Assembly: GCA_964613475.1 (NCBI GenBank)
Contig: CAZTGV010000004.1
Span: 12,375-76,374 of the forward strand
DNA from: an uncultured Gemmatimonadota bacterium
Lineage (GTDB): Bacteria; Gemmatimonadota; Gemmatimonadetes; Palauibacterales; Palauibacteraceae
DNA: 64,000 nt
Reading direction: 5' to 3'
Shown: positions 1 to 64,000 of the stretch, piece by piece
How the letters are laid out: the number at the start of each line of letters is the position of its first letter
Position numbering within the stretch: position 1 is the stretch's first letter
Made by a program: the position numbers and the translations under genes
Notes under the pieces: generated by a model
Databases searched by the model: none
The model's input: only the letters and a program-made list of their open reading frames with translations
Told to the model about the DNA's origin: nothing

Positions 1-287
1 GGCACGCGAGGCCGCTCCCGGCCGTCGTCCGCCTCCGCCTCTCCGATCAGGGACTCCACCTCGCGTCGCACGGAGCGCCGGTAGGCGAGGAAGAGACCGC
101 CCCCGACCACCGCGAGCACGAAGTAGGGCGTGGCCATCATCAGCAGCCCGCTCCACATGAAGCCCGCCTGCACGTTCGCCGCGGAGCCCTCGATGCACCC
201 CGGGCAGGCGAGCGCCCGTGACGCCGCGAGCGCCACCGCGGCGGTCGCCGACAGGCCCGCACCGGCGACGCTCACGGTCCCAACCAT
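1..287 (-). CDS. small membrane protein, partial (3' end cut by window edge)
   Basis: ATG at 287-285 on the minus strand opens a frame with no stop before the window edge. It reads MVGTVSVAGAGLSATAAVALAASRALACPGCIEGS...MWSGLLMMATPYFVLAVVGGGLFLAY. It has two hydrophobic segments and a CPGC motif, and it overlaps the ctaB stop. It is absent from the ORF track because there is no stop in the window. Confidence 0.35.
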   Translation of the reverse strand, partial: MVGTVSVAGAGLSATAAVALAASRALACPGCIEGSAANVQAGFMWSGLLMMATPYFVLAVVGGGLFLAYRRSVRREVESLIGEAEADDGRERPRV

Positions 288-1183
288 CCGTCGAGCACCA
301 GCGCGCCCAGGAGGAGCGGCAGGTAGAGGATCGAGTAACGGAAGAGCCGCGCGGCCGCCTCCCGCGAGGGCGAGCGGAGGAAGCCGAAGGCCCGCGCCAC
401 GAACGTGGCCCCGAGCGCGAGCGCCGTCCAGAAGTAGAGCGCCCCGGACAGGCCGAGCAGCGTCGGCGCCAGGCTGGCCGGCACCAGCGCCAGCGTGAAG
501 GTCAGCGCCCGATACCGGGTGCGCACGCCGGCCGGATCGTCCACGCTCAGCATCCGGAGGCCCGCCGCGCGATAGTCGCCCCGGTACAGCCACGCGAGCG
601 CCAGGAAGTGCGGCAGCTGCCACAGGAACAGGATGGCGAACAGCACCCCGGCGCCGAGGTCCAGCCGTCCGGTGGCCGCCGTCCAGCCGCCCGCGATCGG
701 GAGCGCGCCGGGGACCGCCCCCACCAGCGTGGAGAGCGGATGGACGCGCTTGAGCGGGGTGTAGGCCAGGTCGTAGATGAGGAACGCCGCGGCGGCCAGT
801 ACGGCGGTCAGGAGGTTCACCGCGAGGCCGAGGTACGCGATCCCGACGGCGGCGAGCGCGCCCGAGAACACGCCCGCGGGCCCCGCCCGCAGGCGTCCCG
901 CCGGAAGCGGCCGCTCGCGGGTGCGCGCCATCCGGGCGTCGACATCCCGCTCCAGGACCTGGTTCATGGCGCTCGTGCCGGCGGCCACCAGCGAGGTCCC
1001 GAGGAGGGCGTGGAACAGCCGGAGCCAGTCTACGGCCCCGCCGCTTCCGAGCCAGTAGCCGGCGGCGGTCGTCACCAGGACGAGCGCCGTGATCCGGGGC
1101 TTGGTGAGCGCCAGGTAGTCGGAGAGCGCCCCCCGGGCGCGGCCGGTCGGCCGTGCCGGGGCCTCGACGAGGGCGCGGGCCAT
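272..1183 (-). CDS. ctaB: protoheme IX farnesyltransferase (heme O synthase)
   Basis: 303-aa polytopic protein with the UbiA-family pattern LALTKPRITALVLVTTAAGY...ERDVDARMARTRERPLPAGR. It sits at the end of the cytochrome oxidase gene array. Confidence 0.9.
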   Translation of the reverse strand: MARALVEAPARPTGRARGALSDYLALTKPRITALVLVTTAAGYWLGSGGAVDWLRLFHALLGTSLVAAGTSAMNQVLERDVDARMARTRERPLPAGRLRAGPAGVFSGALAAVGIAYLGLAVNLLTAVLAAAAFLIYDLAYTPLKRVHPLSTLVGAVPGALPIAGGWTAATGRLDLGAGVLFAILFLWQLPHFLALAWLYRGDYRAAGLRMLSVDDPAGVRTRYRALTFTLALVPASLAPTLLGLSGALYFWTALALGATFVARAFGFLRSPSREAAARLFRYSILYLPLLLGALVLDGWLGP

Positions 1184-1238
1184 CCCTAGCCGACCACGCC
1201 CGTCAACGGGATTCCATCACCGCCCGCGCGCGTCCGCG

Positions 1239-1511
1239 TCAACGATACTCCATCAGCATCGCCACGATGAGGATCACGACCAGCGGAAGCGGCGCCAGCG
1301 CCACGATCCGCAGCCGGTTCGGCTCGAAGCGGAGATGCATGTAGTACAGCGCCACCAGCCCGGCGCTCACCAGCGAGATGAGCACCAGCAGGGTGATGGC
1401 GACCGACTTGGGGACGTTCATCATCGAGACGCCGACCTTGGCGAACATGAGGACCGCAAGCACGCCCCAGATCGCCATGTACGGCGGATGCGCCTTCTCG
1501 TCGCCTTGCAC
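1239..1511 (-). CDS. small cytochrome c oxidase subunit IV-like membrane protein
   Basis: Two TM helices (HPPYMAIWGVLAVLMFAKVGV... and LLVLISLVSAGLVALYYMHLRF). GTG start at 1511 is preceded by GGGGAGGAGG. It lies directly downstream of subunit III. The longer ORF-track start is R/G-rich and unlikely. Confidence 0.6.
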   Translation of the reverse strand: MQGDEKAHPPYMAIWGVLAVLMFAKVGVSMMNVPKSVAITLLVLISLVSAGLVALYYMHLRFEPNRLRIVALAPLPLVVILIVAMLMEYR

Positions 1512-1590
1512 CGCTCGCCTCCTCCCCGTTTCCGTGCGACCGCCCGGCCCGGCCCGCGCCGGCGCGCCGGGCGCGGAACCACGTCTCAAC

Positions 1591-2193
1591 CTAGATCAGG
1601 TAGACGATCGTGAACAGTACGATCCACACCAGATCGACGAAGTGCCAGTACAGGCCCAGCACCTCGATTCCCTGGAAGTTCTCGGCCGACCAGCGGCCCC
1701 GGAACGCCTCCACCAGGGCCCACGCGAGGCAGACCACCCCGCAGAACACGTGGAAGCCGTGGAAGCCGGTCATCGTGTAGAACGTGGCGCCGTAGAGGCC
1801 CGACTGCGGCGTGAAGCCGTGCGCCACCAGCTCCCGGTACTCGTAGGCCTGCACGCCGAGGAACGTCGCGCCGAGGAGGAGCGTCAGCCCCAGGTAGAGC
1901 CGGATTCCCCGGGTGTCGCCCTTCTCCGCCGCCGCGAACGCCTTCACCATGCTGACGCTGCTGCAGATCAGGATGAAGGTGTTCACCGCCGTGACCGGCA
2001 CGTTCAGCACCTCGCCCGGCGCCGCCCAGCTCTCCGAGGCCCCGAACCGGAGGACGACGTAGGTGCCGATCAGGGCGGAGAAGAACATCACCTCGGAGCC
2101 GAGGAACATCCACATCCCCACCTTCTTGGTGTAGACGTCGAGCCCCCGCTCGGGGGCCCGGTCGACCGTTCCGGCCGTCGCGTGGGCGGCCAT
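1591..2193 (-). CDS. ctaE: cytochrome c oxidase subunit III
   Basis: 200 aa with motifs FFSALIGTYVVLRF, TGFHGFHVFCGV and YWHFVDLVWIVLFTIVYL. It abuts subunit I. Confidence 0.9.
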   Translation of the reverse strand: MAAHATAGTVDRAPERGLDVYTKKVGMWMFLGSEVMFFSALIGTYVVLRFGASESWAAPGEVLNVPVTAVNTFILICSSVSMVKAFAAAEKGDTRGIRLYLGLTLLLGATFLGVQAYEYRELVAHGFTPQSGLYGATFYTMTGFHGFHVFCGVVCLAWALVEAFRGRWSAENFQGIEVLGLYWHFVDLVWIVLFTIVYLI

Positions 2194-4019
2194 CAGGTGA
2201 GCGCCGGCTCGGCTTCCGGCCCGGCGGTCTCGCCCGTGTCGGGCTTGTCGCCGGCCACCGGCTTCACCTTGGCGGGCGTGACCACCTCCGGGCGCTCGTT
2301 CTGCGCCAGCCAGTCACGGTCCGCCACCTCCGGGTGGCTGTATTCGTAGGGGCCGTGGTAGACCACCGGGATCTCCTTCCAGTTCCCGTGCTTGGGCGGG
2401 GAGGGCGTCTGCCACTCCAGCGTGGTCGCGTTCCAGGGATTCGCCTCCGCCTTCCGGCCCCAGAACAGGCCGTAGACGAAGTTCGCCAGGAAGAGGAGCC
2501 CGCTCGCGAACAGCCCGAAGGCGGCGAGCGTGATGAGGAGGTTCGTGTCCTGCATTCCTTCCAGGTGCTGGTACCCGGTCGTGTCGTACAACCGCCGCAT
2601 CATGCCGCCCGTGCCCAGCCCGTGCATCGGGAAGAAGACGAGGTTGAAGAAGAGGAAGGTGAGGCCGAAGTGGATCTTCCCGACCGTCTCGCTCATCATC
2701 CGTCCGAACATCTTCGGGAACCAGTAATAGATGCCCGCGAAGATGGCGAACAGGCTGCCGCCGAACAGCACGTAGTGGATGTGCGCGACGACGAAGTAGC
2801 TGTCGTGCAGGAAGATGTCCACCGGCGTGGCGGCCAGGAAGACGCCGCTCAATCCGCCGATCACGAACATCATCACGAAGCCCACCCCGAAGAGCATCGG
2901 GCTGTGGAAGTGCAGGTTCCCGCCCCACAGGGTCCCCATCCAGTTGAACACCTTGATGGCGGAGGGGACCGCGATGACCATCGTGGTGACCATGAAGCCA
3001 GTGCCGAGGGCCGGGTTCATGCCGCTCACGAACATGTGGTGGCCCCACACGACCCAGCCCAGGAAGGCGATCGCCACGATCGCCAGAACCATCGCGTTGT
3101 AGCCGAAGATCGGCTTGCGCGAGCCGTTGGCGATCACCTCCGAGATGATCCCGAACGCCGGCAGGATCAGGATGTAGACCTCCGGGTGGCCGAAGAACCA
3201 GAACAGGTGCTGCCACAGGAGCGGCTGACCACCCTCGGCCGCCAGGAAGAAGGTCGTCCCGATCGTCTGGTCGAAGAAGAGCATCACGACCGCGGCCGAG
3301 AGGACCGGCATGGCGAGCAGCGCCAGGATCGCCGTGATGAACAGGGCCCAGACGACGAGCGGGAGCCGGAACCAGGTCATGCCGGGCGCCCGCATGCTCA
3401 CCACGGTCGTGATGTAGTTGACCGACCCGAGGATCGAGGAGAGGCCGAGCAGCACGATGCTCAGGCACCAGAGCTGCTGGCCCAGGTGGACGCCCGTCAT
3501 CTCCGGCATGGCGCTCAGCGGCGCGTAGGCCGTCCAGCCGGCTCCCGCCGCGCCCCCGACCACGAAGAAGCTCCCGACCATCAGGACCCCGGCGGGCACC
3601 GCGGTCCAGAAGGAGGCCAGGTTCAGGCGCGGGAACGCCATGTCCCGGGCCCCGATCATCAGCGGGATCAGGTAGTTGGCGAACACGCCCACCAGCAGCG
3701 GCATGATGGCGAAAAAGACCATGAACGTGCCATGCATGGTGACCAGCGCGTTGTAGAACTCGGGCAGCAGCACCCCGCCCGAGACCATGGACTCCGGGAA
3801 CAGGTCGCCGCCGGGCAGCGACTCGGTCGGCCAGGCCAGCTGGTAGCGGATCAGCATGGCCAGGAAGCCGCCGATGAGCAGGAAGATGAGGCTCATCAGC
3901 AGGAACTGAATGCCGATGATCTTGTGGTCGGTGGAGAAGATGTACTTCTTCCAGAAGGGGAGCTCGTGCTCCTCCTCCAGGTAGGGTCGGCCGGTCGCTT
4001 CCGCCAGGATCGTCGCCAT
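2193..4019 (-). CDS. ctaD: cytochrome c oxidase subunit I (heme-copper oxidase)
   Basis: 608 aa with motifs WFFGHPEVYILILPAFG, HHMF and VVAHFHYV-like (VVAHIHYVLFGG). The protein is 12-TM-like. Confidence 0.95.
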   Translation of the reverse strand: MATILAEATGRPYLEEEHELPFWKKYIFSTDHKIIGIQFLLMSLIFLLIGGFLAMLIRYQLAWPTESLPGGDLFPESMVSGGVLLPEFYNALVTMHGTFMVFFAIMPLLVGVFANYLIPLMIGARDMAFPRLNLASFWTAVPAGVLMVGSFFVVGGAAGAGWTAYAPLSAMPEMTGVHLGQQLWCLSIVLLGLSSILGSVNYITTVVSMRAPGMTWFRLPLVVWALFITAILALLAMPVLSAAVVMLFFDQTIGTTFFLAAEGGQPLLWQHLFWFFGHPEVYILILPAFGIISEVIANGSRKPIFGYNAMVLAIVAIAFLGWVVWGHHMFVSGMNPALGTGFMVTTMVIAVPSAIKVFNWMGTLWGGNLHFHSPMLFGVGFVMMFVIGGLSGVFLAATPVDIFLHDSYFVVAHIHYVLFGGSLFAIFAGIYYWFPKMFGRMMSETVGKIHFGLTFLFFNLVFFPMHGLGTGGMMRRLYDTTGYQHLEGMQDTNLLITLAAFGLFASGLLFLANFVYGLFWGRKAEANPWNATTLEWQTPSPPKHGNWKEIPVVYHGPYEYSHPEVADRDWLAQNERPEVVTPAKVKPVAGDKPDTGETAGPEAEPALT

Positions 4020-4080
4020 CGCTAGCTGCCCTCCGTGGAGTTGCCGGCCCCCGCCGCGCCCGCGCCCGCGCCGGGCCGCC

Positions 4081-4749
4081 TCACCGCCCCTGCCCCGACT
4101 GCTCGCGCGTCCACGCCTCGTACGTCCCCGGCTCGTGGATGACTACCCGGCCGCGCATCCGGTAATGGCCGAGCCCGCACAGCTCCGCGCAGCCGATCTC
4201 CATCTCCCCCGGCTCCGTCGCCTCGAACCAGACGGGGATCGTCATCCCCGGGACCGCGTCCTGCTTCACCCGCAGCTGCGGGATGAAGAAGGAGTGGATC
4301 ACGTCCTCCGACTGGAGCCGCACCACGACCGGCTCGCCGGCCGGGATGTGGAACTGGTTGCGGATCGTGAAATCGTCCTCCGTGCCGGGCGTGCCGTCCA
4401 CCCCCGGGTAGGCCACGTTCCACTCGAACTGCTTGGCCGTCACGTCCAGCGTCAGGGCGTCCGCCGGGAAGGACGTCTCGCTCCGGATGTCGGCCCAGAT
4501 GCTGCCGCTGTAGACCCCCAGGAAGACGAGCACCAGCGCGGGCACCGCCGTCCACAGGATCTCCAGCCGCTTGCTCCCGTGGGTGTAGCGCGCCCGCCGG
4601 CCCTCGCGGCGGCGGTACTTGAAGGCGAACCACAGGATCCCGAGCTCGACCAGCACGAAGGCGATGCCCGTGATCACGAGGATGATCAGGAACAGCCGGT
4701 CGATCGGGATCCCGTGGATCGACAGGTTCGCTGGAAGCGACCAGTGCAC
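4081..4749 (-). CDS. ctaC: cytochrome c oxidase subunit II (CuA, no fused cytochrome c domain)
   Basis: Two N-terminal TM helices and the CuA site DVIHSFFIP...CAELCGLGHYRM. The 222-aa length leaves no room for a fused heme c domain. Confidence 0.95.
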   Translation of the reverse strand: MHWSLPANLSIHGIPIDRLFLIILVITGIAFVLVELGILWFAFKYRRREGRRARYTHGSKRLEILWTAVPALVLVFLGVYSGSIWADIRSETSFPADALTLDVTAKQFEWNVAYPGVDGTPGTEDDFTIRNQFHIPAGEPVVVRLQSEDVIHSFFIPQLRVKQDAVPGMTIPVWFEATEPGEMEIGCAELCGLGHYRMRGRVVIHEPGTYEAWTREQSGQGR

Positions 4750-4800
4750 GGCGTCTCCTCCCTGGCTCGGTTGGACGCGCGGAGGGGGAGCGGGGGCGCC

Positions 4801-5685
4801 TCAGCGCCCCGCCCCTCCCGTCTCCGACGGCCGCACGGCGGCCGGACCACTCTCGGCGTGCCACCGGACGATGAGCGGCTCGCCGAGCGGCACCTCGGCG
4901 CCCGCCATGTCGGCGCTGTACTCGAACGCCGCCTCGGCCGTCTCCCCGGCCACGACCGTCACGTTCGCGGTCTGCGTCCCGTACCCCTCGTGCCACGCCT
5001 CCAGGACGTAGTCTCCGGCCGGCAGGTTGGACAGCTCGAAGCTTCCGTCCTCGCCCGACACCGCGTGGTAGGGATGGTCGGTCACGCCGATGTACGCCTC
5101 CATCCAGCCGTGCACGTCACAGCGGACGGGGACCATGACCTCCTGGGCACTGAACTGCCGCGTCGTCTCCATCCCCTGGCGGGGCTGGCTGATGTTGAAG
5201 CCGCGGTTCCGCTCCGGCTGCGTGTTCACGTTGTGCAGCAGCGGGTCGCTGTTGATGATCCGGAGCGGCTGGCCCGCCTGGATGCCGAGCACGTGCGGAT
5301 CGTAGCGGCAGTTCTCCTGGTCGAGGTCCACCGGGGTCTGGGGCGCCGGGAACTCGCGGTCGAGCCCGTCCCGCACGTAAACGAACACGTTTGCCAGGCT
5401 GCCGTCGCGCACCACCACCCGCTCCCGCATCGGGCCGTCCTCGCCGTACGCGTCGGCGCACTCGGGCTCCTCGGACATGTCGAGCGGCTCGGGCGCCGGC
5501 GCCGTGCCCGTGAAGGTCACCGTCCCGCGCACGCTCCCCGCTTCGGCCGGGTCGACCACCTCCTCGGCGGCCGCCTCCGCGTCCTCGGGCGCCTCCGCGT
5601 CCTCGGGCGCCTGCTCCCCGCCGCATCCGGCGACGACGAGGAGCGCGAGGGCGGCGGCGGTCCGCTTCAGCATCCGATCCAACAT
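4801..5685 (-). CDS. lipoprotein with cupredoxin (type-1 Cu) domain and C-terminal CarboxypepD_reg-like domain
   Basis: ATG at 5685 is preceded by AAGGAGGGA. Signal peptide and lipobox LLVVAGCGG. Candidate Cu ligands are HNVN...CDVHGWM (a C-x2-H-x2-M loop as in amicyanin). The C-terminal segment GEDGSFELSNLPAGDYVLEAWHEGYG is typical of carboxypeptidase-regulatory-like folds. Confidence 0.7.
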   Translation of the reverse strand: MLDRMLKRTAAALALLVVAGCGGEQAPEDAEAPEDAEAAAEEVVDPAEAGSVRGTVTFTGTAPAPEPLDMSEEPECADAYGEDGPMRERVVVRDGSLANVFVYVRDGLDREFPAPQTPVDLDQENCRYDPHVLGIQAGQPLRIINSDPLLHNVNTQPERNRGFNISQPRQGMETTRQFSAQEVMVPVRCDVHGWMEAYIGVTDHPYHAVSGEDGSFELSNLPAGDYVLEAWHEGYGTQTANVTVVAGETAEAAFEYSADMAGAEVPLGEPLIVRWHAESGPAAVRPSETGGAGR

Positions 5686-5773
5686 GGCGTTCCCTCCTTG
5701 ATTGAATTCGACCGGCCGCGCCGGCAGGCGCCCGCGCTCGCACGGAGCGCCCGCCCTGCGGCTCGTTCCCTCT

Positions 5774-7312
5774 TCAGGCGGCGCCTCCACGCTGCGCCCG
5801 GCGAACCACGACCACGCCGATCCCGGCCGTGAGCAGGATCGCGATCAGGGGCGACACGTACAGCATGCGGGATCGAGGCTCCTCGAGCACAAGATAATAC
5901 CAGGATCCGATCGCGCCGCGACCGGCCGTCTCGCCGCTCGAGCCGTCCCAGGCGTAGAAGGCGACCGGCACCGCCCCTCCTTCGGGGAAGGCGAGCCCCT
6001 CCCCTTCCGTCGCCAGCGGCCGCCGGAAGACCAGGCGCCACTGGCCACGCTCGAAGGTGGCGCGCCCCTCCAGCGCGCCGTCCGGCAGCGGCTCCAGCTC
6101 GACGAGCCCGCGGGCCCGCCGCTCGCTCGACCCCTCCGCGCTGTCCCAGTGCCACAGGTAGACCGGCGCCCGTGCGCTGCCCATGAGGAAATAGGGCCGG
6201 TCCATCCCCGTCGGTGGCTCGAAGGGAAACTGCACGGCGAAGGCGTCCGGAACGGGATCGGTCGGGATCGGCATCTCGTCGTCGTGCAACGTCCGGGCGA
6301 GCTTCTCCTGCCACTCCGTCCAGCCCGGATCCGGGCTCCGGGAGGGATCGTTCCACGCGAGCCGGAGCGCCAGCGTCTCGCCGTCGTGGAGCCCCTGCAC
6401 CCAGACTCCCCGCACCATGGGCGCGAAGCTCCGCGGCGGCTCGATGATCTGTCCGGCCAAGGGGAAATAGTAGCGCTCCACCTCGTCCCAGGCGGGGTCG
6501 TCGGGTTCGCTCGGCGGCGGCTCGTCCCGCCGCGTCACCCTCACCACCTCCCGAAGCGGGGGCGCGCGGGGCGCGCTCAGCGAGGCCACGTAGTGGGCCA
6601 AATGCCAGAGCTCGTCCTGGGTCACGATCCCGGCCTCGACGGCGTCCATCTGGGTCGGCATCGGCGTCCCGTCCAACCCTGTCAGCATGCGCCGATGGAC
6701 CTGCTCGGCCCCGGGGCCGCCGTCGAACAGCCAGGCCATCGTGAGGTCGGCCGCCCGGACCGGGAGGCCGCGCCAGTCCTCCAGGGTGGGCGCGGAGGAT
6801 CCGTCGCCGCGCCCCGCCTCCCCGTGGCAGCGGTTGCACTCCAGCGTCTCGTACGCCGCGCGCCCGGATTCGAGCGCCTCGTCCCCGCCCCCGGGGTCGG
6901 GCGGGAAGGAGAGCGCCTCCGCGGTCTCCTGCTCGAAGAAGGGGGAGAGCGTCTTGAGGTAGGCCACCACATCCCGCTGCTCCGCCGAGGAGAGGTTCGG
7001 CCAGCCCGGCATGGTGGTCCCGGGAATCCCGTCGCGCAGCACGCGGAGCAGGTCCTCGTCCGTCGGGAGCTGTCCCGTGCCGGTGGTCCGCACCTGGTAG
7101 CGGGCCGCGACGAAGTCCCTCGGCCGCGGGAGCATGTGGGTGGCGGCCGGGCCGTCGCCCTCCCCCTCCGCACCGTGGCACTCCGCGCACCAGCGGTCGT
7201 ACACCCGCTCGCCGGCCTCGGCGTCTTGCCCCGCGGCGCCGCCCGCCAGGAAGCCCACGAGCCCCGCCGCCAGCCCGAGCACCGCAGCCGGGATTCGCGC
7301 CCGCCCGATCAT
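5774..7312 (-). CDS. membrane-anchored diheme cytochrome c fused to an EB_dh/DOMON-like heme-binding domain
   Basis: ATG at 7312 forms an ATGA overlap with the upstream stop. Signal-like N-terminus MIGRARIPAAVLGLAAGLVGFLAG. Two CxxCH sites (CAECHG, CNRCHG). The C-terminal half (AFAVQFPF...YLWHW...VAFYAWDGS) resembles the ethylbenzene-dehydrogenase-type heme domain. There is a terminal TM helix. Confidence 0.75.
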   Translation of the reverse strand: MIGRARIPAAVLGLAAGLVGFLAGGAAGQDAEAGERVYDRWCAECHGAEGEGDGPAATHMLPRPRDFVAARYQVRTTGTGQLPTDEDLLRVLRDGIPGTTMPGWPNLSSAEQRDVVAYLKTLSPFFEQETAEALSFPPDPGGGDEALESGRAAYETLECNRCHGEAGRGDGSSAPTLEDWRGLPVRAADLTMAWLFDGGPGAEQVHRRMLTGLDGTPMPTQMDAVEAGIVTQDELWHLAHYVASLSAPRAPPLREVVRVTRRDEPPPSEPDDPAWDEVERYYFPLAGQIIEPPRSFAPMVRGVWVQGLHDGETLALRLAWNDPSRSPDPGWTEWQEKLARTLHDDEMPIPTDPVPDAFAVQFPFEPPTGMDRPYFLMGSARAPVYLWHWDSAEGSSERRARGLVELEPLPDGALEGRATFERGQWRLVFRRPLATEGEGLAFPEGGAVPVAFYAWDGSSGETAGRGAIGSWYYLVLEEPRSRMLYVSPLIAILLTAGIGVVVVRRAQRGGAA

Positions 7313-8151
7313 TCCGCCTCCCCCACCATCTCCTCCCACGTCCTGGGCGTGGCGCCCGTCTGATCGTACAGGAAGACGATCAGGGACCAGATCTCGTCCT
7401 GCTCCAGGATCTCCTCCCAGGCGGGCATGGCGGAGTTCCACGGGGCGCCCTCGCGCGGCAGGCCCGGGCCGCCCTTGGCGATCCGCCAGAACACGTAGCT
7501 CTCGGTGAGCTGCGGGAGCGTGCCGGAGCTGGTGAAGTCCGCCGGGACCGGGTTGAACGCGGCGGCGAAGTGCCCGTCGCCCGCCAGGCGGTCGCCGTGG
7601 CACGGCACGCAGTTGCGCGCGTAGAGCGCCGCCCCGCGCCGCACGTGCTCCTCCAGGGAGCCGCGGTGCCGCAGGGGGTTCTCGAGCCCCGCCAGCCGGA
7701 TCGTCTCGCCGCGGAAGGAGATCTGGGTGGGTGGGGCCGGGTGCACGGAGCGCAGCCCCGCCGGGGCGGCGTAGCTCGGCGAGACCGCCCGGTAGGTGAA
7801 CCAGCCGGCGAGCAGGGGCACCGTCACCAGCAGCGCGAGCCGCAGCCCCCGCCGCTGGGGGTCCACCAGCGTGCGGCGCACCGGCTCCCGGAAGCGCCGC
7901 CAGCGTTCCTCGTCGGCGCTGACGAAGAGCAGCACGCCGACCAGCACGGTGGCCATGTACTGGAGGATCACGCTCCGCGGTACCGGCGCGCTCGGGACGC
8001 CCACCACGGGCAGGAGGTAGCCGATCCCGTACTCGAACACGAGATAGGCGACCGCCAGCACCAGGACGGCCTGCCAGAAGGGATGCGTGAGGAGCCGGCG
8101 CACACCCCGCGCCTCGCCGCTCCCACGCCGCTCCGGAGGGCCGGCGCTCAT
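7309..8151 (-). CDS. membrane-bound monoheme cytochrome c
   Basis: Two N-terminal TM helices followed by NCVPCHGD and a distal AMPAW region. It has ATGA overlaps with both neighbours. Confidence 0.75.
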   Translation of the reverse strand: MSAGPPERRGSGEARGVRRLLTHPFWQAVLVLAVAYLVFEYGIGYLLPVVGVPSAPVPRSVILQYMATVLVGVLLFVSADEERWRRFREPVRRTLVDPQRRGLRLALLVTVPLLAGWFTYRAVSPSYAAPAGLRSVHPAPPTQISFRGETIRLAGLENPLRHRGSLEEHVRRGAALYARNCVPCHGDRLAGDGHFAAAFNPVPADFTSSGTLPQLTESYVFWRIAKGGPGLPREGAPWNSAMPAWEEILEQDEIWSLIVFLYDQTGATPRTWEEMVGEAE

Positions 8152-8987
8152 CGCAGGCTCTCCATGAAGTCGAGCAGCGCCTCCAGCTCCGCGGCCGTCA
8201 TCCGCTGGCCGAAATCCGCCGGCATGGTACCGGCGAAGGCCTCGAATCCGGGCGCCGTGTCCGCCCCGGGCACGAGGATCGCCCTCCGGAGCTCGGCGCG
8301 GTCCCCGCGCATCGCCTCGAACGCCGGCCCGACCGGGCCGCCCTCACCCCCGAGCTGGTGGCAGGCGAGGCACCCGTACGCCTCGACCAGGGCGCGGCCG
8401 CGCTCCGCGTCCGCGCCGCCGGCCGCACCCGCCGGCCCGCCGCCGGCCACCTCGCCGTCCGCCTCGGCCGCGCCGGCCGGCGTCCCTTCCCCGATCGGTG
8501 CGCCTTCCCCGGCCGGCGCCCCGCCGGACGCCTCGGCGATTTCGGCCGCCGTGACCGTCACCTCCCCGCCCTGGCTCTCGAGGAAGGCGACGAGCGCCCA
8601 CACCTGGGGCTCTCCGAGCGTCCGGCCGAAGTTCGGCATGATCGGTTGGAAGCCCTCCACGACGTGCGCGTTCGGGTCCGCCAGGGACTGGTGCAGGTAG
8701 TCCCGGCAGGAGATCTCCGGCACCCGCGTCTCGCACACCTGTCCGGCGACCCCGATCAGTTCGGGAGCCCGTGTCCCCGTCCCGTGGCACGCCTCGCAGC
8801 CGCCCACCCCTCGGTAGATCCGCTCGCCCATCGCCACCAGCTCCTCGGTCGTCGTCTCCGGGCCGATCTCGACCGCGGCCGCCTCGGGAACCTCCGATTC
8901 CACCTGCGGGATGGCGTTGGCCACCAGCGTGTACAGACCGAGGGTGACCACGATGACCAGCGCGATGTTCAGGTTCGTCCGCCACAC
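8148..8987 (-). CDS. membrane-anchored diheme cytochrome c
   Basis: N-terminal TM anchor NIALVIVVTLGLYTLVANA. Two CxxCH sites (GGCEACHG, YGCLACHQ), each followed by a PIMPNF/MPADF-type Met region. Confidence 0.8.
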   Translation of the reverse strand: MWRTNLNIALVIVVTLGLYTLVANAIPQVESEVPEAAAVEIGPETTTEELVAMGERIYRGVGGCEACHGTGTRAPELIGVAGQVCETRVPEISCRDYLHQSLADPNAHVVEGFQPIMPNFGRTLGEPQVWALVAFLESQGGEVTVTAAEIAEASGGAPAGEGAPIGEGTPAGAAEADGEVAGGGPAGAAGGADAERGRALVEAYGCLACHQLGGEGGPVGPAFEAMRGDRAELRRAILVPGADTAPGFEAFAGTMPADFGQRMTAAELEALLDFMESLR

Positions 8988-8991
8988 GGCC

Positions 8992-10842
8992 TCAGCCCTC
9001 CCCGCCCCGCGGCCCGCCGCCCGCCACCACCGGCCGTGCGCCGCCGGGGACGGCCGGCGCCAGCCCCTTCGCCACCACCGGCTTCTCCGCCAGGCCGCCG
9101 AGCCAGAAGATCAGCCCGACCAGCCCGAAGAAGAGGAGCACGCAGAGGCTGATCATGGTGGCCGCCGGGCCGAGGGCCGGGGTCGCGGCCTGCGCGCTCG
9201 TGTCTCGGATCACCTCCCAGACGTGCCAGTGCTGCCGGATCCCGCTCCGCGCGAAGCCCATCAGCCCCATCAGCCAGGTGAAGGTGACCGCGAGGATGAA
9301 GAGGGCGTACTGGGAGCGCGCCGGCATCTCCCCCCAGCGGATCGGACCACGCGACCGGGCGCCGCGCAGCATCGCGATGTCGATCCCGAGGACGAACAGG
9401 ATGGTCGCGAGCACGGCCAGCACCTGATAGACGCTGAAGCCGATCCGGACGATCGCGGTCACGAAGTAACCGTAGATCCCGTAGAAGAGCACCACGGCCG
9501 CCGCCAGGACGAAGGCCGCGCCCTGGGCCGTCGTGCCGGCGCGCGCCCAGGACACCGTCGGCTCCTTGTTCGCCCGGCGGTACATCATGAACGAGAGGAA
9601 GGTGGTGAGGATCATCAGGTTCACGGCCGTGTTCTTCGCGCTCATCACGCCGAGGACCCCGAGGAAGGGATGGTGCGTCCCGCCCATGGCCGCGATCTCG
9701 TCGCGTCCCGCGATCATCGTGTGCGGCGTCGCCCACACGATGACCCCGAGGACGAGCACGGCCAGCATCCACTTCACGTAGGGCTCGAAGCGCTCGCCGC
9801 CCGGGATCCGCCCGAAGCCGACCCACAGGTAGTAGTTGCCGGCGAGGAAGAGGACGCCGATGAGGAAGGCCTGGATGATCCAGAGCCAGCTCATGAAGCC
9901 GCCCATCATGGTGATCCCCATCGACTGGTCGTACTCGTAGATCTCCCGCCCCAGCCAGTAGCCGGCGAAGGGGAGCACGATCAGGAAACCGATGGCGATG
10001 AAGTTCCCCGTATAGCCCATCCAGTCGTAGTGGGCCCGCTCCTCCCGCGTCCGCGCGGCCAGGAAGCGGTAGGCGGCGTAGGCGCCCACGATCGCGCCGC
10101 CGAACACGACGTTCGCCAGCAGCCGGTGGATGTTGATCGGCATCCAGGTCGCGTTGGCGATCGCGGTCCACAGGCCGATCTCGGCGGCCGCGGTCTCGGG
10201 GGTCATCCCCTCCGGCGGGCTCATCATGTAGGTGAGCCAGGAGTTCGCGATGAACATCACCAGGGTGCCCCACACGTTCAGCGCCACTCCGAGCCCGAGG
10301 TGGACGCCCTTCGCCATGCCCTCCTTCCACTGCTCCCACCCGTAGTAGTAGAGGTAGAGCGTGAAGGACTCCACGAAGAAAAGGCCCGCGTACGCCCACA
10401 TGGAGGGGGCGAAGATCTCGGTCAGGTGCCGCCAGAAGGTGGGGTACAGGGTGGAGAGGAAGAAGACGAGCACGGCGCCCCAGATGGCCGTCGCCGAGTA
10501 GGCCACCAGCAGGAGCCGCGTGAATTCCTTGGCCAGCTTGTCGTAGCGCTCCTGCTTCGTGAAGTGGCCGACCGCCTCGACCACGACCGCGAACATCGGC
10601 ACGCCGAGCACGAAGGCGGCGAAGAGCAGGTGGAGCTGCGCCGCGATCCACACGGCGCCCCGCGGGCCGACGAGCGGAAACTCGCCGTAGTCCATCGCCG
10701 CTTCCTGCGCGCCGGCCGGGACGGCCAGGAGCGCGGCGAGGGCCGCGGCCGCCCCGAGGGCGAGGGCCGCGCGCGCCGCGGCCCGTCGGCTCCCGCCCGC
10801 CTTCCGCCCGGGGATCGCGGCCCGCCCGGCGCGGGGGCTCAC
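8992..10842 (-). CDS. cytochrome bd subunit I (CydA)-like membrane protein, no adjacent cydB
   Basis: Helix 1 reads AAQLHLLFAAFVLGVPMF, comparable to E. coli CydA YHFLFVPLTLG. The protein is polytopic. The GTG at 10842 forms a GTGA overlap with the radical SAM stop and adds a signal-like RRAAARAALALGAAAALAALLAVPAGAQ. An alternative start is the ATG at 10695 (MDYGEF). The ORF-track extension up to 12060 overlaps the radical SAM gene and is rejected. Confidence 0.8.
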   Translation of the reverse strand: MSPRAGRAAIPGRKAGGSRRAAARAALALGAAAALAALLAVPAGAQEAAMDYGEFPLVGPRGAVWIAAQLHLLFAAFVLGVPMFAVVVEAVGHFTKQERYDKLAKEFTRLLLVAYSATAIWGAVLVFFLSTLYPTFWRHLTEIFAPSMWAYAGLFFVESFTLYLYYYGWEQWKEGMAKGVHLGLGVALNVWGTLVMFIANSWLTYMMSPPEGMTPETAAAEIGLWTAIANATWMPINIHRLLANVVFGGAIVGAYAAYRFLAARTREERAHYDWMGYTGNFIAIGFLIVLPFAGYWLGREIYEYDQSMGITMMGGFMSWLWIIQAFLIGVLFLAGNYYLWVGFGRIPGGERFEPYVKWMLAVLVLGVIVWATPHTMIAGRDEIAAMGGTHHPFLGVLGVMSAKNTAVNLMILTTFLSFMMYRRANKEPTVSWARAGTTAQGAAFVLAAAVVLFYGIYGYFVTAIVRIGFSVYQVLAVLATILFVLGIDIAMLRGARSRGPIRWGEMPARSQYALFILAVTFTWLMGLMGFARSGIRQHWHVWEVIRDTSAQAATPALGPAATMISLCVLLFFGLVGLIFWLGGLAEKPVVAKGLAPAVPGGARPVVAGGGPRGGEG

Positions 10843-12221
10843 GCCTCGTCCTCCCCCGCCCGGGCGAAGAAGGGAAGCCGCCGCGAGAAGTCCACGGGCA
10901 GCGCGCGGCGCACCTCGGCCATCACCTCCGGCGTGACCCGCTCGTAGCCCCGCTCGCGGGCGAACGCCTCCACCCGCCCCGCCACGACGCCGCGCACGAA
11001 CGAGGGAATCCCCTCCAGCCGCGCCTCCGCCTCGGGCGACCAGGAGAGCTCGCGCCGCGCCGGGTCCCCGTAGCGGAGCCTCCGGGCCGGACGCACGGGC
11101 GGCCGCATCCCCTCGGGCTCGTACGCGCAGGAGGGGTCCGGCCCGAGCGGGTCGCCGTCCACCGCGTACGCGCGGGCCCGGCAGCCGCCGCACACCTCCC
11201 GGTACTCGCAGCGCCCGCACTTCCCGCCCAGGGAGCCCTCCCGCAGGAGCCGGAAGAGGCGGCTGTCGCGCCAGATGTCGGAGAAGGACGCCTTCGCCAG
11301 GTCTCCGGCCACCGCGGGCAGGTAGGGACAGGGGGTGACCTTCCCCTCCGGGGTGATCCGGCAATACTGCACGCCGCACGGGCAGCGCGTCCGGTAGTGC
11401 AGCAGGGGCGACTCCGGGTCGCGCTCGAAGACGTGGCGCATGAGCTGGGGCTGGCACTTGGACCGGATCATGAGCCGACCGCGCCAGGCGCGCTGGAGCT
11501 CCACGAGCTCCCGGAGGACCTCGTCGTTCTCCTCCGGCGCCAGCCCCCGCATGCCGGCGCCGCGCCCGGTCTCGACCAGGAAGTAGACGTTCACGCACAC
11601 CGCGCCGGCCGAGGCCGCCCAGCCGACGATCGAGCCGAGCTCGTCCCGGTTGCCACGGGTGAGGCTCGTCTGGACGAGGAAGTCCAGCTTCCGCATCCGC
11701 AGGCGCTCCACGGCCGCCAACGTGTCCGCCAGGGCCCCATCGCCGTGCCGGAAGCGGTCGTGGTAGCGGGGGTCGAGCGAGTCGATGCTCAGCGCCACCC
11801 CGCGCACGCCTGCCTCCTTGAGCGAGGCGATCCGGGCGTCGGTGAGCCGGGTGCCGTTCGTCCCGACCACCACGGTGGCGCCGCCGCCGCTCGCCCGCGC
11901 GGCGATCGTCTCCAGGTCCTCGCGCAGGAGCGGCTCGCCGCCGCTCAGGATGAGGAGGACCGCCGGGTTGGCCGCCAGGACCTGGTCCACCACCTCCAAC
12001 GCGCGGGCGGTGTCCAGCTCCCCGGCGGCGGTGTGCCAGGCCCCGGCCGAGATGTAGCAATGGGCACAGGCCAGGTTGCAGCGTCGGGTGAGGTTCCAGG
12101 CGATGACGTGCGGGACCGCGGCCGCATCGGCGCCGGAACGCTCCGCCGTCCGGGACTCCCGCAGCCGGGCCGCGAGCCCCCGCGACGCCAGGGCCGCCCC
12201 CGCGTCCCTCGCGCCCCTCAC
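10839..12221 (-). CDS. radical SAM/SPASM enzyme (NirJ/AhbC/AhbD-like) with C-terminal PCP_red-like domain
   Basis: GTG at 12221 forms a GTGA overlap with the upstream stop. Radical SAM cluster motif CNLACAHC. SPASM cysteines CPCGVQYC...CPYL...GKCGRCEYREVCGGCRARAY. C-terminal segment WSPEAEARLEGIPSFVRGVVAGRVEAFARERGYERVTPEVM. Confidence 0.85.
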   Translation of the reverse strand: MRGARDAGAALASRGLAARLRESRTAERSGADAAAVPHVIAWNLTRRCNLACAHCYISAGAWHTAAGELDTARALEVVDQVLAANPAVLLILSGGEPLLREDLETIAARASGGGATVVVGTNGTRLTDARIASLKEAGVRGVALSIDSLDPRYHDRFRHGDGALADTLAAVERLRMRKLDFLVQTSLTRGNRDELGSIVGWAASAGAVCVNVYFLVETGRGAGMRGLAPEENDEVLRELVELQRAWRGRLMIRSKCQPQLMRHVFERDPESPLLHYRTRCPCGVQYCRITPEGKVTPCPYLPAVAGDLAKASFSDIWRDSRLFRLLREGSLGGKCGRCEYREVCGGCRARAYAVDGDPLGPDPSCAYEPEGMRPPVRPARRLRYGDPARRELSWSPEAEARLEGIPSFVRGVVAGRVEAFARERGYERVTPEVMAEVRRALPVDFSRRLPFFARAGEDEA

Positions 12222-14410
12222 GCCTCCTCGCCCCGCTTCCCCGCCTCGTCGGGGGAGCCGGAGCGCTCCTCCGCCATCATGCGACGCACCGCCGCTTCCG
12301 CCTCTTCGGCGGAGGCCAGCTTGAAGTCGACCGGACACTCCTTCGACTTCGCCTCGATGTCCCGGATCGGGCACCGCGTCACGCCGGACGCCTTCGCCTC
12401 CTCGATGAAGCGCTTCATCTCCGGGCTGAGCGCCTCCGCGCCCGCCGCCTCGGCGCGCGCCTGCTTCGCCTTCAGCTCGTTGAACATCACGAGCATCGTG
12501 TCCATGTCGAACTCGTCGGCGGCGATCATCGCCTCGCGGTTCTCGTCCATCACCCGGGTGGTGACCCGCCACAGCCCCTGACCGCGGGCGAAGCGCTCCA
12601 CCGTGTTGCGCGCCAGCGGGCGGGCGATCAGCGGAACCCGGCGCAGGCGCTCGAACGCCTCGTGCGTCCACACGATCGGATCCGCCTCGGTGCGGTCGCG
12701 GGTCGATTCGGTCCCGGTGACCGGGCAGCGGGCCCGGACGGGCGGCGGCGTCTCGAAGCGGTCTTCGTCGTGCGTCTCGACGACGGTGCGCTTCATCGCC
12801 TCCTCCGCCTTCACCTCGGCGAGGGCGATCTCCTCCGCGTCGCCGATGCCCATGACGAGCTGCATGTGGGTCGGGAGCAGCTTCTGGATCGCCTCGTCCA
12901 GCCGCTCGCCCGTCACCACCGGGAGGTCCTCCCGCCGCGGGGCGCGCTGGCCGTTCGCCCCCGCCCCCCCGTCCTTCCCGTTCGAGCGCGACGGACCGCC
13001 GGACCCGTTCGCCCACTCCGCGTCTCGGGCCCCCTCGCCCTCGGAGCGCCCGACCGGACGCGCCTTCCAGTCGTCCACGAAGGCCGCCGCGTAGCGGCTG
13101 CCGGGACCGTAATGCTCGAGCACGTACTCCTCCACCGCGCTCCGCGCGATCCCCTGCGCGAACGGGGGGACCCGGAGGATCCGCACCTCGGCGTCGGGCG
13201 CCCACTCGAGCCCCTGCTCCCCGTCCTCCTCGATCCACGGGATCTCATCCGGGCGGACGTCGGTGGTGCCGATGAGGAGCGTGTTGGCGGGCGCCAGGCG
13301 CGCCAGGTTCTCGGCCTGGCTCCCCAACTCGGTCCCCTCGATCCGGTGCGATCCGTGGCGAGCGAGGATGAGCAGGGAGGGCCGCACCTCCTCCATCCAC
13401 TGGAGGACGACCTGGAACGGCTTCCCGACCAGCACCTGCGTCTCCACCTCCACGTCGGGATACTCGCCCGCCATCACCTCGGCGCGCTTCAGGTTGGCCT
13501 GGCAGAGCCTGAGGAGTCCCTTGTCGATGATGTTGTTGTGAAGCTCCTCCTGCTCCTCGAACTTGAAGACCTTGGAGGCCTGGACGGAGAGCACGTCCTT
13601 GATGTTGTGGAAGACGACGTGGTGGTACTGCACGTCGAAGGCGCTGCACACGTAGAGCTCGACGCCGAACTCGCGCGCCATCTCGAGCGCCACCCGCATG
13701 CCCTTGTAGGCGTAGGCGGAGCCGTCCACGCACACCATGAACGGGCCCTCGGCGAGCGGGCGCCCGTCCCGCACGATGAGCGCGTCCTTGCGGATCCCGC
13801 GGAGCGCGCGCGAGACCACGCCGCCGAGCTGGCTCGCGGGCTGGCGGCCGAGCCCGTGCGCGCCGATCACGACCAGGTCGTAGTCACGTCCGGAGCTTCC
13901 GGCGAGCTTCTCCTCCCGGCTCTCCTCCTCGGCCACGAGCCGGCCGTCCTCGCCCACCTGCACGTCCCCCCGCACGGTGGAGCCCCCGTCGTAGTTGTGC
14001 GCGATGTTCGGATCGAAGCCGATCAGGCTGGGCAGCCGCCCTTCCCCGCCGTTCGCCTCCTTGACGATCTCCTCGAAGTTGATGCCCTCCAGGAGCTGGC
14101 GGGTGAGGGGGACGCCGGCCGCTTCGCACCGACGATGGACCTGGTCGAGGAAGCTGTCCGAGATGAGCTGGAGGCCCTTCTCGATCAGCTTGTCGTGGAT
14201 CCGGCGCTGCCGCCGGATCTCGTCCGGGGCCTGGAACTGGGCGGGAAGGCCGATCTCGAGCTGACGGAAGCGGACGTCGTGCAGCCGGGCGGCGTACACG
14301 TGGGTGCCGGTGATCCGGCCGCCGGAGCGCTCGCAGATCTCGATCGCGCGGTCGACCGCCCAATCGGAGTGCTCCGAGTTGTCGACCGGTACGAGAAGCT
14401 CTCCGTACAT
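12218..14410 (-). CDS. tandem universal stress protein (USP-USP) fused to two PCP_red-like domains
   Basis: ATG at 14410 is preceded by GGAG. USP motifs DLVVIGAHGLGRQPASQLGGVVSRAL and SLLILARHGSHRIEGTELGSQAENLA. PCP_red-like segments are LEWAPDAEVRILRVPPFAQGIARSAVEEY and IVWTHEAFERLRRVPLIARPLARNTVERFARGQG. Confidence 0.8.
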   Translation of the reverse strand: MYGELLVPVDNSEHSDWAVDRAIEICERSGGRITGTHVYAARLHDVRFRQLEIGLPAQFQAPDEIRRQRRIHDKLIEKGLQLISDSFLDQVHRRCEAAGVPLTRQLLEGINFEEIVKEANGGEGRLPSLIGFDPNIAHNYDGGSTVRGDVQVGEDGRLVAEEESREEKLAGSSGRDYDLVVIGAHGLGRQPASQLGGVVSRALRGIRKDALIVRDGRPLAEGPFMVCVDGSAYAYKGMRVALEMAREFGVELYVCSAFDVQYHHVVFHNIKDVLSVQASKVFKFEEQEELHNNIIDKGLLRLCQANLKRAEVMAGEYPDVEVETQVLVGKPFQVVLQWMEEVRPSLLILARHGSHRIEGTELGSQAENLARLAPANTLLIGTTDVRPDEIPWIEEDGEQGLEWAPDAEVRILRVPPFAQGIARSAVEEYVLEHYGPGSRYAAAFVDDWKARPVGRSEGEGARDAEWANGSGGPSRSNGKDGGAGANGQRAPRREDLPVVTGERLDEAIQKLLPTHMQLVMGIGDAEEIALAEVKAEEAMKRTVVETHDEDRFETPPPVRARCPVTGTESTRDRTEADPIVWTHEAFERLRRVPLIARPLARNTVERFARGQGLWRVTTRVMDENREAMIAADEFDMDTMLVMFNELKAKQARAEAAGAEALSPEMKRFIEEAKASGVTRCPIRDIEAKSKECPVDFKLASAEEAEAAVRRMMAEERSGSPDEAGKRGEEA

Positions 14411-14688
14411 CCGCGCTCCGGGCCTCGAGTGACGTGAGGGCGATCGAGCGTGCCGGCGGCGGCCGGCGGGCGAGGCGGCTCCGAACCGCACGAACCCGGA
14501 GGGCCCCTCGGAGGGGTCCGGACCGGTCGCGCAGTCTTTGGATCTATGACCGCTTACGAGCCCGCGGCTCGCCCGTGTCGTATCGATGCCGTCCCCCGCG
14601 CCCGGACGGGTGGCGGAGGACTCGTCCTCGGCTTCCATAAGCTGTTTCGGTGCCGGGCCTTCGGAGCGGCCCGGCGAGCGCCGCAGAA

Positions 14689-14717
14689 TCTATATCGCCG
14701 GGGACCCGGGAAGTCAA
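14689..14717 (-). promoter_or_regulatory. candidate sigma-70-type promoter for the USP / radical SAM / CydA-like transcription unit
   Basis: The minus strand reads TTGACT-N17-TATAGATT. It is one of the few AT-richer islands in a 400-nt non-coding gap and lies about 280 nt upstream of the ATG at 14410. Confidence 0.35.
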
Positions 14718-14811
14718 ACGCCCGGCGCCCGGCTGCCGGGCTCGGAGCCGGCGATGCATCCCGGGCCGCCGGGCGCCCGAAGCGCCGGGAGCAGTGGGCG
14801 GGGACCGGGGG

Positions 14812-15051
14812 TCACGGAACCAGATAGCGCCCCCCCTCGTCCCGCACGGTGATCGCGTCCACCGGGCAGGCGGCGCACGCCTCCAGCAAGCGCTCCCGAG
14901 TCACGGCGTCGGGGTGCAGGAACACCGCGATCCCGTCCTCGTCCAGCTCGAACGCGTCCGGGGCGGCGGTGACGCAGTCGCCGAAGCCCACGCACAGGTC
15001 CCGGTCGATCCGCACTTCCAGCCCGTGCACGCGCTTCACCGAGTCGTCCAC
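14812..15051 (-). CDS. small single-cluster ferredoxin ([3Fe-4S]/[4Fe-4S] type)
   Basis: 79 aa. DRDLCVGFGDCVTAAPDAFELDEDG...ACAACPVDAI matches the pattern of small actinobacterial-type ferredoxins. Confidence 0.8.
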   Translation of the reverse strand: MDDSVKRVHGLEVRIDRDLCVGFGDCVTAAPDAFELDEDGIAVFLHPDAVTRERLLEACAACPVDAITVRDEGGRYLVP

Positions 15052-15115
15052 GCGTCCCTTTCTTCCCGCGTCCCCGCCGGGGTCTCCGGCGAGCTTCGCG
15101 CGCCCCCGGCCCGCA

Positions 15116-15550
15116 TCACATGCCCTCCAGCCCGAGCTCGGTCCGCGCCCGATCCATGATCTCCGGGGTGATCTCCTCGATCTCCCGCTCCTTCGCCCAG
15201 TCGGCGTAGATCCGCTTCACCATCCCGCGCACGAAGCTCGGCACGCGCTCGAGCCGCTCCACCGCCTCCAGGCTCCACCTCACCGGTGCGGCGCGCTGGT
15301 CGCGGAAGGCGTCCGGTCGCCCCTCCCGGACCGAGCCGCGGACCAGCTCCATCGGCTGCTCGGGGACCGTCCGCCCCCCCACCTTCACGCCCAGGCTGCT
15401 CACGAGCTGCGTCTCCATCGGATTGGTGAGCAGGGCGGTCTTGCGGCCGCACGCCGGGCAGCGGAACACCGCGGCCAGGGTGCCGTCCCCGGGAACCGCC
15501 CGTTCCTCGAAGGCCATCTGCCGGTCGCACTCGACGCACAGGAACTTCAT
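15116..15550 (-). CDS. zinc-ribbon protein with C-terminal PCP_red-like domain
   Basis: ATG at 15550 forms an ATGA overlap with the Mrp stop. N-terminal CVEC...CPAC zinc ribbon. C-terminal segment RWSLEAVERLERVPSFVRGMVKRIYADWAKEREIEEITPEIM. Confidence 0.7.
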   Translation of the reverse strand: MKFLCVECDRQMAFEERAVPGDGTLAAVFRCPACGRKTALLTNPMETQLVSSLGVKVGGRTVPEQPMELVRGSVREGRPDAFRDQRAAPVRWSLEAVERLERVPSFVRGMVKRIYADWAKEREIEEITPEIMDRARTELGLEGM

Positions 15551-16452
15551 GGCTCCCGTCTCGCTCCGCGCTCCGACGATCGCGACTCTTCCAGGAGCCG
15601 ATCCGTCAGGGCGCGCAAGCCCCGCCCCGCCGCGGTCTCGAGGAGACCGGCCGGGTCCCCCGCCTCGGCGCGCTCCGCCGCCCCCGGATCGAAGGGAAGC
15701 CGGCCGAGCAGGGGCACGCCGAACCGCGTGGCCAGCGCCCGCCCGGCGTCCCCCGGAAAGAGGGGCGAGAGCTCGGAGCAGCCCGGACAGGCGTAGCCGG
15801 CCATGTTCTCGACGATCCCGAGCACCCGGATGCCGCGCCCCTCGCACAGCGCGAGCGCGCGCTCCACGGACGCCCGCGAGGCGCCGGAGGGGAGGGTGAC
15901 CGCCACCGCGCCTTCGAGGTCCGGCGCGAGCCCGGCCAGCTCCAGCAGCCGCTGGGCGCCCGGGGGGAGGTCGACCACCAGCAGATCGCGCTCCCCCCAG
16001 GCCACGTCCGACAGGAACTCGCGGAGCGTCCCCCGCTCCTGGACCCCGCGCCACACGAAGCCCTCCGCTCCCGGCTCCCGCCACTCGAGCGGGCGGCCCT
16101 CCCCCAGGAAGAGGGAGGTGGCCATCAGCGCCACCCCCGCCGCCGTGTCGGCCGGCCGCACGCCGTTCGCGCCCACCTCCAGCGGCCCGGCGTCCGCCCC
16201 GAGCAGCCGGGCGGCGGTCGGACCGTTCAGGTCCGCGTCCAGCAGGCCCACCCGCCGGCCCGTCGCGGCGGCCGCCGCGGCCAGGCCGGCCGCGACCAGG
16301 CTCTTCCCCACCCCACCCTTGCCGCTGGTGACCGCGACCAGCCGACGGATGCCGGACAACCGGGCGGCGACCCTCTCCTCCTGCCGGCGCAGCTGACCGG
16401 GCAGGTCGGAGCCGTCCGCCTCCGACAGCTCGTGGTAGGTCCGGATCCGCAT
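15547..16452 (-). CDS. Mrp/NBP35/ApbC-family Fe-S cluster carrier ATPase
   Basis: ATG at 16452. Deviant Walker A VTSGKGGVGKS, VVDLPPG, and CPGC in GYACPGCSE. The ORF-track N-terminal extension to 17799 is R/P/G-rich and overlaps other genes. Confidence 0.9.
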   Translation of the reverse strand: MRIRTYHELSEADGSDLPGQLRRQEERVAARLSGIRRLVAVTSGKGGVGKSLVAAGLAAAAAATGRRVGLLDADLNGPTAARLLGADAGPLEVGANGVRPADTAAGVALMATSLFLGEGRPLEWREPGAEGFVWRGVQERGTLREFLSDVAWGERDLLVVDLPPGAQRLLELAGLAPDLEGAVAVTLPSGASRASVERALALCEGRGIRVLGIVENMAGYACPGCSELSPLFPGDAGRALATRFGVPLLGRLPFDPGAAERAEAGDPAGLLETAAGRGLRALTDRLLEESRSSERGARREP

Positions 16453-16463
16453 CCCCCGGTCCG

Positions 16464-16847
16464 TCACAAGTCCCAGCCGGCCCGCGCCAGCATCCAGAGG
16501 TTCACCAGGACGACCACCAGCGCGGTGAGGTAGAAGCCGCTGCCCAGCGCCGCGTCCGGTCGCGGGAAGAAGGCGCCCCCGATGAGGGCGGGGAGCCGGA
16601 GCGCGTGAACCGCCCACACCAGCCGGGCCACCCACCGGTTCTGCCACCACCAGAGCGCCCAAACGATGATCGCCAGCACCGCGACGCCCGCCAGCAGCCA
16701 GATCCACACCGGGCCCCGCCCCGCCGGAAGCGCACCACGGCCGTGCGCCACCCAGACCGCGGCCAGATAGAGGAGGCCCACGTGCAGGTAGACGAACGCC
16801 GCTTGCCGGAACTTCCGGGATCGCTCGGGACCGTGCGCGGGCGCCAT
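16464..16847 (-). CDS. hypothetical 4-TM membrane protein
   Basis: ATG at 16847 (MAPAHGPERSRKFRQAAFVYLHVGLLYLAAVW...). It has four hydrophobic helices and lies 11 nt upstream of the Mrp gene. Confidence 0.5.
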   Translation of the reverse strand: MAPAHGPERSRKFRQAAFVYLHVGLLYLAAVWVAHGRGALPAGRGPVWIWLLAGVAVLAIIVWALWWWQNRWVARLVWAVHALRLPALIGGAFFPRPDAALGSGFYLTALVVVLVNLWMLARAGWDL

Positions 16848-16956
16848 CGGCACAACGTGCCCGCCGGAGCGCGGACCCGTCAAGCCGCCGCGGGCCGGGA
16901 GGCGCGCTCCGGCGCGCCGCTGTCCGACGGGGCGTCCCGGCCCTAGCTTGCGCCCC

Positions 16957-17163
16957 ATGTCGATCGTGGGCTTCCACCGGATCCTGATCGGGACCGGCAT
17001 CCTCTTCTGCGGTCTGTACGCCGCCTGGGAGGCGGTCGCCTTCGCGCGAGGAGGCGGCTGGCTCGACCTGGCTCTCGCGGCGCTGTTCGGTCTCCTCGCG
17101 CTGGCGCTCGTCCTCTACCTCGCCCACCTGGACCGCTTCCTGGACCGCGAACCCTCCTCCTGA
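16957..17163 (+). CDS. hypothetical small 2-TM membrane protein
   Basis: MSIVGFHRILIGTGILFCGLYAAW...LALAALFGLLALALVLYLAHL. Third codon positions are GC-rich in this frame. It is divergent from the Mrp unit. Confidence 0.45.
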   Translation: MSIVGFHRILIGTGILFCGLYAAWEAVAFARGGGWLDLALAALFGLLALALVLYLAHLDRFLDREPSS

Positions 17164-17166
17164 AGC

Positions 17167-17808
17167 GTGCTCCGCCGGCTCGGTCCCGCGCCTTGGTGGC
17201 TCCTGGCGCTCTCCGGGATCTTCCTGACCGCCGTGGCCGTCCTGCTGGCAGCCTCTCTGGCGCGGCCAGAGCCGCCGCCGACCTTCCCGCCGGGCGCCGG
17301 GTTCCGGGACACGGACCCGGACGGCGTGGTCCGCGGCCGCTACACGGTGGACGCCCGGAACCCTGAACGGTGGACGTACTGGTCGTTCGCGCGCGGGGAG
17401 GTGTCGGGAGATCCGGAGCCGGAGGGCTGGGACCTGGCGGTGCGGCGCTTCCGGCTGGTGGTGAACGGCGGGCCCGGCTTCCCGGGCCGGGCGGCGGCGC
17501 GGGCACTCGGAGCGGCCCCCGAAGGCGCGCTGCCGGTCCCCTCGGCGGCCGCGCTGCGGGACGCCGAAGGCACCCGCGGGCGGCTCGCCGAGGATCCGCG
17601 CACGCCCGCCCTGGAGCGCTGGTACCGATACGGCTTCTTCACCCACCTGCTCCGGCCCGAGCCGGTGCTCTACGGGCTCCGCACGGCCGGAGGAGGGCGC
17701 GCCGCCCTTCGGATCCTGAGCTACTACTGCCCCGGCGCCGAGCCGGGCTGCGTCACGTTCGACTACGCGTGGGACCCGTCCTCCGAGCCCGGGAACCACG
17801 GCCGCTGA
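17167..17808 (+). CDS. membrane-anchored HmuY-like domain protein (tentative)
   Basis: GTG start 4 nt after the preceding stop. N-terminal TM anchor. GWDLAVRRFRLVVNGG resembles the WDLAF-R--I--NGG motif of HmuY-family proteins. C-terminal CPGAEPGC. Confidence 0.5.
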   Translation: MLRRLGPAPWWLLALSGIFLTAVAVLLAASLARPEPPPTFPPGAGFRDTDPDGVVRGRYTVDARNPERWTYWSFARGEVSGDPEPEGWDLAVRRFRLVVNGGPGFPGRAAARALGAAPEGALPVPSAAALRDAEGTRGRLAEDPRTPALERWYRYGFFTHLLRPEPVLYGLRTAGGGRAALRILSYYCPGAEPGCVTFDYAWDPSSEPGNHGR

Positions 17809-17841
17809 GGGCTCGGCCGCCGGCGGACTCCCGCCGGACCC

Positions 17842-18336
17842 TCAGCCGGACCTCCCGCCGCCGCCCTCGCCCCGGATGCGGGCGAGCAGCGCGGTGGTGG
17901 ACCGCCCCTCTTCCAGCGGAAGCAGGCGCACCTCGCCGCCGGCCGCCTCCACCTCGTCCCCCCCGACCACCTCCTCCCGCCGGTAGTCCTCCCCCTTGAC
18001 CAGCACGTCCGGCAGGAGCGCCTCGATCAGCGCCCGCGGGGTGTCCTCCTCGAAGACGGTCACCCCATCCACGCTGCGGAGCGAGGCGAGCAGGTAGGCG
18101 CGGTCCGCCGCCGGCAGCAGGGGGCGTCCGGCGCCCTTCAGCCGCCGTACGGAGTCGTCCGCGTTGATCCCCACCACCAGCCGGTCCCCGAGCGCGCGCG
18201 CCCGCTCGAGCAGCGAGACGTGCCCGCGGTGCAGCAGGTCGAAGCAGCCGTTCGTGAACACCAGGCGCTCCCGGCGCGGCCGGCCGAAGCGCCGGAGCAG
18301 GGCCTCGCGGTCCAGGATGCGCCCGCGCGCGCTCAT
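17842..18336 (-). CDS. hldC: D-glycero-beta-D-manno-heptose 1-phosphate adenylyltransferase (RfaE domain II type)
   Basis: 164 aa. [21 protein letters not shown] is the cytidylyltransferase HxGH motif. Confidence 0.85.
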
Positions 18337-19310
18337 GCGCGCTCCGCGGGAGCGCCGTCCGGAGAGTCCTCGGCGCCGGCCCGCAGGGGGGCCAGGATGC
18401 GCTCGGCACCCCGCGACAGCAGCGCCTCGGCCAGCGCCCGGCCGAGCTCATCGGCCTCCTCGGCCGGGCCTTCCCGCACCCCCTCGACGGCCTCGCTCCC
18501 GTCCGGCGCCAGCACGACCCCGCGCAGCCGAATCCGATCCCCCTGCCGCTCCGCCAGCGCGCCGATCGGCACCCGGCAGCTCCCCTCCAGCCGCGCCAGG
18601 AACGCCCGCTCGGCGGCCACCGCCGCCCGGGCCTCCTCGGCGTCGATGGCCGCGAAGAGGGCCGCCATCGGCTCGTCGTCCGCCCTTCCCTGCACGGCCA
18701 GCGCCCCCTGCCCCGGCGCCGGCAGCCACGCCTCCGGATCGAGCGGCGTTCCGGGCGCCTCCTCCGACCGCAGGCGTCGCAGCCCCGCCGCGGCGAGCAC
18801 CAGCGCATCGTACTCGCCCGCGGCCCGCTTCCGCAGCCGCGTGTCCACGTTCCCCCGAATCGGCCGAGGGCGGCAGTCGGGACGGCGGCGCAGCAGCAGT
18901 GCCCGGCGGCGCAACGACGACGTCCCCACGACCGCGCCGGGCGGAAGGTCGTCCAGCCCCGCCCCCGGACGCCACACGAGGACGTCGCGCGGATCTTCGC
19001 GCTCCGGCACGGCCAGCAGCGTCAGCCGCGGCTCGAAACGGGTCGGCAGGTCCTTCAGCGAATGCACGGCCGCGTCGACGGACCCCGCGACGATCGCGGC
19101 CTCCAGCTCGGCCGTGAACAACCCTTTTCCGCCGATCTCCGGAAGCGGCCGGTCGAGCACCCGATCTCCCTCGGTGAGCACGTGGAGACGCTCGACCTTC
19201 AGGCCCGGCCAGGCCTCCCGGAGCCGCGCCTCCACGCGCTCGGCCTGGATGCGCGCCAGCTCGGAGCGCCGCGCGCCGAGGACCACGCGGGAGACGGGCG
19301 GGCGGGTCAC
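18333..19310 (-). CDS. hemC: hydroxymethylbilane synthase (porphobilinogen deaminase)
   Basis: [13 protein letters not shown]...TEGDR...GGKGLFT.ELE...DAAVHSLKD...GTSSLRR, and the cofactor Cys region EGSCRVPIG. Confidence 0.9.
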
Positions 19311-19442
19311 GGAGGGGCGGACGCGCGCAGCGCGCTCACGGCGACCGGCTCACCCATCGCCCGGCGGCGACCGGGGCGGCACCCGCTCCGTGGTGGGCGC
19401 CCGTTCCCGTTCGAGCGGGGCGAAGGGGAGGGGACGATCCGG

Positions 19443-19835
19443 TCAGCGACCCGACCCCGTCTCGACCCGGCGGGGGCGCACCCACTCCCACCGGTCGAAG
19501 AAGGAGACGGTGTCCGCGTAAGCGAGGGAGATCGAGACGTTGCCGTCCCGGTCGCGGCGGATCGAGATCTCCCGCGCCCGCGCCGGGAGTTCGAGCTCCC
19601 GGATGCGCGACAGCAGCGCCTCTCGGATCTCCTCGTCCGTGCGCTCCGCCCCGGTCACCGTCTGCTGCCGCGCGGCTTCCCGGACGGACCGGTACTCGAT
19701 CTCCCCCTCCGCGACCTGCAGGCCGAGGTAGGCCCCCGCGACGAGCAGCAGGAGCGCCAGGAGGCAGCCGATCCGGCTCGCCCCGCGCTGTCTCGACCGC
19801 GTCCGGTCACCACCTCGCCTGCGCACCATCGACAA
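19443..19835 (-). CDS. hypothetical membrane-anchored protein
   Basis: Basic N-terminus followed by the TM helix IGCLLALLLLVAGAYLGL. The start is uncertain because it overlaps the end of the upstream gene. Confidence 0.45.
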   Translation of the reverse strand: MSMVRRRGGDRTRSRQRGASRIGCLLALLLLVAGAYLGLQVAEGEIEYRSVREAARQQTVTGAERTDEEIREALLSRIRELELPARAREISIRRDRDGNVSISLAYADTVSFFDRWEWVRPRRVETGSGR

Positions 19836-20349
19836 TCTTCTGCACGAGGTTTTCCAGCGCCACCTGGATCCCGGCGTCCTCCGTCTCCGCCTCGGGCGCG
19901 TATTCCCCGATCCCGGAGAGCGAGGGCGCGCTGTACAGGATCTCCTGCCGCCGCATATCCAGGATCTCCACCCGGGCCACCACGTTCACGCGGCGCTCGA
20001 AGACGTCCGCGCCGACCCCCTCCTCGGCCTCGAAGGCGACGGCGTCGTTCGAGTAGCGCTGCACGCTGGCGCGGATCACCAGGTCGGCGTCCACCTCGGA
20101 CGCCAGCCGCAGGCCCAGGCGGTCGCGGGCCGCGTCGAGCAGCTGCTGGGTGAGGAGCTCCGAGATGCCGAACTGCGGGGTCTGGTTCTCCACCGGCGCC
20201 ACGTAGGCGCTCCGGATGTGCGGCGGCAGGCCTCCGCCCCCGGAGAAGCTGTAGCAGCCGACCCCCGCGCCGGCCAGCGCCAGCGCGGCCACGATCCCGG
20301 CCCGTCCCGCGGCCCGCGGGCGAGCGCTACGGCGACGCGCCCAGCTCAT
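19807..20349 (-). CDS. LptE-like outer-membrane lipoprotein
   Basis: ATG at 20349. Signal peptide and lipobox ALALAGAGVGC. The mature region (YVAPVENQTPQFGISELLTQQL...DLVIRASV) resembles LptE. Confidence 0.55.
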   Translation of the reverse strand: MSWARRRSARPRAAGRAGIVAALALAGAGVGCYSFSGGGGLPPHIRSAYVAPVENQTPQFGISELLTQQLLDAARDRLGLRLASEVDADLVIRASVQRYSNDAVAFEAEEGVGADVFERRVNVVARVEILDMRRQEILYSAPSLSGIGEYAPEAETEDAGIQVALENLVQKIVDGAQARW

Positions 20350-21085
20350 AGATCTCGCCTGGAAACGGCGCCTCCACCGTGCGGGACTCCTGGAGCGTCC
20401 AGCGCACGCGCGACGGGGCGACGTGGTCACGGTACTCCGCCTCGACGGGCCAGGCACCCAGCCGCTGCCCCTCCGGCGCGTCCCCCGCGCCGTCCTCCGC
20501 CTCCCCCGGTCCGTCGTCCCGCGCCTGCGTCTCCGGCCAGGAGACCCGGATACGGCGCAGCGTGCGGCGGCCGTCCCGCTCCTCCATCTCGACGATCCGG
20601 CCCTCCCGCAGCCGGACGCGCCGCTCCGTCCCCTCCGAGACGCGGTAGACGAGCACCACCTCGCCGTCGACCCGGAAGCCGGCGGCGGGCTGCGCGGCAC
20701 CGGGGCGGAAGAGCCCCGCCATGCCGTAGAGGAAGGGCGGCGCCGGAAGCTCGACGTCCTCGATCTGCCCCAGGGTGGAGAGGCGTCCGTCTACCAGGGC
20801 GGCCGCCATCGAGCCTTCGGCGGACGAGAAGAGGTCCAGCCGGAAGGAGTCCGGCGGGTTCACGCGGGCGACTCCCTCCCCGGTGAGGCGCCCCTTCTCG
20901 TCCGCGTACTCCCACCGGAACCGCACCCGGGACGGCGCGGCCGGCCCGCTCGCCGCGGCGGCCCGGTCGGCCAGCGCGGCGGGGTCGTCCACCGGCGGTC
21001 CGGTCTCGGGCGGCGGCGCGCACGCCGCGGCGACGGCCGCCGAGAGGGCGACCAGGCCGACGGCGATGATCGGAAGCCGTGTCAC
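20327..21085 (-). CDS. hypothetical lipoprotein (LolB/DUF4292-like fold suspected)
   Basis: MTRLPIIAVGLVALSAAVAAAC signal and lipobox. The segment RFRWEYADEKGRLTGEGVARVNPPDSFRLDLF is typical of lipoprotein-localisation-like beta folds. Confidence 0.5.
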   Translation of the reverse strand: MTRLPIIAVGLVALSAAVAAACAPPPETGPPVDDPAALADRAAAASGPAAPSRVRFRWEYADEKGRLTGEGVARVNPPDSFRLDLFSSAEGSMAAALVDGRLSTLGQIEDVELPAPPFLYGMAGLFRPGAAQPAAGFRVDGEVVLVYRVSEGTERRVRLREGRIVEMEERDGRRTLRRIRVSWPETQARDDGPGEAEDGAGDAPEGQRLGAWPVEAEYRDHVAPSRVRWTLQESRTVEAPFPGEIYELGASP

Positions 21086-21591
21086 CCTCGGCTCCGTCCT
21101 CCTTCCTTCCGTCCTCCGGGGGCGCGGTCCGCCTCGTGATCCGGGGAGGCCGCGTCGGTGGCCGATGTCCTCGCCTCCTCGGCCGCGCGCTCCAGGGCGT
21201 CGCGAACCGCCTCGGGCAGCCGCGCCGGCCGTCCCGCGTCATCCGTGCACACGAGCTCGGTGGTGGCACGCGCGAGCAGGCGGCCTTCCTCATCCAGGAT
21301 CCGGTAGGCGAACGTCACGCTCCGGCTCCGCACTGCTTCTACCCGCGTCTCCACCCGGACGATCGCGTCGTATCCGATTGCGCCGCGGTACTCGAGGGAC
21401 GCGCGGGCGACAGGCAGGCGGATGCCCCGCCGCTCGAGCGCCGCGTAGGAGACCCCCCGCTCGCGCATGAGCGCCGTCCGACCGGACTCGCACCAGACGA
21501 GATAGTGCGCGTGGTGCGCCCGACCCATCTGGTCGGTCTCCGCGTAGCGGACGCGCAGCGCCTCGACCCCGCGTCCCGGAGCGTGCTCCAT
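21082..21591 (-). CDS. acyl-CoA thioesterase, YbgC/4HBT (hotdog) family
   Basis: VRYAETDQMGRAHHAHYLVWCESGRTALMRERG is a 4HBT-type catalytic region. Confidence 0.8.
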   Translation of the reverse strand: MEHAPGRGVEALRVRYAETDQMGRAHHAHYLVWCESGRTALMRERGVSYAALERRGIRLPVARASLEYRGAIGYDAIVRVETRVEAVRSRSVTFAYRILDEEGRLLARATTELVCTDDAGRPARLPEAVRDALERAAEEARTSATDAASPDHEADRAPGGRKEGGRSRG

Positions 21592-21733
21592 TCGTCCTCC
21601 ATCGGCAGCGCGCCGACGGCCGCATCGCCGGCGCTCCGGAACGCGCGGAGGCTACGGGCGGGCACCGGCGGTGTCAAACGCCGCCCGGGCCCGATGCGTT
21701 GACGGCGGCCGCCGGGGCCCCTACTTCGGGCGC

Positions 21734-22525
21734 ATGCGCGCCCCCATCCTGATCTGCTCGGACGCCCACCTCGGCGCGGTGCCGGCGGACGCGGAGCGGG
21801 CCTTCCTCGCCTTCCTGGAGCGGGTCCCGGAGCTGTCGCGGGACCTCCTGATCGACGGAGACCTGTTCGACTTTTGGTTCGAGTACCGATCCGTCGTGCT
21901 CCGCGAGCACTTCCCGGTGCTCCGGCGACTCGCCGCGCTGGTCGACGCCGGCGTGCGGGTACGGCTGGTGGCGGGCAACCACGATGCCTGGGGCGGCGCC
22001 TTCCTGCGGGAGGAGGTGGGCCTGGAGCTGCTCGAGGGTCCGGTCCGCCTGACCCTGGCGGGGCGCCGGGCGCTGGTGGCGCACGGGGACGGCCTCGCCG
22101 GCGGCGACCTCGGCTATCGCCTCATCAAGGCGCTCATCCGAAGCCGCACCGCCCGGGTCGCCTTCCGGTGGCTGCACCCGGACGTCTCCCGGCCGCTGGT
22201 GCGCCGGCTGAGCGGCACCCCCGATCGGGGAGAGAGCGGCCCCGGCGCCGAGGAGGGGCGCGCCCGCGTCCTCTCGGCGCACGCGGCCCGGCTGCTGCGC
22301 GAGGACCCCTCGCTTGAGATGGTCGTGTTCGGGCACGCCCACAGGCCGGAGCTCCGGACCGTGTCGCCGGGACGCCACTACCTGAACCCGGGCGACTGGA
22401 TCCACCACCGCAGCTACGCGCTGGTGGGGCACGAGGGGATCGAGCTCCACCGGTGGCGAGGCCGCCCCTCCGAGCCCTCCGAACCGGAAGCGCGTGTCGC
22501 CTTCGACGCGGAGAGGCGCGCTTAG
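21734..22525 (+). CDS. lpxH: UDP-2,3-diacylglucosamine diphosphatase
   Basis: Metallophosphoesterase motifs ICSDAHLG, DGDLFDFW, GNHD and HGD. Confidence 0.85.
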   Translation: MRAPILICSDAHLGAVPADAERAFLAFLERVPELSRDLLIDGDLFDFWFEYRSVVLREHFPVLRRLAALVDAGVRVRLVAGNHDAWGGAFLREEVGLELLEGPVRLTLAGRRALVAHGDGLAGGDLGYRLIKALIRSRTARVAFRWLHPDVSRPLVRRLSGTPDRGESGPGAEEGRARVLSAHAARLLREDPSLEMVVFGHAHRPELRTVSPGRHYLNPGDWIHHRSYALVGHEGIELHRWRGRPSEPSEPEARVAFDAERRA

Positions 22526-23340
22526 AGGGCCGCCCGCCCCAGGTGCCGGATCGGCGCCCCCAGGAAGCGGTGGGCCAGCGCCCGGAAGCGCTCGGGGTCG
22601 TCGGTCACGAAGTGGCGGCCGGACGGCGTCTCGCCGCCCACCTCCGTCAGCAGCCCGTGCCCGGCCAGCCGCTCGGCCAGCGTCGCGGCCGTCGCCTCGG
22701 CGGAATCGATCAGCGCCACCCCCTTCCCGGCGACGCCGGCCAGGAGCGGCTTGAGCAGGGGGTAGTGCGTGCAGCCGAGCACCAGCGTGTCGATGCGCCG
22801 CGCCAGGAGCGGCCCCAGATAGCGCTCGGCCGTGAGGCGGGCCACCTCGCCCTCCGTCCACCCCTCCTCCGCCAGCGCCACGAAGAGCGGACAGGCGGCG
22901 GAGTGGACGACCGCCTCGGGCCGAACCGCGCGGATCGCCGCCTCGTAGCTCCCGCTCTCCACCGTCCCCTGGGTGCCGATCACCCCGATGATCCCGCCCG
23001 CCGAGCGCGCCGCCGCCGCGCGGGCCCCGGGCTCGATGACGCCGAGCACCGGCACCGGCACGCGGGCCGACACCGCCTCCGCGGCGCGCGCGGTCGCCGT
23101 GTTGCAGGCGATGACGATCGCCTTCACGCCCTCCGAGAGCAGGAAGTCCGCCGCCTCCAGGGCGTACCGGCGCACCGTCTCGGGCGACTTGGGGCCGTAG
23201 GGGACGCGGGCCGTGTCGCCCAGGTAGACCGTGGACTCCGCCGGGAGCCGCGCCCGGATGGCACGGAGGACCGTGAGGCCGCCGACCCCGGAGTCGAACA
23301 CCCCCACCGGGGCCCCGTGGCCGGTCGCGGGCTCAGCCAC
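22522..23340 (-). CDS. murI: glutamate racemase
   Basis: GVFDSGVGGLTVL, IACNTA and LGCTHYP. Confidence 0.9.
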   Translation of the reverse strand: MAEPATGHGAPVGVFDSGVGGLTVLRAIRARLPAESTVYLGDTARVPYGPKSPETVRRYALEAADFLLSEGVKAIVIACNTATARAAEAVSARVPVPVLGVIEPGARAAAARSAGGIIGVIGTQGTVESGSYEAAIRAVRPEAVVHSAACPLFVALAEEGWTEGEVARLTAERYLGPLLARRIDTLVLGCTHYPLLKPLLAGVAGKGVALIDSAEATAATLAERLAGHGLLTEVGGETPSGRHFVTDDPERFRALAHRFLGAPIRHLGRAAL

Positions 23341-23385
23341 CCGCCGGGCCCCCGGCCGATGGCGGCGCCGCGCCCGCCGCGTCGC

Positions 23386-23730
23386 TCATGGGACCGAGAC
23401 CGGAACGGACCAGCGGAGCTCCGCCCCGGCCGAGCCGTCGGCCGGCGGCCGCACCTCCGGCTCGAAGTCCCAGAAGTGGGTGGACACCCAGGCGTCCAGC
23501 CCCGAGAGGAAGGCCACGAAGCCGGCCAGCACGATCCAGTTTTCGCGCTGGCCGGTCCGCGACTCGACCAGGCCCTCGTCCGGAGGCTCGGCCTGCCGGG
23601 CTGCCCGCAGCTTCGCCTGGGTCTTGAAGACCATGAGCAGGCTCAGCCCTTCGGCCGCGAAGTAGATGCCGCCGCGCACGGGACGCCCCACCGACGCCTG
23701 TCCCCAGCCCGGCACGACGAGCGAGCGCAT
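23386..23730 (-). CDS. DUF5683-like small membrane protein
   Basis: The ATG at 23730 gives MRSLVVPGWGQASVGRPVRGGIYFAAEGLSLLMVF. The longer ORF runs through the tRNA-Sec gene and has no canonical start between 23731 and 23960. Confidence 0.45.
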   Translation of the reverse strand: MRSLVVPGWGQASVGRPVRGGIYFAAEGLSLLMVFKTQAKLRAARQAEPPDEGLVESRTGQRENWIVLAGFVAFLSGLDAWVSTHFWDFEPEVRPPADGSAGAELRWSVPVSVP

Positions 23731-23960
23731 CAGGGCGCCGACCGGGCTGACGGGCGGGAGGGTGTCCCGGGCCTGCGCGGGCGGCCGCTCGAGCGCGTCG
23801 GGCGTCTGCGGATCCCGGTCCGCCTCGCTGTCCTGCCGCTCCCCGCCCTCCGCCTCCGGCCCCTGCTCCTGGCCCTGCCGCTCCGGCTCCTCCCCCTCCT
23901 GCGCCGCCGCGCCTCCCGCGACCGCGCCCAGGAGGAGGAACGCCGCGCAGGCCGCCCGGA

Positions 23961-24056
23961 TGGCGGGAACGTGTGGGAATCGAACCCACCCGGGACGCTC
24001 ACGCGCCCCGCGCTCGCTTTGAAGGCGAGGAGCGACACCAGTCGCCATCCGCTCCC
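23961..24056 (-). tRNA. selC: tRNA-Sec (anticodon UCA)
   Basis: The 96-nt minus-strand sequence is GGGAGCGGATGGCGACTGGTGTCGCTCCTCGCCTTCAAAGCGAGCGCGGGGCGCGTGAGCGTCCCGGGTGGGTTCGATTCCCACACGTTCCCGCCA. Anticodon loop CUUCAAA. 6-bp D stem with a 4-nt loop. 7-bp variable arm. TTCGATT T loop. The CCA end is encoded. The 3' half closely resembles E. coli selC as I recall it. Confidence 0.9.
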
Positions 24057-24089
24057 GGGCTCCCGACGGGCCGGGAACGCCGGGCGGCG

Positions 24090-24485
24090 TCAACCCCGGC
24101 GCTTCCGCGCCACGAGGTCGATCTCCACCCGGGCATCCTTCGGCAGGCGCGCCACCTGGACGGTGGAGCGCGCCGGGTAGGGGGCGGAGAACCACGCCCC
24201 GTACACCTCGTTGACCGCCGCGAAGTCCTCCATGTCGGCCAGGTACACGGTCGTCTTCACGACGTCCTCCGGCCCGAGTCCGGCGGCGCGCAGCACGGCG
24301 CCCAGGTTCTCCAGCGCGCGACGCGCCTCGGCGCCCGTGCCTCCGGGGGCCAACTCGCCGGTGCCCGGATCCAGGCCGATCTGGCCGGCCGAGAAGAAGA
24401 GCTCGGCCGCCCACACCCCCTGGGCGTACGGTCCGATCGCCGCCGGCGCGCCGTCGGTCGCCACCGTCCGTCCCTCCTCCGTCAC
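24090..24485 (-). CDS. ridA: RidA/YjgF-family reactive intermediate deaminase
   Basis: GTG at 24485 forms a GTGA overlap. APAAIGPYAQGV...FFSAGQIGLDP...VKTTVYLADMEDFAAVNEVY...PARSTVQVARLP. Confidence 0.85.
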   Translation of the reverse strand: MTEEGRTVATDGAPAAIGPYAQGVWAAELFFSAGQIGLDPGTGELAPGGTGAEARRALENLGAVLRAAGLGPEDVVKTTVYLADMEDFAAVNEVYGAWFSAPYPARSTVQVARLPKDARVEIDLVARKRRG

Positions 24486-25570
24486 GCCCCCTCCTCTGCC
24501 TCCGTGAATGCCGCCGGGGCCCGGTCCGTCCGATCCCGCAGCGCCCGCATCACCTCCCCCGCGGCGACCGGCCGCGCCCCCAGCCGCGACACCTGCAGGC
24601 CGGCCGCAAAGTTCGCCAGCGCGGCCGCGAGGCGCAAAGACGCCCCCTCGCCCGCCAGAGTGGAGGCGAGGACCGCCGTCACCGTGTCCCCGGCCCCGGA
24701 GACGTCGTACACCTCCCGGGCGTCGGAGGGGATCCGCAGCGGCGCCTCGGCACCCTCCTCCAGCAGCAGCATCCCCTCCTCCCCGAGCGTGACGAGCAGG
24801 TTTCGGCACTCGAGCCGCTCCATCACGCCACGGAGCGCCGCGGCGCCCTGGGGCATGCTCTCCACCCCCAGGGCCGCGGCCAGCTCGCGGGCGTTCGGCT
24901 TGAACACGGCCGCCCCCCGGAAATCGAAGAAGTGGCGCAGCTTCGGATCCACGATCGAGACGACCCCGCGGCGGCGCGCCCGCTCCAAGAGGTGCCGCGC
25001 CGCCTCCGGGCGCAGGGCGCCCTTGTCGTAGTCTTCGAGCACCAGCGCGTCGACCCCGTCCAGCGCCGCCTCCGCCCGCTCCAGGAGCGCGGACGCGACC
25101 TCGTCCGGCAACGGCTCGGTCGATTCCCGGTCGATCCGGATCATCTGCTGCTGACGTGCCAGCACCCGCGTCTTCACGGTCGTCGGCCGGTCCGCCGCCT
25201 CGACCAGGTCGTCCGTCTCGATCCCCCGGCGGGCCAGGAGCCCCCGCACCGCCTCGGCCGCGCGGTCCCGGCCCACCGCGCCCACCAGGCGGCAGCGGCC
25301 GCCGAGGGCGCGAATCCCCGACGCGACGTTCGCGGCGCCGCCGAGCGCGCGCCGCTGCCGCCGGATGTGGACGACCGGGACGGGCGCTTCGGGCGACACC
25401 CGGTCGACCCGCCCCATCAGGTAGCGGTCCAGCATGACGTCGCCCACAACCAGGACGCGGGCGGTCCGGGCGCGCCGCAGGAGCGGCGACACCTCGCTTC
25501 GTGGGAGTGGGGAAACGGAGCTCACGCTCGCCTTGCGCCTTCGGGGGGGTACGGATACCCTGCCCGCCAT
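24482..25570 (-). CDS. hldA: D-glycero-beta-D-manno-heptose-7-phosphate kinase (RfaE domain I, PfkB family)
   Basis: VLVVGDVMLDRY...VSPEAPVPVV...LGGAANVA...DVSGAGDTV. The exact start is uncertain. Confidence 0.85.
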   Translation of the reverse strand: MAGRVSVPPRRRKASVSSVSPLPRSEVSPLLRRARTARVLVVGDVMLDRYLMGRVDRVSPEAPVPVVHIRRQRRALGGAANVASGIRALGGRCRLVGAVGRDRAAEAVRGLLARRGIETDDLVEAADRPTTVKTRVLARQQQMIRIDRESTEPLPDEVASALLERAEAALDGVDALVLEDYDKGALRPEAARHLLERARRRGVVSIVDPKLRHFFDFRGAAVFKPNARELAAALGVESMPQGAAALRGVMERLECRNLLVTLGEEGMLLLEEGAEAPLRIPSDAREVYDVSGAGDTVTAVLASTLAGEGASLRLAAALANFAAGLQVSRLGARPVAAGEVMRALRDRTDRAPAAFTEAEEGA

Positions 25571-25733
25571 TCCGGAAACGGCCGACCGCGGCGCCCCGTC
25601 CCCGCGGGCTCTTCCCGGCTCCGCGCGCGAGCGCGGGCGCCGGACCCTCGGCGGGCCGGTCTCGGAGCCGCGCGCGAACGATATTCCGGGCCTCGCGCGG
25701 AGTCAAAGGAAGCAGGAGGGAAGCAGGCGGGCG

Positions 25734-26564
25734 ATGGGTCCCCTCGGCGGCAGCTCCTCGGCCGTGCGCGCCCCCGCCGTCCTGCTCAAGCGGGCCGCCC
25801 TGGGCACCCAGCGCTACTTCGCCCTCCTCCTCCGGGTCGCGCGCACCGCGGTCAGCCGCCCGTTCTACGGGCGCGACCTGCTCCAGCAGATGGACCAGAT
25901 CGGCGTCTACTCGCTCGGGATCGTCGTCCTGACCGGGCTGTTCACCGGCATGGTGCTGGCCCTCCAGTCGGCCGTGGAGATGCGGCAGTTCGGCGCCACC
26001 GTCTACATCGGACGCCTGGTCGGAGCCAGCGCGGTACGCGAGCTCGGCCCGGTGCTGACCGCCTTGATGGTGACCGGCCGGGCGGGCTCCGGCATGGCCG
26101 CCCAGATCGGCGCGATGACGGTGACCGAGCAGGTGGACGCCCTGAGGACGATGGGCGTGGATCCGGTGCGCAAGCTGGTGACCCCGCGCGTGCTGGCCGC
26201 GCTGCTCATCTTCCCGCTGCTGACCGTGGTCACCGACGTGGTCGCCATCCTCGGAGGCATGCTGATCGCGGTGGTGCACCTGGACCAGACCGCGGACCTG
26301 TACATGCGGATGGTGTATATGAGCCTCGCGGACACGGGATTCGTGCTCCGGTACGTGCCGGTGGACCTCGTGTCGGGGCTGGGCAAGCCGATCGCCTTCG
26401 GCGGGATCATGGCGCTGACCGGGTGCTATTACGGACTGCAGACCGAGGGAGGGACCGAGGGGGTGGGCCGGGCCGCCACGCGCGCCGTCGTCACCGCCTC
26501 CATCCTCATCCTGGCGGCCGACTACTTCCTCACGCAGCTCATCATCGCCCTGCTGATCGAATGA
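25734..26564 (+). CDS. mlaE: MlaE-family ABC transporter permease
   Basis: ATG at 25734. QMDQIGVYSLGIVVLTGLFTGMVLALQ...TEQVDALRTMGVDPVRKLVTPRVLA. Confidence 0.9.
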   Translation: MGPLGGSSSAVRAPAVLLKRAALGTQRYFALLLRVARTAVSRPFYGRDLLQQMDQIGVYSLGIVVLTGLFTGMVLALQSAVEMRQFGATVYIGRLVGASAVRELGPVLTALMVTGRAGSGMAAQIGAMTVTEQVDALRTMGVDPVRKLVTPRVLAALLIFPLLTVVTDVVAILGGMLIAVVHLDQTADLYMRMVYMSLADTGFVLRYVPVDLVSGLGKPIAFGGIMALTGCYYGLQTEGGTEGVGRAATRAVVTASILILAADYFLTQLIIALLIE

Positions 26565-26571
26565 GGACCGG

Positions 26572-27402
26572 GTGACGGAGGACGCCCCCGGCGCCGCGGC
26601 CCGCCTGCAGGAGGAGGTGCGGGCCGAGGCCCGCCGCGAGCTCGATGACACGCGCCGTCCCCGTGCGGACGAGCCGCCGTGCGTGGAGGTGGAGGCGCTG
26701 CGGCTCTCCTTCGGGGGCGCCGAGGTGCTCCGTGGGGTGAGCTTCGAGGTCGACCGGGGCGAGACGCTGTGCATCCTCGGCGGATCGGGCGTGGGGAAGT
26801 CCACCATCCTCCGCCTGCTCCTCCGGCTGATCCCGCCCGACGCCGGCCGCATCCGGATCGACGGGCGCGACATCGTGGCCGCCTCCGACGACGAGGTGGC
26901 CGAGATCCGGCAGCGCATGGGCATGGTGTTCCAGGGCTCGGCGCTGTTCGACTCGCTCACCGTGTTCGAGAACGTGGCGTTTCCCCTACGCGAGCACCGC
27001 CGCATGGAGGACGCCGCCCTGGAGGCGCGGGTCCGGGAGGTGCTTCGCTTCGTCGATCTCGATGCCGACGCGATCGTGGGCCTGCTGCCCGCGGAGTTGA
27101 GCGGCGGGATGCGCAAGCGGGTGGGGATCGCCCGGGCCATCGTGCACGAGCCGGAGATCCTGCTGTTCGACGAGCCCACCAGCGGGCTCGACCCGATCAC
27201 CACCCGGACGATCGACGAGCTGCTGCTGAAGCTGCGCCGGGAGACCGGCGTCTGCTCGGTCGTGGTGACGCACGACATCCGGTCGGCCATCCGGATCGCG
27301 ACCCGCGCCGCCCTGCTGGCCGAGGGGGAGATCCTGTTCATGGGCACACCGGAGGAGATGTTCGCGGCGGAGGAGGCGTACGTGCGGGCCTTCCTGGGCT
27401 GA
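26572..27402 (+). CDS. mlaF: MlaF-family ABC transporter ATP-binding protein
   Basis: Walker A GGSGVGKST, signature LSGGMRKRV and Walker B LLFDEPTSGLD. Confidence 0.9.
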   Translation: MTEDAPGAAARLQEEVRAEARRELDDTRRPRADEPPCVEVEALRLSFGGAEVLRGVSFEVDRGETLCILGGSGVGKSTILRLLLRLIPPDAGRIRIDGRDIVAASDDEVAEIRQRMGMVFQGSALFDSLTVFENVAFPLREHRRMEDAALEARVREVLRFVDLDADAIVGLLPAELSGGMRKRVGIARAIVHEPEILLFDEPTSGLDPITTRTIDELLLKLRRETGVCSVVVTHDIRSAIRIATRAALLAEGEILFMGTPEEMFAAEEAYVRAFLG

Positions 27403-27412
27403 GGGGCGCGAC

Positions 27413-28393
27413 ATGCGACGGAGCGCGCCGATCACGTGGGACCAGATCCGGGTGGGCGTCTTCCTGCTCGTCGCCCTCTCCCTGCTCGCGCTGGGGATCT
27501 TCTTCATCGGCCGCACCGGTCACGTGTTCGGCGAGCGGTACCGGGTCGTGACCCTCCTCGGGTCGGCCGCCGGCCTCGCGCCGGGCGCGACGGTCCAGAT
27601 CGCCGGGCAGAGCGCCGGACAGGTGGACCGGATCGAGCTGATCGACCCCGCGCGCCGGCCTCCGGGCGGCGAGTCCGTGGCGGTGTGGCTGGCGGTGAAC
27701 CGGGAGGTGCGGCAGCAGGTCCGCGCCGATTCCCGGGTTCGGGTCCGCACCCAGGGACTGCTCGGCGACCGGCTGATCGACATCGAGCCGGGCTCGGCCG
27801 AGGCGCCGATCCTGACCGAGGGGGACACGATCCCCGCCGCGCCCGCCGTCAGCTTCAACGAGCTCTTCGACCACGCCTCCGAGGCGGTCGTGCACCTGAC
27901 GGATCTCACCCGGGGGCTGTCGGACGCCACCGAGCGCGTGCTCGGGGGCCAGGGGACGCTCGGTCGGTTGATGGAGGATGACGCGCTGTACGACCGGCTG
28001 GTGGCGCTGGCGGACGGGCTGGACCGGCTGCTCGCCGTGGCCACCGAGGGAGAGGGCCCGCTCGCGCGCATGCTGCGGGACGACGCCCTGTACGACCGGC
28101 TGACCGGGACGGCCGCATCCCTCGATACGCTCACCGGGCGCATCGCCCGCGGGGAGGGGAGCCTCGGCCGCCTGGTCGCCTCGGACTCGCTCTACCGGGC
28201 CCTGACCGGGGTGGCCGGCCGCACCGACTCGCTCCTCGAGTCCGTACAGGCGGGGCGTGGCTCGCTCGGCCGGCTGGTCACCGAGGACGCGCTGTACGAG
28301 GAGCTGCTCCGGGCCCTGGTCGACCTGAACGCGACGCTGGAGGACCTGCGCCGGGAGCCGCGGCGCTACATTCCGCCGATCGAGGTCTTCTGA
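27413..28393 (+). CDS. mlaD: MlaD/MCE-domain substrate-binding protein
   Basis: N-terminal TM anchor. MCE domain (VQIAGQSAGQVDRIEL). A long C-terminal helical repeat follows (LGRLMEDDALYDRL, LARMLRDDALYDRL, LGRLVASDSLYRAL, LGRLVTEDALYEEL). Confidence 0.85.
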   Translation: MRRSAPITWDQIRVGVFLLVALSLLALGIFFIGRTGHVFGERYRVVTLLGSAAGLAPGATVQIAGQSAGQVDRIELIDPARRPPGGESVAVWLAVNREVRQQVRADSRVRVRTQGLLGDRLIDIEPGSAEAPILTEGDTIPAAPAVSFNELFDHASEAVVHLTDLTRGLSDATERVLGGQGTLGRLMEDDALYDRLVALADGLDRLLAVATEGEGPLARMLRDDALYDRLTGTAASLDTLTGRIARGEGSLGRLVASDSLYRALTGVAGRTDSLLESVQAGRGSLGRLVTEDALYEELLRALVDLNATLEDLRREPRRYIPPIEVF

Positions 28394-28448
28394 GCCCGCG
28401 TCCCCGGCGGGATCAGTCGGAGGCGCTCGGCCGCAAGCCTTCCGACGG

Positions 28449-29033
28449 CTATCCGTCCTCCTCCGAGGCGCCTGCGCCCCGCTCTTCCTCGGAGCCCGTT
28501 TCCCCGTTCCCTGCCGCGGCGCCGCTGCCGTCCTCGGACGCATCGGCGCCGTCCCCACTCAGCCCGGCGATCTCGTGCATGGTGGTGAGCTCGAGGATCT
28601 CGAGCCGGATCGAGCGGGCGGGCAGCGAGACCTGGACCACGTCCCCCGGGCGGCGGCCGAGGAGCGCGCGACCGATCGGCGAGCGCATGGAGATCTCCGA
28701 GCTGTCGAGGTCCAGGGCGTCTCCGAAGGCGAGCACGTACTCCTCCACCTCGCCGGTGGCCACGTGCCGGGCGAGGACCTTCGAGCCGAAGCCGACCCGG
28801 TCGACGGGGATGTGCTCCCGGTCCAACTCCAGTAGCTCCGAGAGCCGGCGCGACAGGTAGTCTAGCCGGGCCTGCACGAAGCGCTGGCGCTCCAGGGCGG
28901 CGCTGTATTCGGAGTTCTCGCGCAGATCGCCGAGCGCCACGGCCCGTTCGATCTCCTTCGGAAGCTCGACGTTCAGCTCGTGGAGGAGAGCGCCCGCCTC
29001 CTCTTCCAGCCGTTCCCGGATCTCGTCCAGCAA
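28449..29033 (-). CDS. greA: GreA/GreB-family transcription elongation factor with acidic C-terminal tail
   Basis: GDLRENSEYSAALERQ in the coiled-coil finger and C-terminal SPIGRALLGRRPGDVV. A tail of about 45 aa rich in Gly, Glu, Asp and Ser is unusual. Confidence 0.8.
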   Translation of the reverse strand: MLDEIRERLEEEAGALLHELNVELPKEIERAVALGDLRENSEYSAALERQRFVQARLDYLSRRLSELLELDREHIPVDRVGFGSKVLARHVATGEVEEYVLAFGDALDLDSSEISMRSPIGRALLGRRPGDVVQVSLPARSIRLEILELTTMHEIAGLSGDGADASEDGSGAAAGNGETGSEEERGAGASEEDG

Positions 29034-29106
29034 TGTCCCCCCCTGAGCTACCGGGGCTTCGAGTCGAGGCGCGCCGGAACGGCGCGCCGATATGGGATAA
29101 GAAAAA

Positions 29107-29139
29107 GCCCGGGGCGTCCGGTCCTCGGACGCCCCGGGG
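29107..29139 (-). terminator. rho-independent terminator downstream of ssrA
   Basis: Perfect 13-bp inverted repeat CCCGGGGCGTCCG / CGGACGCCCCGGG with a short loop. On the minus strand it is followed by CTTTTTCTTAT. Confidence 0.65.
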
Positions 29140-29143
29140 AAAG

Positions 29144-29506
29144 TGGAGGCGGCGGGAATCGAACCCGCGTCCGCGAGCCCATCCGCTACAGGTCCTACGT
29201 GCGTAGCCTGCGCTTCGTGTCTCGCCGGCGACGGGTCCGCAGGCGACCCGCTTCCGGCCAGCCGCGTTCGGCTTTCGCCATCTCGCCGACGACGTCCGCG
29301 GCGGACGTCGACGGCCAGCCCGATTCATCGTCGCCTCCCACCCCGCCTCGGGCCGGGCCGAGCGGAAGACGGGCTACGTCAGATTACGCAGCCAGCGCCA
29401 AGTTGTCGTTGGCAGCTATGATGGTTCCCGGTGTTTTACGAGGTACCCGAGCACCTCGGCACGCACCCGCGGCTTCCGGTTCACGCGTCGAAGCCGTGTC
29501 GCCCCC
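29144..29506 (-). ncRNA. ssrA: tmRNA (transfer-messenger RNA)
   Basis: 5' end GGGGGCGACACGGCTTCGACGCG. 3' end GGGTTCGATTCCCGCCGCCTCCA. The acceptor stem has a G3:U pair. The tag reading frame GCT GCC AAC GAC AAC TTG GCG CTG GCT GCG TAA spans 29416-29384 and encodes AANDNLALAA. The terminal CCA is not fully encoded. Confidence 0.9.
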
Positions 29507-29616
29507 GAATTTTCAAGCAGCCGGAGCGGCCATCCGCCGACCGCCCCGAGACGGCGAACGGCGCGCCGCGCGCGCCGTCCGGTCCCCGCCAACGCTAGCG
29601 CCTACACCCCCCATCG

Positions 29617-30378
<762 letters not shown>

Positions 30379-30524
30379 ACGGTGTCGTCGCAGACCGGCC
30401 TCCTCCCGCGGGCTCCTTCCGCACCGCGCCCCCCGCGCGGCGGCTCCCGAAAAGCTGGACGCGACGCCTTCGCGCCGCCAGGCGCGGGCGCCGGCTCCGC
30501 CCCGGCGTCGCGCCGCATCTCGCT

Positions 30525-30554
30525 TTGACAGAATTTCCGAGGGGCGGGTATACT
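30525..30554 (+). promoter_or_regulatory. near-consensus sigma-70-type promoter for ptsN
   Basis: TTGACA-N18-TATACT lies about 90 nt upstream of the ATG at 30647, which is preceded by GAGGAG. Confidence 0.5.
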
Positions 30555-30646
30555 CGTGTCCGGAACTCCCCGATCGAGGCGTCGGACGGGACCGTCCCGA
30601 GCAGTCTTTCCCCGGCAGGCCTCCACCGACACGAGGAGCGCGATAG

Positions 30647-31099
30647 ATGAAGCTGAGAGACTTCTTCTCGCCCGAGACCATCGAGCTGGAGATGGCCTCG
30701 GAGACGAAGGACGAGTCGCTGAAGGAGCTGATCACCCTGTTCGGCCTGGACGAGAAGTCCGAAGGCATCCTGTTCAAGATGCTGAAGCGGCGAGAGAACC
30801 TGGGCTCCACGGGGATCGGACGCGGCATCGCGATCCCCCACTGCCGCTCGCTGGTGGTGAACCGGCTGCGGGTGGCCTTCGGGCGGAAGGCGTCCGGGCT
30901 GGACTTCAAGGCGATCGACGAGAAGCCGGTGCGATACATCTTCCTGATCGTGGCGCCCCCGCTGGAGGTCTCCAACCAGTACCTCCCCGTCCTCGGCAAG
31001 ATCGCGCAGTTCAGCAAGGAATCCGAGGTGCCCGCGCGGCTGGCCGACCTGGAGGAGGCCGAGGACCTCCTGCACCTGTTGGACGAGAAGGAGGTGTAG
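30647..31099 (+). CDS. ptsN: PTS EIIA-Ntr-type regulatory protein
   Basis: 150 aa. STGIGRGIAIPHCR is the phosphorylatable His region of the fructose/Ntr EIIA family. Confidence 0.85.
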   Translation: MKLRDFFSPETIELEMASETKDESLKELITLFGLDEKSEGILFKMLKRRENLGSTGIGRGIAIPHCRSLVVNRLRVAFGRKASGLDFKAIDEKPVRYIFLIVAPPLEVSNQYLPVLGKIAQFSKESEVPARLADLEEAEDLLHLLDEKEV

Positions 31100-31100
31100 C

Positions 31101-31460
31101 GTGCACCAGCAGCTCGAGCTACTGCTGGAGATCCAGGACCTGCAGGCGCAGAAGGGGAGTCTGGAGGCCGAGGACCCCGTGCGCGAGGTAGAGTCGGACG
31201 TGTTCGAGGTGCCGCTGGAGGAGGCGATCCGGCGCCTGGAGGAGAAGCTCGAGGAGCTAGAGTCGCGCCTGCGGGCGGACGTCCGGAACCGGTATCGACA
31301 GGTCGCCGGACGGGGCCAGCGCGCAGTGGTGCCCGTGCTGGAGGGGATCTGCTACGGCTGCTTCATGGCGGTGCCGACCGCCTGGGCGTCCGAGGCGGAG
31401 CGCAACGAGCGCCTCGACGTGTGCCAGAACTGCGGACGCTTCCTCTACCACGTGGCCTGA
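31101..31460 (+). CDS. coiled-coil protein with C4 zinc ribbon (COG1579-like, short form)
   Basis: GTG start 2 nt after the ptsN stop. Coiled-coil N-terminus. CYGCFMAVPT...CQNCGRFLY. Confidence 0.6.
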   Translation: MHQQLELLLEIQDLQAQKGSLEAEDPVREVESDVFEVPLEEAIRRLEEKLEELESRLRADVRNRYRQVAGRGQRAVVPVLEGICYGCFMAVPTAWASEAERNERLDVCQNCGRFLYHVA

Positions 31461-31542
31461 CGCGCGGCCGGGCGCCACCGGCCGGGCGGCGCCGTCGGGG
31501 GTGACGGCATCCGCAACGGCGGGCGACCGCGCGAGACGCGCC

Positions 31543-31989
31543 CTACCGCGCCAGGAGCAGCTTCCGGACCTGGCTCCGACCGGCCACAGAGAGCTGGACG
31601 AAGTAGGGACCGGGCGTGAGCCGGGCGCCCGACGCATCCCGTCCGTCCCACACCGCCTCGTAGGAGCCCGCCGCTGTCAGCCGCACGGCCTCGAGCGGCG
31701 GTCCCGCCTCCCCGCCGGCCGTGCGGAGCCGGGGACGCGCCACTTCCTGGTGCAGGAGGTTGTAGATCCGGATGGTGACCCGCACCCCGTCGACCGCATC
31801 GTGAAACAGCGCTTCGCCCAGGATGAAGGGGATGCGCGTCTCGCTCACGAAGGGGTTCGGGAAGGCGGGCTGGAGGGAGAAGGCCGTCTCCCCGGCCGAG
31901 CCGTCGGGCGGGGTCGACTGCCCCGCAGCCGACGACACCGGGCAGATCCCGAAGAGGACGGCGAGAGATAATAGAATATATTTGCGCAC
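31543..31989 (-). CDS. small secreted protein consisting of signal peptide plus FlgD-Ig/T9SS-type C-terminal domain
   Basis: The GTG at 31989 gives (M)RKYILLSLAVLFGICPVSSAAG. The remainder (AFPNPFVSETRIPFIL...VTIRIYNLLHQEV...GSYEAVWDGRDASGARLTPGPYFVQL) matches the FlgD-Ig / por-secretion-tail pattern. Confidence 0.6.
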   Translation of the reverse strand: MRKYILLSLAVLFGICPVSSAAGQSTPPDGSAGETAFSLQPAFPNPFVSETRIPFILGEALFHDAVDGVRVTIRIYNLLHQEVARPRLRTAGGEAGPPLEAVRLTAAGSYEAVWDGRDASGARLTPGPYFVQLSVAGRSQVRKLLLAR

Positions 31990-32093
31990 GTTGACGGGCT
32001 GCACATGAAGTGATTCGCGAAGTGCGGGCCGGCCGATCTCGCGCTGCGTCGAAAAGCTAGGCGCCTGACTCGCCCGTCGCCAACCTGGCGCTC

Positions 32094-33989
32094 CTAGCGC
32101 GCGGGGACCCGTCCTTCGCCCACCCGACGCGTCACCCCGGTGCGGTCCAGGTATTCGAGGATCGGGATCAGGTACTTGCGGCTCACCCCGAACGCCGTCT
32201 TGAAGGCGGAGGCCGGGGCCGGCGCTCCGCGGTCGAGGACGGAGCGGGCCGTCGTGACGATCCGCTCGGCCGTCGCCCGACTCACCCAGAGGTCGGGGCT
32301 GATCGGGACGACGGCCCCCTCCGCCTCGAGCCGGCGGAGCAGATCGTGCAGGAGCTCCCGGCTCCCGCCCACCCCTCGGGCGAGCGCCTCGAGGTCCGGC
32401 GGCTCCAGGCCGGCGCGCTCCAGCGTCCGGACGAGGCGCTCGGAGGCGCGCCGTTCCTCGGCCGTGAGGCGGGCCCGGTGCTCGGGAAGGCGGACCGAGG
32501 GTCCCTCCGCGACCACCTCCCCCCGCTCCGCCAGGCGGTCCAGCGCCAGGTCGACGAGCGGGAGGGCGAAGCGCTCGCCCGCCGCCGCCCGCAGCGCGCT
32601 CCGTGCGACCGCGGGGGCCCGCCGCCGGCTCCGGTGCATGCGCCCGAGCCGCTCGGTGAGGAACGCCTCCGCATCCCGGAGCGCGCCCGCGGCGAACCAT
32701 CGGTCGCCGGCCGCGCGGAGGCCCTCGGGCGGGGCGTCCGTCAGCGCGCGCAGGCGGCCGAGCGGCACCCCGGTGGCGAGCGGGAGGGCGTCCCGCGCCA
32801 GCCCCGCCCGGCCCGCCCGGCGCACCGCCGCCGCGAACGCCTCGGCCGGTCCGCCGTCCAGCACCGCGACCCACCCGTCCGCGCCCCCTTCCCACCGCCC
32901 GGGCGGCTCCAGCTCGGCGATCTCCCCGCCCCCGATCGTGGTGACCGGGGAGTAGAAGCGCAGGATGAAGCGGTCGCGCACGCGGACGACCAGCGGCCGC
33001 TCCAGGCGCAGCGCCGCCCAGCCTTCGCCGCCCGGCGGCAGGGGCGCGCGGCCGGGCAGCCGCACGCGCGCCATCGTCTCGCGCGTCCCGTGGAAGACCC
33101 GCACCCGCTGGTCGTGCTCGAGCGGCCGGCCCGCCTCGGGCAGCAGACGGAGCCGCGCGCCCACCCGCCGCGCCGGCCGCCACGCCCCGCTCCCGACGGC
33201 GGAGGTCCCGCGCGGCGCCTCCTCCGGCGCGACCCCGACCAGCGCGGCGGCGCAGCGCCGTCCTGCCCCCACCCGCTCGCGCGACGCGCCGTGCACCTGG
33301 AGCGCGCGCACCCGGGCCGTCGGTCCGTCCGGAAGGAGGCGGAGCTCGTCCCCGACCGCGACGACCCCGCTCCACACCGTCCCGGTGACCACGGTCCCGG
33401 TCCCGTGCACGGTAAAGGCGCGGTCGACCGGCAGCCGGAACAGGTCGTCGCTCGGCCGCGCCTCGCAGGACGCCGCCGCGGCGGCGATCCGGGCGCGCAG
33501 CGCGTCCAGCCCTTCGCCGGAGACGGCCGAGACGGGGACGATCGGCCACGCGGTCTCCGGACCGAGAACCCGGGTCAGCTCCTCCCGGACCGTCTCCCGC
33601 GCCAGCTCGCGCCATTCGGCGTCCACCCGGTCCACCTTGGTCAGTGCGACCAGGCCGCGTCGGACGCCGAGGAGGCGGGCGATCGACAGGTGCTCGCGCG
33701 TCTGGGGCATCGGCCCCTCGTCGGCCGCGACGACGAGCAGGACGAGGTCCAGGCCGGTGGAGCCCGCCAGCATGTTGCGGAGGAAGTCCTCGTGGCCGGG
33801 GACATCCACCACGCCGACCTCCGCGCCGTTGTCGAGCGGCAGCGAGGCGAAGCCGAGGTCGATGGTGAGCCCCCGCTCCTTCTCCTCGCGCCACCGGTCC
33901 GTGTCGACCCCGGTGAGCGCCCGGACGAGGGTGGTCTTCCCGTGGTCGACGTGACCCGCCGTGCCGAGGACTAGGCCGCGGTCGCTCAC
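32094..33989 (-). CDS. selB: selenocysteine-specific translation elongation factor
   Basis: G domain GTAGHVDHGKTTL, DVPGHE and TKVD. A long C-terminal winged-helix region ends in KYLIPILEYLDRTGVTRR, the SECIS-binding WH4 pattern. Confidence 0.9.
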   Translation of the reverse strand: MSDRGLVLGTAGHVDHGKTTLVRALTGVDTDRWREEKERGLTIDLGFASLPLDNGAEVGVVDVPGHEDFLRNMLAGSTGLDLVLLVVAADEGPMPQTREHLSIARLLGVRRGLVALTKVDRVDAEWRELARETVREELTRVLGPETAWPIVPVSAVSGEGLDALRARIAAAAASCEARPSDDLFRLPVDRAFTVHGTGTVVTGTVWSGVVAVGDELRLLPDGPTARVRALQVHGASRERVGAGRRCAAALVGVAPEEAPRGTSAVGSGAWRPARRVGARLRLLPEAGRPLEHDQRVRVFHGTRETMARVRLPGRAPLPPGGEGWAALRLERPLVVRVRDRFILRFYSPVTTIGGGEIAELEPPGRWEGGADGWVAVLDGGPAEAFAAAVRRAGRAGLARDALPLATGVPLGRLRALTDAPPEGLRAAGDRWFAAGALRDAEAFLTERLGRMHRSRRRAPAVARSALRAAAGERFALPLVDLALDRLAERGEVVAEGPSVRLPEHRARLTAEERRASERLVRTLERAGLEPPDLEALARGVGGSRELLHDLLRRLEAEGAVVPISPDLWVSRATAERIVTTARSVLDRGAPAPASAFKTAFGVSRKYLIPILEYLDRTGVTRRVGEGRVPAR

Positions 33990-34062
33990 CGCCGGAGCTC
34001 CGGTCGGAAGCCGCCGCGCCCGGGTGCGCGGCCCGGGCGGACGCCCAGGAGCCCGGTGTCCG

Positions 34063-34794
34063 TCACGGCAGTCGCCCCAGGAAGTCGAGCGAGCGCAAGC
34101 GGCTTCCCTCCGCCATGTGATGCCGGATGAAGTCCGCCAGGAGCTGGCCCTGCGCCCCGGCCAGGGACGATGGGAGCGGACCGCCGCCCGCCAGCCCCCG
34201 CAGGGTGGCGAGCTCCTCGGCGCTCAGCCACTCCCCGCCCGGCGGGCAGTCGGCGCAGCGGAGGCCGCCGGCCGCGCGGTCGAAGCGCCCCGGGTCGCCG
34301 GCCGGGATCGGACGGCCGCACCCCGCGCAACGCACCAGGTCGGGGGCGAAGCCGAGGGCGGCCACCAGGCGCCACGCCTGCCGGACGGCCGTCCCGCCCG
34401 GCCCCTCGGGCCCGGGCGCGAGCAGCGCGTCCAGCCCCTCCACCAGGGCGCGGTACACGCGGTCGTCACGGTGCTCCGGCGCCAGCCGGAGCACGATCTC
34501 GCACAGCACCGAGGCCCCGGTGAAGCGCTGGAGGTCCGCCCCCAGCGCCTGGCGCTCCCGCACGAGTTCGAAATCCGACAGGGTGTGGAGATCGCGGTTC
34601 TCCCGCACGTACAGGGTGGCGTTCCCCTCCGCGAACGGTTCCAGCAAGCCCCCGAAGCGGCTCTTCGGCCGCAGGGCGCCCCGGGCGATCGCCGAGCGGG
34701 GGCCGTGCTCCCGCGTCATGAGGCGCAGGATCTTGCTCGTGTCGCTGTAGCGGTACGTCTTGAGGACGACCGCGCGCGTGGTCACCAGCCCCAC
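34063..34794 (-). CDS. recO: DNA repair protein RecO
   Basis: AVVLKTYRYSDTSKILRLMTREHG is the OB-fold N-terminus. Zinc-finger cysteines are CAGCGRPI...LRCADC. Confidence 0.85.
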   Translation of the reverse strand: MGLVTTRAVVLKTYRYSDTSKILRLMTREHGPRSAIARGALRPKSRFGGLLEPFAEGNATLYVRENRDLHTLSDFELVRERQALGADLQRFTGASVLCEIVLRLAPEHRDDRVYRALVEGLDALLAPGPEGPGGTAVRQAWRLVAALGFAPDLVRCAGCGRPIPAGDPGRFDRAAGGLRCADCPPGGEWLSAEELATLRGLAGGGPLPSSLAGAQGQLLADFIRHHMAEGSRLRSLDFLGRLP

Positions 34795-34831
34795 GAAGAC
34801 CTCCGGAAGCCCCTCCGGTCCCCCGGTCCGA

Positions 34832-35947
34832 TCAGCGCCGGAAGACCAGGTCGGTCGAGCCGAAGCCGGTCGCGAGGCTCGAGGCGGACCGCTCGTCCTC
34901 CCCGAACAGGTGCAGGCTCCCCGTCTGCTCGGCCCGGAAGGTGGCGCACAGCAGGCGCCCGTCCAGCAGGGCGATGGCCGTCCAGCAGTCGACGGGCGAG
35001 CCGTCGGCGGCGAGCGGCCGGATCGGATCGTCCGGACCGCGCACCCAGACGCCGGCGAACGGATCCAGGCTCAGCACGTCCGTGGTCTCGAAATCGCCCG
35101 TTCGGACGATGTACGCCAGTCCGTCCCGGCCCGGCCGGATGGAGATCCCGTTCCCCTCGAGGGGGAAACTCTGCACGACCGACGCCGTCGTCGCGTCGAC
35201 CAGCACGACCCGGCCGTCGCCCTGCGGGACGAACGCCCCCTCCTCGAAGGCGAAGGTGCCGCCGGCCAGGACGACCAGGCGGCGCTCCGCCGTGAGCACG
35301 TCCGTGGCGTTGAAGGCGCCCTCGAGGGTGATCTCCTCCTGCACGGTGGCGTTGTTGCGGGTGAGCAGGAACACGCGGGCCGGCCCGACCGGCTGGAAGT
35401 CCTCCCCGAGGTTCGCGTCGATCGCCGCCAGCGTGTTCTCGTCTACCGGGACGACCCGCTCCACCCAGCGCCCGACCCCTTCGGAGAGCCGCTCCGCCAC
35501 CTCCGACTCCGCGGGACGCACCCGGTAGATCGCGTCGTCGCCCCGGCCGGCGACCCAGATCTCGGTCCGTCCCGCCTGGTCGCGCCCGAAGGTCGGCTTG
35601 GACGGGTTCACCTCCGTCGCCTCCGGCTCCGGAAAGACGAGGAGCTGCGTCTCGCCCGTATCCAGGTCCCCGAACACGAGCTGGCTTCCCCCGAACGAGC
35701 TGACCGAGACGACGAAGAAGGGATTGAGCACGTCGATGGCGTCGCCGTCGAACTGCTCGGGGAGGACGATCTCGGAGCCGACCCGCTCGAGGCCCCCGTT
35801 CACGTCGAACTGGACGATCGTCTGCCCGACCGAGTTCAGCACGGCCAGCGTGCCCCCGACCGGCTGTTCCGGCAGCGTGACGTCGCTGCACGCCGCGCCG
35901 GCCAACAGGAAGAACGCCCCGAGAAGGATCCCGACCCATCGTCTCAT
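34832..35947 (-). CDS. hypothetical lipoprotein (beta-propeller-like), last gene of the riboswitch-controlled uptake operon
   Basis: ATG at 35947. MRRWVGILLGAFFLLAGAAC signal and lipobox. It starts 30 nt after the TonB-dependent receptor stop. Confidence 0.6.
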   Translation of the reverse strand: MRRWVGILLGAFFLLAGAACSDVTLPEQPVGGTLAVLNSVGQTIVQFDVNGGLERVGSEIVLPEQFDGDAIDVLNPFFVVSVSSFGGSQLVFGDLDTGETQLLVFPEPEATEVNPSKPTFGRDQAGRTEIWVAGRGDDAIYRVRPAESEVAERLSEGVGRWVERVVPVDENTLAAIDANLGEDFQPVGPARVFLLTRNNATVQEEITLEGAFNATDVLTAERRLVVLAGGTFAFEEGAFVPQGDGRVVLVDATTASVVQSFPLEGNGISIRPGRDGLAYIVRTGDFETTDVLSLDPFAGVWVRGPDDPIRPLAADGSPVDCWTAIALLDGRLLCATFRAEQTGSLHLFGEDERSASSLATGFGSTDLVFRR

Positions 35948-35977
35948 GTCAACGCCCCTTTCTGGACTCGATGCCAT

Positions 35978-38182
35978 TCATCTACCCGGCTGTCGTCCTC
36001 CGCGCCCCGGCGGCCACGGTCCGATCTCCACCCGCAGGGCCAGCGACCGCCCCGGCTCCGGGAAGAGCGAGACGAGCTCGTAGCGGGCGCCCGCCAGGTT
36101 GCGGACCCGCAACTCCACCGCGAGCGGGAGCGCGCCCGCCTCCATCCGCTGCCGCACCCCGGCGTCGAGCAGCAGGAAGGCGGGCAGGCGGTGCGTGGCG
36201 GAGAGCCCGGTCGTCCGCGCCCCGGTGAGCCGCCCCTCGATCCGCGCCCCCCCGTCCGGCCATGACCGCTCCACGGCGGCCGTCGCCCGCAGCGACGGGG
36301 CGTACGGAAGGGGGTTCCGGTTGCTGCCGAAGCCGACCCGGCTCCGCTCGCCCGTGGCGCCGGCGCGCAGCCGCCAGCCCGGCGCGGGCCGCCACGAGGC
36401 GTCCGCCTCCACCCCCTCCGCGGTGAGCCGCTCCAGGTTCCGGGGGCTCCAGACGGCCGCGGCGCTGGGGAGCCACACGATCGGGTCCCGCGTGCGTCGG
36501 TGGAAGGCGGAGAGCCGCGCCTCCAGCGCACCGTCCGCCGAGCGCCACGCCGCCCCCATCTCGGCCTCCAGCGCCACCCGCTCCGGGCGGAGCGACGGGT
36601 TGGGCCGCAGCCCGTGCTCCGAGGCGAAGTAGAGGTCGCCGAAGGTGGGCCACCGCCGCGCGCGGGCCAGCCGGGCCCGGAGGGTCCAGCCGCCGCCCGC
36701 CGACGCCTGGACGGCCAGGGACGGGTCGAGCGCCGGTCCTCCCGTCCCGAGCTCGAGGTGCAGGGCGGGGGTCACGACCACCCCGTCTCCTTCCACCGCC
36801 CGGCTCAGGGCCACCCCGCCCGTCCACCTGACGGGGGCGCCGCCGATCGCGTCCCCCTCGACGCGGCTCCGCTCGGCCCGCCACTCGGCGACCGCCGCCC
36901 ACGGGAGCGCCAGGCGCCCGCGGATCCGCGCCTCGCTCGCCGCCTGTCGCTCGTCCGTGTCGCTTCGCGGATCGAGGTAGCGGAGACGCCGGCGGCGGTA
37001 CCCGATCTCGAGCTCCGACCCGGCCGGCTCTCCGAGCGCCAGGGCGAGCTGGAGCCCGTCCTCCGCGCGCCGCGCGCGGTCGAACAGCGTGGTCCCCATC
37101 CGACCGGGCGCGCCCCGCGTCAGGTCCTCCAGCCGCAGCCGGGCGGACAGGGGCAGCGCCGCCGACCGCGCGGCGAGCGTCGCCACCGCGCTCCGGAAGT
37201 CCGCGTTCCGGCGGGTCTCCCAGGGGGCGTCCGGCCGCGCCCGGTTCCGGTACCGGAAGTCGTTCTCCCCTTCCTCCCACACCACGCTCGTCGCCAGCAC
37301 GCCCGCCGATCCCTCCGCCGAGGCGTGCGCTTCCGCCGTCCGGCGGCCGAAGGAGCCCGCCTCCGCCACCGCGGTGACGCCGCTGCCGGCTCCCTGCCGC
37401 GACCGCAGGAGCAGGACGCCCGCCAGCGCCCCCGAGCCGTAGCCGGGGCTCGCGCCGCGCAGCAGGGTGGCGGATTCCAGGGTCGAGGTCGGCAGCCCCG
37501 TCAGGTCCGCCACGCCGGAGATCGGGTCGTTCAGCGGCAGCCCGTCCAGCAGCACCAGCACGCCCTCGGGGCGGCTGCCCCGCACGCTCACCGTCTGGCC
37601 GCCGCCGGTGAGGCCGCGGAGCGCCACGCCGGGGAGCCCGGCCAGCCACTCGGCCAGGGTGGGCGCCGGCACCGAGCGCTCGCGGAAGGCGATGCGGTCC
37701 ACCGACCGGCCGGCGGGCGGCGTCTCGCCGCGCCGCGCCGCGGCCACCAGCTCCGGCAGCCGCAGCGGGCGCCGCCGCAGGGTGAGGGCGAGGCGCGCCG
37801 TGGCGCCCGAGGCCACCCGGACCCGGGCCCGGAGGGGCAACCGCCCCGCCGCGCTCGCCTGGACCTCCCAGCGCCCCGGGGCGAGGCCGTCCGCCACGTA
37901 GCGGCCCGGCGGCCCCTCGGCGCGCGCGCCGTAGATCCCCTCCTCGGCGGCTTCGGGCGCCTCCACCTTCCGCAGCGCCACCCGCGCCCCGGCGATCGGC
38001 GTCCCGTCCCCGGCGCGCAGCTCCACAACCAGCCGGCCCGTCGGCGCCTCCGCCGGGCCCGCCTGGCTACCCGCCTGCGCCGCGACCGGCTCCGGCGCGA
38101 CGGCGATGCCGCCGGCCGTCACTGCCTCCAGGCAGAGGACCGCCACCGCCCCGCGGAGGACCGCGCGCCGCCGGCCGTTCAC
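35978..38182 (-). CDS. TonB-dependent receptor with N-terminal CarboxypepD_reg-like domain (BtuB-like by context)
   Basis: GTG at 38182 forms a GTGA overlap. Signal peptide. Segments GRLVVELRAGDGTPIAGARVAL...GRYVADGLAPGRWEV. Plug motifs VSVRGSRPEGVLVLLDGLPLNDP and TLESATLLRGASPGYGSGALAGVLLL. Long beta-barrel. Confidence 0.85.
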   Translation of the reverse strand: MNGRRRAVLRGAVAVLCLEAVTAGGIAVAPEPVAAQAGSQAGPAEAPTGRLVVELRAGDGTPIAGARVALRKVEAPEAAEEGIYGARAEGPPGRYVADGLAPGRWEVQASAAGRLPLRARVRVASGATARLALTLRRRPLRLPELVAAARRGETPPAGRSVDRIAFRERSVPAPTLAEWLAGLPGVALRGLTGGGQTVSVRGSRPEGVLVLLDGLPLNDPISGVADLTGLPTSTLESATLLRGASPGYGSGALAGVLLLRSRQGAGSGVTAVAEAGSFGRRTAEAHASAEGSAGVLATSVVWEEGENDFRYRNRARPDAPWETRRNADFRSAVATLAARSAALPLSARLRLEDLTRGAPGRMGTTLFDRARRAEDGLQLALALGEPAGSELEIGYRRRRLRYLDPRSDTDERQAASEARIRGRLALPWAAVAEWRAERSRVEGDAIGGAPVRWTGGVALSRAVEGDGVVVTPALHLELGTGGPALDPSLAVQASAGGGWTLRARLARARRWPTFGDLYFASEHGLRPNPSLRPERVALEAEMGAAWRSADGALEARLSAFHRRTRDPIVWLPSAAAVWSPRNLERLTAEGVEADASWRPAPGWRLRAGATGERSRVGFGSNRNPLPYAPSLRATAAVERSWPDGGARIEGRLTGARTTGLSATHRLPAFLLLDAGVRQRMEAGALPLAVELRVRNLAGARYELVSLFPEPGRSLALRVEIGPWPPGRGGRQPGR

Positions 38183-38976
38183 CGGGCCTCGCCGGGCGCC
38201 AGCGGCACCACCTGCAGGCCGCGGGGCCCCAGGTCCACGACCTCGACCGGCCAGCCGAACGCCCGCTGGAGCGGCTCGGGCGCCAGCACCTCGGCGGTCC
38301 CGCCGTCCGCCACCACCCGTCCCTCCGCCAGCAGGACGAGCCGATCCGCGAATCGCGCCGCAAGGTGCAGGTCGTGCGTCACGCTCACCGCCGAGAGCCC
38401 CTCCTCGCGGACCAGCCGGTCGACCAGCGCGAAGAGCTGCATCGCGTGCCCCAGGTCCAGGTGCGCGGTCGGCTCGTCGAGCAGCAGGAGCCCCGGATCC
38501 TGCGCCAGCGCCCGGGCCAGCTTGGCCCGCTGCAGCTCGCCGCCCGAGAGCGCCGAGATCGGCCGCTCGGCGAGGTCCTCGAGGCGCGTGCGGGCGAGCG
38601 CCCGATCCACCGTCTCCCGATCCCGCCGGCCGAGGCGGTCCCACGGACGCAGGTGGGGATGCCGGCCCATCTCCACGAAGCCGCGGACCCCGAGCGGGAA
38701 GTCCGGGGGACGGTCCTGCGATACGACGCCCACCCGCCGGGCGAGCTCGCGGCGCGGCCACGCCCGCACCGGCCGACCGTGCAGCCGCACCTCCCCCCGG
38801 TCCGGCCGCAGCAGGCCGAGCAGGAGGCGGAGCAGGGTGCTCTTCCCCGCCCCGTTCGGCCCGACCACGCACACGTGCCGTCCCTCCACGAACGAGAGCG
38901 ACACGTCGGCCAGCGCGGGACGCTCGCCGCCCGGATAGCGGAAGAGGAGGTCTCGCACCTCGAACGTCGTGCTCAC
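38179..38976 (-). CDS. ABC transporter ATP-binding protein (FecE/BtuD family)
   Basis: GTG at 38976 forms a GTGA overlap. Walker A GPNGAGKST, signature LSGGELQRA and Walker B LLLLDEPTAHLD. Confidence 0.9.
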   Translation of the reverse strand: MSTTFEVRDLLFRYPGGERPALADVSLSFVEGRHVCVVGPNGAGKSTLLRLLLGLLRPDRGEVRLHGRPVRAWPRRELARRVGVVSQDRPPDFPLGVRGFVEMGRHPHLRPWDRLGRRDRETVDRALARTRLEDLAERPISALSGGELQRAKLARALAQDPGLLLLDEPTAHLDLGHAMQLFALVDRLVREEGLSAVSVTHDLHLAARFADRLVLLAEGRVVADGGTAEVLAPEPLQRAFGWPVEVVDLGPRGLQVVPLAPGEAR

Positions 38977-39959
38977 GCCGCCCTCCGGCGCAGCAGGACG
39001 AGGAAGAACGGCACGCCGATCAGCGCCGTCACCACCCCGACCGGGATCTCCATCGGGCTCGCCGCCGTCCGGGCGACCGCGTCGGCGGCGACCAGGAGGG
39101 AGGCGCCGCCCAGGAACGACGCCGGCACGAGGAAGCGGTGGTCGCCCCCCCACAGGAGCCGCACCGCGTGGGGCACCACCAGCCCCACGAAGCCGATCAC
39201 CCCGGCCACGCTCACCGCGGCCGCCGCCAGCAGGGAGGCGAGCAGATAGGCGATCCGCTTCGCCCGCTCCACGTCGGTGCCAAGGTGGGCGGCCGTCTCC
39301 TCCCCGAGCGCCAGGGCGTCCAGGTCGCGACCCATCACCAGGGCGACCAGGCTGGCGGGCAGCGCGTAGGCGCAGAGCACGCCCGTCATGGACCAGGAGA
39401 CACCGCCGAGGCTGCCCATCGTCCACAGGACGGCGGCGCGGAGCGCGTCCCCCGGAGCGAAGGTGAGGAGCAGCATCAGCAGCGCGCCGAAGAAGGCGGC
39501 GCACACCACCCCGGCGAGGATGAGAACGCGGGTGTCGAGCCGGCCCGCCGCCCACGCGACCCGGAAGACGATGGCGATCGCCGCCAGCGCCCCGGCCAGC
39601 GCCGCCAGGGTGAGGAGGCCCGCCCCGCCGCCCGCCAGCCCGAGGGTGAGCGCGCCGACCGCGCCGAGGGCGGCCCCCGAGGACACACCGAGCAGGTACG
39701 GCTCGGCGAGCGGGTTCCGGAGGAGCGCCTGGAAGAGCGCCCCGGAGACCGCCAGGCTCCCGCCGGTCACCGCCGCCGCGGCCACGCGCGGCAAGCGGAG
39801 CGAGACCAGGATGGCGCGCTCCGGCGTGCCCTCCGCGCCCGGCGCGAGGGCCTGCCAGAGGGCGCCGGGGGAGAGAGTCGCCGGGCCGAGCGCCGCGCCG
39901 GCCGCCGCCGTCAGCACCAGCAGCAGCCCGAGGAGCGGGAGCGCGGCGGCCGGTCGCAT
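38973..39959 (-). CDS. FecCD/BtuC-family ABC transporter permease
   Basis: ATG at 39959. LRLPRVAAAAVTGGSLAVSGALFQALLRNPLAEPYLLGVSSGAALG...GVIGFVGLVVPH. Confidence 0.9.
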   Translation of the reverse strand: MRPAAALPLLGLLLVLTAAAGAALGPATLSPGALWQALAPGAEGTPERAILVSLRLPRVAAAAVTGGSLAVSGALFQALLRNPLAEPYLLGVSSGAALGAVGALTLGLAGGGAGLLTLAALAGALAAIAIVFRVAWAAGRLDTRVLILAGVVCAAFFGALLMLLLTFAPGDALRAAVLWTMGSLGGVSWSMTGVLCAYALPASLVALVMGRDLDALALGEETAAHLGTDVERAKRIAYLLASLLAAAAVSVAGVIGFVGLVVPHAVRLLWGGDHRFLVPASFLGGASLLVAADAVARTAASPMEIPVGVVTALIGVPFFLVLLRRRAA

Positions 39960-41008
39960 CAGCCGCCCGCGCACGCCACCCCCTCCCTCCGGTCGCGCGC
40001 CATCCCGGCTTCCGCGACGGCCTCCGCCCGTCCGCCCCCGGCCGGTGCCGCCCCGCCGGCCGACGTCGACGGAGCCGGGATCGTCGCCTCCGGGTGGATG
40101 GCCCGAGCCAGGGCGGCCGCGGCATCGGGCAGTCGGGGACCGAGCCGGTGGACGAGGTCCGCATCCACCCGGCGGACCGCGGCGTCCCGGACCGCCGGGA
40201 CGGTCCGCCAGCCGGGACGCTCCGCCGGGGGCGGCACGGAGGGCGCCTCCCCCGCCGGCACGGCCCACAGCACGACCTCCGGCCGCCGGAGCGCGATCGC
40301 CTCCAGGCTGACCTGAGGGGAGGGCGCGCTCAGGTCGCCGAACACGTTCCGCCCGCCGGCGATCCGCACGAGCGTGTCCAGGAAGCTGCCGCGGCCGACC
40401 GTGATCGGCGGATCCGGCCACACCTCATAGTAGACCCGCCGCACCGGCAGGGGCGCGGTGGCGCGCTCCACCCGGCGCAGGCCCTCGTCGATCGAGCGCC
40501 GCAGCGCCTCGGCAGCCCGCTCGCAGCCGGTGAGCCGGCCGAGCCGGCGGATGTTCCGCCCCAGGTCCTCGAGCCGGTCGTGCCGCACGGCGAGGACGGA
40601 CAGCCCGGCGCGCTCCAGCTGGCGCAGCGAGGCGGCGTTGTCGGCCCCCGCGTAGAGGATCACCAGCTCCGGCCGGCGCGCCACCACCAGCTCCACCGAC
40701 GGGCGCATCCCGTCGCCGACGCTCGGCACCTCGCGCGCCTCCGGAGGCACGTCGTCGAAGCGCGTCCGGCCGACCAGGCGGTCACCCGCGCCGAGCGCGA
40801 ACAGGATCTCGGTCGCCGCCGGCAGGAGGCTCACGATGCGCCGCACCGGCGCCTCCACCCGGAGGCGCCGACCCAGGTCATCCACCAGGACCAGCGTGTC
40901 GGGCGAGAGCGGCTGGGCGGCGGGCGCGGTCGGGGCCGCCGCAGGCTCGGCGGGCGCGGCCAGGAAGACCGCGAGGACGGCGGCGAGCGCGATCGAGCGT
41001 GTCGGCAT
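39959..41008 (-). CDS. periplasmic substrate-binding protein (BtuF / type III PBP family)
   Basis: Signal peptide MPTRSIALAAVLAVFLAAPA. RIVSLLPAATEILFALGAGDRLVG. An alternative GTG start is at 41026. Confidence 0.8.
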   Translation of the reverse strand: MPTRSIALAAVLAVFLAAPAEPAAAPTAPAAQPLSPDTLVLVDDLGRRLRVEAPVRRIVSLLPAATEILFALGAGDRLVGRTRFDDVPPEAREVPSVGDGMRPSVELVVARRPELVILYAGADNAASLRQLERAGLSVLAVRHDRLEDLGRNIRRLGRLTGCERAAEALRRSIDEGLRRVERATAPLPVRRVYYEVWPDPPITVGRGSFLDTLVRIAGGRNVFGDLSAPSPQVSLEAIALRRPEVVLWAVPAGEAPSVPPPAERPGWRTVPAVRDAAVRRVDADLVHRLGPRLPDAAAALARAIHPEATIPAPSTSAGGAAPAGGGRAEAVAEAGMARDRREGVACAGG

Positions 41009-41104
41009 CCGGGCCAAGAGCCCCACCCCGTTCGGCGGGAGGAGGCGGGGTCGACCCGGACGTGTGGCTCCGGCGCGCGCCCACGCTCCTCCCTCGAAGA
41101 GCGT

Positions 41105-41300
41105 TCACGGGCACGGACGGGCACGTCTCCTGGCTCGAGGCGCCGCAGCGGCCGGCCTTCCAGGGACCCCGCGAGCGGGGCGCCCCGTGGCATCGGGGAC
41201 CGCTGCTTCCCGGCGTTCGACGCCGGACCTCTCACAGTGGCGGGGCCGCGTCGGGTTCGCACCGACTTCCGTTTGGCCCCGTCCGTGTCTGTCGAGGAAA
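41105..41300 (-). promoter_or_regulatory. cobalamin (B12) riboswitch
   Basis: The minus strand reads ACGGAAGTCGGTGCGAACCCGACGCGGCCCCGCCACTGTGAG (GCCACTG at 41241-235). The B12 box GCCAGGAGACGTGCC is at 41134-120. P1-like pairing CACGGACGGGG ... CCCGTCCGTG. It lies immediately upstream of the binding-protein gene. Confidence 0.85.
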
Positions 41301-41346
41301 CCTTAGGGGAGGTCGCCGCCCCGCCGCAAGACGTCGGCCGCGCGGC

Positions 41347-41895
41347 TCAGGGGTTGAAGCGTCCGAAATCCTCCGGATTCAACCGCTTCAGGTAGTCCTT
41401 GAGGGCCTCGCCCGCCTCGGTGCCCTCTTCCTCCTCCGCCGTTTCCAGGCCCTCCCCCCCGCCGGCCGGCGCCTCTTCCTCGTCGAAGTCGGACTCCTCG
41501 ATCTCCAGCGAGGTGAGCTCCAGCAGGCTCTCCTCGGCGAAGATCGGGGCCTCCGAGCGCAGGGCGAGGGCGATCGAGTCGCTCGGGCGCGAGTCGATGG
41601 AGATGAGGTCCCCGTTGTGACGGAAGATGAGGGAGGCGTAGTAGGTGTTGTCGACCACCTTGGTGATCAGGACGCGGACGAGCGCGCTTCCCAGGCCCTT
41701 GACGACGGTGGTGAAGAGGTCGTGGGTGAGCGGGCGCGAGAAGCGGATGCCGGCCAGCTCCATCGCGATGGCGCTCGCCTCGCCAGGCCCGATCCAGATC
41801 GGGAGCAGGCGCTCGCCCTGCTTCTCCTTCAGGATGACGACGGGGGTGCTGGAGGACTTGTCCAGCCCCAGGCTGGCGACCGTCACCTCCTTCAT
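41347..41895 (-). CDS. bifunctional nuclease (DUF151/BFN) family protein with acidic tail
   Basis: ATG at 41895 is preceded by GGAGGATGGAG. PVVILKEKQGERLLPIWIGPGEASAIAMEL...RPLTHDL. Confidence 0.8.
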   Translation of the reverse strand: MKEVTVASLGLDKSSSTPVVILKEKQGERLLPIWIGPGEASAIAMELAGIRFSRPLTHDLFTTVVKGLGSALVRVLITKVVDNTYYASLIFRHNGDLISIDSRPSDSIALALRSEAPIFAEESLLELTSLEIEESDFDEEEAPAGGGEGLETAEEEEGTEAGEALKDYLKRLNPEDFGRFNP

Positions 41896-41963
41896 CGCTC
41901 CATCCTCCATGAAGGCTCCGCCCTTCCGTCCGCGCCCCTCACGGGGCCGCCGGCGATGATCGC

Positions 41964-44491
<2,528 letters not shown>

Positions 44492-44577
44492 ATGGACGTC
44501 TCCTCGAGCGGTGCGGCGTCGGGATGGAATCGCGGCTGGGCCATCATGCGGGCTGCTGGACGCGCCGGCAACGCCGC

Positions 44578-46344
44578 TCAGAGGGCCGGCACATCGCCCC
44601 CGGCGGCCGCCTCGAAGGGCACCGCCCCCTCCAGGTACAGGGCGACCGGCGCCCGAACCTCGCCCGCCGTCTCGGCGCGCTCCAGGCCGGCGCAGATCTC
44701 GCCCAGCTCCGCGGTGGAGACGGCGCGGATCACCTCGCGGGCCTCCGTGATCACCGAGGGCGGCAGGCTGAACTCCCGGTAGCCTAGGCCGAGGAGGACG
44801 GCGAGCCCCACCGGGTCGGTCGACAGGTCGCCGCACACGCTGAGCGGGAGCCGCCGCGCCTCCGCCTCCGCCCGCAGGCGGCGGTACATCCGGAGCAGGG
44901 CCGGGTGCAGCGGGTCGTGCAGGTACGACAGGCGGGCGTTCCCGCGGTCGGCCGCCATTACGTACTGCGTGAGGTCGTTGGTGCCGAGGCTGAGAAAGTC
45001 CACGTGCCCGGCGAACAGGTCCAGGGTCTCCAGCGCCGCGGGGGTCTCCACCATGATGCCGAGCGGGATGGCGGCCGCGACGCCCGCCTCCACGCCCTCC
45101 TGCTCCATCACCTCGCGCAGGATGGCCCGGGTGCGGCGCACCTCCTCCACCGAGACGATGAAGGGGAGCAGCACGCGCATCCGGCCGTGCGCAGCGGCCC
45201 GCACCACGGCCCGGAGCTGGTTCCGGAACAGGTCCGGCAGGTCCAGGCACACGCGGATGGCCCGCCACCCGAGGTAGGGATTCTCCTCCGGCGGCATCTC
45301 CAGGAATATGGGGAACTTGTCGCCGCCGATGTCGAAGGTGCGGAGGGTGATCTCGTGGTCGGGGAAGGCCTCCGCCACCGACCGATAGGCGCGGTACTGC
45401 TCCTCCTCGCTCGGAATCACCCGCCGGCCGATGACCAGGAACTCCGACCGGAAGAGACCCACGCCCTCGGCGCCCGACCGCGCCGCCGCCGCCGCGTCGT
45501 CCGGCTGGTCGAGATTCGCGCGAAGCACGATCCGCTCGCCATCGGCCGTGACGGGCGGCGTCCCGGCCATCTCGGGCAGCCGCTCCCGCCAGCTGCTGAG
45601 CCGGCGGACCATGCGGCGATGGCTCTCCTCCTCGCCTTCGGTCGGATCCGCGATGATGCGGCCGGTTCCGCCGTCCAGGATCAGCACGGTCCCGTCCTCG
45701 ACCCCGGCCAGGGCGGGGCCGACGCCGACGATCGCCGGAATGCCCCTCGAGCGGAGGAGGACGGCGCTGTGGGAGGTTCGGGAGCCGCCGGCGGTCACCA
45801 CGGCCAGCACCGCCTCCGGGTCGAGCCGCACCGCAAGGCTGGGGGTGATCTCCTCCATGAGGAGGATCGACGGCCGCTCCGGGCGCTGGAGCGGGGCCTC
45901 GTCCCGTCCGATGAGTCGGCCGAGGACCCGGAAGCGGATGTCCTGCAGGTCGGCGAGGCGGTCGATGACCATCGCGTGCGCCGTGTCCAGCCAACGCGAG
46001 CGGATCTCGAGCACCCGCCAATCGAAGGCCCGCTCGGCGGAGAGGAAGTTGTCCCGGATGTAGGAGACGGTCCCGTCGACCAGGTCGGGGTCCTCGAGCA
46101 TGAGCATCTGGGGCTCGAAGATCTTCGCTTCGATCTCGCCGACCCGCTCCGCCGTACGGTCCCGCAGCTCGCGGATCCGCTCGCGTGCCCACTCGCGCGC
46201 CGCGTGGAAGCGCCGGACCTCGTCCTCCACCGCCTCGCCGTCGATCGTCCGGTGCGGGGCGGGGGGCAGGTCCCAGCGCACCCGTCGCGCGGGGCCGCGG
46301 GCCCGACCGGGGGAGGCTCCGATGCCGAGCAGCCGGCGGCTCAT
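44578..46344 (-). CDS. ptsI: phosphoenolpyruvate-protein phosphotransferase (PTS Enzyme I)
   Basis: ATG at 46344 forms an ATGA overlap with HPr. [19 protein letters not shown] is the active-site His region. [12 protein letters not shown]. Confidence 0.9.
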
Positions 46345-46727
46345 CCGCTCCCCCCGTCCGGGTCGGAGCGCGGACGGCCCTCGTCGTCCTCGCCGAAGCC
46401 CCCCCGGACGAGCGCCACCAGCGCGGCCACCGCCTCCGCGGCATCGGGCCCACTCGCACGGATCCGGATCCGGGATCCGGCCTCGGCGGCCAGCATCATC
46501 ACGCCCATGATGCTCTTGCCGTTCACCTCCAGGCCGTCCTTCTCCACCCACACGTCCGCCCCGTACCGGGCGGCGCACTTCACGAACTCGGCGGCCGGAC
46601 GGGCGTGCAGCCCGAGCCGGTTCGGGATCCGGACCGCTTCGATCCGTTCCTCGGAGGCGCCCGCCGCACCCGCGGCGCCGTCGCGATCCACGGAGCGGCG
46701 GCGCCCTGCCTCGCTCACAGCCACCAT
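46341..46727 (-). CDS. ptsH: HPr-family phosphocarrier protein
   Basis: [18 protein letters not shown] (His) and [11 protein letters not shown] (Ser region). The start may be the GTG at 46718 (GTGA overlap) rather than the ATG at 46727. Confidence 0.8.
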
Positions 46728-47488
46728 CCCGCGGCGGCGAGCCCGAGCAGCAGCACGCCGATCACGCCGCCCTGTCGGGGAAAGAAGTAGGCCGCGATAG
46801 CCGCCGCCGCGACCGCGGCGACCGCCGCGGTCCCCGCCGCTCCGAGCCCGCCGGCGGAGAGCGCCCCGAGCTCGCCGGCCTCCTGGGCGGGGAGCCGGAG
46901 CAGGAGGACCCCCGTCGCCGCCCCGAGCAGGAGCTGCGCGGCAGGCGACAGCCAGCGGGGCGCCCGCTCAACCAGGGAGCCCGAGAGGAGCGTCCCCACG
47001 GACAGGCCGGCGTCCCAGCCGCGACGGAACGCCCAGGCGCGCAGCCACAGGTGCCCGGCGTTGTAGACGACGAGGAAGAGCGCGGCGGCCTTCCACGGGC
47101 CAAGCCCCAGCCCGAAGGCGAGGATCGCCCCGAGGAGGCATACCGGCCGCCAGCCGGCCCACACCGCCCGATCGCCCAGCGCGCCGAGCGGAGCCCGGAG
47201 CGCGGTGCGGAACCGTTCGATGCGGGCCGGCTCGTGCCCCTCGCTCTCGAGCCGCGCCAGCGCGCCCACGGCCATGGCGCAAAGGTACGGATGGGCGTTG
47301 AAGGACGCGGCGTGGCGGCGAAGCGAACGCTGCAGGGCCACCGGGTTGCCGGCGTACACCCGCGCGAGCAGGGGGAGCATCGCGTAGGCCAGCCCCGCGC
47401 CGAGGAGGGTGCGGTAGTTCCACGAGCCCTGGATCGCGAAGCTCCGCAGGAAGGCGCTCGTCCGGTCCGCGCGCGTGGGCGCCGGCAT
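46715..47488 (-). CDS. PTS mannose-family EIID component
   Basis: ATG at 47488. FLRSFAIQGSWNYRTLLGAGLAYAMLP...FNAHPYL. Confidence 0.8.
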   Translation of the reverse strand: MPAPTRADRTSAFLRSFAIQGSWNYRTLLGAGLAYAMLPLLARVYAGNPVALQRSLRRHAASFNAHPYLCAMAVGALARLESEGHEPARIERFRTALRAPLGALGDRAVWAGWRPVCLLGAILAFGLGLGPWKAAALFLVVYNAGHLWLRAWAFRRGWDAGLSVGTLLSGSLVERAPRWLSPAAQLLLGAATGVLLLRLPAQEAGELGALSAGGLGAAGTAAVAAVAAAAIAAYFFPRQGGVIGVLLLGLAAAGWWL

Positions 47489-47490
47489 CC

Positions 47491-48195
47491 CTACCCCGCT
47501 CCCCACAGGACGAGGCCGACGAAGCCGCCCGCCAGCAGGAGCGGCCAGCCGCGGCGGCCGTGAGAGAGGTTCCGCGCCCCGGCGCCGGCCACCGCCGCCA
47601 GGCCGAGGGCGACCATGCCCAGGCTCCAGTCCGTGCCGAGCGCGCCGCCGGGCGGCACCCCCGCCGTCAGCCGCACGCCGAGCAGCACCGGGACCAGGAG
47701 CGCGGCGGTGAGCACCATCCCGCGCGCGGCGTCCAGGCGCAGCGCCCACCGATGCCGGCGCTCGATCCGCCGGGGCCGCGCCACCAACACGTCGGGGTCG
47801 CCCACCAGGCGGCCGTTCAGGAGGCGAACGAGGTGCACGCTCCGGGCGCCGACCCAGCCGAGCAGCCAGCCGGCGAGGACCGCCGCCAGGAGCGGCAGCA
47901 GCCCCTCTCCGCCGGCGGCCGCGTAGGCCGCCCCGGCGGTGAGCCCGGCGGGTCCGGTGTCCGGGTAGCGCGCGGCCCCGTACGGGGGGTGACGGAAGCT
48001 CATCAGCTCCAGCAGGGCGCCCGCCATGAATCCCGCCCCGGCCCCTCCCAGCAGCGCGCCTCCGAGCGTACCCGCCACGATCGGCCGGGACACCATCGCC
48101 TGCGGCCACCCGGACGCGTCCACCGCCAGCAGCCCGCCCAGCCCTACCAGCAGGAGCCAGGTGGCGACGCCGAGCTCAAGCCCGGTCACGGGCAT
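47491..48195 (-). CDS. PTS mannose-family EIIC component
   Basis: 234-aa polytopic protein, GLGGLLAVDASGWPQAMVSRPIVAGTLGG. It is flanked by the IIB and IID genes. Confidence 0.75.
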   Translation of the reverse strand: MPVTGLELGVATWLLLVGLGGLLAVDASGWPQAMVSRPIVAGTLGGALLGGAGAGFMAGALLELMSFRHPPYGAARYPDTGPAGLTAGAAYAAAGGEGLLPLLAAVLAGWLLGWVGARSVHLVRLLNGRLVGDPDVLVARPRRIERRHRWALRLDAARGMVLTAALLVPVLLGVRLTAGVPPGGALGTDWSLGMVALGLAAVAGAGARNLSHGRRGWPLLLAGGFVGLVLWGAG

Positions 48196-48670
48196 GGCGC
48201 AGCTCCTCGAACGAAACTTCGGGCGAGGTCGGGAGATCCCGGGCGCTCACCCCCGCCGACCGGCGCCGGATCTCGCGCAGGTCGTCCTCCTCGGCGCGTC
48301 CCAGGTACACGTAATCCAGCGCGCGCCGCCGGCCGGGGGCGGCGTGGATGCCGCCCACGTTGACCCGGCGGCCCTCCAGCAGGCCGGACTCGGCGAGGCG
48401 GCGCATCGTCCGCGTCTCCCGGGTCAGCAGCGCCCCTCGCCCCGACCGTCCCTCCAGCTCCGGAAGCCGCTCCAGCGCCTCGGGGACGGAGAGGAAGAAG
48501 ACCTGCACCCCTTCGGGCGCGCCGGTCCGGTAGAGGTCCTGCTCCCAGGCGCTCTCGGCGAGCGGGTCGTCGACGACCACGTAGAAGTCCAGCGCCAGCT
48601 GTCCGCCCCATCCGACCAGGACCTGGCCGTGCAGCAGGCGGTCGTCGATCCGCCACAGGTGGATCGGCAA
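48176..48670 (-). CDS. PTS mannose-family EIIB component
   Basis: WRIDDRLLHGQVLVGW is the phospho-His motif of IIB-Man. Confidence 0.85.
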   Translation of the reverse strand: MPIHLWRIDDRLLHGQVLVGWGGQLALDFYVVVDDPLAESAWEQDLYRTGAPEGVQVFFLSVPEALERLPELEGRSGRGALLTRETRTMRRLAESGLLEGRRVNVGGIHAAPGRRRALDYVYLGRAEEDDLREIRRRSAGVSARDLPTSPEVSFEELRHARDRA

Positions 48671-48679
48671 CGGCGGTCC

Positions 48680-49069
48680 TCAGCAGCGGGCCGGCGCCTG
48701 GCCGGCGGTCTCCGCGTGCGCCTTGGCGACCAGCCGATCCACCAGCCGGTCGAGCGGCATCTCCCGATGGAAGACGAAGTCCAGCAGCATGGGGAGGCTG
48801 GCCCCCGTCACGATCCCCAGGGCCGGGGACCGCCGCGCGACCAGCCGGCCGGCGAAGGCGCAGCTTCCGCTGGCCAGGTCCACGAAGATCACCGCCCGCC
48901 CCGGCCCGCAGGCGCGTTCGACCCGGTCGGTGAGCTCCTCCGGCCCGAGGCCCTCGTTGCTGACCGGCACCAGGGCGCCCGCCACGCCCGAGATGCGCTC
49001 CACCGCCCGCACGAACGCCTCCGCCAGGTCCGCGTGCGCCACCACGACGCCGCGGGCCGGCTCACTCAT
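48680..49069 (-). CDS. PTS mannose-family EIIA component
   Basis: 129 aa. GVVVAHADLAEAFVRAVE...IFVDLASGSC. Confidence 0.75.
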   Translation of the reverse strand: MSEPARGVVVAHADLAEAFVRAVERISGVAGALVPVSNEGLGPEELTDRVERACGPGRAVIFVDLASGSCAFAGRLVARRSPALGIVTGASLPMLLDFVFHREMPLDRLVDRLVAKAHAETAGQAPARC

Positions 49070-50021
49070 TGTCCTCCTCGAGGTACTCGCGGACCGGCTG
49101 CATGCGGTTCCGGAGGTTCCGGTCGAACGCCGCGGCCGCGTCCAGACCGGCGTAGCGGAGGAGGTGGTTCATCGCCACCACCTCCGCGATCACCGTGATG
49201 TTCTTCCCGGGGTTCAGCGGGACCACCACGCGCGGGAGCTCCACCTTCAGGATGCCGGTCGTCTCCGTCTCGAGGCCCGTCCGGTCGTAGTAGGCGTCGT
49301 CCCGCCACTCCTCGAGCTGCACGACCACCTCGATCCGCTTCTGCTGGCGGGTGGCGCGGATCCCGAACAGGGCCCGCACGTCGATGATGCCGACGCCCCG
49401 GATCTCCATGTGGTGGCGCTGGAACTCGTGGCCGCGGCCGATCAGGACGTCGTTGCCCCGCCGGTGGACGAGCACCACATCGTCCGCCACCAGCCGATGG
49501 CCCCGCTCCACCAGGTCCAGGACGCACTCGCTCTTTCCGATCCCGCTCCGGCCGACGAACAGGAGCCCCACCCCATAGACGTCGGCCAGCGAGCCGTGGA
49601 TCGCGGTGCTCGGGGCGAACGCGTCCTCCAGGTACGGCTTGATCCGACGGTAGAAGTCGCCGGTCTTGAGGTGCGTCCGGAGGAGCGCGATGCCGTGGCG
49701 ACACGCCGCCTCCTCCATCCCGGCCGGGGGGTCCAGGCCCTTGGTGACCAGGACGCACGGGACGCCGGCGGCGAACACCGACTCGACCGCCCCGCGCGCC
49801 GCCTCGGCGTCCAGCTCGTTCAGGTAGGAGACCTCGGTCTCTCCGAACACCTGGATGCGGTCCGCCACGAAGCGCCGCGTGTAGCCGGCCAGCGCGATCC
49901 CGGGACTCGAGACGTCGGGGCCGGGGATCGGCCGGTCGAGCCCCTCCTCGCCCGCCAGGAGCTCCAGCCGCAGCGTCTCCCGCTTCCGCTCCAGCAGGTC
50001 CCGGACGCGCATCCCGCTCAC
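49062..50021 (-). CDS. hprK: HPr kinase/phosphorylase
   Basis: HGSLADVYGVGLLFVGRSGIGKSECVLDLVERGHRLVADD...MEIRGVGIIDV. Confidence 0.9.
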   Translation of the reverse strand: MSGMRVRDLLERKRETLRLELLAGEEGLDRPIPGPDVSSPGIALAGYTRRFVADRIQVFGETEVSYLNELDAEAARGAVESVFAAGVPCVLVTKGLDPPAGMEEAACRHGIALLRTHLKTGDFYRRIKPYLEDAFAPSTAIHGSLADVYGVGLLFVGRSGIGKSECVLDLVERGHRLVADDVVLVHRRGNDVLIGRGHEFQRHHMEIRGVGIIDVRALFGIRATRQQKRIEVVVQLEEWRDDAYYDRTGLETETTGILKVELPRVVVPLNPGKNITVIAEVVAMNHLLRYAGLDAAAAFDRNLRNRMQPVREYLEEDNE

Positions 50022-50027
50022 CGGGCC

Positions 50028-50357
50028 CTAGCCCTCCGGGGACGGACGCGCGTCGCGCGGCACGGCCTGATGGTCTCGGCGCCGCGAATGGTGCTTCCGG
50101 AGCTGTCGGGAAAGCTTGTCCACCAACCGGTCGGTGGCGGTGCGGAAGTCGCGCGCCCGGGCCCGGGCGTGGATCGGCGCGGCGCGGTCCACGCTCAGGA
50201 GCGCCTCCGCCTCGCAGTGGTTCTTCTCCTCCAGCAGCGTCACCTCGGCGCGCGACACGCGGGGCTCGAAGCGCTCGAGCCGCTGGAGCCGCTCTTCCAC
50301 CAGCCGCCGCAACCCGTCGCGCGGCTCGAACTGACGGGCCGATACGATCACCTGCAT
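50028..50357 (-). CDS. hpf: ribosome hibernation promoting factor (RaiA/HPF family)
   Basis: ATG at 50357. MQVIVSARQFEPRDGLRRLVEERLQRLERFEPRVSRAEVTL...DFRTATDRLVDKLSRQLRK. Confidence 0.85.
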   Translation of the reverse strand: MQVIVSARQFEPRDGLRRLVEERLQRLERFEPRVSRAEVTLLEEKNHCEAEALLSVDRAAPIHARARARDFRTATDRLVDKLSRQLRKHHSRRRDHQAVPRDARPSPEG

Positions 50358-51511
50358 GCCGCTCCTCCTCTCGCTCCGTGCGCGCTGATCAACGACCGCT
50401 CCGTGGCCTCGGCCGCCCGCTCCCACGAGAATCGCGCCGCGTGGCGGAGCGCCCCCTCGCGCAGGCGAGCCCGCAGCTCGGAGCTTCGGAGCAGGCGCAG
50501 AAGGCGTTCCGTCCACGCGGCCTCGTCCCCGTGCGGGACGAGGAATCCGGACCGCCCGTCGGCGACCGATTCCCGCAGCCCCGGGGAGTCGCTGGCCACC
50601 GAGGGCGTGCCGCATGCCGCGGCCTCCACGTTCGCGATCCCCCATCCTTCCTTGGGCGAGGGGTAGACGTGCACCCAGGCGCGGCGCAGCAGCTCCACCT
50701 TGCGCGCCTCCGCCACATAGCCGAGGAACGTCACCCGGGCCTCCACCCCCCGCCGGCGGGCGAGCCGCTCCAGCCGAGGGCGGTCGTCACCCCGCCCGGC
50801 GACCAGCAGCCGGGCAGGCGTCCCCGCCTCGCCCAGCCGGCGCAGCGCGCCGAGCACCACGTCCAGCCCCTTGTACCGCTTGAGGCGACCCACGTACAGG
50901 AGCGTGGGCTCCTCATACTTCCCTACCCCGGAGTCCGGCCTGAAGCGCCGGTGGTCCACGCCGGGGGGGATCACCTCGATCCGCCCGGGATCGAACCCGC
51001 GCCGCGCCAGGTCGTCCGCCGTCCCGCGCGAGATCGCCTGGACCGGGACGCCGGCGTAGGCGGCCGGCATGGCGCGCTCGGCCGCCCACACGACGGCGGC
51101 CACCGGCCACGCCGCTTCGCGGAAGGCGACCGAGCCGAACAGGTGCGGCACCAGCAGGACGACCGGCTCCCGTACCCACCGAGGCGTGAAGAGCGGCAGC
51201 TTGTTCACGTCCTCCACCACCAGGTCGAAGCCGGCCGCGCGCAGCCGCCGGTACGCGGCGCGGACGCGGAGCGGGAAGGTGTGCCGACCCGCCACCCGGT
51301 GGACCGACAGGCCGTCCAGCGTCTCCTCGGGCGGCGCCCCGGACCACCCCGAGGCGAGCAGGGTCACCCGGTGCCCGGACGCCGCGAGGCGGCCGAAGAT
51401 CTCGTGCAGGTGGACCTCCGCGCCGCCCGCCTGCGGATTCCGCCGGTCGAGCCAGTTGACGACCAGGATCCGGAGCCGCCCCTCCGACGTCGGGTCGGCC
51501 CGGCCGCTCAC
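50348..51511 (-). CDS. glycosyltransferase, family 4 (GT-B, group 1)
   Basis: GTG at 51511 forms a GTGA overlap with nusB. LRILVVNW...GGAEVHLHEI. C-terminal PSPKEGWGIANVEAAACGTPSVASD. Confidence 0.85.
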   Translation of the reverse strand: MSGRADPTSEGRLRILVVNWLDRRNPQAGGAEVHLHEIFGRLAASGHRVTLLASGWSGAPPEETLDGLSVHRVAGRHTFPLRVRAAYRRLRAAGFDLVVEDVNKLPLFTPRWVREPVVLLVPHLFGSVAFREAAWPVAAVVWAAERAMPAAYAGVPVQAISRGTADDLARRGFDPGRIEVIPPGVDHRRFRPDSGVGKYEEPTLLYVGRLKRYKGLDVVLGALRRLGEAGTPARLLVAGRGDDRPRLERLARRRGVEARVTFLGYVAEARKVELLRRAWVHVYPSPKEGWGIANVEAAACGTPSVASDSPGLRESVADGRSGFLVPHGDEAAWTERLLRLLRSSELRARLREGALRHAARFSWERAAEATERSLISAHGARGGAACR

Positions 51512-51945
51512 GCGCCGTTCGCGTCGCGATGGCCGTGATAGACCGCGTCCAGCACGCCGTTCACGAAGCGCGGGCTCTCGTCGCTGCCGTACCGTTCGGC
51601 CAACCGCACCGCCTCGTGGACCGCGACCTTCCCGGGCACGTCGTCCGCGTACCGCAACTCGGCGACCCCGATCCGCAGGATGGCGCGATCGACCGCCGCC
51701 AGCCGGTCGATCCGCCAGTTCGGCATGGCCGCCGTGAGCACCGCGTCGATCTCCTCCAGGTGCGCGTCCACCCACTCGAGCAGCCGCTCCGCGTAGGGCC
51801 GGTACCGCGGCGAGATGCGGCGGCGGGAGAGCGCCTCGCGGGCGAACGCCGCCGGCCGACCCCGTCCGGCCATGTCCCACCCGTACAGGAGCTGCAGCGC
51901 CCAGCTCCGCGCCCGGCTCCGGACGTGGGTCGCCGGCCGGGTCAA
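51508..51945 (-). CDS. nusB: transcription antitermination factor NusB
   Basis: RSRARSWALQLLYGWD...WRIDRLAAVDRAILRIGVAEL...AVHEAVRLAERYGSDESPRFVNGVLD. The TTG start at 51945 is tentative. Confidence 0.8.
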   Translation of the reverse strand: MTRPATHVRSRARSWALQLLYGWDMAGRGRPAAFAREALSRRRISPRYRPYAERLLEWVDAHLEEIDAVLTAAMPNWRIDRLAAVDRAILRIGVAELRYADDVPGKVAVHEAVRLAERYGSDESPRFVNGVLDAVYHGHRDANGA

Positions 51946-51967
51946 CGCGGAGCGCCCGGCGCGCCCC

Positions 51968-52438
51968 TCACCCGCCGGAGGGGAACCGGGCGAACAGGTC
52001 GCACATCTCCAGCGCGGCGCCCGCCGCCTCGGCGCCCTTGTTGCCGGCATCCCCGCCCGCCCGGGCCAGCGCCTGCCGGAGGTCGTCGGTGGTGAGCACG
52101 CCGAAGGCGACCGGCACGCCGCTCTCCGCGCACAGGCGGGAGAGGCCCGCCGCGACCCCCTGGCAGATGTACTCGAAGTGCGGGGTCTCCCCCCGGATGA
52201 CCGCCCCCAGGGCGACGACCGCGTCGTAGCCCGTCTCGACCGCGCGGGCCGAGGCGGAGACGAGCTCCCAGCCCCCGGGCACCCGCACCACGTCCACGTC
52301 GGACTCGGACACGCCCCGGGCCAGCAGCTCCCCGCGGGCCCCCTCCAGCAGGCGCTCGGTCACCATCGGGTTGAACCGGCTCACGACCAGGCAGATGCGC
52401 CGCCCCCGGCCGTCGGGCTCCCCCCGGAACTCCGGCAT
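51968..52438 (-). CDS. ribH: 6,7-dimethyl-8-ribityllumazine synthase
   Basis: 156 aa. VVSRFN...VRVPGGWELV...GAVIRGETPHFEYI. Confidence 0.9.
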   Translation of the reverse strand: MPEFRGEPDGRGRRICLVVSRFNPMVTERLLEGARGELLARGVSESDVDVVRVPGGWELVSASARAVETGYDAVVALGAVIRGETPHFEYICQGVAAGLSRLCAESGVPVAFGVLTTDDLRQALARAGGDAGNKGAEAAGAALEMCDLFARFPSGG

Positions 52439-52459
52439 CCGCCGGGCGCTCCGCCTCGC

Positions 52460-53680
52460 TCAGGACGAGCCGAGGAGATGGCCGAGCTTCTCCCGCTTCG
52501 CGTCCAGGTAGAGCCGGCTCCGGGTCGAGGCGTCGATCTCCAGCGGCAGGCGGTCGGTGATCCGGAGGCCGAAGCCCTCGAGGCCGGAGAGCTTCTTGGG
52601 GTTGTTCGTCATGATGCGGATGGAATGGAGGCCGAGGTCCACCAGGATCTGCGCCCCGATGCCGTAGTTCCGGAGGTCGGGCGGGAAGCCGAGGACCTCG
52701 TTGGCCTCGACCGTGTCGTGTCCCTGGTCCTGGAGCTCGTACGCCCGGAGCTTGTTCAGCAGCCCGATCCCGCGCCCCTCCTGGTCCAGGTACACCAGCA
52801 CCCCCGCGCCCTCCTCGACGATCCTGGTCATCGCCGCGTCCAGCTGGGCGCCGCAGTCGCAGCGCCGCGAGTGGAACACGTCGCCGGTCAGACATTTGGA
52901 GTGGACCCGGACGAGCACGTCCTCCAGCCGCCCCACCTCCCCGCGCACCAGCGCCACGTGCTCCCGGCTGTCCACGTCGTTCCGGTAACCGATGATCCGG
53001 AAGGCGCCCCAGGGCGTCGGGAGCTCCGCCTCGGCGACCCGGTGCACGAGCCGCTCGTTCTTGAGCCGGTAGGAGACGATCTGCGCGACGGTCACGAACG
53101 GGATCCCGTGTCGATGCGAGAAGGCCTCCAGCTCCGGACGACGGGCCATCGTGCCGTCCGGGTTCAGGATCTCGCAGATGACCCCCGCCGGCCGCAGGTC
53201 GGCCATCCGGGCCAGGTCCACCGAGGCCTCCGTCTGGCCGACCCGCTGCAGCACGCCCCCGGGCTTCGCCCGGAGCGGGAAGATGTGGCCGGGACGCATG
53301 AGGTCGGTCGGGCGGGTGTCGGGGTTCACCGCCACCTGGATCGTGCGCGCCCGGTCGTGGGCGCTGATCCCGGTGCTCACGCCGAACTCCGAGCGGGCGT
53401 CGATCGACACGGTGAAGGCCGTCTCGTTCGGGTCGGAGCGCCGCCCGTTGGCCATGAGGGGGAGGTCGAGGCGGTCGGCGATCTCCCCCGCGATGGTGAG
53501 GCAGACGAGGCCCCGGCCGTGGGTCGCCATGAAGTTGATCTTCTCGGCGGTGATCTTCTCGGCCGCGCAGACCAGATCCCCCTCGTTCTCCCGGTCCTCG
53601 TCGTCCGCCACGATGACCAGGTCGCCCCGTCGCACGGCGGCGATCGCGGTCTCGACGGCGTGCTCGAAATCGGCTGGCAT
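52460..53680 (-). CDS. ribBA: bifunctional 3,4-dihydroxy-2-butanone-4-phosphate synthase / GTP cyclohydrolase II
   Basis: ATG at 53680 (alternative GTG at 53758, a GTGA overlap with ribE). VIVADDEDRENEGDLV, and HSKCLTGDVFHSRRCDCG with the GCH-II zinc cysteines. Confidence 0.9.
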   Translation of the reverse strand: MPADFEHAVETAIAAVRRGDLVIVADDEDRENEGDLVCAAEKITAEKINFMATHGRGLVCLTIAGEIADRLDLPLMANGRRSDPNETAFTVSIDARSEFGVSTGISAHDRARTIQVAVNPDTRPTDLMRPGHIFPLRAKPGGVLQRVGQTEASVDLARMADLRPAGVICEILNPDGTMARRPELEAFSHRHGIPFVTVAQIVSYRLKNERLVHRVAEAELPTPWGAFRIIGYRNDVDSREHVALVRGEVGRLEDVLVRVHSKCLTGDVFHSRRCDCGAQLDAAMTRIVEEGAGVLVYLDQEGRGIGLLNKLRAYELQDQGHDTVEANEVLGFPPDLRNYGIGAQILVDLGLHSIRIMTNNPKKLSGLEGFGLRITDRLPLEIDASTRSRLYLDAKREKLGHLLGSS

Positions 53681-53754
53681 TCGGTTCGCCACCTTGTCTG
53701 GGTTCCGCGTCCGCCCGCCGGCGACCCGGCGGATGCGCGCCGCGTCCGTGCCGC

Positions 53755-54357
53755 TCACCGGTCGGGGGCGTACGGGATCAGCAGCTTCCGCACGTACTTC
53801 CCGACCAGGTCCGCCTCCACGTTGGCCCGGTCCCCGGGCCGGAGGCGGCAGAGATTGGTCCGGCTCCATGTATACGGGATGATCGCGACCTCCGCGACAT
53901 CGCCGGAGAGCGCGGCCACCGTGAGGCTGACGCCGGCCACCGCGAGGGAGCCCCGCTCCACCGTCACCGCGGCGACCTCCGCGGGGAGCCGGACGCGCAG
54001 GCGGGCCCCCTCCTCCTCGGGGCGGACCTCGAGCACCTCCGCCACCCCGTCGACGTGTCCCTGCACGAGGTGTCCGCCCAACCGGTCGTCCGCCCGGAGG
54101 GCCCGTTCGAGATTCACCCGGCAGCCGGGCCGGAGGTCCGCCAGCGTGGTCCGGGCGAGCGTGGCGGGGACCGAGGTGAAGGAGAAGGCGCCGGCGCCCC
54201 GCGCGGTGACCGTCTGGCAGACGCCGTCCACCGCCACGCTCTCCCCCTCGTCCAGCCCCTCGGCGAAGGCGCCCGCCTCCACGCGGAAGTCCACGCCGTC
54301 CGACCGGGCGCGCCGATCCGCCACCGTCCCGACCGTTTGCACGAGGCCGGTGAACAT
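53755..54357 (-). CDS. ribE: riboflavin synthase alpha chain
   Basis: MFTGLVQTVGTV, with the internal repeat GHLVQGHVDGVAEV. Confidence 0.9.
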   Translation of the reverse strand: MFTGLVQTVGTVADRRARSDGVDFRVEAGAFAEGLDEGESVAVDGVCQTVTARGAGAFSFTSVPATLARTTLADLRPGCRVNLERALRADDRLGGHLVQGHVDGVAEVLEVRPEEEGARLRVRLPAEVAAVTVERGSLAVAGVSLTVAALSGDVAEVAIIPYTWSRTNLCRLRPGDRANVEADLVGKYVRKLLIPYAPDR

Positions 54358-55616
54358 CAGGCCTCCTCCGACGAGGTCCGCGCGGCGTGCTTCGAGGCTC
54401 CGCGCCCGCGGAGCGCCGCCCCGACCCGCCCTCCGAGGGCGCGGGCCAGCTCCCGCAGGCGCGCGTGCTCCAGGACCAGGAGGGTGTCGCGGCCCAGGGC
54501 GCGCCGCGAGACCGGCCGCCACCCGCCGCCGGGCGGGTGGCCTTCCCCACCCGGCGGCCCGAGGCCGGGGAAGGCCGGCACCCCCTCCGGACCGTAGAGT
54601 CGCGGGGCGTAGATCAGGTGCAGGCGCTGGAGCAGGCCCGCCGCGAGCAGCGACGCCGCCACCCGGCCGCCCCCCTCCACCAGCACCGACTGCACCCCCT
54701 CGCCACCGAGCGCCGCCCAGGCCGCCTCCGGATCCAGCGCGTGCGGGCCCGCCGCCTCCACCGGGAGCACCCGCACGCCGCGGGCCTCGAGCGCACGCCG
54801 GGTCGTGGCGGGAGCGTCCGGCGAGGCCAGGACCCAGGTCGGCGCCTCATCCACCGTGCGGACGAGCGCCGCCTCCGGCGACAGCCTCAGCCCGGGGTCG
54901 AGCACGACGCGGATCGGGGGGCGCCGGGGCGCCGGCTCCCCGCGCGCGGTGAGGCGGGGGTCGTCGACCGAGGCGGTGCGCCGGCCGACCAGCACCGCGT
55001 CGTGACCCGCGCGCAGCCGGTGGACCTCGCGCCAGGCGCGGGGGCCGCTCACCGCGCTGCGGACGCCCGGTCGCTCGGCGATCCGCGCGTCCAGGCTGAG
55101 CGCCAGCTTGAGAGCGCCGAAGGGCAGCCCGCGGGCGTGGCGCCACAGGAAGGCCGCGTTGGCGCGGCACGCCGCCGCGGCGCCGACGCCGAGCGCCACC
55201 TCCACGCCGGCGGCGCGGAGGCGCTCGATCCCGCCGCCCGCCCGCGGGTTCGGGTCACGGGTCGCGACCACCACGCGGCGCACGCCGGAGGCGAGCACCG
55301 CCTCGACGCAGGGCGGCGTCTTGCCCGCGTGCGCGCACGGCTCCAGGGTCAGGTAGATCGTCGCACCACGCGCCGCCGGCCCCGCCGCCCGCAGCGCGAC
55401 CACCTCCGCGTGCTCGGTGCCGAACGCCCGGTGCCACCCTTCGCCCGTTACCCGCCCGTCCCGCGCCACCACCGCACCGACCAGCGGGTTGGGGGAGACC
55501 GCCCCCCAACCGCGACGCGCCAGGGCGACCGCCCGCGCCATGAGCCGCCGGTCGCCCTCGGAGCCCCGCCCTACCGGCTCCGGGACGGAAGCCGGAGCGC
55601 CGGGCCGCCCGCTCAT
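54357..55616 (-). CDS. ribD: bifunctional diaminohydroxyphosphoribosylaminopyrimidine deaminase / 5-amino-6-(5-phosphoribosylamino)uracil reductase
   Basis: ATG at 55616 forms an ATGA overlap with purM. HAEVVAL...TLEPCAHAGKTPPC deaminase zinc site and a C-terminal reductase domain. Confidence 0.9.
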   Translation of the reverse strand: MSGRPGAPASVPEPVGRGSEGDRRLMARAVALARRGWGAVSPNPLVGAVVARDGRVTGEGWHRAFGTEHAEVVALRAAGPAARGATIYLTLEPCAHAGKTPPCVEAVLASGVRRVVVATRDPNPRAGGGIERLRAAGVEVALGVGAAAACRANAAFLWRHARGLPFGALKLALSLDARIAERPGVRSAVSGPRAWREVHRLRAGHDAVLVGRRTASVDDPRLTARGEPAPRRPPIRVVLDPGLRLSPEAALVRTVDEAPTWVLASPDAPATTRRALEARGVRVLPVEAAGPHALDPEAAWAALGGEGVQSVLVEGGGRVAASLLAAGLLQRLHLIYAPRLYGPEGVPAFPGLGPPGGEGHPPGGGWRPVSRRALGRDTLLVLEHARLRELARALGGRVGAALRGRGASKHAARTSSEEA

Positions 55617-56686
55617 CCCGCGGCGGCCCCCGCCGCGCCGAGGCCCTCCAGGCGCACGGACCCGGAGCCTCGCGTCAGCTCGCCGCACGTCCAGGCGGGG
55701 CAGCCGGCGCTCCGCACGTCGCGGAGCACCGCGGCTTCGTCCCCGGACCGCACGACCGCGATCATCCCGACCCCCATGTTGAAGGTCCGGAACATCTCCC
55801 AGTCCGAAGCCCCGCTCGCTTCCGCCAGGAAGCGGAACTCGGCCGGTGGCTCCCAGCTCAACGCGTCCACCACCGCGTCCAGCTCCGGCGGCAGCACCCG
55901 GTCCAGGTTGCCCGGGATCCCGCCCCCGGTGATGTGGGCCAGGGCGCGCACGCGGCCGGCCGCGCAGGGCTCGCGGAGGGGCACCAGATAGGAGCGATGC
56001 GGCCGCAGGAGCACCTCGGCCACCGTGCCTCCGGTGCCGGGAAGCGCGTCGTCCACCGCCATCCCGAGCCGCTCGAAGATCAGCTTGCGTACGAAGCTGT
56101 ACCCGTTCGTATGAAGCCCGTTCGAGGCGAGGCCGATCAGCCGATCGCCGACCTCCAGCCCCCGGCGGGCCACCGCGTCGAAGGCGTGTCGGCCGACGAT
56201 GAAGCCCGCCAGGTCGTACTCTCCCGGCGCGTACAGGTCCGGCATCTCGGCCGTCTCTCCCCCGAGCAGGGCGCACCCGTTCTCGCGGCAGGCGCGGGCC
56301 ACTCCGGACACGACCTGGAGCGCGACCTCCGGCTCCAGCCGGCCAGTGGCGAAGTAGTCGAGGAAGACGAGCGGCAGCGCGCCCTCGGCCAGCAGGTCGT
56401 CCACGCAGTGGTTGACCAGGTCCTCGCCGATCGTCTCGTGCCGGCCCGCCCGGAAGGCGACCTTGAGCTTGGTCCCGACCCCGTCGGCGCTGGCCACGAG
56501 CTCGGTCCCGGGCGGGGCGGCGAAGCGGCCGCCGAAGGACCCGAAGGCGGAGCGAACCGCGTCGGTGCGGGTGGAGGCCACCAGCTCGGCGAGGCGCGCC
56601 TTGACCGTCGCGGCGGCCGTGCGGTCCACCCCGGCGTCGCGATACGTGAGCCCGGCGGGACCGGGCCGGGGCCCGGCCCCGCTCAT
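55613..56686 (-). CDS. purM: phosphoribosylformylglycinamidine cyclo-ligase (AIR synthetase)
   Basis: LTYRDAGVD...DGVGTK...DLVNHCVDDLLAEGA.PLVFLDY...GGETAEMP. Confidence 0.9.
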   Translation of the reverse strand: MSGAGPRPGPAGLTYRDAGVDRTAAATVKARLAELVASTRTDAVRSAFGSFGGRFAAPPGTELVASADGVGTKLKVAFRAGRHETIGEDLVNHCVDDLLAEGALPLVFLDYFATGRLEPEVALQVVSGVARACRENGCALLGGETAEMPDLYAPGEYDLAGFIVGRHAFDAVARRGLEVGDRLIGLASNGLHTNGYSFVRKLIFERLGMAVDDALPGTGGTVAEVLLRPHRSYLVPLREPCAAGRVRALAHITGGGIPGNLDRVLPPELDAVVDALSWEPPAEFRFLAEASGASDWEMFRTFNMGVGMIAVVRSGDEAAVLRDVRSAGCPAWTCGELTRGSGSVRLEGLGAAGAAAG

Positions 56687-58941
56687 TCCCGCGCCGACTC
56701 CGAGAGCGACGGCTCCACCGGCTCGGAAGCGGGGGCGGCGCCGGCGCCGTTCTCCGGATCGGAGTCGGCCGCGCCGGGCCCGGCCGGGCCGCGGGCTTCG
56801 GACCGGGCCACCAGCCCGCTCCGCGCGCTCTCGATCAGCACGCGGCGGGTCTGCTCGTCCACGCTCCCCGGATCCGCTCGCACCGGAAGCTCCACCGTGA
56901 AGGTGGAGCCCTCGCCGACCGCGCTCTGGAGGGAGATGCTCCCCCCCAGCAGGGCGAGGAGCTTGCGGCTGATGGACAGCCCGAGGCCCGTGCCGCCGTA
57001 CTCACGGGTCGGCGACTGGTCCGCCTGGCGGAAGTCCTCGAAGATCACCTCGCGGTCCGCGGGCCCGATGCCGATGCCGGTGTCCTCGACCTCGAAGCGG
57101 AGCCGGTCGCCCTCGACGCGGGTCCGCAGCGCCACCCACCCCTCGGGCGTGTACTTGAGCGCGTTCTCGAGCAGGTTTAACAGAACCTGCCGCAGCTTGG
57201 TCGCATCGGTGCGAACCGTGGGGAGCCCGTCCTCGAGCTCCACCCGGAAGTCGAGCCCCTTCTCGTCGAACAGCGGCCCGAGCGCGTTCGCCACTTCGGT
57301 GACGAGCTCCTCGACCCGGAGCTCGGCGAGCCGCACCGGCATCTTCCCCGCCTCGATCTTGGAGAGGTCCAGGATCTCGCTGATCAGGGTGAGCAGGTGC
57401 TCCGAGGCGCTCCGGATCTTCTCCAGCGCCTTCCCCTGCTCCGCGGACGGATCCCCGTAGATGCCCTCCCGGAGGAGCGAGGTGTAGCCGAGCATCGCGT
57501 TGATCGGGGTCCGCAGCTCGTGGCTCATGCGGGCCAGGAATTCGCTCTTGAGGCGCGATGCCTTCTCCAGCTCCTGGCTCTGCCAGACCAGGAGCCGGTT
57601 CCGCTCCGCCAGCTCCGCCGTCGCGACCTCGATCCGCTCCTCCAGCTTTTCGTTCAGGCTCCGGAGCTCCTCGGCCAGGCGCTCGTTCTCCCGCTCCTGG
57701 GTCAGGTCGCGCAGCACCGTCACGACCGCCACGGGCTCGTCCAGCCGGCCCAGGATCTTCGTGTTCACCGCCTCCACCGGGATCGAGCCGCCGGTGGCCG
57801 GGTCGGTGAGCGACAGCCGCTCCTCCCGCCGCACCCGGCCCTGCAGCAGGAACTCGTTCACCAGGCTCGTGAAGCGGGTCACGTTCGCCCACAGGCGGCG
57901 GCGCCGCTCTCCCTCCGAGAGTCCCTCCGGCAGGTCGAACAGCCGCTCGGCCTCCGCGTTCATCAGGACGATGTTCGACTGCCCATCGGTGACCAGGATC
58001 GGCTCGGCCGCGTTTTCGATGATCGCGTTCAGCCGCTGCGTCTCCCTCCGGGCCCGGTGCTCGGCCGCGCGCGAGCGCCGGTACTCGAGGTCCAGCTCGT
58101 TCACCGCCCGCTTCAGGTCCGTGATGTCGCGAAGGACGGAGATCACGTGGCCGCCCTCGCTCCCCTCCGGCCGGAACGCCGTGGTGAGCACCTCGAACAG
58201 CAGGTCGGAGCCGTCGGTGGGATCCACCAGGTTGAGCTCCCGGCTGGCGCCGGCCTCCCCGGCCATCCGCTCCTGCGTGAGGAAGGCGCTGAACAGAAAG
58301 GTGTTCGTGCGTACCGCCCGCGCCCGCCCCACGCTGTCGCCCGGCTGGGAAGTGAAGAGGTCCATCGCGCGGCGGTTCGCCACCACGATGTCGTTGCGCG
58401 CGTCGGTCAGGATGACCGGATCGACCAGCTCGTCCTGGATGCGGGCCAGCAGCGCGCGCTCCCGCCCCAGCCGCTCGGCCCGCGCGCGCAGCCGCTCCGA
58501 CCGGCGCAGGCGGTGCAGCGCCGGCCCGCAGCGCTGGATCGCTCGCCCGAGGCGTTGCGCCTCCTCGTCCAGCGCCTCGGCGCGCAGCAGGACGCCGCCG
58601 AGCGGGACGTCCCGACCATCGGCGAAGGGGAGGACCACGCACGGGTCGAACGGCAGCGAGCCCTTCGAGGCCCCGGACAGGAGGACGGGCTCGGCGTCTC
58701 CGAGGGCGCGAGAGAGGCTCTGGGACTCCACCTCCACCGGCCCGGGCCGGGCGTCCGACTCGCCGACGGCCCCGTGCAGCTCCCAGCCACCCTCGCGCCG
58801 CCGCAGGGCCACCGCCCCCCGGCGGAACGGACCGCGGGTCAGCGCGGTGGCGAGCAGCACGGTCACGGCCTCCCGGATTCCCGACGCGCGGGAGATCTCC
58901 TCCAGGAGCTCGGCGACCAGCCGGTCCTCCGGGTCGCTCAT
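56683..58941 (-). CDS. soluble multi-sensor histidine kinase (GAF + PAS domains, HisKA, HATPase_c), no receiver
   Basis: H box SHELRTPINAMLGYTSLL, N box LLNLLENALKYT, G boxes DTGIGI and GGTGLGLSISRKL. No obvious TM helix. It starts 24 nt after the gvpA stop and forms an ATGA overlap with purM. Confidence 0.85.
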   Translation of the reverse strand: MSDPEDRLVAELLEEISRASGIREAVTVLLATALTRGPFRRGAVALRRREGGWELHGAVGESDARPGPVEVESQSLSRALGDAEPVLLSGASKGSLPFDPCVVLPFADGRDVPLGGVLLRAEALDEEAQRLGRAIQRCGPALHRLRRSERLRARAERLGRERALLARIQDELVDPVILTDARNDIVVANRRAMDLFTSQPGDSVGRARAVRTNTFLFSAFLTQERMAGEAGASRELNLVDPTDGSDLLFEVLTTAFRPEGSEGGHVISVLRDITDLKRAVNELDLEYRRSRAAEHRARRETQRLNAIIENAAEPILVTDGQSNIVLMNAEAERLFDLPEGLSEGERRRRLWANVTRFTSLVNEFLLQGRVRREERLSLTDPATGGSIPVEAVNTKILGRLDEPVAVVTVLRDLTQERENERLAEELRSLNEKLEERIEVATAELAERNRLLVWQSQELEKASRLKSEFLARMSHELRTPINAMLGYTSLLREGIYGDPSAEQGKALEKIRSASEHLLTLISEILDLSKIEAGKMPVRLAELRVEELVTEVANALGPLFDEKGLDFRVELEDGLPTVRTDATKLRQVLLNLLENALKYTPEGWVALRTRVEGDRLRFEVEDTGIGIGPADREVIFEDFRQADQSPTREYGGTGLGLSISRKLLALLGGSISLQSAVGEGSTFTVELPVRADPGSVDEQTRRVLIESARSGLVARSEARGPAGPGAADSDPENGAGAAPASEPVEPSLSESARE

Positions 58942-58965
58942 GGCCTCCAGCGGGTCCGCGGGTCG

Positions 58966-59253
58966 CTAGGACTCTTCCCGCATCCGCCGCTCCAGCGTGG
59001 CGAGCCGCGATTCCAGCTCCACGGCATCCGCCGCGCCGAGCGCCGGCCGGGACACCGTCCCGATCGCGCTGATCGAGTCGGCGTACTTCAGATACGTCTC
59101 CACCGAGGCGACCACGATGCGCGCCTCGACGCTCACCAGGTCGATCCCGACCAGGCTCACGCGCACGTACGCGTCGATCACGATCCCCTTGTCCAGGACC
59201 CGATCGAGGACATCGATCAGGCTGGTTCCTGCGGGCGCTCTCTCGACCGCCAT
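58966..59253 (-). CDS. gvpA: gas vesicle structural protein GvpA
   Basis: [48 protein letters not shown] is almost identical in pattern to canonical GvpA. RBS GGAGGAGG. It carries a C-terminal extension of about 25 aa. Confidence 0.9.
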
Positions 59254-59269
59254 TGCCTCCTCCTCTCGC

Positions 59270-59623
59270 CTATTCGCCGGCGCTTCCGCCGGGCTTCCGG
59301 GAGCGCTCGATCGCCTCGAGCCGGGCTCCGAGCGACGCCATCTGCTCTTCCAGCCCGCCGATCGCCTCCCGGCGCGCCGCGCCGCTGCTCAGACTCGGAT
59401 CGCTCCGCCACCAGTCCAGCCCGATCTCCTGGGCCTTGTCGATCGAGCACACGAGCAGCCGGATGCGGATCGTGAGCAGCTCGACATCGGCCAGCCCCAC
59501 GCGGATGTCGCCCGCGATGACCAGCCCCTTCTCCAGAATACGGTCCAATACGTCCACGAGGCTCTGGCCCCGCGTGGACGGCCCGAGATCGCGTCTCGTC
59601 GCCACCGTGGTCCTCTCGTCCAT
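59270..59623 (-). CDS. gvpJ: gas vesicle protein GvpJ (GvpA/J/M family)
   Basis: [52 protein letters not shown]. Confidence 0.85.
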
Positions 59624-59657
59624 CCCGATCCCTTCGGCCCGCCTCGCGAGCTCGGCT

Positions 59658-59939
59658 CTAGAGCAGCCCGCGGAGCGGGCCGAGGTCCAGCCGGAGGTCC
59701 CGATCCTCCAGGCCGAACGCGTCTTTCAGCTCGTCCATCCGCTGGCGCAGGCGGAGGAAGGCCTGACCGAGGCGCTCCACCTCCTCCTCGCTCAGCGAGC
59801 CCGACTCCATGCGCCCGACCGCCTGCCGCTCGAGCACCTGCCGCAGCAGCTCGAGGACGGTGAGCACCAGCTGCGCGAGTCCCCGGTCCAGGTCCTCACG
59901 CTCCAGGTCCAGCCGCTCGGGGAGCGTCGCGCCGCTCAT
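59658..59939 (-). CDS. gvpK: gas vesicle protein GvpK
   Basis: ATG at 59939 forms an ATGA overlap. LDRGLAQLVLTVLELLRQVLERQAVGRMESGSLSEEEVERLGQAF. Confidence 0.8.
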   Translation of the reverse strand: MSGATLPERLDLEREDLDRGLAQLVLTVLELLRQVLERQAVGRMESGSLSEEEVERLGQAFLRLRQRMDELKDAFGLEDRDLRLDLGPLRGLL

Positions 59940-60664
59940 CCGGCGAACGAGTACGGGGGCGACGGGCCGTCGATCACGATCCGCAGCTCGGAGCGGCCGG
60001 CGCGCCAGGCTCTGGCCGACGCCGCGTACGCCTCCGCGTCCGGCCGCTTCACCAGATGGGCGATGGTGGCCGTCCGCGCTCCGGCGTCCGGGACGTCCAC
60101 CCGCTCGTCGCGCACGAGCGGCCCGACCCGCTCCCGCAGCTCCTCCGCCAGGTGGCGCCCCCACTCCAGGGCCTCCCGCTCGGCGCGCTCGCGCCGGGCG
60201 AGCGATTCCAGGTACGCGCGGCCCGCCCCCGGCTCCCGCTCCGCTCGGTCCGGGCCGCCATCGCGCCGCCCGCTCCCGTTCGAGGAGGGCTCGCGCGCGG
60301 CCGGACCCGACGTCCCGGAGGCCGCCCGGACCGCGATCGCGAACTCGACCGCCCCGCGCACCGCCTCCAGCCGCGTCCGGTAACGCTCCCGATCCTCGAG
60401 GAGGCGGTTCACGAGCGCCTCCCCGGTGGCGAACCACTGGCCGAACCGGGCGGGGAGCGGCGTCGCGTCGCCACCGGCCGCATCCCGCACCACCCGATCG
60501 TGGGCGCGCACCCGGTCGAGCGACGGGCTCGGCCGCACCGGGAGCTCCGAGACGAGCGCGCGGAGAGGCCCCGACCTCAACACGCGAACCGGCGAGCCGT
60601 CGACGCCGGGCGCGCTCCCGGCCGCCAGCCCGGGAGGGCCGACCGCGTACAGGTACCAGCCCAT
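59936..60664 (-). CDS. gvpL: gas vesicle protein, GvpL/GvpF family
   Basis: MGWYLYAV... N-terminus, VLPARFG-like (PLPARFG) and C-terminal GPSPPYSF. Confidence 0.8.
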   Translation of the reverse strand: MGWYLYAVGPPGLAAGSAPGVDGSPVRVLRSGPLRALVSELPVRPSPSLDRVRAHDRVVRDAAGGDATPLPARFGQWFATGEALVNRLLEDRERYRTRLEAVRGAVEFAIAVRAASGTSGPAAREPSSNGSGRRDGGPDRAEREPGAGRAYLESLARRERAEREALEWGRHLAEELRERVGPLVRDERVDVPDAGARTATIAHLVKRPDAEAYAASARAWRAGRSELRIVIDGPSPPYSFAG

Positions 60665-60921
60665 CAGCCGGCCGTCTCTCCGAACGGCCCGGCCGGAGGC
60701 CGCGCGGCGGCGCGCTGCAGCGTCTCGACCGAGGAGAGCACCAGGTCGAGCCCGAGGTACAGCAGATCGACCCCCGCCACGCCGATCACCACCTCGCCGG
60801 TCACCACGACTCCGCGGTCCAGCACGCGGCTTACCAGAGCGGCCAGGGCCATCTCCTCGTCGGCCGGGGCGGCCGACCGCCGCCGCTCAACCGGCGCGCG
60901 GGTGATCCGGTCCATCCTCAT
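60664..60921 (-). CDS. gvpS: small gas vesicle protein of the GvpA/J/S family (GvpS-like)
   Basis: LAALVSRVLDRGVVVTGEVVIGVAGVDLLYLGLDLVLSSVETL. The start may instead be the ATG at 60852, which avoids a 35-nt overlap with gvpF. Confidence 0.75.
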   Translation of the reverse strand: MRMDRITRAPVERRRSAAPADEEMALAALVSRVLDRGVVVTGEVVIGVAGVDLLYLGLDLVLSSVETLQRAAARPPAGPFGETAG

Positions 60922-61717
60922 CCGATCCTTCCATGAACCGATAGGGCGCCCAGGGACCCGAGAAGGCGACCCGGAGACCCACCGCTTCGAGGTCCGGTGT
61001 CCGCGCCTCCACGTCGCTCCGCAGCGCCGCCTCCTGGTCTTCCGGTACGAGCAAAGCCGCGTTCAGGACCACGGGCAGGTCCGCGGCATCGGTCGGCGCC
61101 TCCAGGAGCCGCGCCGCGTCCGTGCGCGGGCGCAGCGCGTCCAGCAGCTCCCGGGCGAGCCGGCGGGCGCTCGCGACCGACTCCTCGTGCAGGATACGGG
61201 CGCGCTTACGCTCCAGCAAATAGCGCGTCCCGGGCGCCGCGGCGTCGATCCGCGCGTCCAGCTCGGCGACCTCGTCGGACAGCTCCGGGAGCCGGGCGGC
61301 GATCTCGTCCGCGTCGTAGCTCACCTTGAGGTCCCACTCCCGGCGCCCGCGCAGGCGCGCCAGCTCCGCGCGGATCGTCGCGTCCCGCGCCTCGACGTCG
61401 CGCGCCAGGCGCTCCAGCGAGCTGTACAGGGTGAGGAGGCGCGCGGGGAGGATGGTGGTCGCGTCCACGAAGCGGTTGATCACCCCCTCGTGGCGAAGGC
61501 CCTGCTCGGCCACCCAGTCCAGGTCCGTAAGCTTCGGGCGCACGGCCTCCGCTTCGTAGCGCTCCGCCGGAACCCGGCCGATGGCGGCGGCGAAGGCCCC
61601 GAGCTCCACCACCTCGACCGGCCGGTCCGCCACCCCGCGCAGGTCGGAGGGCGGATGAGTGCCGCTCGGCAGGAAGCCGTACAGGTAGATCACGTCCGTC
61701 ACCGCTCCCTCCTCCAC
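60887..61717 (-). CDS. gvpF: gas vesicle protein, GvpF/GvpL family
   Basis: VIYLYGFLP..., TTILPARLLTLY, and C-terminal SGPWAPYRF. Confidence 0.8.
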   Translation of the reverse strand: MEEGAVTDVIYLYGFLPSGTHPPSDLRGVADRPVEVVELGAFAAAIGRVPAERYEAEAVRPKLTDLDWVAEQGLRHEGVINRFVDATTILPARLLTLYSSLERLARDVEARDATIRAELARLRGRREWDLKVSYDADEIAARLPELSDEVAELDARIDAAAPGTRYLLERKRARILHEESVASARRLARELLDALRPRTDAARLLEAPTDAADLPVVLNAALLVPEDQEAALRSDVEARTPDLEAVGLRVAFSGPWAPYRFMEGSDEDGPDHPRAG

Positions 61718-61748
61718 CCGGTCCGGCCGCGCGTGGCTCGCCCGCGGC

Positions 61749-63662
61749 TCACGCCACCCGCCTCCACGCCCCCGCGAACGCCCGGAGAGCCCCGGGGCCG
61801 GCGGGGGGCGGCATCTGGTCCGGGGCGGCCAGGACCGGGGCCTCCGCCGCCCGGCAGGCGGAGAGCTCGGCCCCCATCCGCACCGCCTCGGCGGCCGAGG
61901 TCCGGTTCCAGATCAGGCCGGCGAGGGGGACTCCTGCACGGACCAGGCCGTCGCACAACCGCCGGGTCTCGGAGACCACCATCGGCTCGGGCAGGGTCAC
62001 GGGCACCGCGCCGGTCCGGCCCGGGTCCGCCAGCGCCTCCCGGAAGGCGCGGATCCGCCGGGCGAGGCGCAGCAGCCGCTCCGCCGGCTCGCGCAGCCCC
62101 ACCACCTCTCGGTACTTGAGCACCAGCCGCATCAGGGCGTGGATCCAGCCGAGCGCCACCTCCGGCGCCTCGAGGAAGCGGAAGAAGTGCCCGGTCGGCG
62201 CCGCGTCCAGCACGAGCACGTCCTCGGCGTCCGCCTCCGCCAGGAGCGCGAGCGCGGCCAGTTCGTCCAGGCCGGGCGGGGCCAACTCCAGAAAGCGCTC
62301 CAGCACCTCGCGGTCCAGCGTGGCCCCGCCCGCCAGCCCGACGCCGGCCGCCACCGCCTCGACGTCGGAGCGGCTGCGCTCCCGGAAGGCGCGTAGCTCG
62401 GCCTCGGGCTCCACCTGCCGGACGAGCAGCCGCTCCCCCACCCGCACGCCGTCCCGGCCCACGGGCCGACCGAGCAGGTCGCCGATCGAGCCCGCCGGAT
62501 CCACCCCGACCAGGAGGACGGAGGAGGATGCGGAGAGCGCCAGGGCGCAGGCGGTGGCGCAGGTGGTCTTCCCGACCCCGCCCTTGCCGACGAACAGGAG
62601 CCGCTCGCGCCCGCCGAGCAAGAGCCCTGCGGCGCTTGGCTTCGCCGCGCCCGCCGCCCGCTCCCGCCTCGCGCCCTGCCCGGAACCGCGTCCCGCGGTC
62701 GTCCGCCGCGGCGCCGCCTTCGGGCCCGCGCCGAAGGCCGGATGGGGCGCCGTCCGCCAGCCGTCGCCCCACGCGCGAAGCGCCGCGCAGCCCGCGCGGG
62801 CACCCGCGGGCGCGGCGAACGCCGGGGCTCCGCCGTCTCCGCTGCCCTCCGAAGCCCCCAGAGCGCCGGCGGCCGCGGCCCGCGACGCCGGCGCGCCCGT
62901 CCCCTCGGACCCGACCCGCACCGTGGCGGCGAGCCGGAGGCCGCGCGCCCGGAGCGCCCCGGCGAGCCGGGCCGATTCCTTCCGCACGGCCGGCTCCCCG
63001 CGCCACGTCAGCACCCAGGCCGCGCGGTCCAGGAAGCGCTCGTACGCCCTCCGCTCCGCCGCCAGGTCGTCCAGGAAGTCCTCCGAGGCCAGGCGCACCG
63101 GGCCGCCGGCGAAGCTGGAGGCCACGACGGTCGCCTTGCGGGCCAGGGCGCCGAGCCACGTCTCCCAACCGCGGAGGAGCGCGCCCGCCTCGAGCAGCCG
63201 GAGCGCGTGGCCGGTGGGGGCGGTGTCGACGACCAGGCGGAGGCCCTCCCGTCGAGCCAGGGCCGCGAGCCGGCGCGCCCCCATCCACTCGTCCGCCCCC
63301 GGCAGGGCGCGGCCGAGGATGTCCTCGATGTCCTCGTCGTCCAGGTAGGTCCCGCGGTCGAGGAGTTCCCGGAGGGGCTCCCGGGCCCCCTCCAGCCAGC
63401 CGGCGAGCGCCGCGGTGGCGTCGAAGGCCTCCAACCGGAGGTCGGCCGCGCACTCGCACGCCACGGGCTCCCCCGACGGCACCGGCTGTCCGAACAGGTC
63501 TCCCAGGGAATGGGCCGGATCCAGCGAGAGGAGATGGGTGGGCTCGCCGCGGTCGGCGAACGAGAGGGCGAGCGCGCCCGCGGTCGTGGTCTTTCCCACC
63601 CCGCCCTTCCCGACGACGACCACGGGTCGATCGCCGGCCGCCTCGAGCAGCCGGGGGATCAC
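61749..63662 (-). CDS. tandem (pseudo-dimeric) ArsA/Get3-family ATPase embedded in the gas-vesicle operon
   Basis: GTG at 63662 forms a GTGA overlap with the gvpG stop. There are two halves. Each has a deviant Walker A (VVVVGKGGVGKTT, LLFVGKGGVGKTT), an SLDPAHS/GVDPAGS segment and the ArsA signature (VVDTAPTGHALRLL, VLDAAPTGHFFRFL). The halves are joined by an Ala/Gly-rich linker. Confidence 0.8.
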   Translation of the reverse strand: MIPRLLEAAGDRPVVVVGKGGVGKTTTAGALALSFADRGEPTHLLSLDPAHSLGDLFGQPVPSGEPVACECAADLRLEAFDATAALAGWLEGAREPLRELLDRGTYLDDEDIEDILGRALPGADEWMGARRLAALARREGLRLVVDTAPTGHALRLLEAGALLRGWETWLGALARKATVVASSFAGGPVRLASEDFLDDLAAERRAYERFLDRAAWVLTWRGEPAVRKESARLAGALRARGLRLAATVRVGSEGTGAPASRAAAAGALGASEGSGDGGAPAFAAPAGARAGCAALRAWGDGWRTAPHPAFGAGPKAAPRRTTAGRGSGQGARRERAAGAAKPSAAGLLLGGRERLLFVGKGGVGKTTCATACALALSASSSVLLVGVDPAGSIGDLLGRPVGRDGVRVGERLLVRQVEPEAELRAFRERSRSDVEAVAAGVGLAGGATLDREVLERFLELAPPGLDELAALALLAEADAEDVLVLDAAPTGHFFRFLEAPEVALGWIHALMRLVLKYREVVGLREPAERLLRLARRIRAFREALADPGRTGAVPVTLPEPMVVSETRRLCDGLVRAGVPLAGLIWNRTSAAEAVRMGAELSACRAAEAPVLAAPDQMPPPAGPGALRAFAGAWRRVA

Positions 63663-64000
63663 TCCGGCGGCGCCGGTCGCCTCCCGGAGTCCCCGCCCGA
63701 CACCGTCCCGTCTCCCCGCTCCGGGGTATCCGCATCGGCGGGCGGCTCCCCCGCCGCGCCGGGACCGCCCTCCATGCCCAGGACGCCGCCCGCGCCCGGA
63801 AGGCCGAGGCGGCGCCGCCACTCGCGCGTCTCCCGCAGCCGGCGCATCAGCTCGGCCTCGCGCTCCACGTACGTCTCCTCATCGATCTCGCCCAGCTCGA
63901 GTCGGAGCTGGAGCTCGAGCAGCTTCTCGCGCACGGCCGCGTCGTCCGCCACCTCGCGGAGCGCCGCGTCCCGCGTCTGGCGGAGCGAGAAGCCGAGCAG
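63659..64000 (-). CDS. gvpG: gas vesicle protein GvpG, partial (5' end beyond window)
   Basis: The frame is open to the window edge. ...LREVADDAAVREKLLELQLRLELGEIDEETYVEREAELMRRL matches the GvpG helical motif. A Gly/Pro-rich tail follows. Confidence 0.75.
   Translation of the reverse strand: MLGFSLRQTRDAALREVADDAAVREKLLELQLRLELGEIDEETYVEREAELMRRLRETREWRRRLGLPGAGGVLGMEGGPGAAGEPPADADTPERGDGTVSGGDSGRRPAPPE

Follow-up and report, generated by a model that had tools for sequence, protein, structure and literature searches.

The locus described here, from an uncultured Gemmatimonadota bacterium, encodes what its sequence identifies as an OR-N2-type 'bd-like' respiratory membrane complex. This type of cluster has already been described and is functionally uncharacterised; here it shares an operon with a cytochrome c oxidase of the ordinary kind. 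We analysed a window of 64,000 nt (CAZTGV010000004.1, positions 12,375-76,374, assembly GCA_964613475.1), in which the four core genes run on the minus strand from the CydA-like gene through the diheme and monoheme cytochromes c to a diheme cytochrome c-EB_dh fusion. For synteny we used 76 Gemmatimonadota loci, matched only against homologues of the window's own cluster genes; denominators vary from gene to gene. The features, from upstream to downstream, are as follows.

15547-16500, minus strand: Mrp/NBP35-type P-loop ATPase (Pfam; 51/51 loci)
15116-15568, minus strand: Zn-ribbon and PCP_red protein (Pfam; 52/52 loci)
12218-14413, minus strand: 731-aa protein with two Usp and two PCP_red matches (Pfam; 57/57 Gemmatimonadota loci)
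10839-12100, minus strand, start approximate: radical SAM/SPASM protein, AhbD/NirJ2 type, with C-terminal PCP_red (Pfam Radical_SAM, SPASM, PCP_red)
8992-10842, minus strand: CydA-like membrane heme protein, predicted OR-N2 type, 616 aa from GTG (Pfam, PDB, Foldseek, residue fingerprint)
8148-8987, minus strand: diheme cytochrome c, 279 aa, N-terminal TM helix (heme sites C64, C206)
7309-8151, minus strand: monoheme cytochrome c, 280 aa, three N-terminal TM helices (heme site C181)
5774-7312, minus strand: diheme cytochrome c fused to an EB_dh (EbdC/NxrC-like) domain, 512 aa, C-terminal TM helix (heme c sites C42, C159)
4801-5688, minus strand: lipoprotein, possible cupredoxin-like N-domain plus CarboxypepD_reg (Pfam CarboxypepD_reg; conserved cluster member)
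272-4749, minus strand: aa3-type cytochrome c oxidase operon, directly downstream (translations, Pfam, synteny), comprising the next five genes
4081-4749, minus strand: coxB, without a fused cytochrome c domain (Pfam COX2 and COX2_TM; 53/53 loci)
2193-4019, minus strand: ctaD (translation; 52/52 loci)
1591-2193, minus strand: coxIII (translation; cox3 in 49/49 loci)
1239-1589, minus strand: coxIV (Pfam COX4_pro)
272-1183, minus strand: ctaB (translation)

The CydA-like protein matches Pfam Cyt_bd_oxida_I (E = 3.8e-22) and the PDB chains 5doq_A and 9r2g_A, and its AF2 model (pLDDT 78.8, pTM 0.80, 14 long helices) returns CydA chains throughout the Foldseek top 10. The helix-1 histidine context on which the original prediction drew, QLHLLFAAFVLG, is present, and its His (H71 when the GTG at 10842 is taken as the start) lines up with H21 of Geobacillus CydA, equivalent to E. 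coli H19. That GTG, proposed earlier as a possible start with a signal-like extension behind it, overlaps the stop of the upstream radical SAM gene (GTGA), and a GGAGG lies 9 nt before it; because homologues share the charged-hydrophobic-AxA|Q N-terminus, the extension is a family feature. Helix topology, read from the cofactor-free model as secondary structure only, comprises a signal-like N-terminal helix and 13 TM helices. The Q-loop is absent, TM6 and TM7 being joined by ~5 residues in the model, and the usual quinol site is missing. As modelled, the protein is probably exported N-terminus-out by the signal-like helix and retains cytochrome bd's TM1-4 bundle for hemes and proton path, with two added helices in the place of the Q-loop and two further ones later.

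Public annotation labels homologues 'cytochrome ubiquinol oxidase subunit I', which would make this a canonical quinol:O2 cytochrome bd oxidase with CydB encoded elsewhere. Like canonical CydAB(X) (qOR1-3; PDB 6rko, 5doq, 7nkz), the protein has homologous TM1-5 with equivalents of H19, E107, H126 and H186, an M393-like Met, a GRQPW-like motif (RQHWHVW) and hemes predicted on the periplasmic side. By contrast, the quinol-binding residues and CydB are missing along with the Q-loop, Tyr replaces E99 and Ser replaces E445, four TM helices and the signal-like helix are added (13 TM helices versus 9), c-type cytochromes would be the electron partners, and the Pfam match ends at position 242 of 418 (positions 8-242). 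The absence of a cydB-like partner noted earlier holds across the window, where all ORFs with at least three hydrophobic helices are accounted for (CtaB, CoxIV, CoxIII, CtaD, the CydA-like protein, a 3-TM protein of unknown type, MlaE, FecCD and a 3-TM protein with a weak EII-Sor match), and among the genes matched in the 76 syntenic loci; across the phylum, annotations of cydA cover 173 genomes and those of cydB only 95. The sequence features of the CydA-like protein effectively refute the canonical reading, to which we give virtually no credence.

The residue fingerprint instead places the protein in OR-N2, a subfamily of the bd superfamily without a quinol site (Murali, Gennis & Hemp 2021, bioRxiv 10.1101/2021.01.16.426971), bearing out the expectation that it would belong to one of the published clades of this kind. 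The pattern equals the OR-N2 row of their Suppl. Table 6 at every fingerprint position, with a constant offset of ~30 (H71/H99, Y151/Y183, E158/E190, Y165/Y197, Y167/Y199, H181/H213, H239/H269, M400/M430, N404/N434, S533/S563 and W539/W569). OR-N2 proteins are the 'bd-like oxidase' of Nitrospira, Nitrospina, Manganitrophus and anammox bacteria, and their operons carry several cytochromes c and an EbdC homologue; identity to a Nitrospira tepida bd-like protein is 51% over 549 aa. The original prediction overrated how surprising this architecture is, since it is that of a standard cluster already described (Lucker 2013, PMC3578206; Mundinger 2019, PMC6606698; Yu 2021 preprint). In the literature we searched, no OR-N2 member has been purified or assayed, and the quinol-site-less clades are, in keeping with the original prediction, biochemically uncharacterised.

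The locus shares with OR-N2 the 14 predicted helices, the absence of both Q-loop and CydB, and an operon with diheme and monoheme cytochromes c, an EbdC/NxrC-like subunit, a zinc-finger protein and possibly a cupredoxin-like protein. It differs in having no NXR genes nearby, in its single operon with aa3 oxidase and AhbD/NirJ-like radical SAM, Usp-PCP_red and Mrp genes, and in an EB_dh subunit that forms a fusion with a diheme cytochrome c and has Arg for the Lys heme ligand. OR-C, OR-N1 and OR-N5 are likewise CydA homologues without a quinol site that use alternative donors; however, OR-C has CxxCH on the CydA polypeptide and 8 TM helices, whereas here there is no CxxCH and there are 13-14 helices, and where this protein has E158, the counterpart of E107, OR-N1 has Gly.

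Across 29 diverse family members, H71, H181, H239, Y151, Y165 and K403 are near-invariant, and 21 of these members retain E158, as do at least 90% of a 50-sequence set. AF2 helix boundaries put all putative heme ligands at periplasmic helix ends and place E158, H181, Y165 and Y167 nearer the cytoplasm, an arrangement known from the bd proton channel. H71, H181, H239, M400 and E158 are kept, but two residues important in canonical bd are not: E99 is replaced by Y151 and the heme b595 ligand E445 by S533, which makes a three-heme active site of the bd type unlikely. The losses at these two positions and at the EB_dh lysine might mark a non-catalytic or decaying remnant with no redox role. We consider this very improbable: identity is 76-92% across hundreds of Gemmatimonadota sequences, synteny is invariant, reading frames are intact with GC3 of ~0.97, the His and Met ligands are conserved, and bd-like relatives are very highly expressed in Nitrospira and Manganitrophus.

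The largely retained heme-ligand and proton-path residues are compatible with a catalytic cytochrome c-fed enzyme, and they favour our leading reading, held tentatively and at close to even chances, that the complex is a cytochrome c-fed, charge-separating terminal reductase, most probably of O2. Electrons would enter from the periplasmic side through the five heme c groups of three membrane-tethered partners, one of which bears the EbdC/NxrC-like domain, and pass to a b558-like heme (putative ligands H239 and M400) and on to a heme that H71 would ligate. There the oxidant, most probably O2, would be reduced, with protons drawn from the cytoplasm via E158, H181, Y165 and Y167. The reductase would be co-expressed in one operon with the aa3 oxidase, and the tethered cytochromes, perhaps also a small copper protein, would be common to both. 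Nitrospira, which lacks heme-copper oxidases, has a bd-like protein as its proposed terminal oxidase, and in Manganitrophus the TO_1 cluster, made up of the same genes, reaches the 98th expression percentile. Against O2 as the oxidant, strictly anaerobic anammox bacteria conserve this cluster too, although an O2 reductase makes little sense there, and the present operon already encodes a genuine O2 reductase (aa3) and no quinol-oxidising module; the EB_dh domain without its canonical Lys ligand also weighs against a reductase. Of the original proposal of a cytochrome c:O2 bd-family enzyme with a heme wire, the missing Q-loop and CydB and the c-type cytochromes stand, but O2 reduction is one of two published hypotheses for the bd-like cluster, the other being a complex-III-like, quinone-interacting role.

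The proposed wire itself is as first described: the three cytochrome proteins hold exactly five CxxCH motifs, and all three are membrane-anchored. By their coordinates (the monoheme gene overlaps its neighbours by 4 nt at both start and stop), the four core genes are translationally coupled, and their synteny is invariant. The diheme gene follows the CydA-like gene in 65/65 Gemmatimonadota loci; the N-terminal domain of its product resembles Kuenenia Kustd1711 (7zs0_A, E = 8.6e-14), an nxr-cluster diheme protein with hemes at ~+350 mV, and the cytochrome c domain of Rhodothermus caa3 subunit II (1w2l_A, 4.8e-8). The monoheme protein has a c552-like domain (gene in 61/61 loci). The fusion protein (55/55 loci) has a signal-like N-terminus besides its C-terminal anchor, and residues 31-249 match 6h5l_B, a Kuenenia diheme cytochrome c of an HAO-like complex (E = 5.6e-48); Acidobacteriota and Fibrobacterota have the same fusion.

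The EB_dh domain predicted for this protein is present by Pfam (E = 1.9e-15), NCBIfam ('DMSO reductase family type II enzyme, heme b subunit', 3e-29) and PDB matches (2ivf_C, 7b04_C). Its description as a heme domain is not secure, because the heme b ligand Lys201 of EbdC is replaced by R465 and only Met108 is kept, as M377. Among 63 orthologues, the lysine is Arg in 54 and the methionine is lost in 20, which points to a relaxed or altered EB_dh role in Gemmatimonadota. These losses also tell against a model in which the complex docks a periplasmic, NXR-like type II DMSO-reductase-family molybdoenzyme and takes up its electrons, EB_dh serving as the gamma subunit and the bd-like protein as the link to the membrane. 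That model has been proposed in the literature for Nitrospira alt_NxrC_2 with bd-like_3, and it draws on the homology of EB_dh to EbdC and NxrC, on a bd-like gene directly before nxrA and nxrB in one Nitrospira genome and on a TAT-type molybdopterin-oxidoreductase-like protein in Acidobacteriota clusters. However, no molybdopterin or Fe-S subunit gene was found among the annotated cluster genes and multi-TM ORFs of the window or matched beside the cluster in the 76 loci (as homologues of the window's cluster genes), and we regard the model as improbable.

The bd-like genes belong to a longer conserved operon that has the aa3 oxidase at its end, and this matters for their interpretation. Any given gene is missing from at most one of the 76 loci, with radical SAM, PCP_red and Mrp genes on one side and the aa3 operon on the other; cluster and aa3 operon are joined in 52-53 of 52-53 Gemmatimonadota loci, and likewise in Rokubacteria. 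The original prediction left out this oxidase end of the operon, and the EB_dh lysine loss went unremarked there.

In other phyla, alternative complex III (ACIII) or bc genes hold the position beside the oxidase operon, as in ACIII-caa3 operons. A role as complex-III substitute stays in play given the synteny with aa3, the ActAB-like genes beside the cluster in Acidobacteriota and how few genomes of the phylum have bc1 or ACIII. In this reading the CydA-like protein, as the quinone-interacting membrane subunit, would oxidise menaquinol at a site other than the Q-loop and pass electrons through b heme(s) and the tethered c hemes, perhaps also the putative copper lipoprotein, to the downstream-encoded aa3 oxidase, and the module would run in reverse in nitrite oxidisers and anammox bacteria. 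CoxB lacks a cytochrome c domain, and it is the diheme N-domain that resembles the caa3 one. Like ACIII (ActABCDEF; often in supercomplex with caa3/aa3 oxidase, PDB 6btm), the cluster lies directly upstream of an aa3-type oxidase and would have a periplasmic multi-heme c wire, and in Acidobacteriota the CydA-like gene comes after QrcA/ActA-like and fused QrcB/QrcC (ActB-like) genes. Unlike ACIII, it has no NrfD-type ActC/ActF (no NrfD/ActC-like gene was called within 10 kb either side of the Acidobacteriota CydA-like genes), in Gemmatimonadota ActA and ActB are absent too, and the membrane subunit is a CydA homologue with weak Foldseek similarity to ActC (probability 0.89, TM 0.23). A published survey of 326 Gemmatimonadota genomes reports petB in 23%, ACIII in <10% and coxA in 82%, and its authors suspect an unknown complex III; yet within part of the published lists petB occurs in 3 of 16 cydA-only genomes, about the phylum average, with no visible anticorrelation. 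Further, all canonical quinol-binding residues are absent and no alternative quinone site was identified, and the retained E158 and H181 would be unneeded for periplasmic quinol oxidation. OR-N1 and OR-N5 come with petA/B/D, a Rieske/cytochrome b module of their own that has no counterpart among the genes here, which suggests that the bd-like part is not itself a quinol oxidiser. We consider a complex-III substitute unlikely, though a serious competitor to the cytochrome c-fed reductase.

The lipoprotein (54/55 loci) has candidate Cu residues H152, C190, H193 and M196, and the motifs NSDxxLHN and CxVHGWM are nearly invariant in its orthologues; hhalign aligns all four amicyanin Cu ligands at a probability of only 14% (E = 0.002), and Pfam Copper-bind matches weakly in 3 of 34 orthologues. 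The radical SAM protein, upstream of the CydA-like gene in 70/71 loci, scores 246.8 bits with NCBIfam NirJ2 and 238.2 with AhbD, both below the curated cut-offs of 500. A Usp-PCP_red gene also adjoins the cluster in Acidobacteriota and NC10, Zn-ribbon/PCP_red and Mrp genes accompany it in an acidobacterial locus, and the bd-like cluster described for Nitrospina, Nitrospira and Kuenenia includes a 'zinc finger' protein.

At the centre of the locus is a membrane protein derived from CydA. It retains the heme-ligand histidines and some of the proton-path residues, while CydB and the quinol site are lost; three c-type cytochromes, periplasmic and tethered to the membrane, are co-translated with it. 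The G+C content of the window is ~74%, and the features on which the argument turns are these:

4801-5688, minus strand: lipoprotein, between the cytochromes and coxB, with a CarboxypepD_reg domain at its C-terminal side
5774-7312, minus strand: diheme cytochrome c fused to an EB_dh domain (c-EB_dh protein), 512 aa; signal-like N-terminus, CxxCH at C42 and C159, C-terminal TM helix; 4-nt overlap
7309-8151, minus strand: monoheme cytochrome c; CxxCH at C181, three N-terminal TM helices; 4-nt overlaps with its neighbours
8148-8987, minus strand: diheme cytochrome c; CxxCH at C64 and C206, one N-terminal TM helix; 4-nt gap after the CydA-like gene
8992-10842, minus strand: CydA-like protein (GTG to stop), 616 aa; Pfam Cyt_bd_oxida_I, E 3.8e-22, in the N-terminal half
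10839-~12100, minus strand: radical SAM/SPASM protein with a PCP_red domain; best matches NirJ2 and AhbD (heme b synthase), both under the family cut-offs
12218-14413, minus strand: Usp-PCP_red protein
15116-15568, minus strand: Zn-ribbon-PCP_red protein
15547-16500, minus strand: Mrp/NBP35 ATPase

At its GTG start the CydA-like gene overlaps the stop codon of the radical SAM gene (GTGA), and a GGAGG lies 9 nt 5' of that start. Relatives from several phyla begin in the same manner, with a charged stretch, a hydrophobic stretch and AxA|Q, followed by 'YR..G.R..VWI.AQLHLLFAAF'. Because this start is shared across phyla, the signal-like N-terminal extension, which the original prediction had made conditional on the GTG at 10842, is real and a family trait. 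By analogy with CydA, such an extension would make sense for a protein whose helix 1 starts on the periplasmic side.

Similarity to canonical CydA is confined to the front of the protein. The Pfam match spans only positions 8-242 of the 418 in the profile, and sequence matches among solved structures are to CydA chains only, over the first 200-240 residues (5doq_A, 2.8e-8; 9r2g_A). An AlphaFold2 model built from 50 sequences (pLDDT 78.8, pTM 0.80) places a signal-like helix at residues 18-45, then 13 long TM helices. The original prediction had proposed a check on the Q-loop; in the model it is absent, and helices 266-303 and 309-345 are connected by ~5 residues. Two additional TM helices precede the loop bearing M400, and two more lie ahead of the helix with S533 and W539. 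The ten best Foldseek matches in the PDB are all CydA chains, each with probability 1.0; global superposition on them is poor (TM 0.31-0.41 on the query, rmsd 17-25 Å).

The claim that there is no cydB-like partner also stands for the window. Every window ORF with at least three hydrophobic helices was assigned (CtaB, CoxIV, CoxIII, CtaD, the CydA-like protein, a 3-TM unknown, MlaE, FecCD and a 3-TM protein with a weak EII-Sor match), and none of these is CydB; nor is CydB found among the genes matched in syntenic loci.

Residues were mapped through an alignment with Geobacillus CydA and a 29-sequence family alignment.

Positions of E. coli CydA and their equivalents in the CydA-like protein, with conservation in the family alignment
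H19: H71 (Geobacillus H21), kept in 27/29
E99: Y151, Y in 26/29
E107: E158, 21/29
H126: H181, 28/29
H186: H239, 27/29
M393 region: M400/N404
E445: S533
GRQPW motif: RQHWHVW, with W539 at the W441 position
F114/F116: Y165, Y167

The helix-1 histidine singled out in the original prediction is H71. Of the b558, b595 and d ligands that were to be scored, H71, H239 and M400 are kept, whereas E99 and E445, of the heme d/b595 environment, are replaced; because of these two replacements, a canonical b595/d pair is unlikely. Three further residues are conserved in the family: H391 and H540 (23/29 each) and K403 (27/29). With helix boundaries taken from the model, H71, H239, H391, M400, K403, S533, W539 and H540 lie at periplasmic helix ends, and E158, Y165, Y167 and H181, on helices 3 and 4, are toward the cytoplasmic half. 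Such a placement would correspond to bd oxidase geometry, with hemes near the outside and protons drawn from the inside. H391 and H540 can be considered a candidate heme-copper-like site, an idea that a later citing paper traces to Lucker 2010.

These features place the protein within a published class. In the scheme of Murali, Gennis & Hemp (bioRxiv 10.1101/2021.01.16.426971), the bd superfamily falls into qOR, OR-C and OR-N; these authors propose that the donor may be cytochrome c, and record OR-N in Gemmatimonadota. For OR-N2, which frequently lacks a second CydA-like protein, their Suppl. Table 6 gives 14 TM helices and the residues H99, Y183, E190, Y197, Y199, H213, H269, M430/N434, S563 and W569. 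All of these residues, matched by residue number, are present in our protein at an offset of ~28-32 from the TKS59798.1 numbering. As in OR-N2, homology to CydA is limited to the N-terminal heme/proton-channel region with the H19 equivalent kept, there is no Q-loop (as Lucker et al. 2013 also describe, PMC3578206), and multiple cytochromes c and an EbdC homologue share an operon with what is often a single CydA-like gene; the ~14 TM helices of OR-N2 compare with 13 plus the N-terminal signal-like helix here. On residue fingerprint and gene context, we assign the protein to OR-N2.

The protein differs from the other classes. Canonical bd oxidases (qOR) have a Q-loop, quinol-site residues and a CydB partner, absent from this protein or the window, and E99 and E445 in the heme d/b595 environment in place of Y151 and S533. 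OR-C proteins carry CxxCH on CydA and have ~8 TM helices, whereas the 616-aa polypeptide has no CxxCH and 13-14 helices. OR-N1 operons include petA/petB/petD, and OR-N1 proteins have Gly at the E107 position; here that position is E158, no Rieske or cytochrome b gene is found among the cluster genes, and no cytochrome b among the window ORFs with at least three TM helices. Sequence features and strong conservation effectively exclude both a canonical quinol bd oxidase and a dead remnant. The closest database proteins (76-92% identity) are from Gemmatimonadota (Longimicrobiales, Palauibacter) and are publicly annotated as 'cytochrome ubiquinol oxidase subunit I'. The Nitrospira 'bd-like' proteins are more distant relatives, that of Nitrospira tepida sharing 51% identity over 549 residues.

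Clusters of this kind have been described before. Lucker et al. 2013 (PMC3578206) reported one from Kuenenia, Nitrospira and Nitrospina with an alternative NxrC, a zinc-finger protein and cupredoxin-like proteins, in which a 14-helix bd-like oxidase has helices in place of the Q-loop and is missing the quinol residues. The corresponding genes of N. moscoviensis, for bd-like_3, alt_NxrC_2 and two cytochromes c, rank within its top 40 by transcription (Mundinger et al. 2019, PMC6606698), and the TO_1 cluster of Manganitrophus, identical in composition, lies at the 98th expression percentile; the likeness to TO_1 and bd-like_3 is drawn from published descriptions. Because fingerprint, topology and cluster composition all match published OR-N2/bd-like systems, the locus is an instance of the described bd-like architecture and not a new one. 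The novelty implied by the original prediction was overrated, the same cluster and residue fingerprint being already in print (Lucker et al. 2013; Murali et al.). A literature search returned no paper tying Gemmatimonadota to 'bd-like'.

The three cytochromes, read as membrane-anchored with five heme c sites, bear out that reading: five CxxCH motifs in all, and a predicted TM in each protein. The first domain of the diheme cytochrome resembles Kustd1711, a diheme protein encoded in the nxr cluster of anammox bacteria whose hemes are at about +350 mV, and also the cytochrome c domain that caa3 subunit II carries in Rhodothermus (1w2l_A, E 4.8e-8). CoxB of the adjoining aa3 oxidase (4081-4749, minus strand), at 222 aa, is an ordinary CuA subunit to which no cytochrome c is fused. 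Given that CoxB and the caa3-like first domain, the tethered diheme cytochrome may also serve the aa3 oxidase.

In the c-EB_dh protein, the N-terminal diheme part matches 6h5l_B (E 5.6e-48), which we take to be kustc0457, the diheme redox partner of the HAO-like protein; 6h5l is cited in a preprint as a Kuenenia HAO-like structure. Its EB_dh part (Pfam EB_dh, 1.9e-15; 2ivf_C, 4.6e-8) aligns with EbdC and NxrC, gamma subunits of type II DMSO-reductase enzymes with which it shares the EB_dh sequence family; the TIGR03477 match (3e-29, 101.8 bits) is under the cut-off of 169.85. EbdC binds heme b through Met108 and Lys201. EbdC and NxrC use this Met and Lys pair, whereas the c-EB_dh protein keeps the Met (M377) and has Arg (R465) in place of the Lys in the alignment. 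At the Lys201-equivalent position, 54 of 63 orthologues have R and 6 have Q; K is found in the remaining 3, which all belong to Methylomirabilota ('GSKM'). Twelve sequences have 'RM' at this position, and the Met108-equivalent is changed to Gly or another residue in 20/63. Because the Lys ligand is mostly Arg and the Met is lost in 20/63, heme b binding by the Gemmatimonadota EB_dh domain is doubtful, or would use other ligands, and the site seems to be changing or lost in this phylum.

The gamma-like domain raises the possibility that the cluster is a membrane dock for a molybdoenzyme. No Mo (alpha) or Fe-S (beta) subunit genes are found among the annotated cluster genes or the genes matched in Gemmatimonadota loci; annotation covered the window to about 20 kb and, beyond that, its multi-TM ORFs. 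Because none was found to adjoin the cluster and the ligands of the EB_dh domain are degenerate, this role is unlikely.

We searched for related loci with an 8-sequence alignment; the best 80 are almost all from Gemmatimonadota. In the 76 Gemmatimonadota loci, from species-representative genomes, gene order is near-invariant, any given gene being absent from at most one locus: Mrp/NBP35, Zn-ribbon+PCP_red, (3-TM protein), Usp+PCP_red, radical SAM/SPASM+PCP_red, CydA-like, diheme c, monoheme c, diheme c+EB_dh, lipoprotein, coxB, ctaD, coxIII, coxIV, ctaB. Counted over contigs reaching far enough, upstream genes are present in 51/51 (Mrp), 52/52 (Zn-PCP_red), 57/57 (Usp-PCP_red) and 70/71 loci (radical SAM), and downstream genes in 65/65 (diheme c), 61/61 (monoheme c), 55/55 (c-EB_dh), 54/55 (lipoprotein), 53/53 (coxB) and 52/52 (ctaD). 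A promoter/terminator scan of the locus gave nothing beyond chance.

Ahead of its CarboxypepD_reg domain, the lipoprotein has near-invariant H152, C190, H193 and M196 (NSDxxLHN ... CxVHGWM). These motifs look like a candidate type-1 copper site: hhalign against amicyanin aligned the four type-1 copper ligands in a weak match (probability 14%, E 0.002), and Pfam Copper-bind is touched by 3/34 lipoprotein orthologues. CarboxypepD_reg proteins also occur in the Nitrospirota and Fibrobacterota clusters (loci L089 and L090).

The PCP_red domain, known from the C-terminus of protochlorophyllide reductase BchB, is fused here to a radical SAM protein; this suggests that a putative enzyme modifying tetrapyrroles is co-expressed with the bd-like complex, perhaps to make heme or to mature a cofactor. 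The Zn-ribbon-PCP_red protein may be the 'zinc finger' protein of the Nitrospina/Nitrospira/Kuenenia cluster.

Outside Gemmatimonadota, the four-gene core (CydA-like protein and three cytochromes) recurs with overlapping companions. Three Methylomirabilota/Rokubacteria loci carry the core, two of them adding the lipoprotein and coxB, and an NC10 locus carries Usp, radical SAM, Mrp and Zn-PCP_red genes. One Fibrobacterota locus combines the core with a CarboxypepD_reg protein and Mrp. In Acidobacteriota, the genes ahead of the core encode a QrcA/ActA-like multiheme cytochrome, a QrcB/QrcC fusion (ActB-like) whose N-terminus is TAT-type and molybdopterin-oxidoreductase-like, and another cytochrome c (L084 5855-10004 and L085 5136-10004, before the CydA-like gene); behind the core comes Usp-PCP_red, joined in one locus by Mrp and PCP_red (L084 14922-16889, L085 15329-20085). 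No NrfD-type membrane subunit is called in these two loci, and the arrangement would be a hybrid, its membrane subunit bd-like and its other parts from ACIII/Qrc. Because the same genes accompany the core in several phyla, the fused diheme-c/EB_dh, lipoprotein and PCP_red/Mrp genes are recurrent OR-N2 companions and not peculiarities of the window.

Nitrospirota are more varied. In one MAG (L089, 8851-18234), two CydA-like genes (656 and 606 aa) flank Rieske and cytochrome b genes in an operon that also encodes four cytochromes c and one CarboxypepD_reg protein; this is the OR-N1/OR-N2-with-pet arrangement of Murali et al., in contrast to the pet-free cluster of the window. Four Nitrospirota paralogues that we examined are singletons (L081, L082, L087) or adjoin nxrAB: in L083 (Nitrospira, CP058931.1, 10001-17735), the bd-like gene lies directly upstream of genes for a 1145-aa molybdopterin and a 429-aa Fe-S protein, presumably the products of nxrA and nxrB.

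Our preferred explanation is a cytochrome c-fed reductase in which substrate, most probably O2, would be reduced at the H71 heme with protons taken from the cytoplasm. We rank it first because a cytoplasmic proton path would be useful if substrate is reduced at that heme; the path would have no use in pmf-driven reverse electron flow. This reading follows Murali et al. and the argument made for Nitrospira, namely that those aerobes lack heme-copper oxidases. Against this reading, E99 and E445 are replaced, the same cluster occurs in strict anaerobes, and the operon already encodes one O2 reductase, aa3, and no quinol oxidiser.

The latter point leads to the main alternative, which we judge rather unlikely and in which the bd-like module is a quinol:cytochrome c oxidoreductase feeding the adjacent aa3 oxidase and the operon encodes a complete quinol-to-O2 chain. 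In other phyla, ACIII or bc genes stand beside oxidase operons, and the cluster occupies their position here. The absence of a cytochrome c domain from CoxB is consistent with such a chain, as are the ActA-/ActB-like genes that accompany the Acidobacteriota CydA-like gene with no NrfD-type subunit. Known alternative complex III pairs NrfD-type ActC/ActF with ActA/ActB; neither the cluster nor the set of multi-TM ORFs in the window includes any of these, and ActA-/ActB-like genes are seen only with the Acidobacteriota relatives. The phylum survey of Zheng et al. (PMC9426454), whose authors suspect an unknown complex III, also lends this alternative weight: petB (23% of genomes) and ACIII (<10%) are scarce and coxA is frequent (82%), and K00425 (cydA) occurs in 173 genomes versus 95 for K00426 (cydB). 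However, petB is not depleted among 16 of the cydA-only genomes in the supplement to that survey (3/16). Further, the protein has no recognisable quinone site, a cytoplasmic proton path would be purposeless for quinol oxidised on the outside, and relatives of the OR-N1 and OR-N5 types are accompanied by a Rieske/cytochrome b module of their own. An extension of this alternative, to which we give still less credence, would make the OR-N2 module the 'missing complex III' of Gemmatimonadota, and perhaps of Methylomirabilota and Acidobacteriota: it would be a quinol:cytochrome c oxidoreductase of a third type, derived from CydA and joined with aa3 in a single operon-encoded chain (possibly a supercomplex), its cofactors matured by the radical-SAM, PCP_red and Mrp genes.

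The cytochrome c:O2 enzyme of the original prediction was thus right as to family and is plausible as to function, but another function has also been proposed in print. The bd-like (OR-N) proteins are abundant and among the top-expressed respiratory genes in nitrite and manganese oxidisers. We found no report in the literature of the purification or assay of any bd-like member, and the whole branch of this third oxygen-reductase superfamily is therefore without a known reaction. A terminal oxidase predicts cytochrome c:O2 activity and a complex III-like module predicts menaquinol:cytochrome c activity, so the two published hypotheses can be distinguished by assay in Gemmatimonadota. The cluster in this phylum is a useful test case: it is NXR-free and invariantly co-operonic with a conventional aa3, in a phylum that mostly has cytochrome c oxidases and no recognisable bc1 or ACIII. 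The Gemmatimonadota case also adds that PCP_red, Mrp and AhbD/NirJ-like radical SAM genes travel with OR-N2 across phyla.

Three related proteins from the search of representatives (P0122, P0125 and P0131; 50-56% identity) are longer, at 780-890 aa, and carry 1-2 CxxCH in a C-terminal extension. With cytochrome c fused to an OR-N-type CydA in these proteins, the division between OR-C and OR-N by heme c motifs is blurred.

What the first reader, a model, noticed from the sequence alone, without database searches (positions are those of the whole stretch)
10890..15285. Four copies of one ~50-aa PCP_red-like motif spread over three adjacent proteins
Directly visible alignment:
- Radical SAM C-terminus: WSPEAEARLEGIPSFVRGVVAGRVEAFARERGYERVTPEVM (Trp codon at 11040-11042).
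- Zinc-ribbon protein C-terminus: WSLEAVERLERVPSFVRGMVKRIYADWAKEREIEEITPEIM (Trp at 15275-15277).
- USP protein copy 1: WAPDAEVRILRVPPFAQGIARSAVEEYVLEHYG (Trp at 13202-13204).
- USP protein copy 2: WTHEAFERLRRVPLIARPLARNTVERFARGQGLWRVTTRVM (Trp at 12668-12670).

The shared pattern is W-[ST/A]-x-[ED]-A-x-x-R-[LI]-x-x-[VI]-P-x-[FI]-[VA]-[RQ]-x-x-[VA]-x-x-x-[VI]-E-x-[FYW].

In copy 1 the C-terminal half appears to be separated by a Gly/Ser-rich insert. A possible continuation is VVTGERLDEAIQKLL, about 95 aa later.

A small domain reused on an enzyme, a stress-sensor scaffold and a zinc-ribbon protein in one locus suggests a docking or ligand hand-off module rather than chance paralogy.
Basis: partly seen in the sequence, partly recalled or inferred. 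Interest (0 to 1): 0.72.

Follow-up and report, generated by a model that had tools for sequence, protein, structure and literature searches.

The report
Shared PCP_red domain beside terminal oxidases
Four real copies of a small helical domain otherwise known from the chlorophyll enzyme subunit BchB sit on a haem-type radical SAM enzyme, a stress-protein-like scaffold and a zinc-ribbon protein. This gene set recurs next to respiratory oxidase genes in several bacterial phyla, which points to an undescribed oxidase or haem maturation module.

Summary
Pfam PCP_red (PF08369) matches the radical SAM protein (56 bits), the USP protein (58.8 bits, two stretches) and the zinc-ribbon protein (44.8 bits). 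No other copy exists in the 64-kb window.

USP copy 1 is one PCP_red domain interrupted by a disordered insert of about 62 aa. This insert is lineage-specific: 44 Gemmatimonadota orthologues and all distant homologues have the copy contiguous.

The host is a Gemmatimonadota bacterium. The genes form a conserved block: Mrp ATPase, Zn-ribbon-PCP_red, ferredoxin, USPx2-PCP_redx2, then an AhbD/NirJ2-like radical SAM-PCP_red. The radical SAM gene overlaps by 4 nt the start of a bd-like (OR-N/'TO_1'-type) oxidase operon, which is followed by an aa3 oxidase operon.

The USP-PCP_red plus rSAM-PCP_red core carries 3-10 PCP_red copies per locus. It recurs in SAR324, Ca. Manganitrophus, Rokubacteria-like and other lineages. 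In 6 of 10 sampled distant loci it lies beside bd-like or aa3 oxidase genes. In one locus it is coupled to a protoporphyrinogen/coproporphyrinogen oxidase gene.

My best reading is a haem supply or insertion module for terminal oxidases, with PCP_red as the shared docking element. That mechanism is inferred, not shown. I found no literature on it.

The parts
10839..12221 (-). Radical SAM/SPASM enzyme with C-terminal PCP_red domain (460 aa), AhbD/NirJ2-like
   Evidence: Pfam Radical_SAM, SPASM and PCP_red. NCBIfam NirJ2 273 bits and AhbD 267 bits, both below the 500-bit cut-off. CX3CX2C at C48 and the AhbD-type CX2CX5CX2CX17C at C335. All these Cys are invariant in 60 homologues. AF2 pLDDT 85, pTM 0.85.
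10908..11042 (-). PCP_red copy on the radical SAM protein (residues 394-438)
   Evidence: Pfam 56.3 bits, profile 1-45. Own HMM 80 bits at 10893-11048. Predicted strand-helix-helix-strand-helix with pLDDT 90-97.
12218..14410 (-). Tandem-USP protein with two PCP_red domains (730 aa)
   Evidence: Pfam Usp x2 and PCP_red x2. Orthologues are >=70% identical in more than 120 clusters, mostly named Gemmatimonadota. Its stop overlaps the rSAM start (GTGA).
13115..13204 (-). USP PCP_red copy 1, N-terminal two thirds (residues 403-432)
   Evidence: Pfam 26.4 bits, profile 1-30. Own HMM positions 1-33. pLDDT 84-91.
12923..13105 (-). Low-complexity Gly/Ser/Ala-rich insert that splits copy 1 (residues ~436-496)
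   Evidence: Hypervariable in length, with invariant flanks. Absent or <=12 aa in 44 Gemmatimonadota orthologues and 23-74 aa in 21 others. pLDDT ~44.
12875..12922 (-). USP PCP_red copy 1, C-terminal third (residues 497-512, PVVTGERLDEAIQKLL)
   Evidence: Splicing it on raises the Pfam score to 34.6 bits with profile 1-44. Own HMM positions 31-52. Aligns with the third helix of contiguous copies in distant homologues. pLDDT 80-90.
12539..12670 (-). USP PCP_red copy 2 (residues 581-624)
   Evidence: Pfam 42.3 bits alone. Own HMM 79.7 bits. pLDDT 93-96. The model's best PDB matches are 2KRU and 2L09.
14720..14741 (-). Terminator-like hairpin in the 400-nt gap between the ferredoxin and USP genes
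   Evidence: Consensus scan found one site against 0.4 expected. This is only weak evidence for two transcription units.
14812..15051 (-). Small mono-cluster ferredoxin (79 aa; Cys 20, 26, 59, 62)
   Evidence: Pfam Fer4_13 and Fer4_15. Present in 66 of 84 related loci.
15116..15550 (-). Four-Cys zinc-ribbon protein with C-terminal PCP_red (144 aa; PCP_red = residues 92-136, 15143-15277)
   Evidence: Pfam PCP_red 44.8 bits. Best PDB sequence hit is 2L09, Asr4154, E=1.2e-5. C5, C8, C31 and C34 are >=95% conserved in 70 orthologues. A full-length orthologue at 37% identity lies next to a ParA/Mrp gene in distant locus L089.
15547..16452 (-). Mrp/NBP35-type P-loop ATPase (Fe-S carrier family); its stop overlaps the Zn-ribbon start (ATGA)
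   Evidence: Pfam ParA/NUBPL 188.5 bits. NCBIfam MrpORP 190 bits, below the cut-off of 450. GKGGVGKS and CPGC motifs and the overlap.
8992..10842 (-). CydA-like subunit of a cytochrome bd-like oxidase; its start overlaps the rSAM stop (GTGA)
   Evidence: Pfam Cyt_bd_oxida_I 78.9 bits. About 12-14 hydrophobic segments by a crude scan. Overlap shown. Follows the rSAM gene in 70 of 84 loci.
5774..8987 (-). Two cytochrome c genes (8148-8987, 7309-8151) and a dihaem cytochrome c with EB_dh haem-b domain (5774 to ~7310). These complete a 'TO_1'-type bd-like oxidase cluster.
   Evidence: Pfam. The composition matches the TO_1 description in bioRxiv 10.1101/2021.11.15.468770.
272..4800 (-). aa3-type haem-copper oxidase operon (COX2, COX1, COX3, COX4) and haem O synthase (UbiA/CtaB)
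   Evidence: Pfam. The same order is conserved in Gemmatimonadota loci.

Best explanation
The four segments are true PCP_red domains (strand-helix-helix-strand-helix, about 45 aa). They tag three proteins of a conserved cytoplasmic accessory gene set that is co-transcribed with respiratory terminal oxidases.

I propose the set is a haem supply or insertion (maturation) module for the adjacent bd-like oxidase, and probably the aa3 oxidase:
1. The AhbD-like radical SAM/SPASM enzyme makes or hands over haem b. The most likely reaction is O2-independent decarboxylation of coproheme, or a related side-chain reaction.
2. The Mrp ATPase and the small ferredoxin supply its [4Fe-4S] clusters and electrons.
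3. The tandem-USP protein is a nucleotide-responsive scaffold.
4. PCP_red is the common docking element. It brings the enzyme, the scaffold and the Zn-ribbon/Mrp pair together, which is why it appears once on each partner and in arrays on the scaffold.

Shown here:
- Domain identity and fold.
- The split of copy 1.
- The operon structure.
- Conservation of the gene set and its recurrence next to oxidase genes.
- The AhbD-type cluster motifs.

Inferred:
- The substrate of the radical SAM enzyme.
- The roles of Mrp, ferredoxin and USP.
- That PCP_red mediates protein-protein docking.
For: Domain identity:
- Pfam E-values of 1e-11 to 1e-16.
- The model of USP residues 391-730 has 2KRU (TM 0.75, rmsd 0.9 A), 2L09 and ChlB 2YNM_D as its best PDB matches.
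- The same secondary-structure pattern appears in all three modelled copies.

Operon:
- 4-nt overlaps at Mrp/Zn, USP/rSAM and rSAM/CydA-like.

Conservation:
- The order Mrp-ZnPCP-Fdx-USP-rSAM-CydA-cyt c-cyt c-...-COX2-COX1 holds in nearly all Gemmatimonadota loci with enough flank.
- The USP-PCP_red plus rSAM-PCP_red core also occurs in SAR324, Ca. Manganitrophus and four unnamed lineages.
- Those loci carry 3-10 PCP_red copies each.

Oxidase link:
- 6 of 10 distant loci have CydA-like or COX genes within 10 kb: L085, L086, L087, L088, L089, L091.
- A seventh (L092) has cytochrome c/EB_dh genes.

Haem link:
- The best NCBIfam matches are NirJ2 and AhbD. At about 270 bits they score roughly twice as high as the peptide maturases.
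- The auxiliary motif CX2CX5CX2CX17C is the one reported for AhbD (PMC10114771).
- In L092 a TIGR00562 protoporphyrinogen-oxidase-family gene (240 bits, cut-off 98) overlaps the rSAM-PCP_red stop.
- CtaA/CtaB genes lie beside the USP gene in L088 and L089.
- HemW is a precedent for a radical-SAM-family haem chaperone serving a respiratory enzyme (PMC10114771).

Docking:
- The Mrp gene is paired with a small Zn-ribbon-PCP_red gene in distant lineages.
- The rSAM model has pTM 0.85, with linker and PCP_red at pLDDT ~90. This suggests a fixed rather than floppy placement.
Against: - There is no experimental or structural evidence that PCP_red binds a protein partner or a tetrapyrrole.
- The radical SAM enzyme falls well below the curated cut-offs for AhbD and NirJ2, so its substrate is unknown.
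- Its nearest solved structures are peptide- or protein-modifying SPASM enzymes such as PqqE, SkfB and SuiB. However, a sequence search of the PDB with the rSAM found no AhbD or NirJ entry.
- Mrp and ferredoxin are missing from the SAR324 and Manganitrophus loci.
- Three of ten distant loci show no oxidase nearby.
- These lineages are mostly aerobes, for which an O2-independent haem step is not obviously needed.
Confidence: 0.4

Rival explanations
1. PCP_red is the receptor for a SIMIBI-class Fe-S ATPase. In DPOR, BchB carries PCP_red and is served by ferredoxin and the ATPase BchL. Here the PCP_red-tagged proteins would be clients of the Mrp ATPase. Mrp would deliver [4Fe-4S] clusters, or ATP-driven low-potential electrons, to the three-cluster radical SAM enzyme. 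On this reading the system concerns Fe-S or electron supply, whatever the enzyme's substrate.
For: - The same trio (ferredoxin, P-loop Fe-S ATPase, PCP_red protein) is present as in DPOR.
- The Mrp and Zn-ribbon-PCP_red genes overlap.
- That pair recurs in L001, L089 and L091, and Mrp is also present in L088.
- In cryo-EM DPOR structures BchL contacts only BchB (PMC12022308).
Against: - No Mrp gene lies within 10 kb in the SAR324, Manganitrophus, L087 or L092 loci, although PCP_red arrays are present there.
- I could not check whether BchB residues 467-531 touch BchL.
- Mrp-family proteins are known as cluster carriers, not electron donors (established knowledge of ApbC/Nbp35).
Confidence: 0.2
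2. PCP_red is itself a small tetrapyrrole-binding carrier domain. The arrays on the USP protein would act as beads-on-a-string carriers that take haem or a precursor from the radical SAM enzyme and hand it to the oxidase.
For: - The only characterised host, BchB, is a tetrapyrrole enzyme.
- The new host is a tetrapyrrole-type radical SAM enzyme.
- The arrays hold 3-10 copies separated by flexible linkers, a layout typical of carrier domains.
- The family signature includes conserved Trp and Arg residues, which could stack on a macrocycle and bind propionates. This last point is inference.
Against: - The names of the two solved stand-alone PCP_red entries (2KRU, 2L09) mention no ligand.
- In BchB the substrate-covering helix is a different segment, residues 398-420.
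- The conserved residues may simply hold the fold together.
Confidence: 0.15
3. The set is regulatory or protein-modifying, not haem-related. The tandem-USP protein would sense nucleotide or redox state and control oxidase expression or activity, perhaps under low O2. PCP_red would be a homotypic oligomerisation module. The SPASM radical SAM enzyme would modify a peptide or an oxidase subunit.
For: - The nearest solved structures are peptide- or protein-modifying SPASM enzymes.
- USP proteins encoded next to electron-transport operons rise under low O2 in Nitrospira marina (PMC8115632).
- Sensor kinase and sigma-54 regulator genes lie beside the core in L003, L085 and L092.
Against: - No candidate precursor peptide gene is conserved next to the rSAM (gene tables).
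- Sequence similarity is clearly highest to the AhbD/NirJ clade.
- The N. marina USPs were not shown to be of the PCP_red type.
Confidence: 0.15
4. The repeats have no shared function. They would be relics of domain shuffling that happen to lie in neighbouring genes.
For: Small helical domains are easily duplicated and shuffled. The domain number per protein varies widely between lineages.
Against: - The domains are under strong purifying selection, with invariant W, P, R and A columns across 34-87% identical homologues.
- The co-location of PCP_red on the rSAM and on the USP protein is kept across phyla.
- Copy 1 keeps both halves intact despite a variable insert.
Confidence: 0.03

Closest known systems
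C-terminal PCP_red domain of BchB/ChlB in dark-operative protochlorophyllide oxidoreductase (PF08369; PDB 3AEK, 2XDQ, 2YNM, 8VQI)
   Same: Same Pfam family and signature (W-x-x-E-A...R-L...V/I-P-x-F-x-R...). Same predicted fold. Also appended to the C-terminus of an Fe-S enzyme that acts, or probably acts, on a tetrapyrrole. A ferredoxin and a P-loop Fe-S ATPase are part of the system.
   Different: The host enzyme is a radical SAM/SPASM protein, not a nitrogenase-like BchN/BchB. No BchN or BchL was seen among the annotated neighbours. The domain also occurs on a USP scaffold, in arrays, and on a Zn-ribbon protein. The ATPase is Mrp/NBP35-type, not NifH/BchL-type. The context is respiration, not chlorophyll synthesis.
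Stand-alone PCP_red proteins solved by NMR (Asr4154 of Nostoc, 2L09; Chlorobium domain, 2KRU)
   Same: Best sequence match (E=1.2e-5) and best fold matches (TM 0.74-0.75).
   Different: Those are single-domain proteins of about 62 aa. I found no function described for them. Here the domain is fused to three different partners within one operon.
AhbD (haem b synthase) and NirJ/NirJ2 (haem d1) radical SAM/SPASM enzymes
   Same: Best NCBIfam matches over the full core (267-273 bits). Carries CX3CX2C plus the AhbD-type CX2CX5CX2CX17C auxiliary motif (PMC10114771).
   Different: Scores are about half the curated cut-offs (500 bits). The protein has an extra C-terminal PCP_red domain. It is not in an Ahb or Nir gene cluster but is coupled to an oxidase gene.
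HemW, the radical-SAM-family haem chaperone for respiratory enzymes
   Same: A functional analogy only: a radical-SAM-type protein that delivers haem b to a membrane respiratory complex (PMC10114771).
   Different: It belongs to a different radical SAM subfamily (HemN/CgdH-like) and has no PCP_red. I did not test homology.
Cytochrome bd-like (OR-N, 'TO_1') terminal oxidase clusters of Nitrospirota and relatives
   Same: The downstream genes (CydA-like, two cytochromes c, cytochrome c with EB_dh haem-b domain) match the published TO_1 composition. The distant USP-PCP_red homologues come from Nitrospinota, Ca. Manganitrophus and SAR324. The first two are lineages discussed for these oxidases in the papers I found.
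   Different: The papers I could search describe the oxidase genes only. They do not mention the radical SAM/USP/PCP_red accessory genes.
Mrp/ApbC/NBP35 Fe-S carrier ATPases (e.g. MrpORP)
   Same: Deviant Walker A GKGGVGKS and a CPGC cluster-bridging motif. ParA/NUBPL profile at 188 bits.
   Different: Below the MrpORP and ApbC equivalog cut-offs. It is genetically paired with a Zn-ribbon-PCP_red protein, a pairing I found no description of.

Membership tests
Pfam PCP_red (PF08369) | Profile score at or above the gathering cut-off (32.5 bits) | tested here: met
   rSAM 56.3 bits, USP 58.8 bits (copy 2 alone 42.3), Zn-ribbon protein 44.8 bits. Copy 1 alone scores 26.4 bits, below the cut-off. 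With the insert removed it scores 34.6 bits, above the cut-off.
Pfam PCP_red (PF08369) | Fold of the solved PCP_red domains (2KRU, 2L09, C-terminus of ChlB) | tested here: met
   The AF2 model of USP 391-730 has 2KRU (TM 0.75, rmsd 0.9 A over 50 columns), 2L09 (TM 0.74) and 2YNM_D as its best PDB matches. Foldseek E-values are weak (0.2-4) because the domain is short. The tool does not say which copy aligned. The Zn-ribbon copy was not modelled.
DPOR (BchL/BchN/BchB system) | PCP_red fused to a nitrogenase-like BchB, with BchN and BchL partners | tested here: not met
   The host proteins are radical SAM/SPASM, USP and Zn-ribbon proteins. NCBIfam BchB models match only the last ~55 residues. 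No BchN or BchL was found among the ORFs I annotated between 272 and 28393. The rest of the window was not annotated.
AhbD haem b synthase (TIGR04545) | Equivalog score >= 500 bits | tested here: not met
   267.2 bits.
AhbD haem b synthase (TIGR04545) | CX3CX2C radical SAM motif plus C-terminal CX2CX5CX2CX17C auxiliary-cluster motif | tested here: met
   C48-C52-C55 and C335...C365. All are invariant in 60 homologues. Motif definition from PMC10114771.
AhbD haem b synthase (TIGR04545) | Converts coproheme to haem b | not testable with these tools
   This needs an enzyme assay.
NirJ2 (TIGR04055) | Equivalog score >= 500 bits and a nir/haem d1 gene context | tested here: not met
   273.1 bits. 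No nir genes among the neighbours.
Universal stress protein (PF00582), tandem type | Two Usp domains above the cut-off | tested here: met
   92 bits, two stretches. The G-x2-G-x9-G-[ST] nucleotide motif is intact in distant homologues and degenerate in the window protein (LGGV; A-R-H-G), read directly from the alignment.
Mrp/NBP35 Fe-S carrier ATPases | ParA/NUBPL profile, deviant Walker A, CxxC motif | tested here: met
   188.5 bits. GKGGVGKS at residue 44 and CPGC at residue 222. The MrpORP and ApbC equivalog cut-offs are not reached.
Cytochrome bd-like OR-N / TO_1 oxidase cluster | CydA-like subunit with many TM helices, plus two cytochromes c and a periplasmic EB_dh cytochrome b | tested here: met
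   Pfam. About 12-14 hydrophobic segments by a crude scan. Composition as described in bioRxiv 10.1101/2021.11.15.468770. The OR-N subfamily was not assigned by phylogeny, and the haem ligands were not checked.

The most novel reading that the evidence does not exclude
PCP_red is a portable adaptor. It is either a docking tag for P-loop Fe-S ATPases or a tetrapyrrole carrier. It defines a previously unrecognised, multi-phylum maturation system made of an AhbD-like radical SAM enzyme, USP-PCP_red arrays and a Zn-ribbon-PCP_red/Mrp pair. That system would make or insert the haem cofactors of bd-like (OR-N) and aa3 terminal oxidases. It would also explain why BchB carries the same domain.
Probability: 0.25. 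Interest if true: 0.75.

Novelty: new variant of a known kind. Interest (0 to 1): 0.55.

Why it matters
The cofactor content and assembly of bd-like (OR-N) oxidases are not settled in the papers I read. These enzymes are proposed as main terminal oxidases in nitrite- and manganese-oxidising bacteria. None of the papers I could read describes a role for the PCP_red domain, even within DPOR.

This gene set is conserved and translationally coupled to the oxidase. It contains a haem-type radical SAM enzyme and repeated PCP_red domains. That gives concrete candidates for oxidase maturation factors. It also offers a tractable way to ask what PCP_red does: binding assays with 45-residue domains, knock-outs and multimer models.

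If the radical SAM enzyme proves to be a divergent AhbD, it would extend O2-independent haem b synthesis to Gemmatimonadota, Nitrospirota and SAR324.

If none of this holds, the finding remains an ordinary case of a known domain occurring in a conserved operon.

Tried and rejected
Literature:
- Searches for 'PCP_red' and 'PF08369' returned only irrelevant or list-type hits.
- 'cytochrome bd-like' plus 'radical SAM' returned nothing.
- The OR-N, Manganitrophaceae and Nitrospirales papers do not mention the accessory genes.
- The DPOR structure papers of Moser 2013 and Brocker 2010 are not held. Those I could read do not discuss BchB residues 467-531. I therefore could not test whether PCP_red contacts BchL or the substrate.

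Database look-ups:
- An exact look-up of the window's own USP protein found no contig.
- The single genome-contig scan returned only Gemmatimonadota among its best 80 loci, of more than 588 relatives. Cross-phylum context rests on ten hand-picked look-ups.

Structure:
- Foldseek E-values for the USP fragment are weak because the matching domain is short. I relied on probability, TM-score and rmsd instead.
- Foldseek and PDB sequence searches with the rSAM gave only generic SPASM enzymes. They do not decide the substrate.

Other negatives:
- Rfam found nothing in 10000-18000.
- No sigma-70-like promoter was found.
- My first script for classifying split versus contiguous copy 1 mixed in rSAM ORFs. 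I redid it restricted to the USP reading frame.

Rejected ideas:
- I considered and dropped the idea that HemC (18333-19310) belongs to the cluster. It is present in only 4 of 84 loci, and the genes beyond it are unrelated housekeeping.

Full report
**Observation.** The window has 72-78% G+C, and every gene of interest lies on the minus strand. Using start codons and the ORF list, I set these gene models:
- radical SAM protein: 10839-12221 (460 aa)
- USP protein: 12218-14410 (730 aa)
- ferredoxin: 14812-15051 (79 aa)
- zinc-ribbon protein: 15116-15550 (144 aa)
- Mrp-type ATPase: 15547-16452 (301 aa)

Pfam assigns PCP_red (PF08369, cut-off 32.5 bits) as follows:
- radical SAM C-terminus: 56.3 bits, E=3.3e-15, residues 394-438
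- USP protein: 58.8 bits, E=5.3e-16, two stretches
- zinc-ribbon protein: 44.8 bits, E=1.3e-11, residues 92-136

I built an HMM from domain copies found in homologues and ran it over the six-frame translation of all 64 kb. It finds only these copies. Ungapped identity among the four 48-residue segments is 29-50%. Its 17-residue core fits all four and nothing else in 121,133 translated residues. One correction is needed: a ferredoxin gene and a 400-nt gap separate the USP gene from the zinc-ribbon gene, so the three proteins are not strictly adjacent.

**The split copy.** Several lines of evidence show that USP copy 1 is one PCP_red domain cut by an insert.
- Alone, copy 1 scores 26.4 bits and covers only profile positions 1-30. 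Joined to VVTGERLDEAIQKLL it scores 34.6 bits and covers positions 1-44.
- My HMM matches positions 1-33 at 13112-13210 and the complementary positions 31-52 at 12872-12937.
- In 17 close orthologues the stretch between 'VLEHYG' and 'LPxVTGERLDEAI' varies greatly in length, while both flanks are invariant.
- Among Gemmatimonadota orthologues whose reading frame I could follow, 44 have copy 1 contiguous. An example is L060...VEEFVLEQGGDIVTNPRLDEAIRKLL. Another 24 have it split; for 21 of these the C-terminal part was detected, with inserts of 23-74 residues.
- In distant homologues (34-46% identity) the first copy is always contiguous.
- An AlphaFold2 model of USP residues 391-730, built with 60 homologues, gives pLDDT 84-91 for the first part, about 44 for the insert and 80-90 for the continuation.
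- Copy 1 in that model has the same strand-helix-helix-strand-helix pattern as copy 2 (pLDDT 93-96) and as the copy on the radical SAM protein.
- The model's best PDB matches are the two solved PCP_red domains: 2KRU (TM 0.75, rmsd 0.9 A) and 2L09 (TM 0.74), followed by ChlB 2YNM_D.

**The host proteins.**

*Radical SAM protein.*
- It has Radical_SAM and SPASM domains.
- Its best NCBIfam matches are NirJ2 (273 bits) and AhbD haem b synthase (267 bits). Both are about half the curated cut-off of 500. They score roughly twice as high as the peptide maturases PqqE and MftC.
- It carries CX3CX2C at C48 and CX2CX5CX2CX17C at C335. The latter is the auxiliary-cluster motif reported for AhbD (PMC10114771). 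All of these Cys are invariant in 60 homologues.
- Its model is confident (pLDDT 85, pTM 0.85). The 30-residue linker and the PCP_red domain are at about 90. This suggests that the domain sits at a fixed place on the enzyme. I could not inspect coordinates.
- The nearest solved structures are generic SPASM enzymes such as PqqE, SkfB and SuiB. A sequence search of the PDB with the rSAM found no AhbD or NirJ entry.

*USP protein.* It has two Usp domains followed by the two PCP_red copies. Its tail carries three invariant cysteines.

*Zinc-ribbon protein.* It has four Cys that are >=95% conserved in 70 orthologues, then a variable linker and the PCP_red domain.

*Mrp-type ATPase.* It has GKGGVGKS and CPGC motifs.

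*Operon structure.* Four-nucleotide overlaps join Mrp to the zinc-ribbon gene, the USP gene to the radical SAM gene, and the radical SAM gene to the next gene. A terminator-like hairpin follows the ferredoxin gene. This hints at two transcription units.

**Surroundings.** The gene that overlaps the radical SAM stop encodes a CydA-like protein (Cyt_bd_oxida_I, about 12-14 hydrophobic segments). It is followed by two cytochrome c genes and a dihaem cytochrome c with an EB_dh haem-b domain. This is the composition published for the 'TO_1' bd-like terminal oxidase of Nitrospirota (bioRxiv 10.1101/2021.11.15.468770). It also fits the OR-N family of Murali and colleagues. Further downstream lie a CarboxypepD_reg-like protein, an aa3-type oxidase operon and haem O synthase. 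Upstream of Mrp the genes are unrelated housekeeping.

**Distribution.**
- The organism is a Gemmatimonadota bacterium. USP orthologues of 70-87% identity are named Ca. Palauibacter, Longimicrobiales or Gemmatimonadota.
- In 80 Gemmatimonadota genomes the order is conserved wherever the contig is long enough: Mrp, ZnPCP, ferredoxin, USP, rSAM, CydA-like, cytochrome c, cytochrome c, CarboxypepD_reg, COX2, COX1.
- At the 50%-identity level the USP-PCP_red family has 244 representatives with E<=1e-30.
- Named distant members come from Nitrospinota, Mariprofundaceae, Ca. Manganitrophus, SAR324, Rokubacteria/Methylomirabilota and Terriglobales.
- These distant members carry two Usp domains followed by 3-6 PCP_red copies. 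Rubredoxin-like zinc ribbons are often interspersed.

Ten distant loci were inspected:

| Locus | Source | Contents |
|---|---|---|
| L085 | SAR324 | bd-like oxidase genes, then rSAM-PCP_red, a 315-aa PCP_red protein, USP-PCP_red |
| L087 | unnamed | bd-like oxidase genes, rSAM-PCP_red, a 1147-aa USP-PCP_red |
| L091 | unnamed | COX, bd-like, rSAM-PCP_red, USP-PCP_red, ParA/Mrp and a small PCP_red protein |
| L088 | unnamed | COX/CtaB beside the USP gene; rSAM-PCP_red and Mrp nearby |
| L089 | unnamed | COX/CtaA/CtaB beside the USP gene; Mrp plus a full-length ZnPCP orthologue (37% identity) nearby |
| L086 | unnamed | Rieske, cytochrome b and CydA-like genes |
| L092 | unnamed | cytochrome c/EB_dh genes; a protoporphyrinogen-oxidase-family gene (TIGR00562, 240 bits, cut-off 98) overlaps the rSAM-PCP_red stop |
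| L003 | Ca. Manganitrophus | USP-PCP_red, rSAM-PCP_red and a four-copy PCP_red protein (ten copies in all); no oxidase within 10 kb |
| L004 | Nitrospinota | USP gene with no oxidase gene nearby |
| L090 | unnamed | USP gene with no oxidase gene nearby |

The constant core is therefore USP-PCP_red plus rSAM-PCP_red, usually with a further PCP_red protein. The Mrp/ZnPCP pair and the oxidase neighbourhood are frequent but not universal.

**How it most likely works.** Three things are firm. PCP_red is kept, in several copies, on the same set of partners across phyla. Those partners are expressed together with terminal oxidases. The enzyme among them belongs to the radical SAM clade whose characterised members all remodel haem-type tetrapyrrole side chains.

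From this I infer a cytoplasmic haem supply or insertion module for the oxidases:
- The AhbD-like enzyme provides or hands over haem b.
- Mrp and ferredoxin keep its clusters loaded and reduced.
- The USP protein is a nucleotide-responsive scaffold.
- PCP_red is the common docking element.

Precedents are stand-alone AhbD in coproporphyrin-pathway organisms (PMC13564367) and HemW, a radical-SAM-family haem chaperone for nitrate reductase (PMC10114771).

The main rivals differ on what PCP_red binds:
- the Mrp ATPase, by analogy with BchL-BchB;
- the tetrapyrrole itself, as a carrier array;
- other PCP_red domains, in a regulatory complex.

None of these could be tested here. I put 0.4 on the haem-maturation and docking reading.

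**Comparison with what is known.**
- The segments are members of Pfam PCP_red by score and fold.
- They are not part of DPOR. The hosts are not BchB-like, and no BchN or BchL is nearby.
- The substrate-covering 'cap' helix of BchB is residues 398-420. PCP_red corresponds to residues 467-531.
- The radical SAM enzyme works like, but is not a certified member of, AhbD or NirJ2. The motif is met but the score cut-offs are not.
- Databases already list these proteins as 'universal stress protein', 'radical SAM protein' or 'PCP reductase family protein', so the domain architecture itself is not new.
- I could not find any description of the gene set, of its link to bd-like and aa3 oxidases, or of a function for PCP_red outside or even inside DPOR.

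**Verdict.** This is a real, conserved feature. The domain is known, but it sits in an uncharacterised, multi-phylum, oxidase-associated gene set. The hand-off idea is plausible but untested. Interest is moderate (0.55). It would be higher if PCP_red proves to be the adaptor of a new haem or oxidase maturation system.

Noticed in passing
window 5774-10842 and 272-4800: A bd-like (OR-N/'TO_1'-type) oxidase cluster lies directly upstream of an aa3-type oxidase operon and haem O synthase. It comprises a CydA-like subunit, two cytochromes c and a cytochrome c with an EB_dh domain. This tandem arrangement is conserved across Gemmatimonadota loci.
   Followed up: partly
window 13886-14050 (USP residues ~121-175): The first Usp domain carries an insert of about 50 residues (GGEGRLPSLIGFDPNIAHNYDGG...EEKLAG). 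It is nearly invariant in Gemmatimonadota and absent from all distant homologues (alignments).
   Followed up: no
window 12335-12727 (USP residues C562, C680, C692): Three invariant cysteines, each followed by Pro, lie in the C-terminal part of the USP protein. In the alignment the window's tail region (residues ~650-710) falls opposite a further PCP_red-like copy of distant homologues, some of which also carry rubredoxin-like CxxC...CPxC ribbons. The cysteines may be a degenerate metal site or a relic of further PCP_red/rubredoxin units.
   Followed up: no
window 14411-14811: A 400-nt non-coding gap lies between the ferredoxin and USP genes. It contains a terminator-like hairpin at 14741-14720 on the minus strand. 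There is no Rfam match and no sigma-70-like promoter.
   Followed up: partly
window 16464-17000: An ORF with about four hydrophobic segments and no Pfam or NCBIfam match lies just upstream of Mrp. Similar ORFs sit beside Mrp/ZnPCP in 29 of 84 related loci.
   Followed up: partly
L092:14245-15681: A protoporphyrinogen-oxidase-family gene (PgoX/CgoX, TIGR00562, 240 bits, above the cut-off) overlaps the stop of a 666-aa rSAM-PCP_red gene. This is the most direct genomic link between this system and late haem synthesis.
   Followed up: partly
L003:10001-15672 (Ca. Manganitrophus noduliformans): There are ten PCP_red copies in three consecutive genes: five on the USP protein, one on the rSAM and four on a 330-aa protein. 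A CopD/UPF0093-like membrane protein follows.
   Followed up: partly
window 4801-5790; also L001, L088, L092: A CarboxypepD_reg-like (beta-sandwich) protein recurs next to COX2 or the USP gene in distant lineages. Large HEAT-repeat proteins flank the core in L085 and L092.
   Followed up: no
one search hit list (P0216, P0235) and L049, L051: Radical SAM and USP homologues of 67-78% identity are labelled Limnocylindrales, Thermoanaerobaculia, Acidobacteriota or Acidimicrobiia. This reflects either recent transfer between phyla or mis-binned Gemmatimonadota contigs.
   Followed up: no

Follow-up and report, generated by a model that had tools for sequence, protein, structure and literature searches.

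What kind of gas-vesicle system is encoded at the end of the window, the 64,000-nucleotide stretch analysed here, where the major shell gene gvpA is the last gvp gene and an ArsA-like ATPase gene lies among its neighbours? Profile searches identified eight gvp/ATPase genes on the minus strand at positions 58966–64000, bearing out both the gas-vesicle cluster and all eight gene assignments of an earlier note. These identities, and the tight co-directional packing of the genes, are direct observations. Specifically, adjacent genes overlap by 1–29 bp or are separated by at most 46 bp, their GC3 is 0.90–0.95, and no frameshifts are seen in them, as previously stated. We read the region as the distal nine of the ten genes of an operon, gvpF1-gvpG-arsA2-gvpF2-gvpS-gvpL-gvpK-gvpJ-gvpA-HK, on a soil Gemmatimonadota chromosome, encoding a gas-vesicle system that lacks both GvpC and GvpN. 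Taken jointly with the roles proposed below for the shell, the assembly proteins, the ATPase, the kinase and the GvpA tail, this reading is fairly likely to be correct.

The upstream end of the cluster lies outside the window. Only the 3′ 113 codons of gvpG are present (63659–64000, running off the window; minus strand, as are all genes below), and the Pfam GvpG match (E 3e-10) spans only profile positions 27–67, indicating that the gene is truncated. A metagenome contig (L001) that shares 4834 identical bp with the window and reaches past base 64000 encodes the full-length GvpG (133 aa, Pfam E 2e-15) and, upstream of gvpG, a third gvpF/L gene, gvpF1 (beyond 64000, outside the window; Pfam GvpL_GvpF, E 3e-45). 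The suspected truncation at the window edge is thus confirmed, and the two F/L paralogues counted previously are in fact three. The two in the window are gvpF2 (60887–61702, 271 aa; Pfam GvpL_GvpF, E 1e-49), whose product matches the solved GvpF structures 6l5d and 4qsg, and gvpL (59936–60664, 242 aa; E 1e-39). The gvpL stop overlaps the ATG of gvpK by 4 bp. A 259-aa mechanical ORF was rejected as gvpK, being an upstream over-extension: the Pfam GvpK match (E 1e-29) is confined to its residues 175–259, and the gene call on L001 is 93 aa (59658–59939).

The 95-aa product of gvpA (58966–59253; Pfam Gas_vesicle, E 7e-16) scores 107.5 bits against a cut-off of 100 for the NCBIfam GvpA subfamily. 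Its residues 1–70 align end to end with the Anabaena GvpA structure (PDB 8gbs), with 43 of 70 positions identical (61%), indicating that GvpA consists of a canonical 70-aa core and a 25-aa C-terminal tail, and that residues 71–95 are a true extension of the length proposed in the earlier note. Residues 74–94 are predicted to be helical in a low-confidence, single-sequence AlphaFold model, but the tail is not demonstrably amphipathic, its hydrophobic moment being no greater than in shuffled sequences. The tail occurs on every GvpA of this cluster type and is missing from the canonical 71–72-aa GvpAs of gvpN-containing clusters; Bacillus megaterium GvpA2/B (PDB 7r1c, 88 aa), whose core is identical to that of the window GvpA at 32 of 63 positions, is also C-terminally extended.

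Two further genes complete the trio of GvpA-family paralogues recognised earlier, all three with Pfam Gas_vesicle matches: a gvpJ-like gene (59270–59623, 117 aa; E 8e-17), for which the top NCBIfam match is GvpJ, under its cut-off, and a small gvpS-like gene (60664–60915, 83 aa, L001 gene call; E 3e-10). By hydropathy, no segment encoded in the cluster is more hydrophobic than one in the GvpS-like protein that ends 23 residues before the C-terminus. Going by current knowledge of these protein families, GvpA would build the shell, and GvpJ, GvpS, the three GvpF/L proteins, GvpG and GvpK would make up the nucleation and assembly machinery. The start of gvpA is preceded by a strong Shine-Dalgarno sequence, GAGGAGGAGG. 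Despite the distal position of gvpA, an excess of shell protein could be achieved through this strong ribosome-binding site and possibly through a more abundant gvpJ-gvpA transcript.

The order of the genes, called atypical in the earlier note, is unusual in two respects only. In the B. megaterium cluster, gvpAPQBRNFGLSKJTU (PMC9501494), the segment F-G-L-S-K-J resembles F-G-(ArsA2)-F-S-L-K-J of the window, the unusual features being where gvpA sits and the insertion of the ATPase gene; the B. megaterium cluster differs further in carrying gvpN and gvpP, Q, R, T and U and an upstream shell gene, with neither an ATPase nor a kinase listed. The Streptomyces coelicolor cluster, gvpOAFG-JLSK (PMC9501494), and other actinomycete clusters share with the window a soil host, high GC content, the A/F/G/J/L/S/K set, the lack of gvpC and gvpN, and an unclear physiological role. 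Gene order is not the same: in S. coelicolor, gvpA lies near the start, not at the distal end as in the window, and gvpO is present, for which no match was found among the genes of the window's cluster. The window in turn adds a second and a third GvpF/L, a PAS kinase linked to the cluster, and the ATPase of ArsA/Get3 type.

Within its own type, the layout is standard. The same module was observed directly in at least 20 loci from at least five phyla, its carriers being Gemmatimonadota, Acidobacteriota, Myxococcota/Deltaproteobacteria, Rokubacteria and Vicinamibacterales. It occurs as three cyclic permutations of J-A-HK-(RR)-F-G-ArsA2-F-S-L-K, in which F-G-ArsA2-F-S-L-K is invariant, so a terminal gvpA reflects one rotation of a layout that is itself conserved. 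For both the ATPase and the kinase, the nearest named homologues all come from Gemmatimonadota/Longimicrobiales MAGs, which fits the GC-rich Gram-negative (diderm) host deduced previously.

Although gvpA is the last gvp gene, it is not the last linked gene. A gene for a cytoplasmic PAS histidine kinase (56683–58941, 752 aa; PAS-PAS-HisKA-HATPase_c by Pfam) begins 24 bp after it. Homologues of the kinase sensor region (residues 1–470) directly follow gvpA in loci L002, L003, L006, L014–L017, L030, L065 and L083–L088, the link holds in 11 of 12 relatives examined, and one paralogue (L089) lies outside any gvp cluster. The association of the kinase with this cluster type is conserved. In other phyla, a CheY-like single-domain response regulator is encoded within the cluster; no regulator of this kind was found in the window. 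The kinase may couple vesicle formation to an intracellular signal, for example redox or oxygen state, with output through such a regulator.

Two customary gas-vesicle genes are missing. Neither the window nor the flanks of like loci were found to contain a gvpC, no gene with a 33-aa repeat (99-nt period) occurs anywhere in the window, and the intergenic gaps leave no room for such a gene, in agreement with the earlier note. The conserved GvpA tail may assume part of the outer-surface role of GvpC. Furthermore, gvpN, without which vesicles do not grow normally in the systems studied so far, occurs neither in the window nor within the 10-kb flanks of relatives, although it may lie elsewhere in the genome; the kinase-linked clusters lack it. 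The earlier note mentioned neither the absence of gvpN nor the linked kinase nor the third gvpF/L gene. The layout is little studied yet widespread; instead of the usual gvpC and gvpN, it includes a sensor kinase of its own together with a Get3/ArsA-like double ATPase.

The ATPase gene, arsA2 (61749–63662, 637 aa; Pfam ArsA_ATPase, E 4e-60), encodes a fused two-domain protein of the ArsA/Get3(TRC40) family. Homologues are labelled arsenite-transporting or arsenical pump-driving ATPases by JGI/NCBI, and a Nodularia ArsA gene adjoining gvp genes has been filed under arsenate genes (PMC3610870), so an ordinary arsenite-pump ATPase might have come to lie among gvp genes by chance; the sequence and its setting make this very improbable. 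The protein shares its two-domain architecture and overall fold with ArsA of Escherichia coli (1f48/1ii0) and Leptospirillum ferriphilum (9nbw), but it scores 122 bits against a 650-bit cut-off for the ArsA equivalog and retains none of the three metalloid-binding cysteines: Get3-type motifs, LPGADE and APPGLDE, occupy the positions of the E. coli Cys113 and Cys422 motifs, no cysteine stands at the Cys172 position, and none is conserved throughout the 17 gvp-linked homologues. The arsA2 gene starts with GTG and shares 4 bp with the end of gvpG, a translationally coupled arrangement, and it holds a fixed place in the gvp clusters of many phyla. Contigs were looked up for five homologues (P0001, P0003, P0041, P0083 and P0085), and all five lie in gvp clusters, as do the best genome matches except two (L009 and L013). 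The neighbours are gvp genes rather than arsB, acr3 or arsD, and no Pfam-annotated locus has an ars gene beside it.

Several features place the protein closer to Get3/TRC40. It scores 213 bits against TIGR00345 (cut-off 135), a fused Get3 homologue, Chlamydomonas ARSA1 (5zme, E 4e-38), is its top match among PDB sequences, and it shares with this group PGxDE, DTAPTGH, a deviant Walker A and a pseudo-dimeric fold. The ArsA/Get3 fold and the intact catalytic motifs were obtained directly: the AlphaFold model (pLDDT 87.8) is pseudo-dimeric, with 1f48/1ii0 and 9nbw as top Foldseek matches (target-normalised TM-scores 0.62–0.71), both nucleotide sites are intact, with Walker A lysines K19/K24 and K360/K365, and the P-loop lysines, catalytic Asp, PGxDE and DTAPTGH are kept in both halves in 17 of 17 gvp-linked homologues. 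However, identity to Get3/TRC40 is just ~21–25%, there is no sign of GET-pathway partners or of a membrane receptor, and the putative client would be a protein of a protein-only organelle shell, not a membrane protein.

We infer that the ATPase would most likely serve as a holdase or delivery factor powered by ATP, its clients being the very hydrophobic GvpS, GvpA and GvpJ, or GvpG, in a manner resembling Get3/TRC40 rather than an arsenite pump. Castillo and Saier (2010, PMC2963123) linked two-domain ArsA homologues to gvp clusters by comparative genomics, with no experiment, their examples coming from cyanobacteria, Bacteroidetes/Chlorobi, a delta-proteobacterium and an acidobacterium, and we found no experimental test of this link in the literature. 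Those homologues are likewise ~600–640 aa and lie in gvp clusters free of ars genes; the acidobacterial example (arsA, two L/F, J, K, M) is probably of the window's type. Most of the examples carry gvpN and hsp20, both missing here. The kinase/response-regulator link, the cyclic permutations, the GvpA tail and the Get3-like motif pattern go beyond that description.

The same authors proposed just that the ArsA homologue 'energizes a biogenic step' (PMC2963123), which would also suit a SIMIBI-class, ParA/MinD-like ATPase that positions or scaffolds vesicles, spacing or segregating them, or one that powers shell elongation in place of GvpN, rather than a subunit chaperone. Weak ParA, MinD and CbiA profile matches and the absence of gvpN from kinase-linked clusters point the same way, yet we consider these roles improbable: the ParA/MinD scores are 49 bits or less against 213 for ArsA/Get3, and the fold matches ArsA/Get3. 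As for replacement of GvpN, actinomycete clusters are listed with neither the ATPase gene nor gvpN (PMC9501494), and the ATPase accompanies gvpN in aquatic-type clusters and in clusters of Thiohalocapsa, Gemmatimonas, Anaerolineales and Dehalococcoidales. Because these clusters have both, and because a close relative (L086/L087) has the same operon without the ATPase gene, the ATPase is not essential and does not simply stand in for GvpN; as a chaperone, it would be helpful but not indispensable.

Whether the cluster serves buoyancy is a separate matter. The sequencing runs that contain the locus are all soil or rhizosphere metagenomes, gvpN and gvpC are missing, S. coelicolor and B. megaterium are not reported to make vesicles natively (Hurt et al., PMC10344784), and we found no report of gas vesicles in any carrier of this cluster type and no paper on them for Gemmatimonadota. 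An intact cluster that is rarely or never expressed, or that serves some end other than buoyancy, perhaps forming small GvpA-based, stress-related structures as debated for Streptomyces, or only tiny bicones without GvpN, is a minority prospect and an unlikely one. Against it, ten intact, tightly packed genes with an order conserved in at least five phyla suggest that selection maintains a functioning assembly system, the GvpA core matches a shell protein of solved structure, and the soil bacteria Bacillus and Streptomyces are listed as gas-vesicle formers (Pfeifer review, PMC9501494). We judge the cluster to be genuine and probably functional, an uncharacterised variant within a known system. 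Transcript data hint in the same direction: in soil metatranscriptome contigs 90–98% alike, which derive from related organisms and possibly include DNA, depth peaks over gvpA and gvpJ, a weak sign of higher transcript levels for these two genes.

Eight co-directional genes occupy positions 58966–64000 of the minus strand, and each is recognised by a Pfam profile, with E-values from 3e-10 to 4e-60. From low to high coordinates, these are gvpA (58966–59253; Gas_vesicle, PF00741, E 7e-16), a gvpJ-like gene (59270–59623; Gas_vesicle), gvpK (59658–59939; GvpK, matched by the C-terminal 85 residues of the longest reading frame, 59658–60437), gvpL/F (59936–60664; GvpL_GvpF), a gvpS-like gene (60664–60915; Gas_vesicle), gvpF2 (60887–61702; GvpL_GvpF, also matching the GvpF structures 6l5d and 4qsg), arsA2 (61749–63662; double ArsA_ATPase) and gvpG (63659–64000; GvpG). 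The core assembly genes gvpF/L, gvpG and gvpK and the minor GvpA paralogues (J, M/S) all exceed the Pfam gathering cut-offs. NCBIfam profiles concur with these assignments, the 95-aa GvpA scoring 107.5 bits against a GvpA subfamily cut-off of 100, so both profile collections bear out the earlier note, which had named these genes and placed them on the minus strand. The match to gvpG is confined to profile positions 27–67, verifying that the gene is cut by the window edge, as had been proposed. GAGGAGGAGG stands upstream of gvpA.

The genes are tightly packed, with overlaps of 1–29 bp or gaps of at most 46 bp, and have a GC3 of 0.90–0.95, in a window whose G+C content is 66–80% per 2-kb window and mostly 72–78%. 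No frameshifts were found, in agreement with the earlier reading. The 276-aa GvpF obtained as the longest reading frame has no exact database match because its start codon is wrong. Reading frames of 678–1045 aa rich in Arg, Pro and Gly (51815–54952 and 57397–59475 on the plus strand, 61699–63735 on the minus strand, and others) were rejected as genes, being high-G+C artefacts on the opposite strand or in other frames. The cluster is a real, intact gas-vesicle operon and probably a functional one.

The part of the operon beyond base 64000 is represented by a 5356-bp soil-metagenome contig (L001), which matches 4834 bp of the window without a difference and also encodes the ArsA2 ATPase (P0001). 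This contig carries the full GvpG (133 aa) and, upstream of it, the 3'-terminal 154 codons of gvpF1, which encodes a third GvpF/L paralogue (Pfam E 3e-45), so that the earlier count of two F/L paralogues has to be raised. In the contexts of relatives examined, no gvp-related gene lies upstream of gvpF1, which is therefore most likely the first gene of the operon and places the operon start a few hundred bases beyond the window edge. In four relatives (L084, 8486–8660; L088, 3069–3238; L085, 8503–8755; L086, 4769–4960), the divergent spacer ahead of gvpF1 contains a shared pair of inverted half-sites, ATGCAA...CGGGCCC and, about 45–60 nt further on, TTGCAT, that may constitute an operator. A conserved protein of 200–270 aa and a HAMP histidine kinase are encoded on the far side of this spacer, whose counterpart for the window falls past base 64000. 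No sigma-54 −24/−12 consensus was found upstream of gvpF1 in relatives, and a scan of window positions 55000–64000 found no sigma-70 promoter or intrinsic terminator, a negative that carries no weight at about 75% GC.

A protein search with the ATPase returned 2606 homologues at E≤1e-10 among 8000 candidates scored, and those with names belong to Longimicrobiales MAGs and soil metagenomes. Scanning genomes with these proteins as an alignment yielded 80 loci, whose six-frame ORFs were searched iteratively with the Gvp proteins of the window, and eight further contexts were added. Genes for Gvp proteins were found in 17 loci (L001 and L002 counted), among them almost all of the top ATPase matches; the best matches without gvp genes are one Lyngbya locus and one 3-kb contig. 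Three gene strings recur: F-G-ArsA2-F-S-L-K-J-A-HK in Gemmatimonadota (the window, L002–L004, L083–L085 and L088), J-A-HK-RR-F-G-ArsA2-F-S-L-K in Deltaproteobacteria, Labilithrix, Rokubacteria and Vicinamibacterales, and ArsA2-F-S-L-K-J-A-HK-(RR)-F-G in Terriglobia, Terriglobales and Angelobacter, where HK is a PAS histidine kinase and RR a response regulator. These strings are cyclic permutations of one module. The earlier note had singled out the terminal position of gvpA as atypical; the order itself stands, but it is a single rotation of a conserved layout and not a defining peculiarity.

The accessory gene order of the window resembles the order F-G-L-S-K-J of Bacillus megaterium (PMC9501494). 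The Streptomyces coelicolor cluster, gvpOAFG-JLSK, has the same content of A, F, G, J, K, L and S, without C and N (PMC9501494), but differs in possessing gvpO and in its order, O-A-F-G-J-L-S-K as against F-G-ArsA2-F-S-L-K-J-A in the window, where no gene of the cluster matches the Pfam profile for GvpO. The cluster type occurs commonly in Gemmatimonadota and Acidobacteriota from soil and is also present in Myxococcota and Rokubacteria. It is a soil-bacterial variant of the gas-vesicle operon, uncharacterised yet widespread. The locus of the window itself was found exclusively in soil and rhizosphere metagenomes. Just downstream of the kinase, three Gemmatimonadota relatives (L084, L086 and L088) carry an alternative-complex-III-like gene set comprising a multihaem cytochrome, a molybdopterin/Fe-S subunit, NrfD, ActD and a cytochrome c, and LuxC/LuxE-type acyl-reductase genes lie upstream of the cluster in L084, L085 and L086, the last with LuxC only.

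The histidine kinase gene next to gvpA (56683–58941, minus strand) encodes a 752-aa protein of PAS-PAS-HisKA-HATPase_c architecture (PAS E 8e-18, HisKA E 8e-21, HATPase_c E 3e-30). Homologues of its sensor region (residues 1–470) directly follow gvpA in every like locus that is long enough (E 1e-34 to 1e-92), indicating that the cluster reaches down to 56683. The kinase stop codon overlaps the purM start by 4 bp and riboflavin genes come next, an arrangement also found downstream of the kinase in the closest relative, L083. Specifically, positions 52460–56686 (minus strand) hold purM followed by ribD-, ribE- and ribBA-like genes, named from their translations and from synteny with L083. A single-domain receiver protein is encoded after the kinase in the second and third gene strings and before gvpF1 in L002, and no response regulator of the cluster type is encoded within the 64-kb window. 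In L002, a 4.46-Mb assembly, the gvpA-linked kinase (14622–16777) is divided into gene calls of 410 and 305 aa, a split that points to either a frameshift or faulty assembly.

When the sensor region was searched against the database, 1081 homologues were returned, and all named ones belong to Gemmatimonadota or Longimicrobiales. Of three contexts looked up for kinase homologues, two are gvp clusters. The third (L089, 9001–11124) is a paralogue outside any gvp cluster, sharing 54% identity with the sensor region across 82% of its length, that adjoins other two-component genes, namely those for a receiver protein and a hybrid kinase; gvp clusters are thus not the only setting of this kinase family.

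A GvpN HMM, constructed from the four proteins of the Thiohalocapsa, Gemmatimonas, Anaerolineales and Dehalococcoidales clusters, finds no match within the 64-kb window or in the loci with a kinase beside gvpA. A 2022 review by Pfeifer describes the AAA+ ATPase GvpN as conserved in all clusters, although S. coelicolor appears without it in the table of that review (PMC9501494). The proposal that gvpC is missing likewise holds: no ~99-nt tandem repeat, as expected for the 33-aa repeats of GvpC, is present in the window, a scan that very divergent repeats could escape, and inside the cluster no unassigned ORF fits and the gaps, none longer than 46 bp, leave no room. The window contains no second gvp copies.

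Residues 1–70 of GvpA align end to end with the 71-aa GvpA of Anabaena (8gbs; 43/70 identical) and residues 1–63 align with B. megaterium GvpA2 (32/63 identical), so that 25 residues past residue 70 are extra compared with Anabaena GvpA. All GvpAs of the kinase-type clusters carry such a tail, of 20–45 residues, and a motif typical in Gemmatimonadota is (E/D)(L/M)DR(V/I)MAENxEL(K/R)(K/R)RL(D/E)EL, of which the window and L083 share one 19-residue version; the GvpAs of two gvpN-containing clusters (L007 and L008) are canonical 71–72-mers. The helical extension of about 25 aa described earlier is accordingly confirmed in length by alignment, but its helix (residues 74–94, beside an alpha-beta-beta-alpha core) appears only in a single-sequence AlphaFold model of low confidence (pLDDT 57). 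The idea of an amphipathic helix was dropped, as the hydrophobic moment of the tail does not exceed that of shuffled sequences.

The ATPase encoded by arsA2 scores 213 bits with the TRC40/GET3/ArsA family profile TIGR00345 (cut-off 135) and fails the ArsA equivalog profile TIGR04291 (122 bits against a cut-off of 650). Among solved structures, the best sequence match is ARSA1 of Chlamydomonas, a fused Get3 homologue (5zme, E 4e-38), and bacterial ArsA ranks behind it. In E. coli ArsA (1f48), the metalloid-binding Cys113 and Cys422 lie in the motifs GACTTE and SPCTEE, whereas the window ATPase has the Get3-type APPGLDE and LPGADE at these places and, in the alignment to 1f48, no cysteine opposite Cys172. 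The deviant Walker A motif GKGGVGKT, the catalytic Asp (DPAHS), PGxDE and DTAPTGH are found in both halves and are kept in 17/17 gvp-linked homologues from several phyla; in the clade of the window ATPase, the C-terminal half reads DPAGS in place of DPAHS. No cysteine is conserved across these homologues (n=17), and a metal or redox site formed by C71, C292 and C368 (alignment A2) was rejected, these residues being conserved within the Longimicrobiales clade only. Eukaryotic Get3 has a CXXC zinc motif at its dimer interface; neither the ATPase nor its gvp-linked homologues have a conserved CXXC, a motif that one would not expect a fused pseudo-dimer to carry.

An AlphaFold model of the ATPase computed from 114 sequences (pLDDT 87.8, pTM 0.89) matches closed two-domain ArsA (target-normalised TM-score 0.71), ARSA1 and the halves of Get3/TRC40, and Foldseek assigns a probability of 1.00 to ArsA, ARSA1 and Get3. 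No arsB/acr3, arsD or arsR lies beside the ATPase gene, which is flanked by gvp genes both in the window and in every annotated relative. Scores, motifs and predicted fold thus describe a catalytically active-looking, fused ArsA/Get3-fold protein and not an arsenite pump subunit, and hundreds of database proteins labelled 'arsenite-transporting ATPase' are probably misnamed.

A 474-kb Gemmatimonadota-like contig (L086, and once more L087) carries an identical operon without the ATPase, showing that the ATPase is not indispensable. In L086 (4955–11211), gvpF2 follows gvpG after 19 bp and all else is unchanged. The ATPase might be taken as a substitute for the missing GvpN; this was rejected, since the two proteins occur together in the four aquatic-type clusters of Thiohalocapsa, Gemmatimonas, Anaerolineales and Dehalococcoidales and the cluster of one relative has neither.

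Two-domain ArsA homologues were reported in gvp clusters of cyanobacteria, Bacteroidetes/Chlorobi, a delta-proteobacterium and an acidobacterium by Castillo and Saier in 2010, who proposed, without experiment, that they energise a biogenesis step (PMC2963123). A Nodularia gene adjoining gvp genes was classed under arsenate metabolism (PMC3610870), and Hurt et al., in their phylogenetic screen, gave preference by design to clusters with few non-gvp genes (PMC10344784). Our literature search found no paper connecting Get3 with gas vesicles and no report of gas vesicles in Gemmatimonadota. What appears to be new is the linkage to a kinase and regulator, the occurrence of the module in three rotations, the association between the GvpA tail and this cluster type, the operon that naturally lacks the ATPase, and the Get3-type motif pattern of the gvp-linked ATPase.

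In the mechanism that we propose, GvpA would form the vesicle shell, and GvpJ, GvpS, the three GvpF/L proteins, GvpG and GvpK would serve shell nucleation and assembly. The ATPase would be a Get3-like, ATP-driven holdase or delivery factor with hydrophobic GvpA-family subunits as clients, the PAS kinase would couple vesicle formation to an intracellular signal, and the GvpA tail may make up for the missing GvpC. The most hydrophobic segment of the cluster lies in GvpS, 23 residues from the C-terminus, an indirect hint of a client for the ATP-regulated hydrophobic groove known from Get3-family ATPases. A more specific version, which we regard as tentative and rather unlikely, makes the ATPase a bacterial Get3-type targeting chaperone for non-membrane clients that captures new GvpS, GvpA and GvpJ and releases them by ATP hydrolysis at the growing wall edge, a step gated by the PAS kinase and a CheY-like regulator. 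If true, it would add a new client class to the Get3 family and answer how GvpA stays soluble before assembly.

The question at stake is how GvpA, an extremely hydrophobic protein, stays soluble, reaches the growing shell and enters it. The model clusters studied all depend on GvpN and usually on GvpC, and the present cluster type lacks both genes. It offers testable handles, namely a Get3-like ATPase that some operons have and others, identical in all else, naturally lack, a C-terminal tail built into GvpA, and a dedicated sensor kinase. Its main value lies in the testable lead of the Get3-like ATPase and in a compact gene set without GvpC and GvpN; such GvpC-independent sets may be of use for acoustic-reporter engineering. 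The cluster also broadens the puzzle of why non-aquatic soil bacteria retain gas-vesicle genes. In one soil metatranscriptome, contigs 90–98% alike show depths of 30 for gvpA, 15 for gvpJ and 0–5 for the other gvp genes, a weak hint of transcription, since these contigs belong to related organisms and may in part derive from DNA.

Elsewhere in the window, we identified a tmRNA gene (29141–29506, minus strand; Rfam 140.9 bits, tag peptide ANDNLALAA), a selenocysteine tRNA with anticodon TCA (23961–24056, minus strand), by which the organism probably makes selenoproteins, and a cobalamin riboswitch aptamer (41120–41302, minus strand; 48.7 bits, gathering score 31.5). Together, these features indicate a chromosomal housekeeping context.
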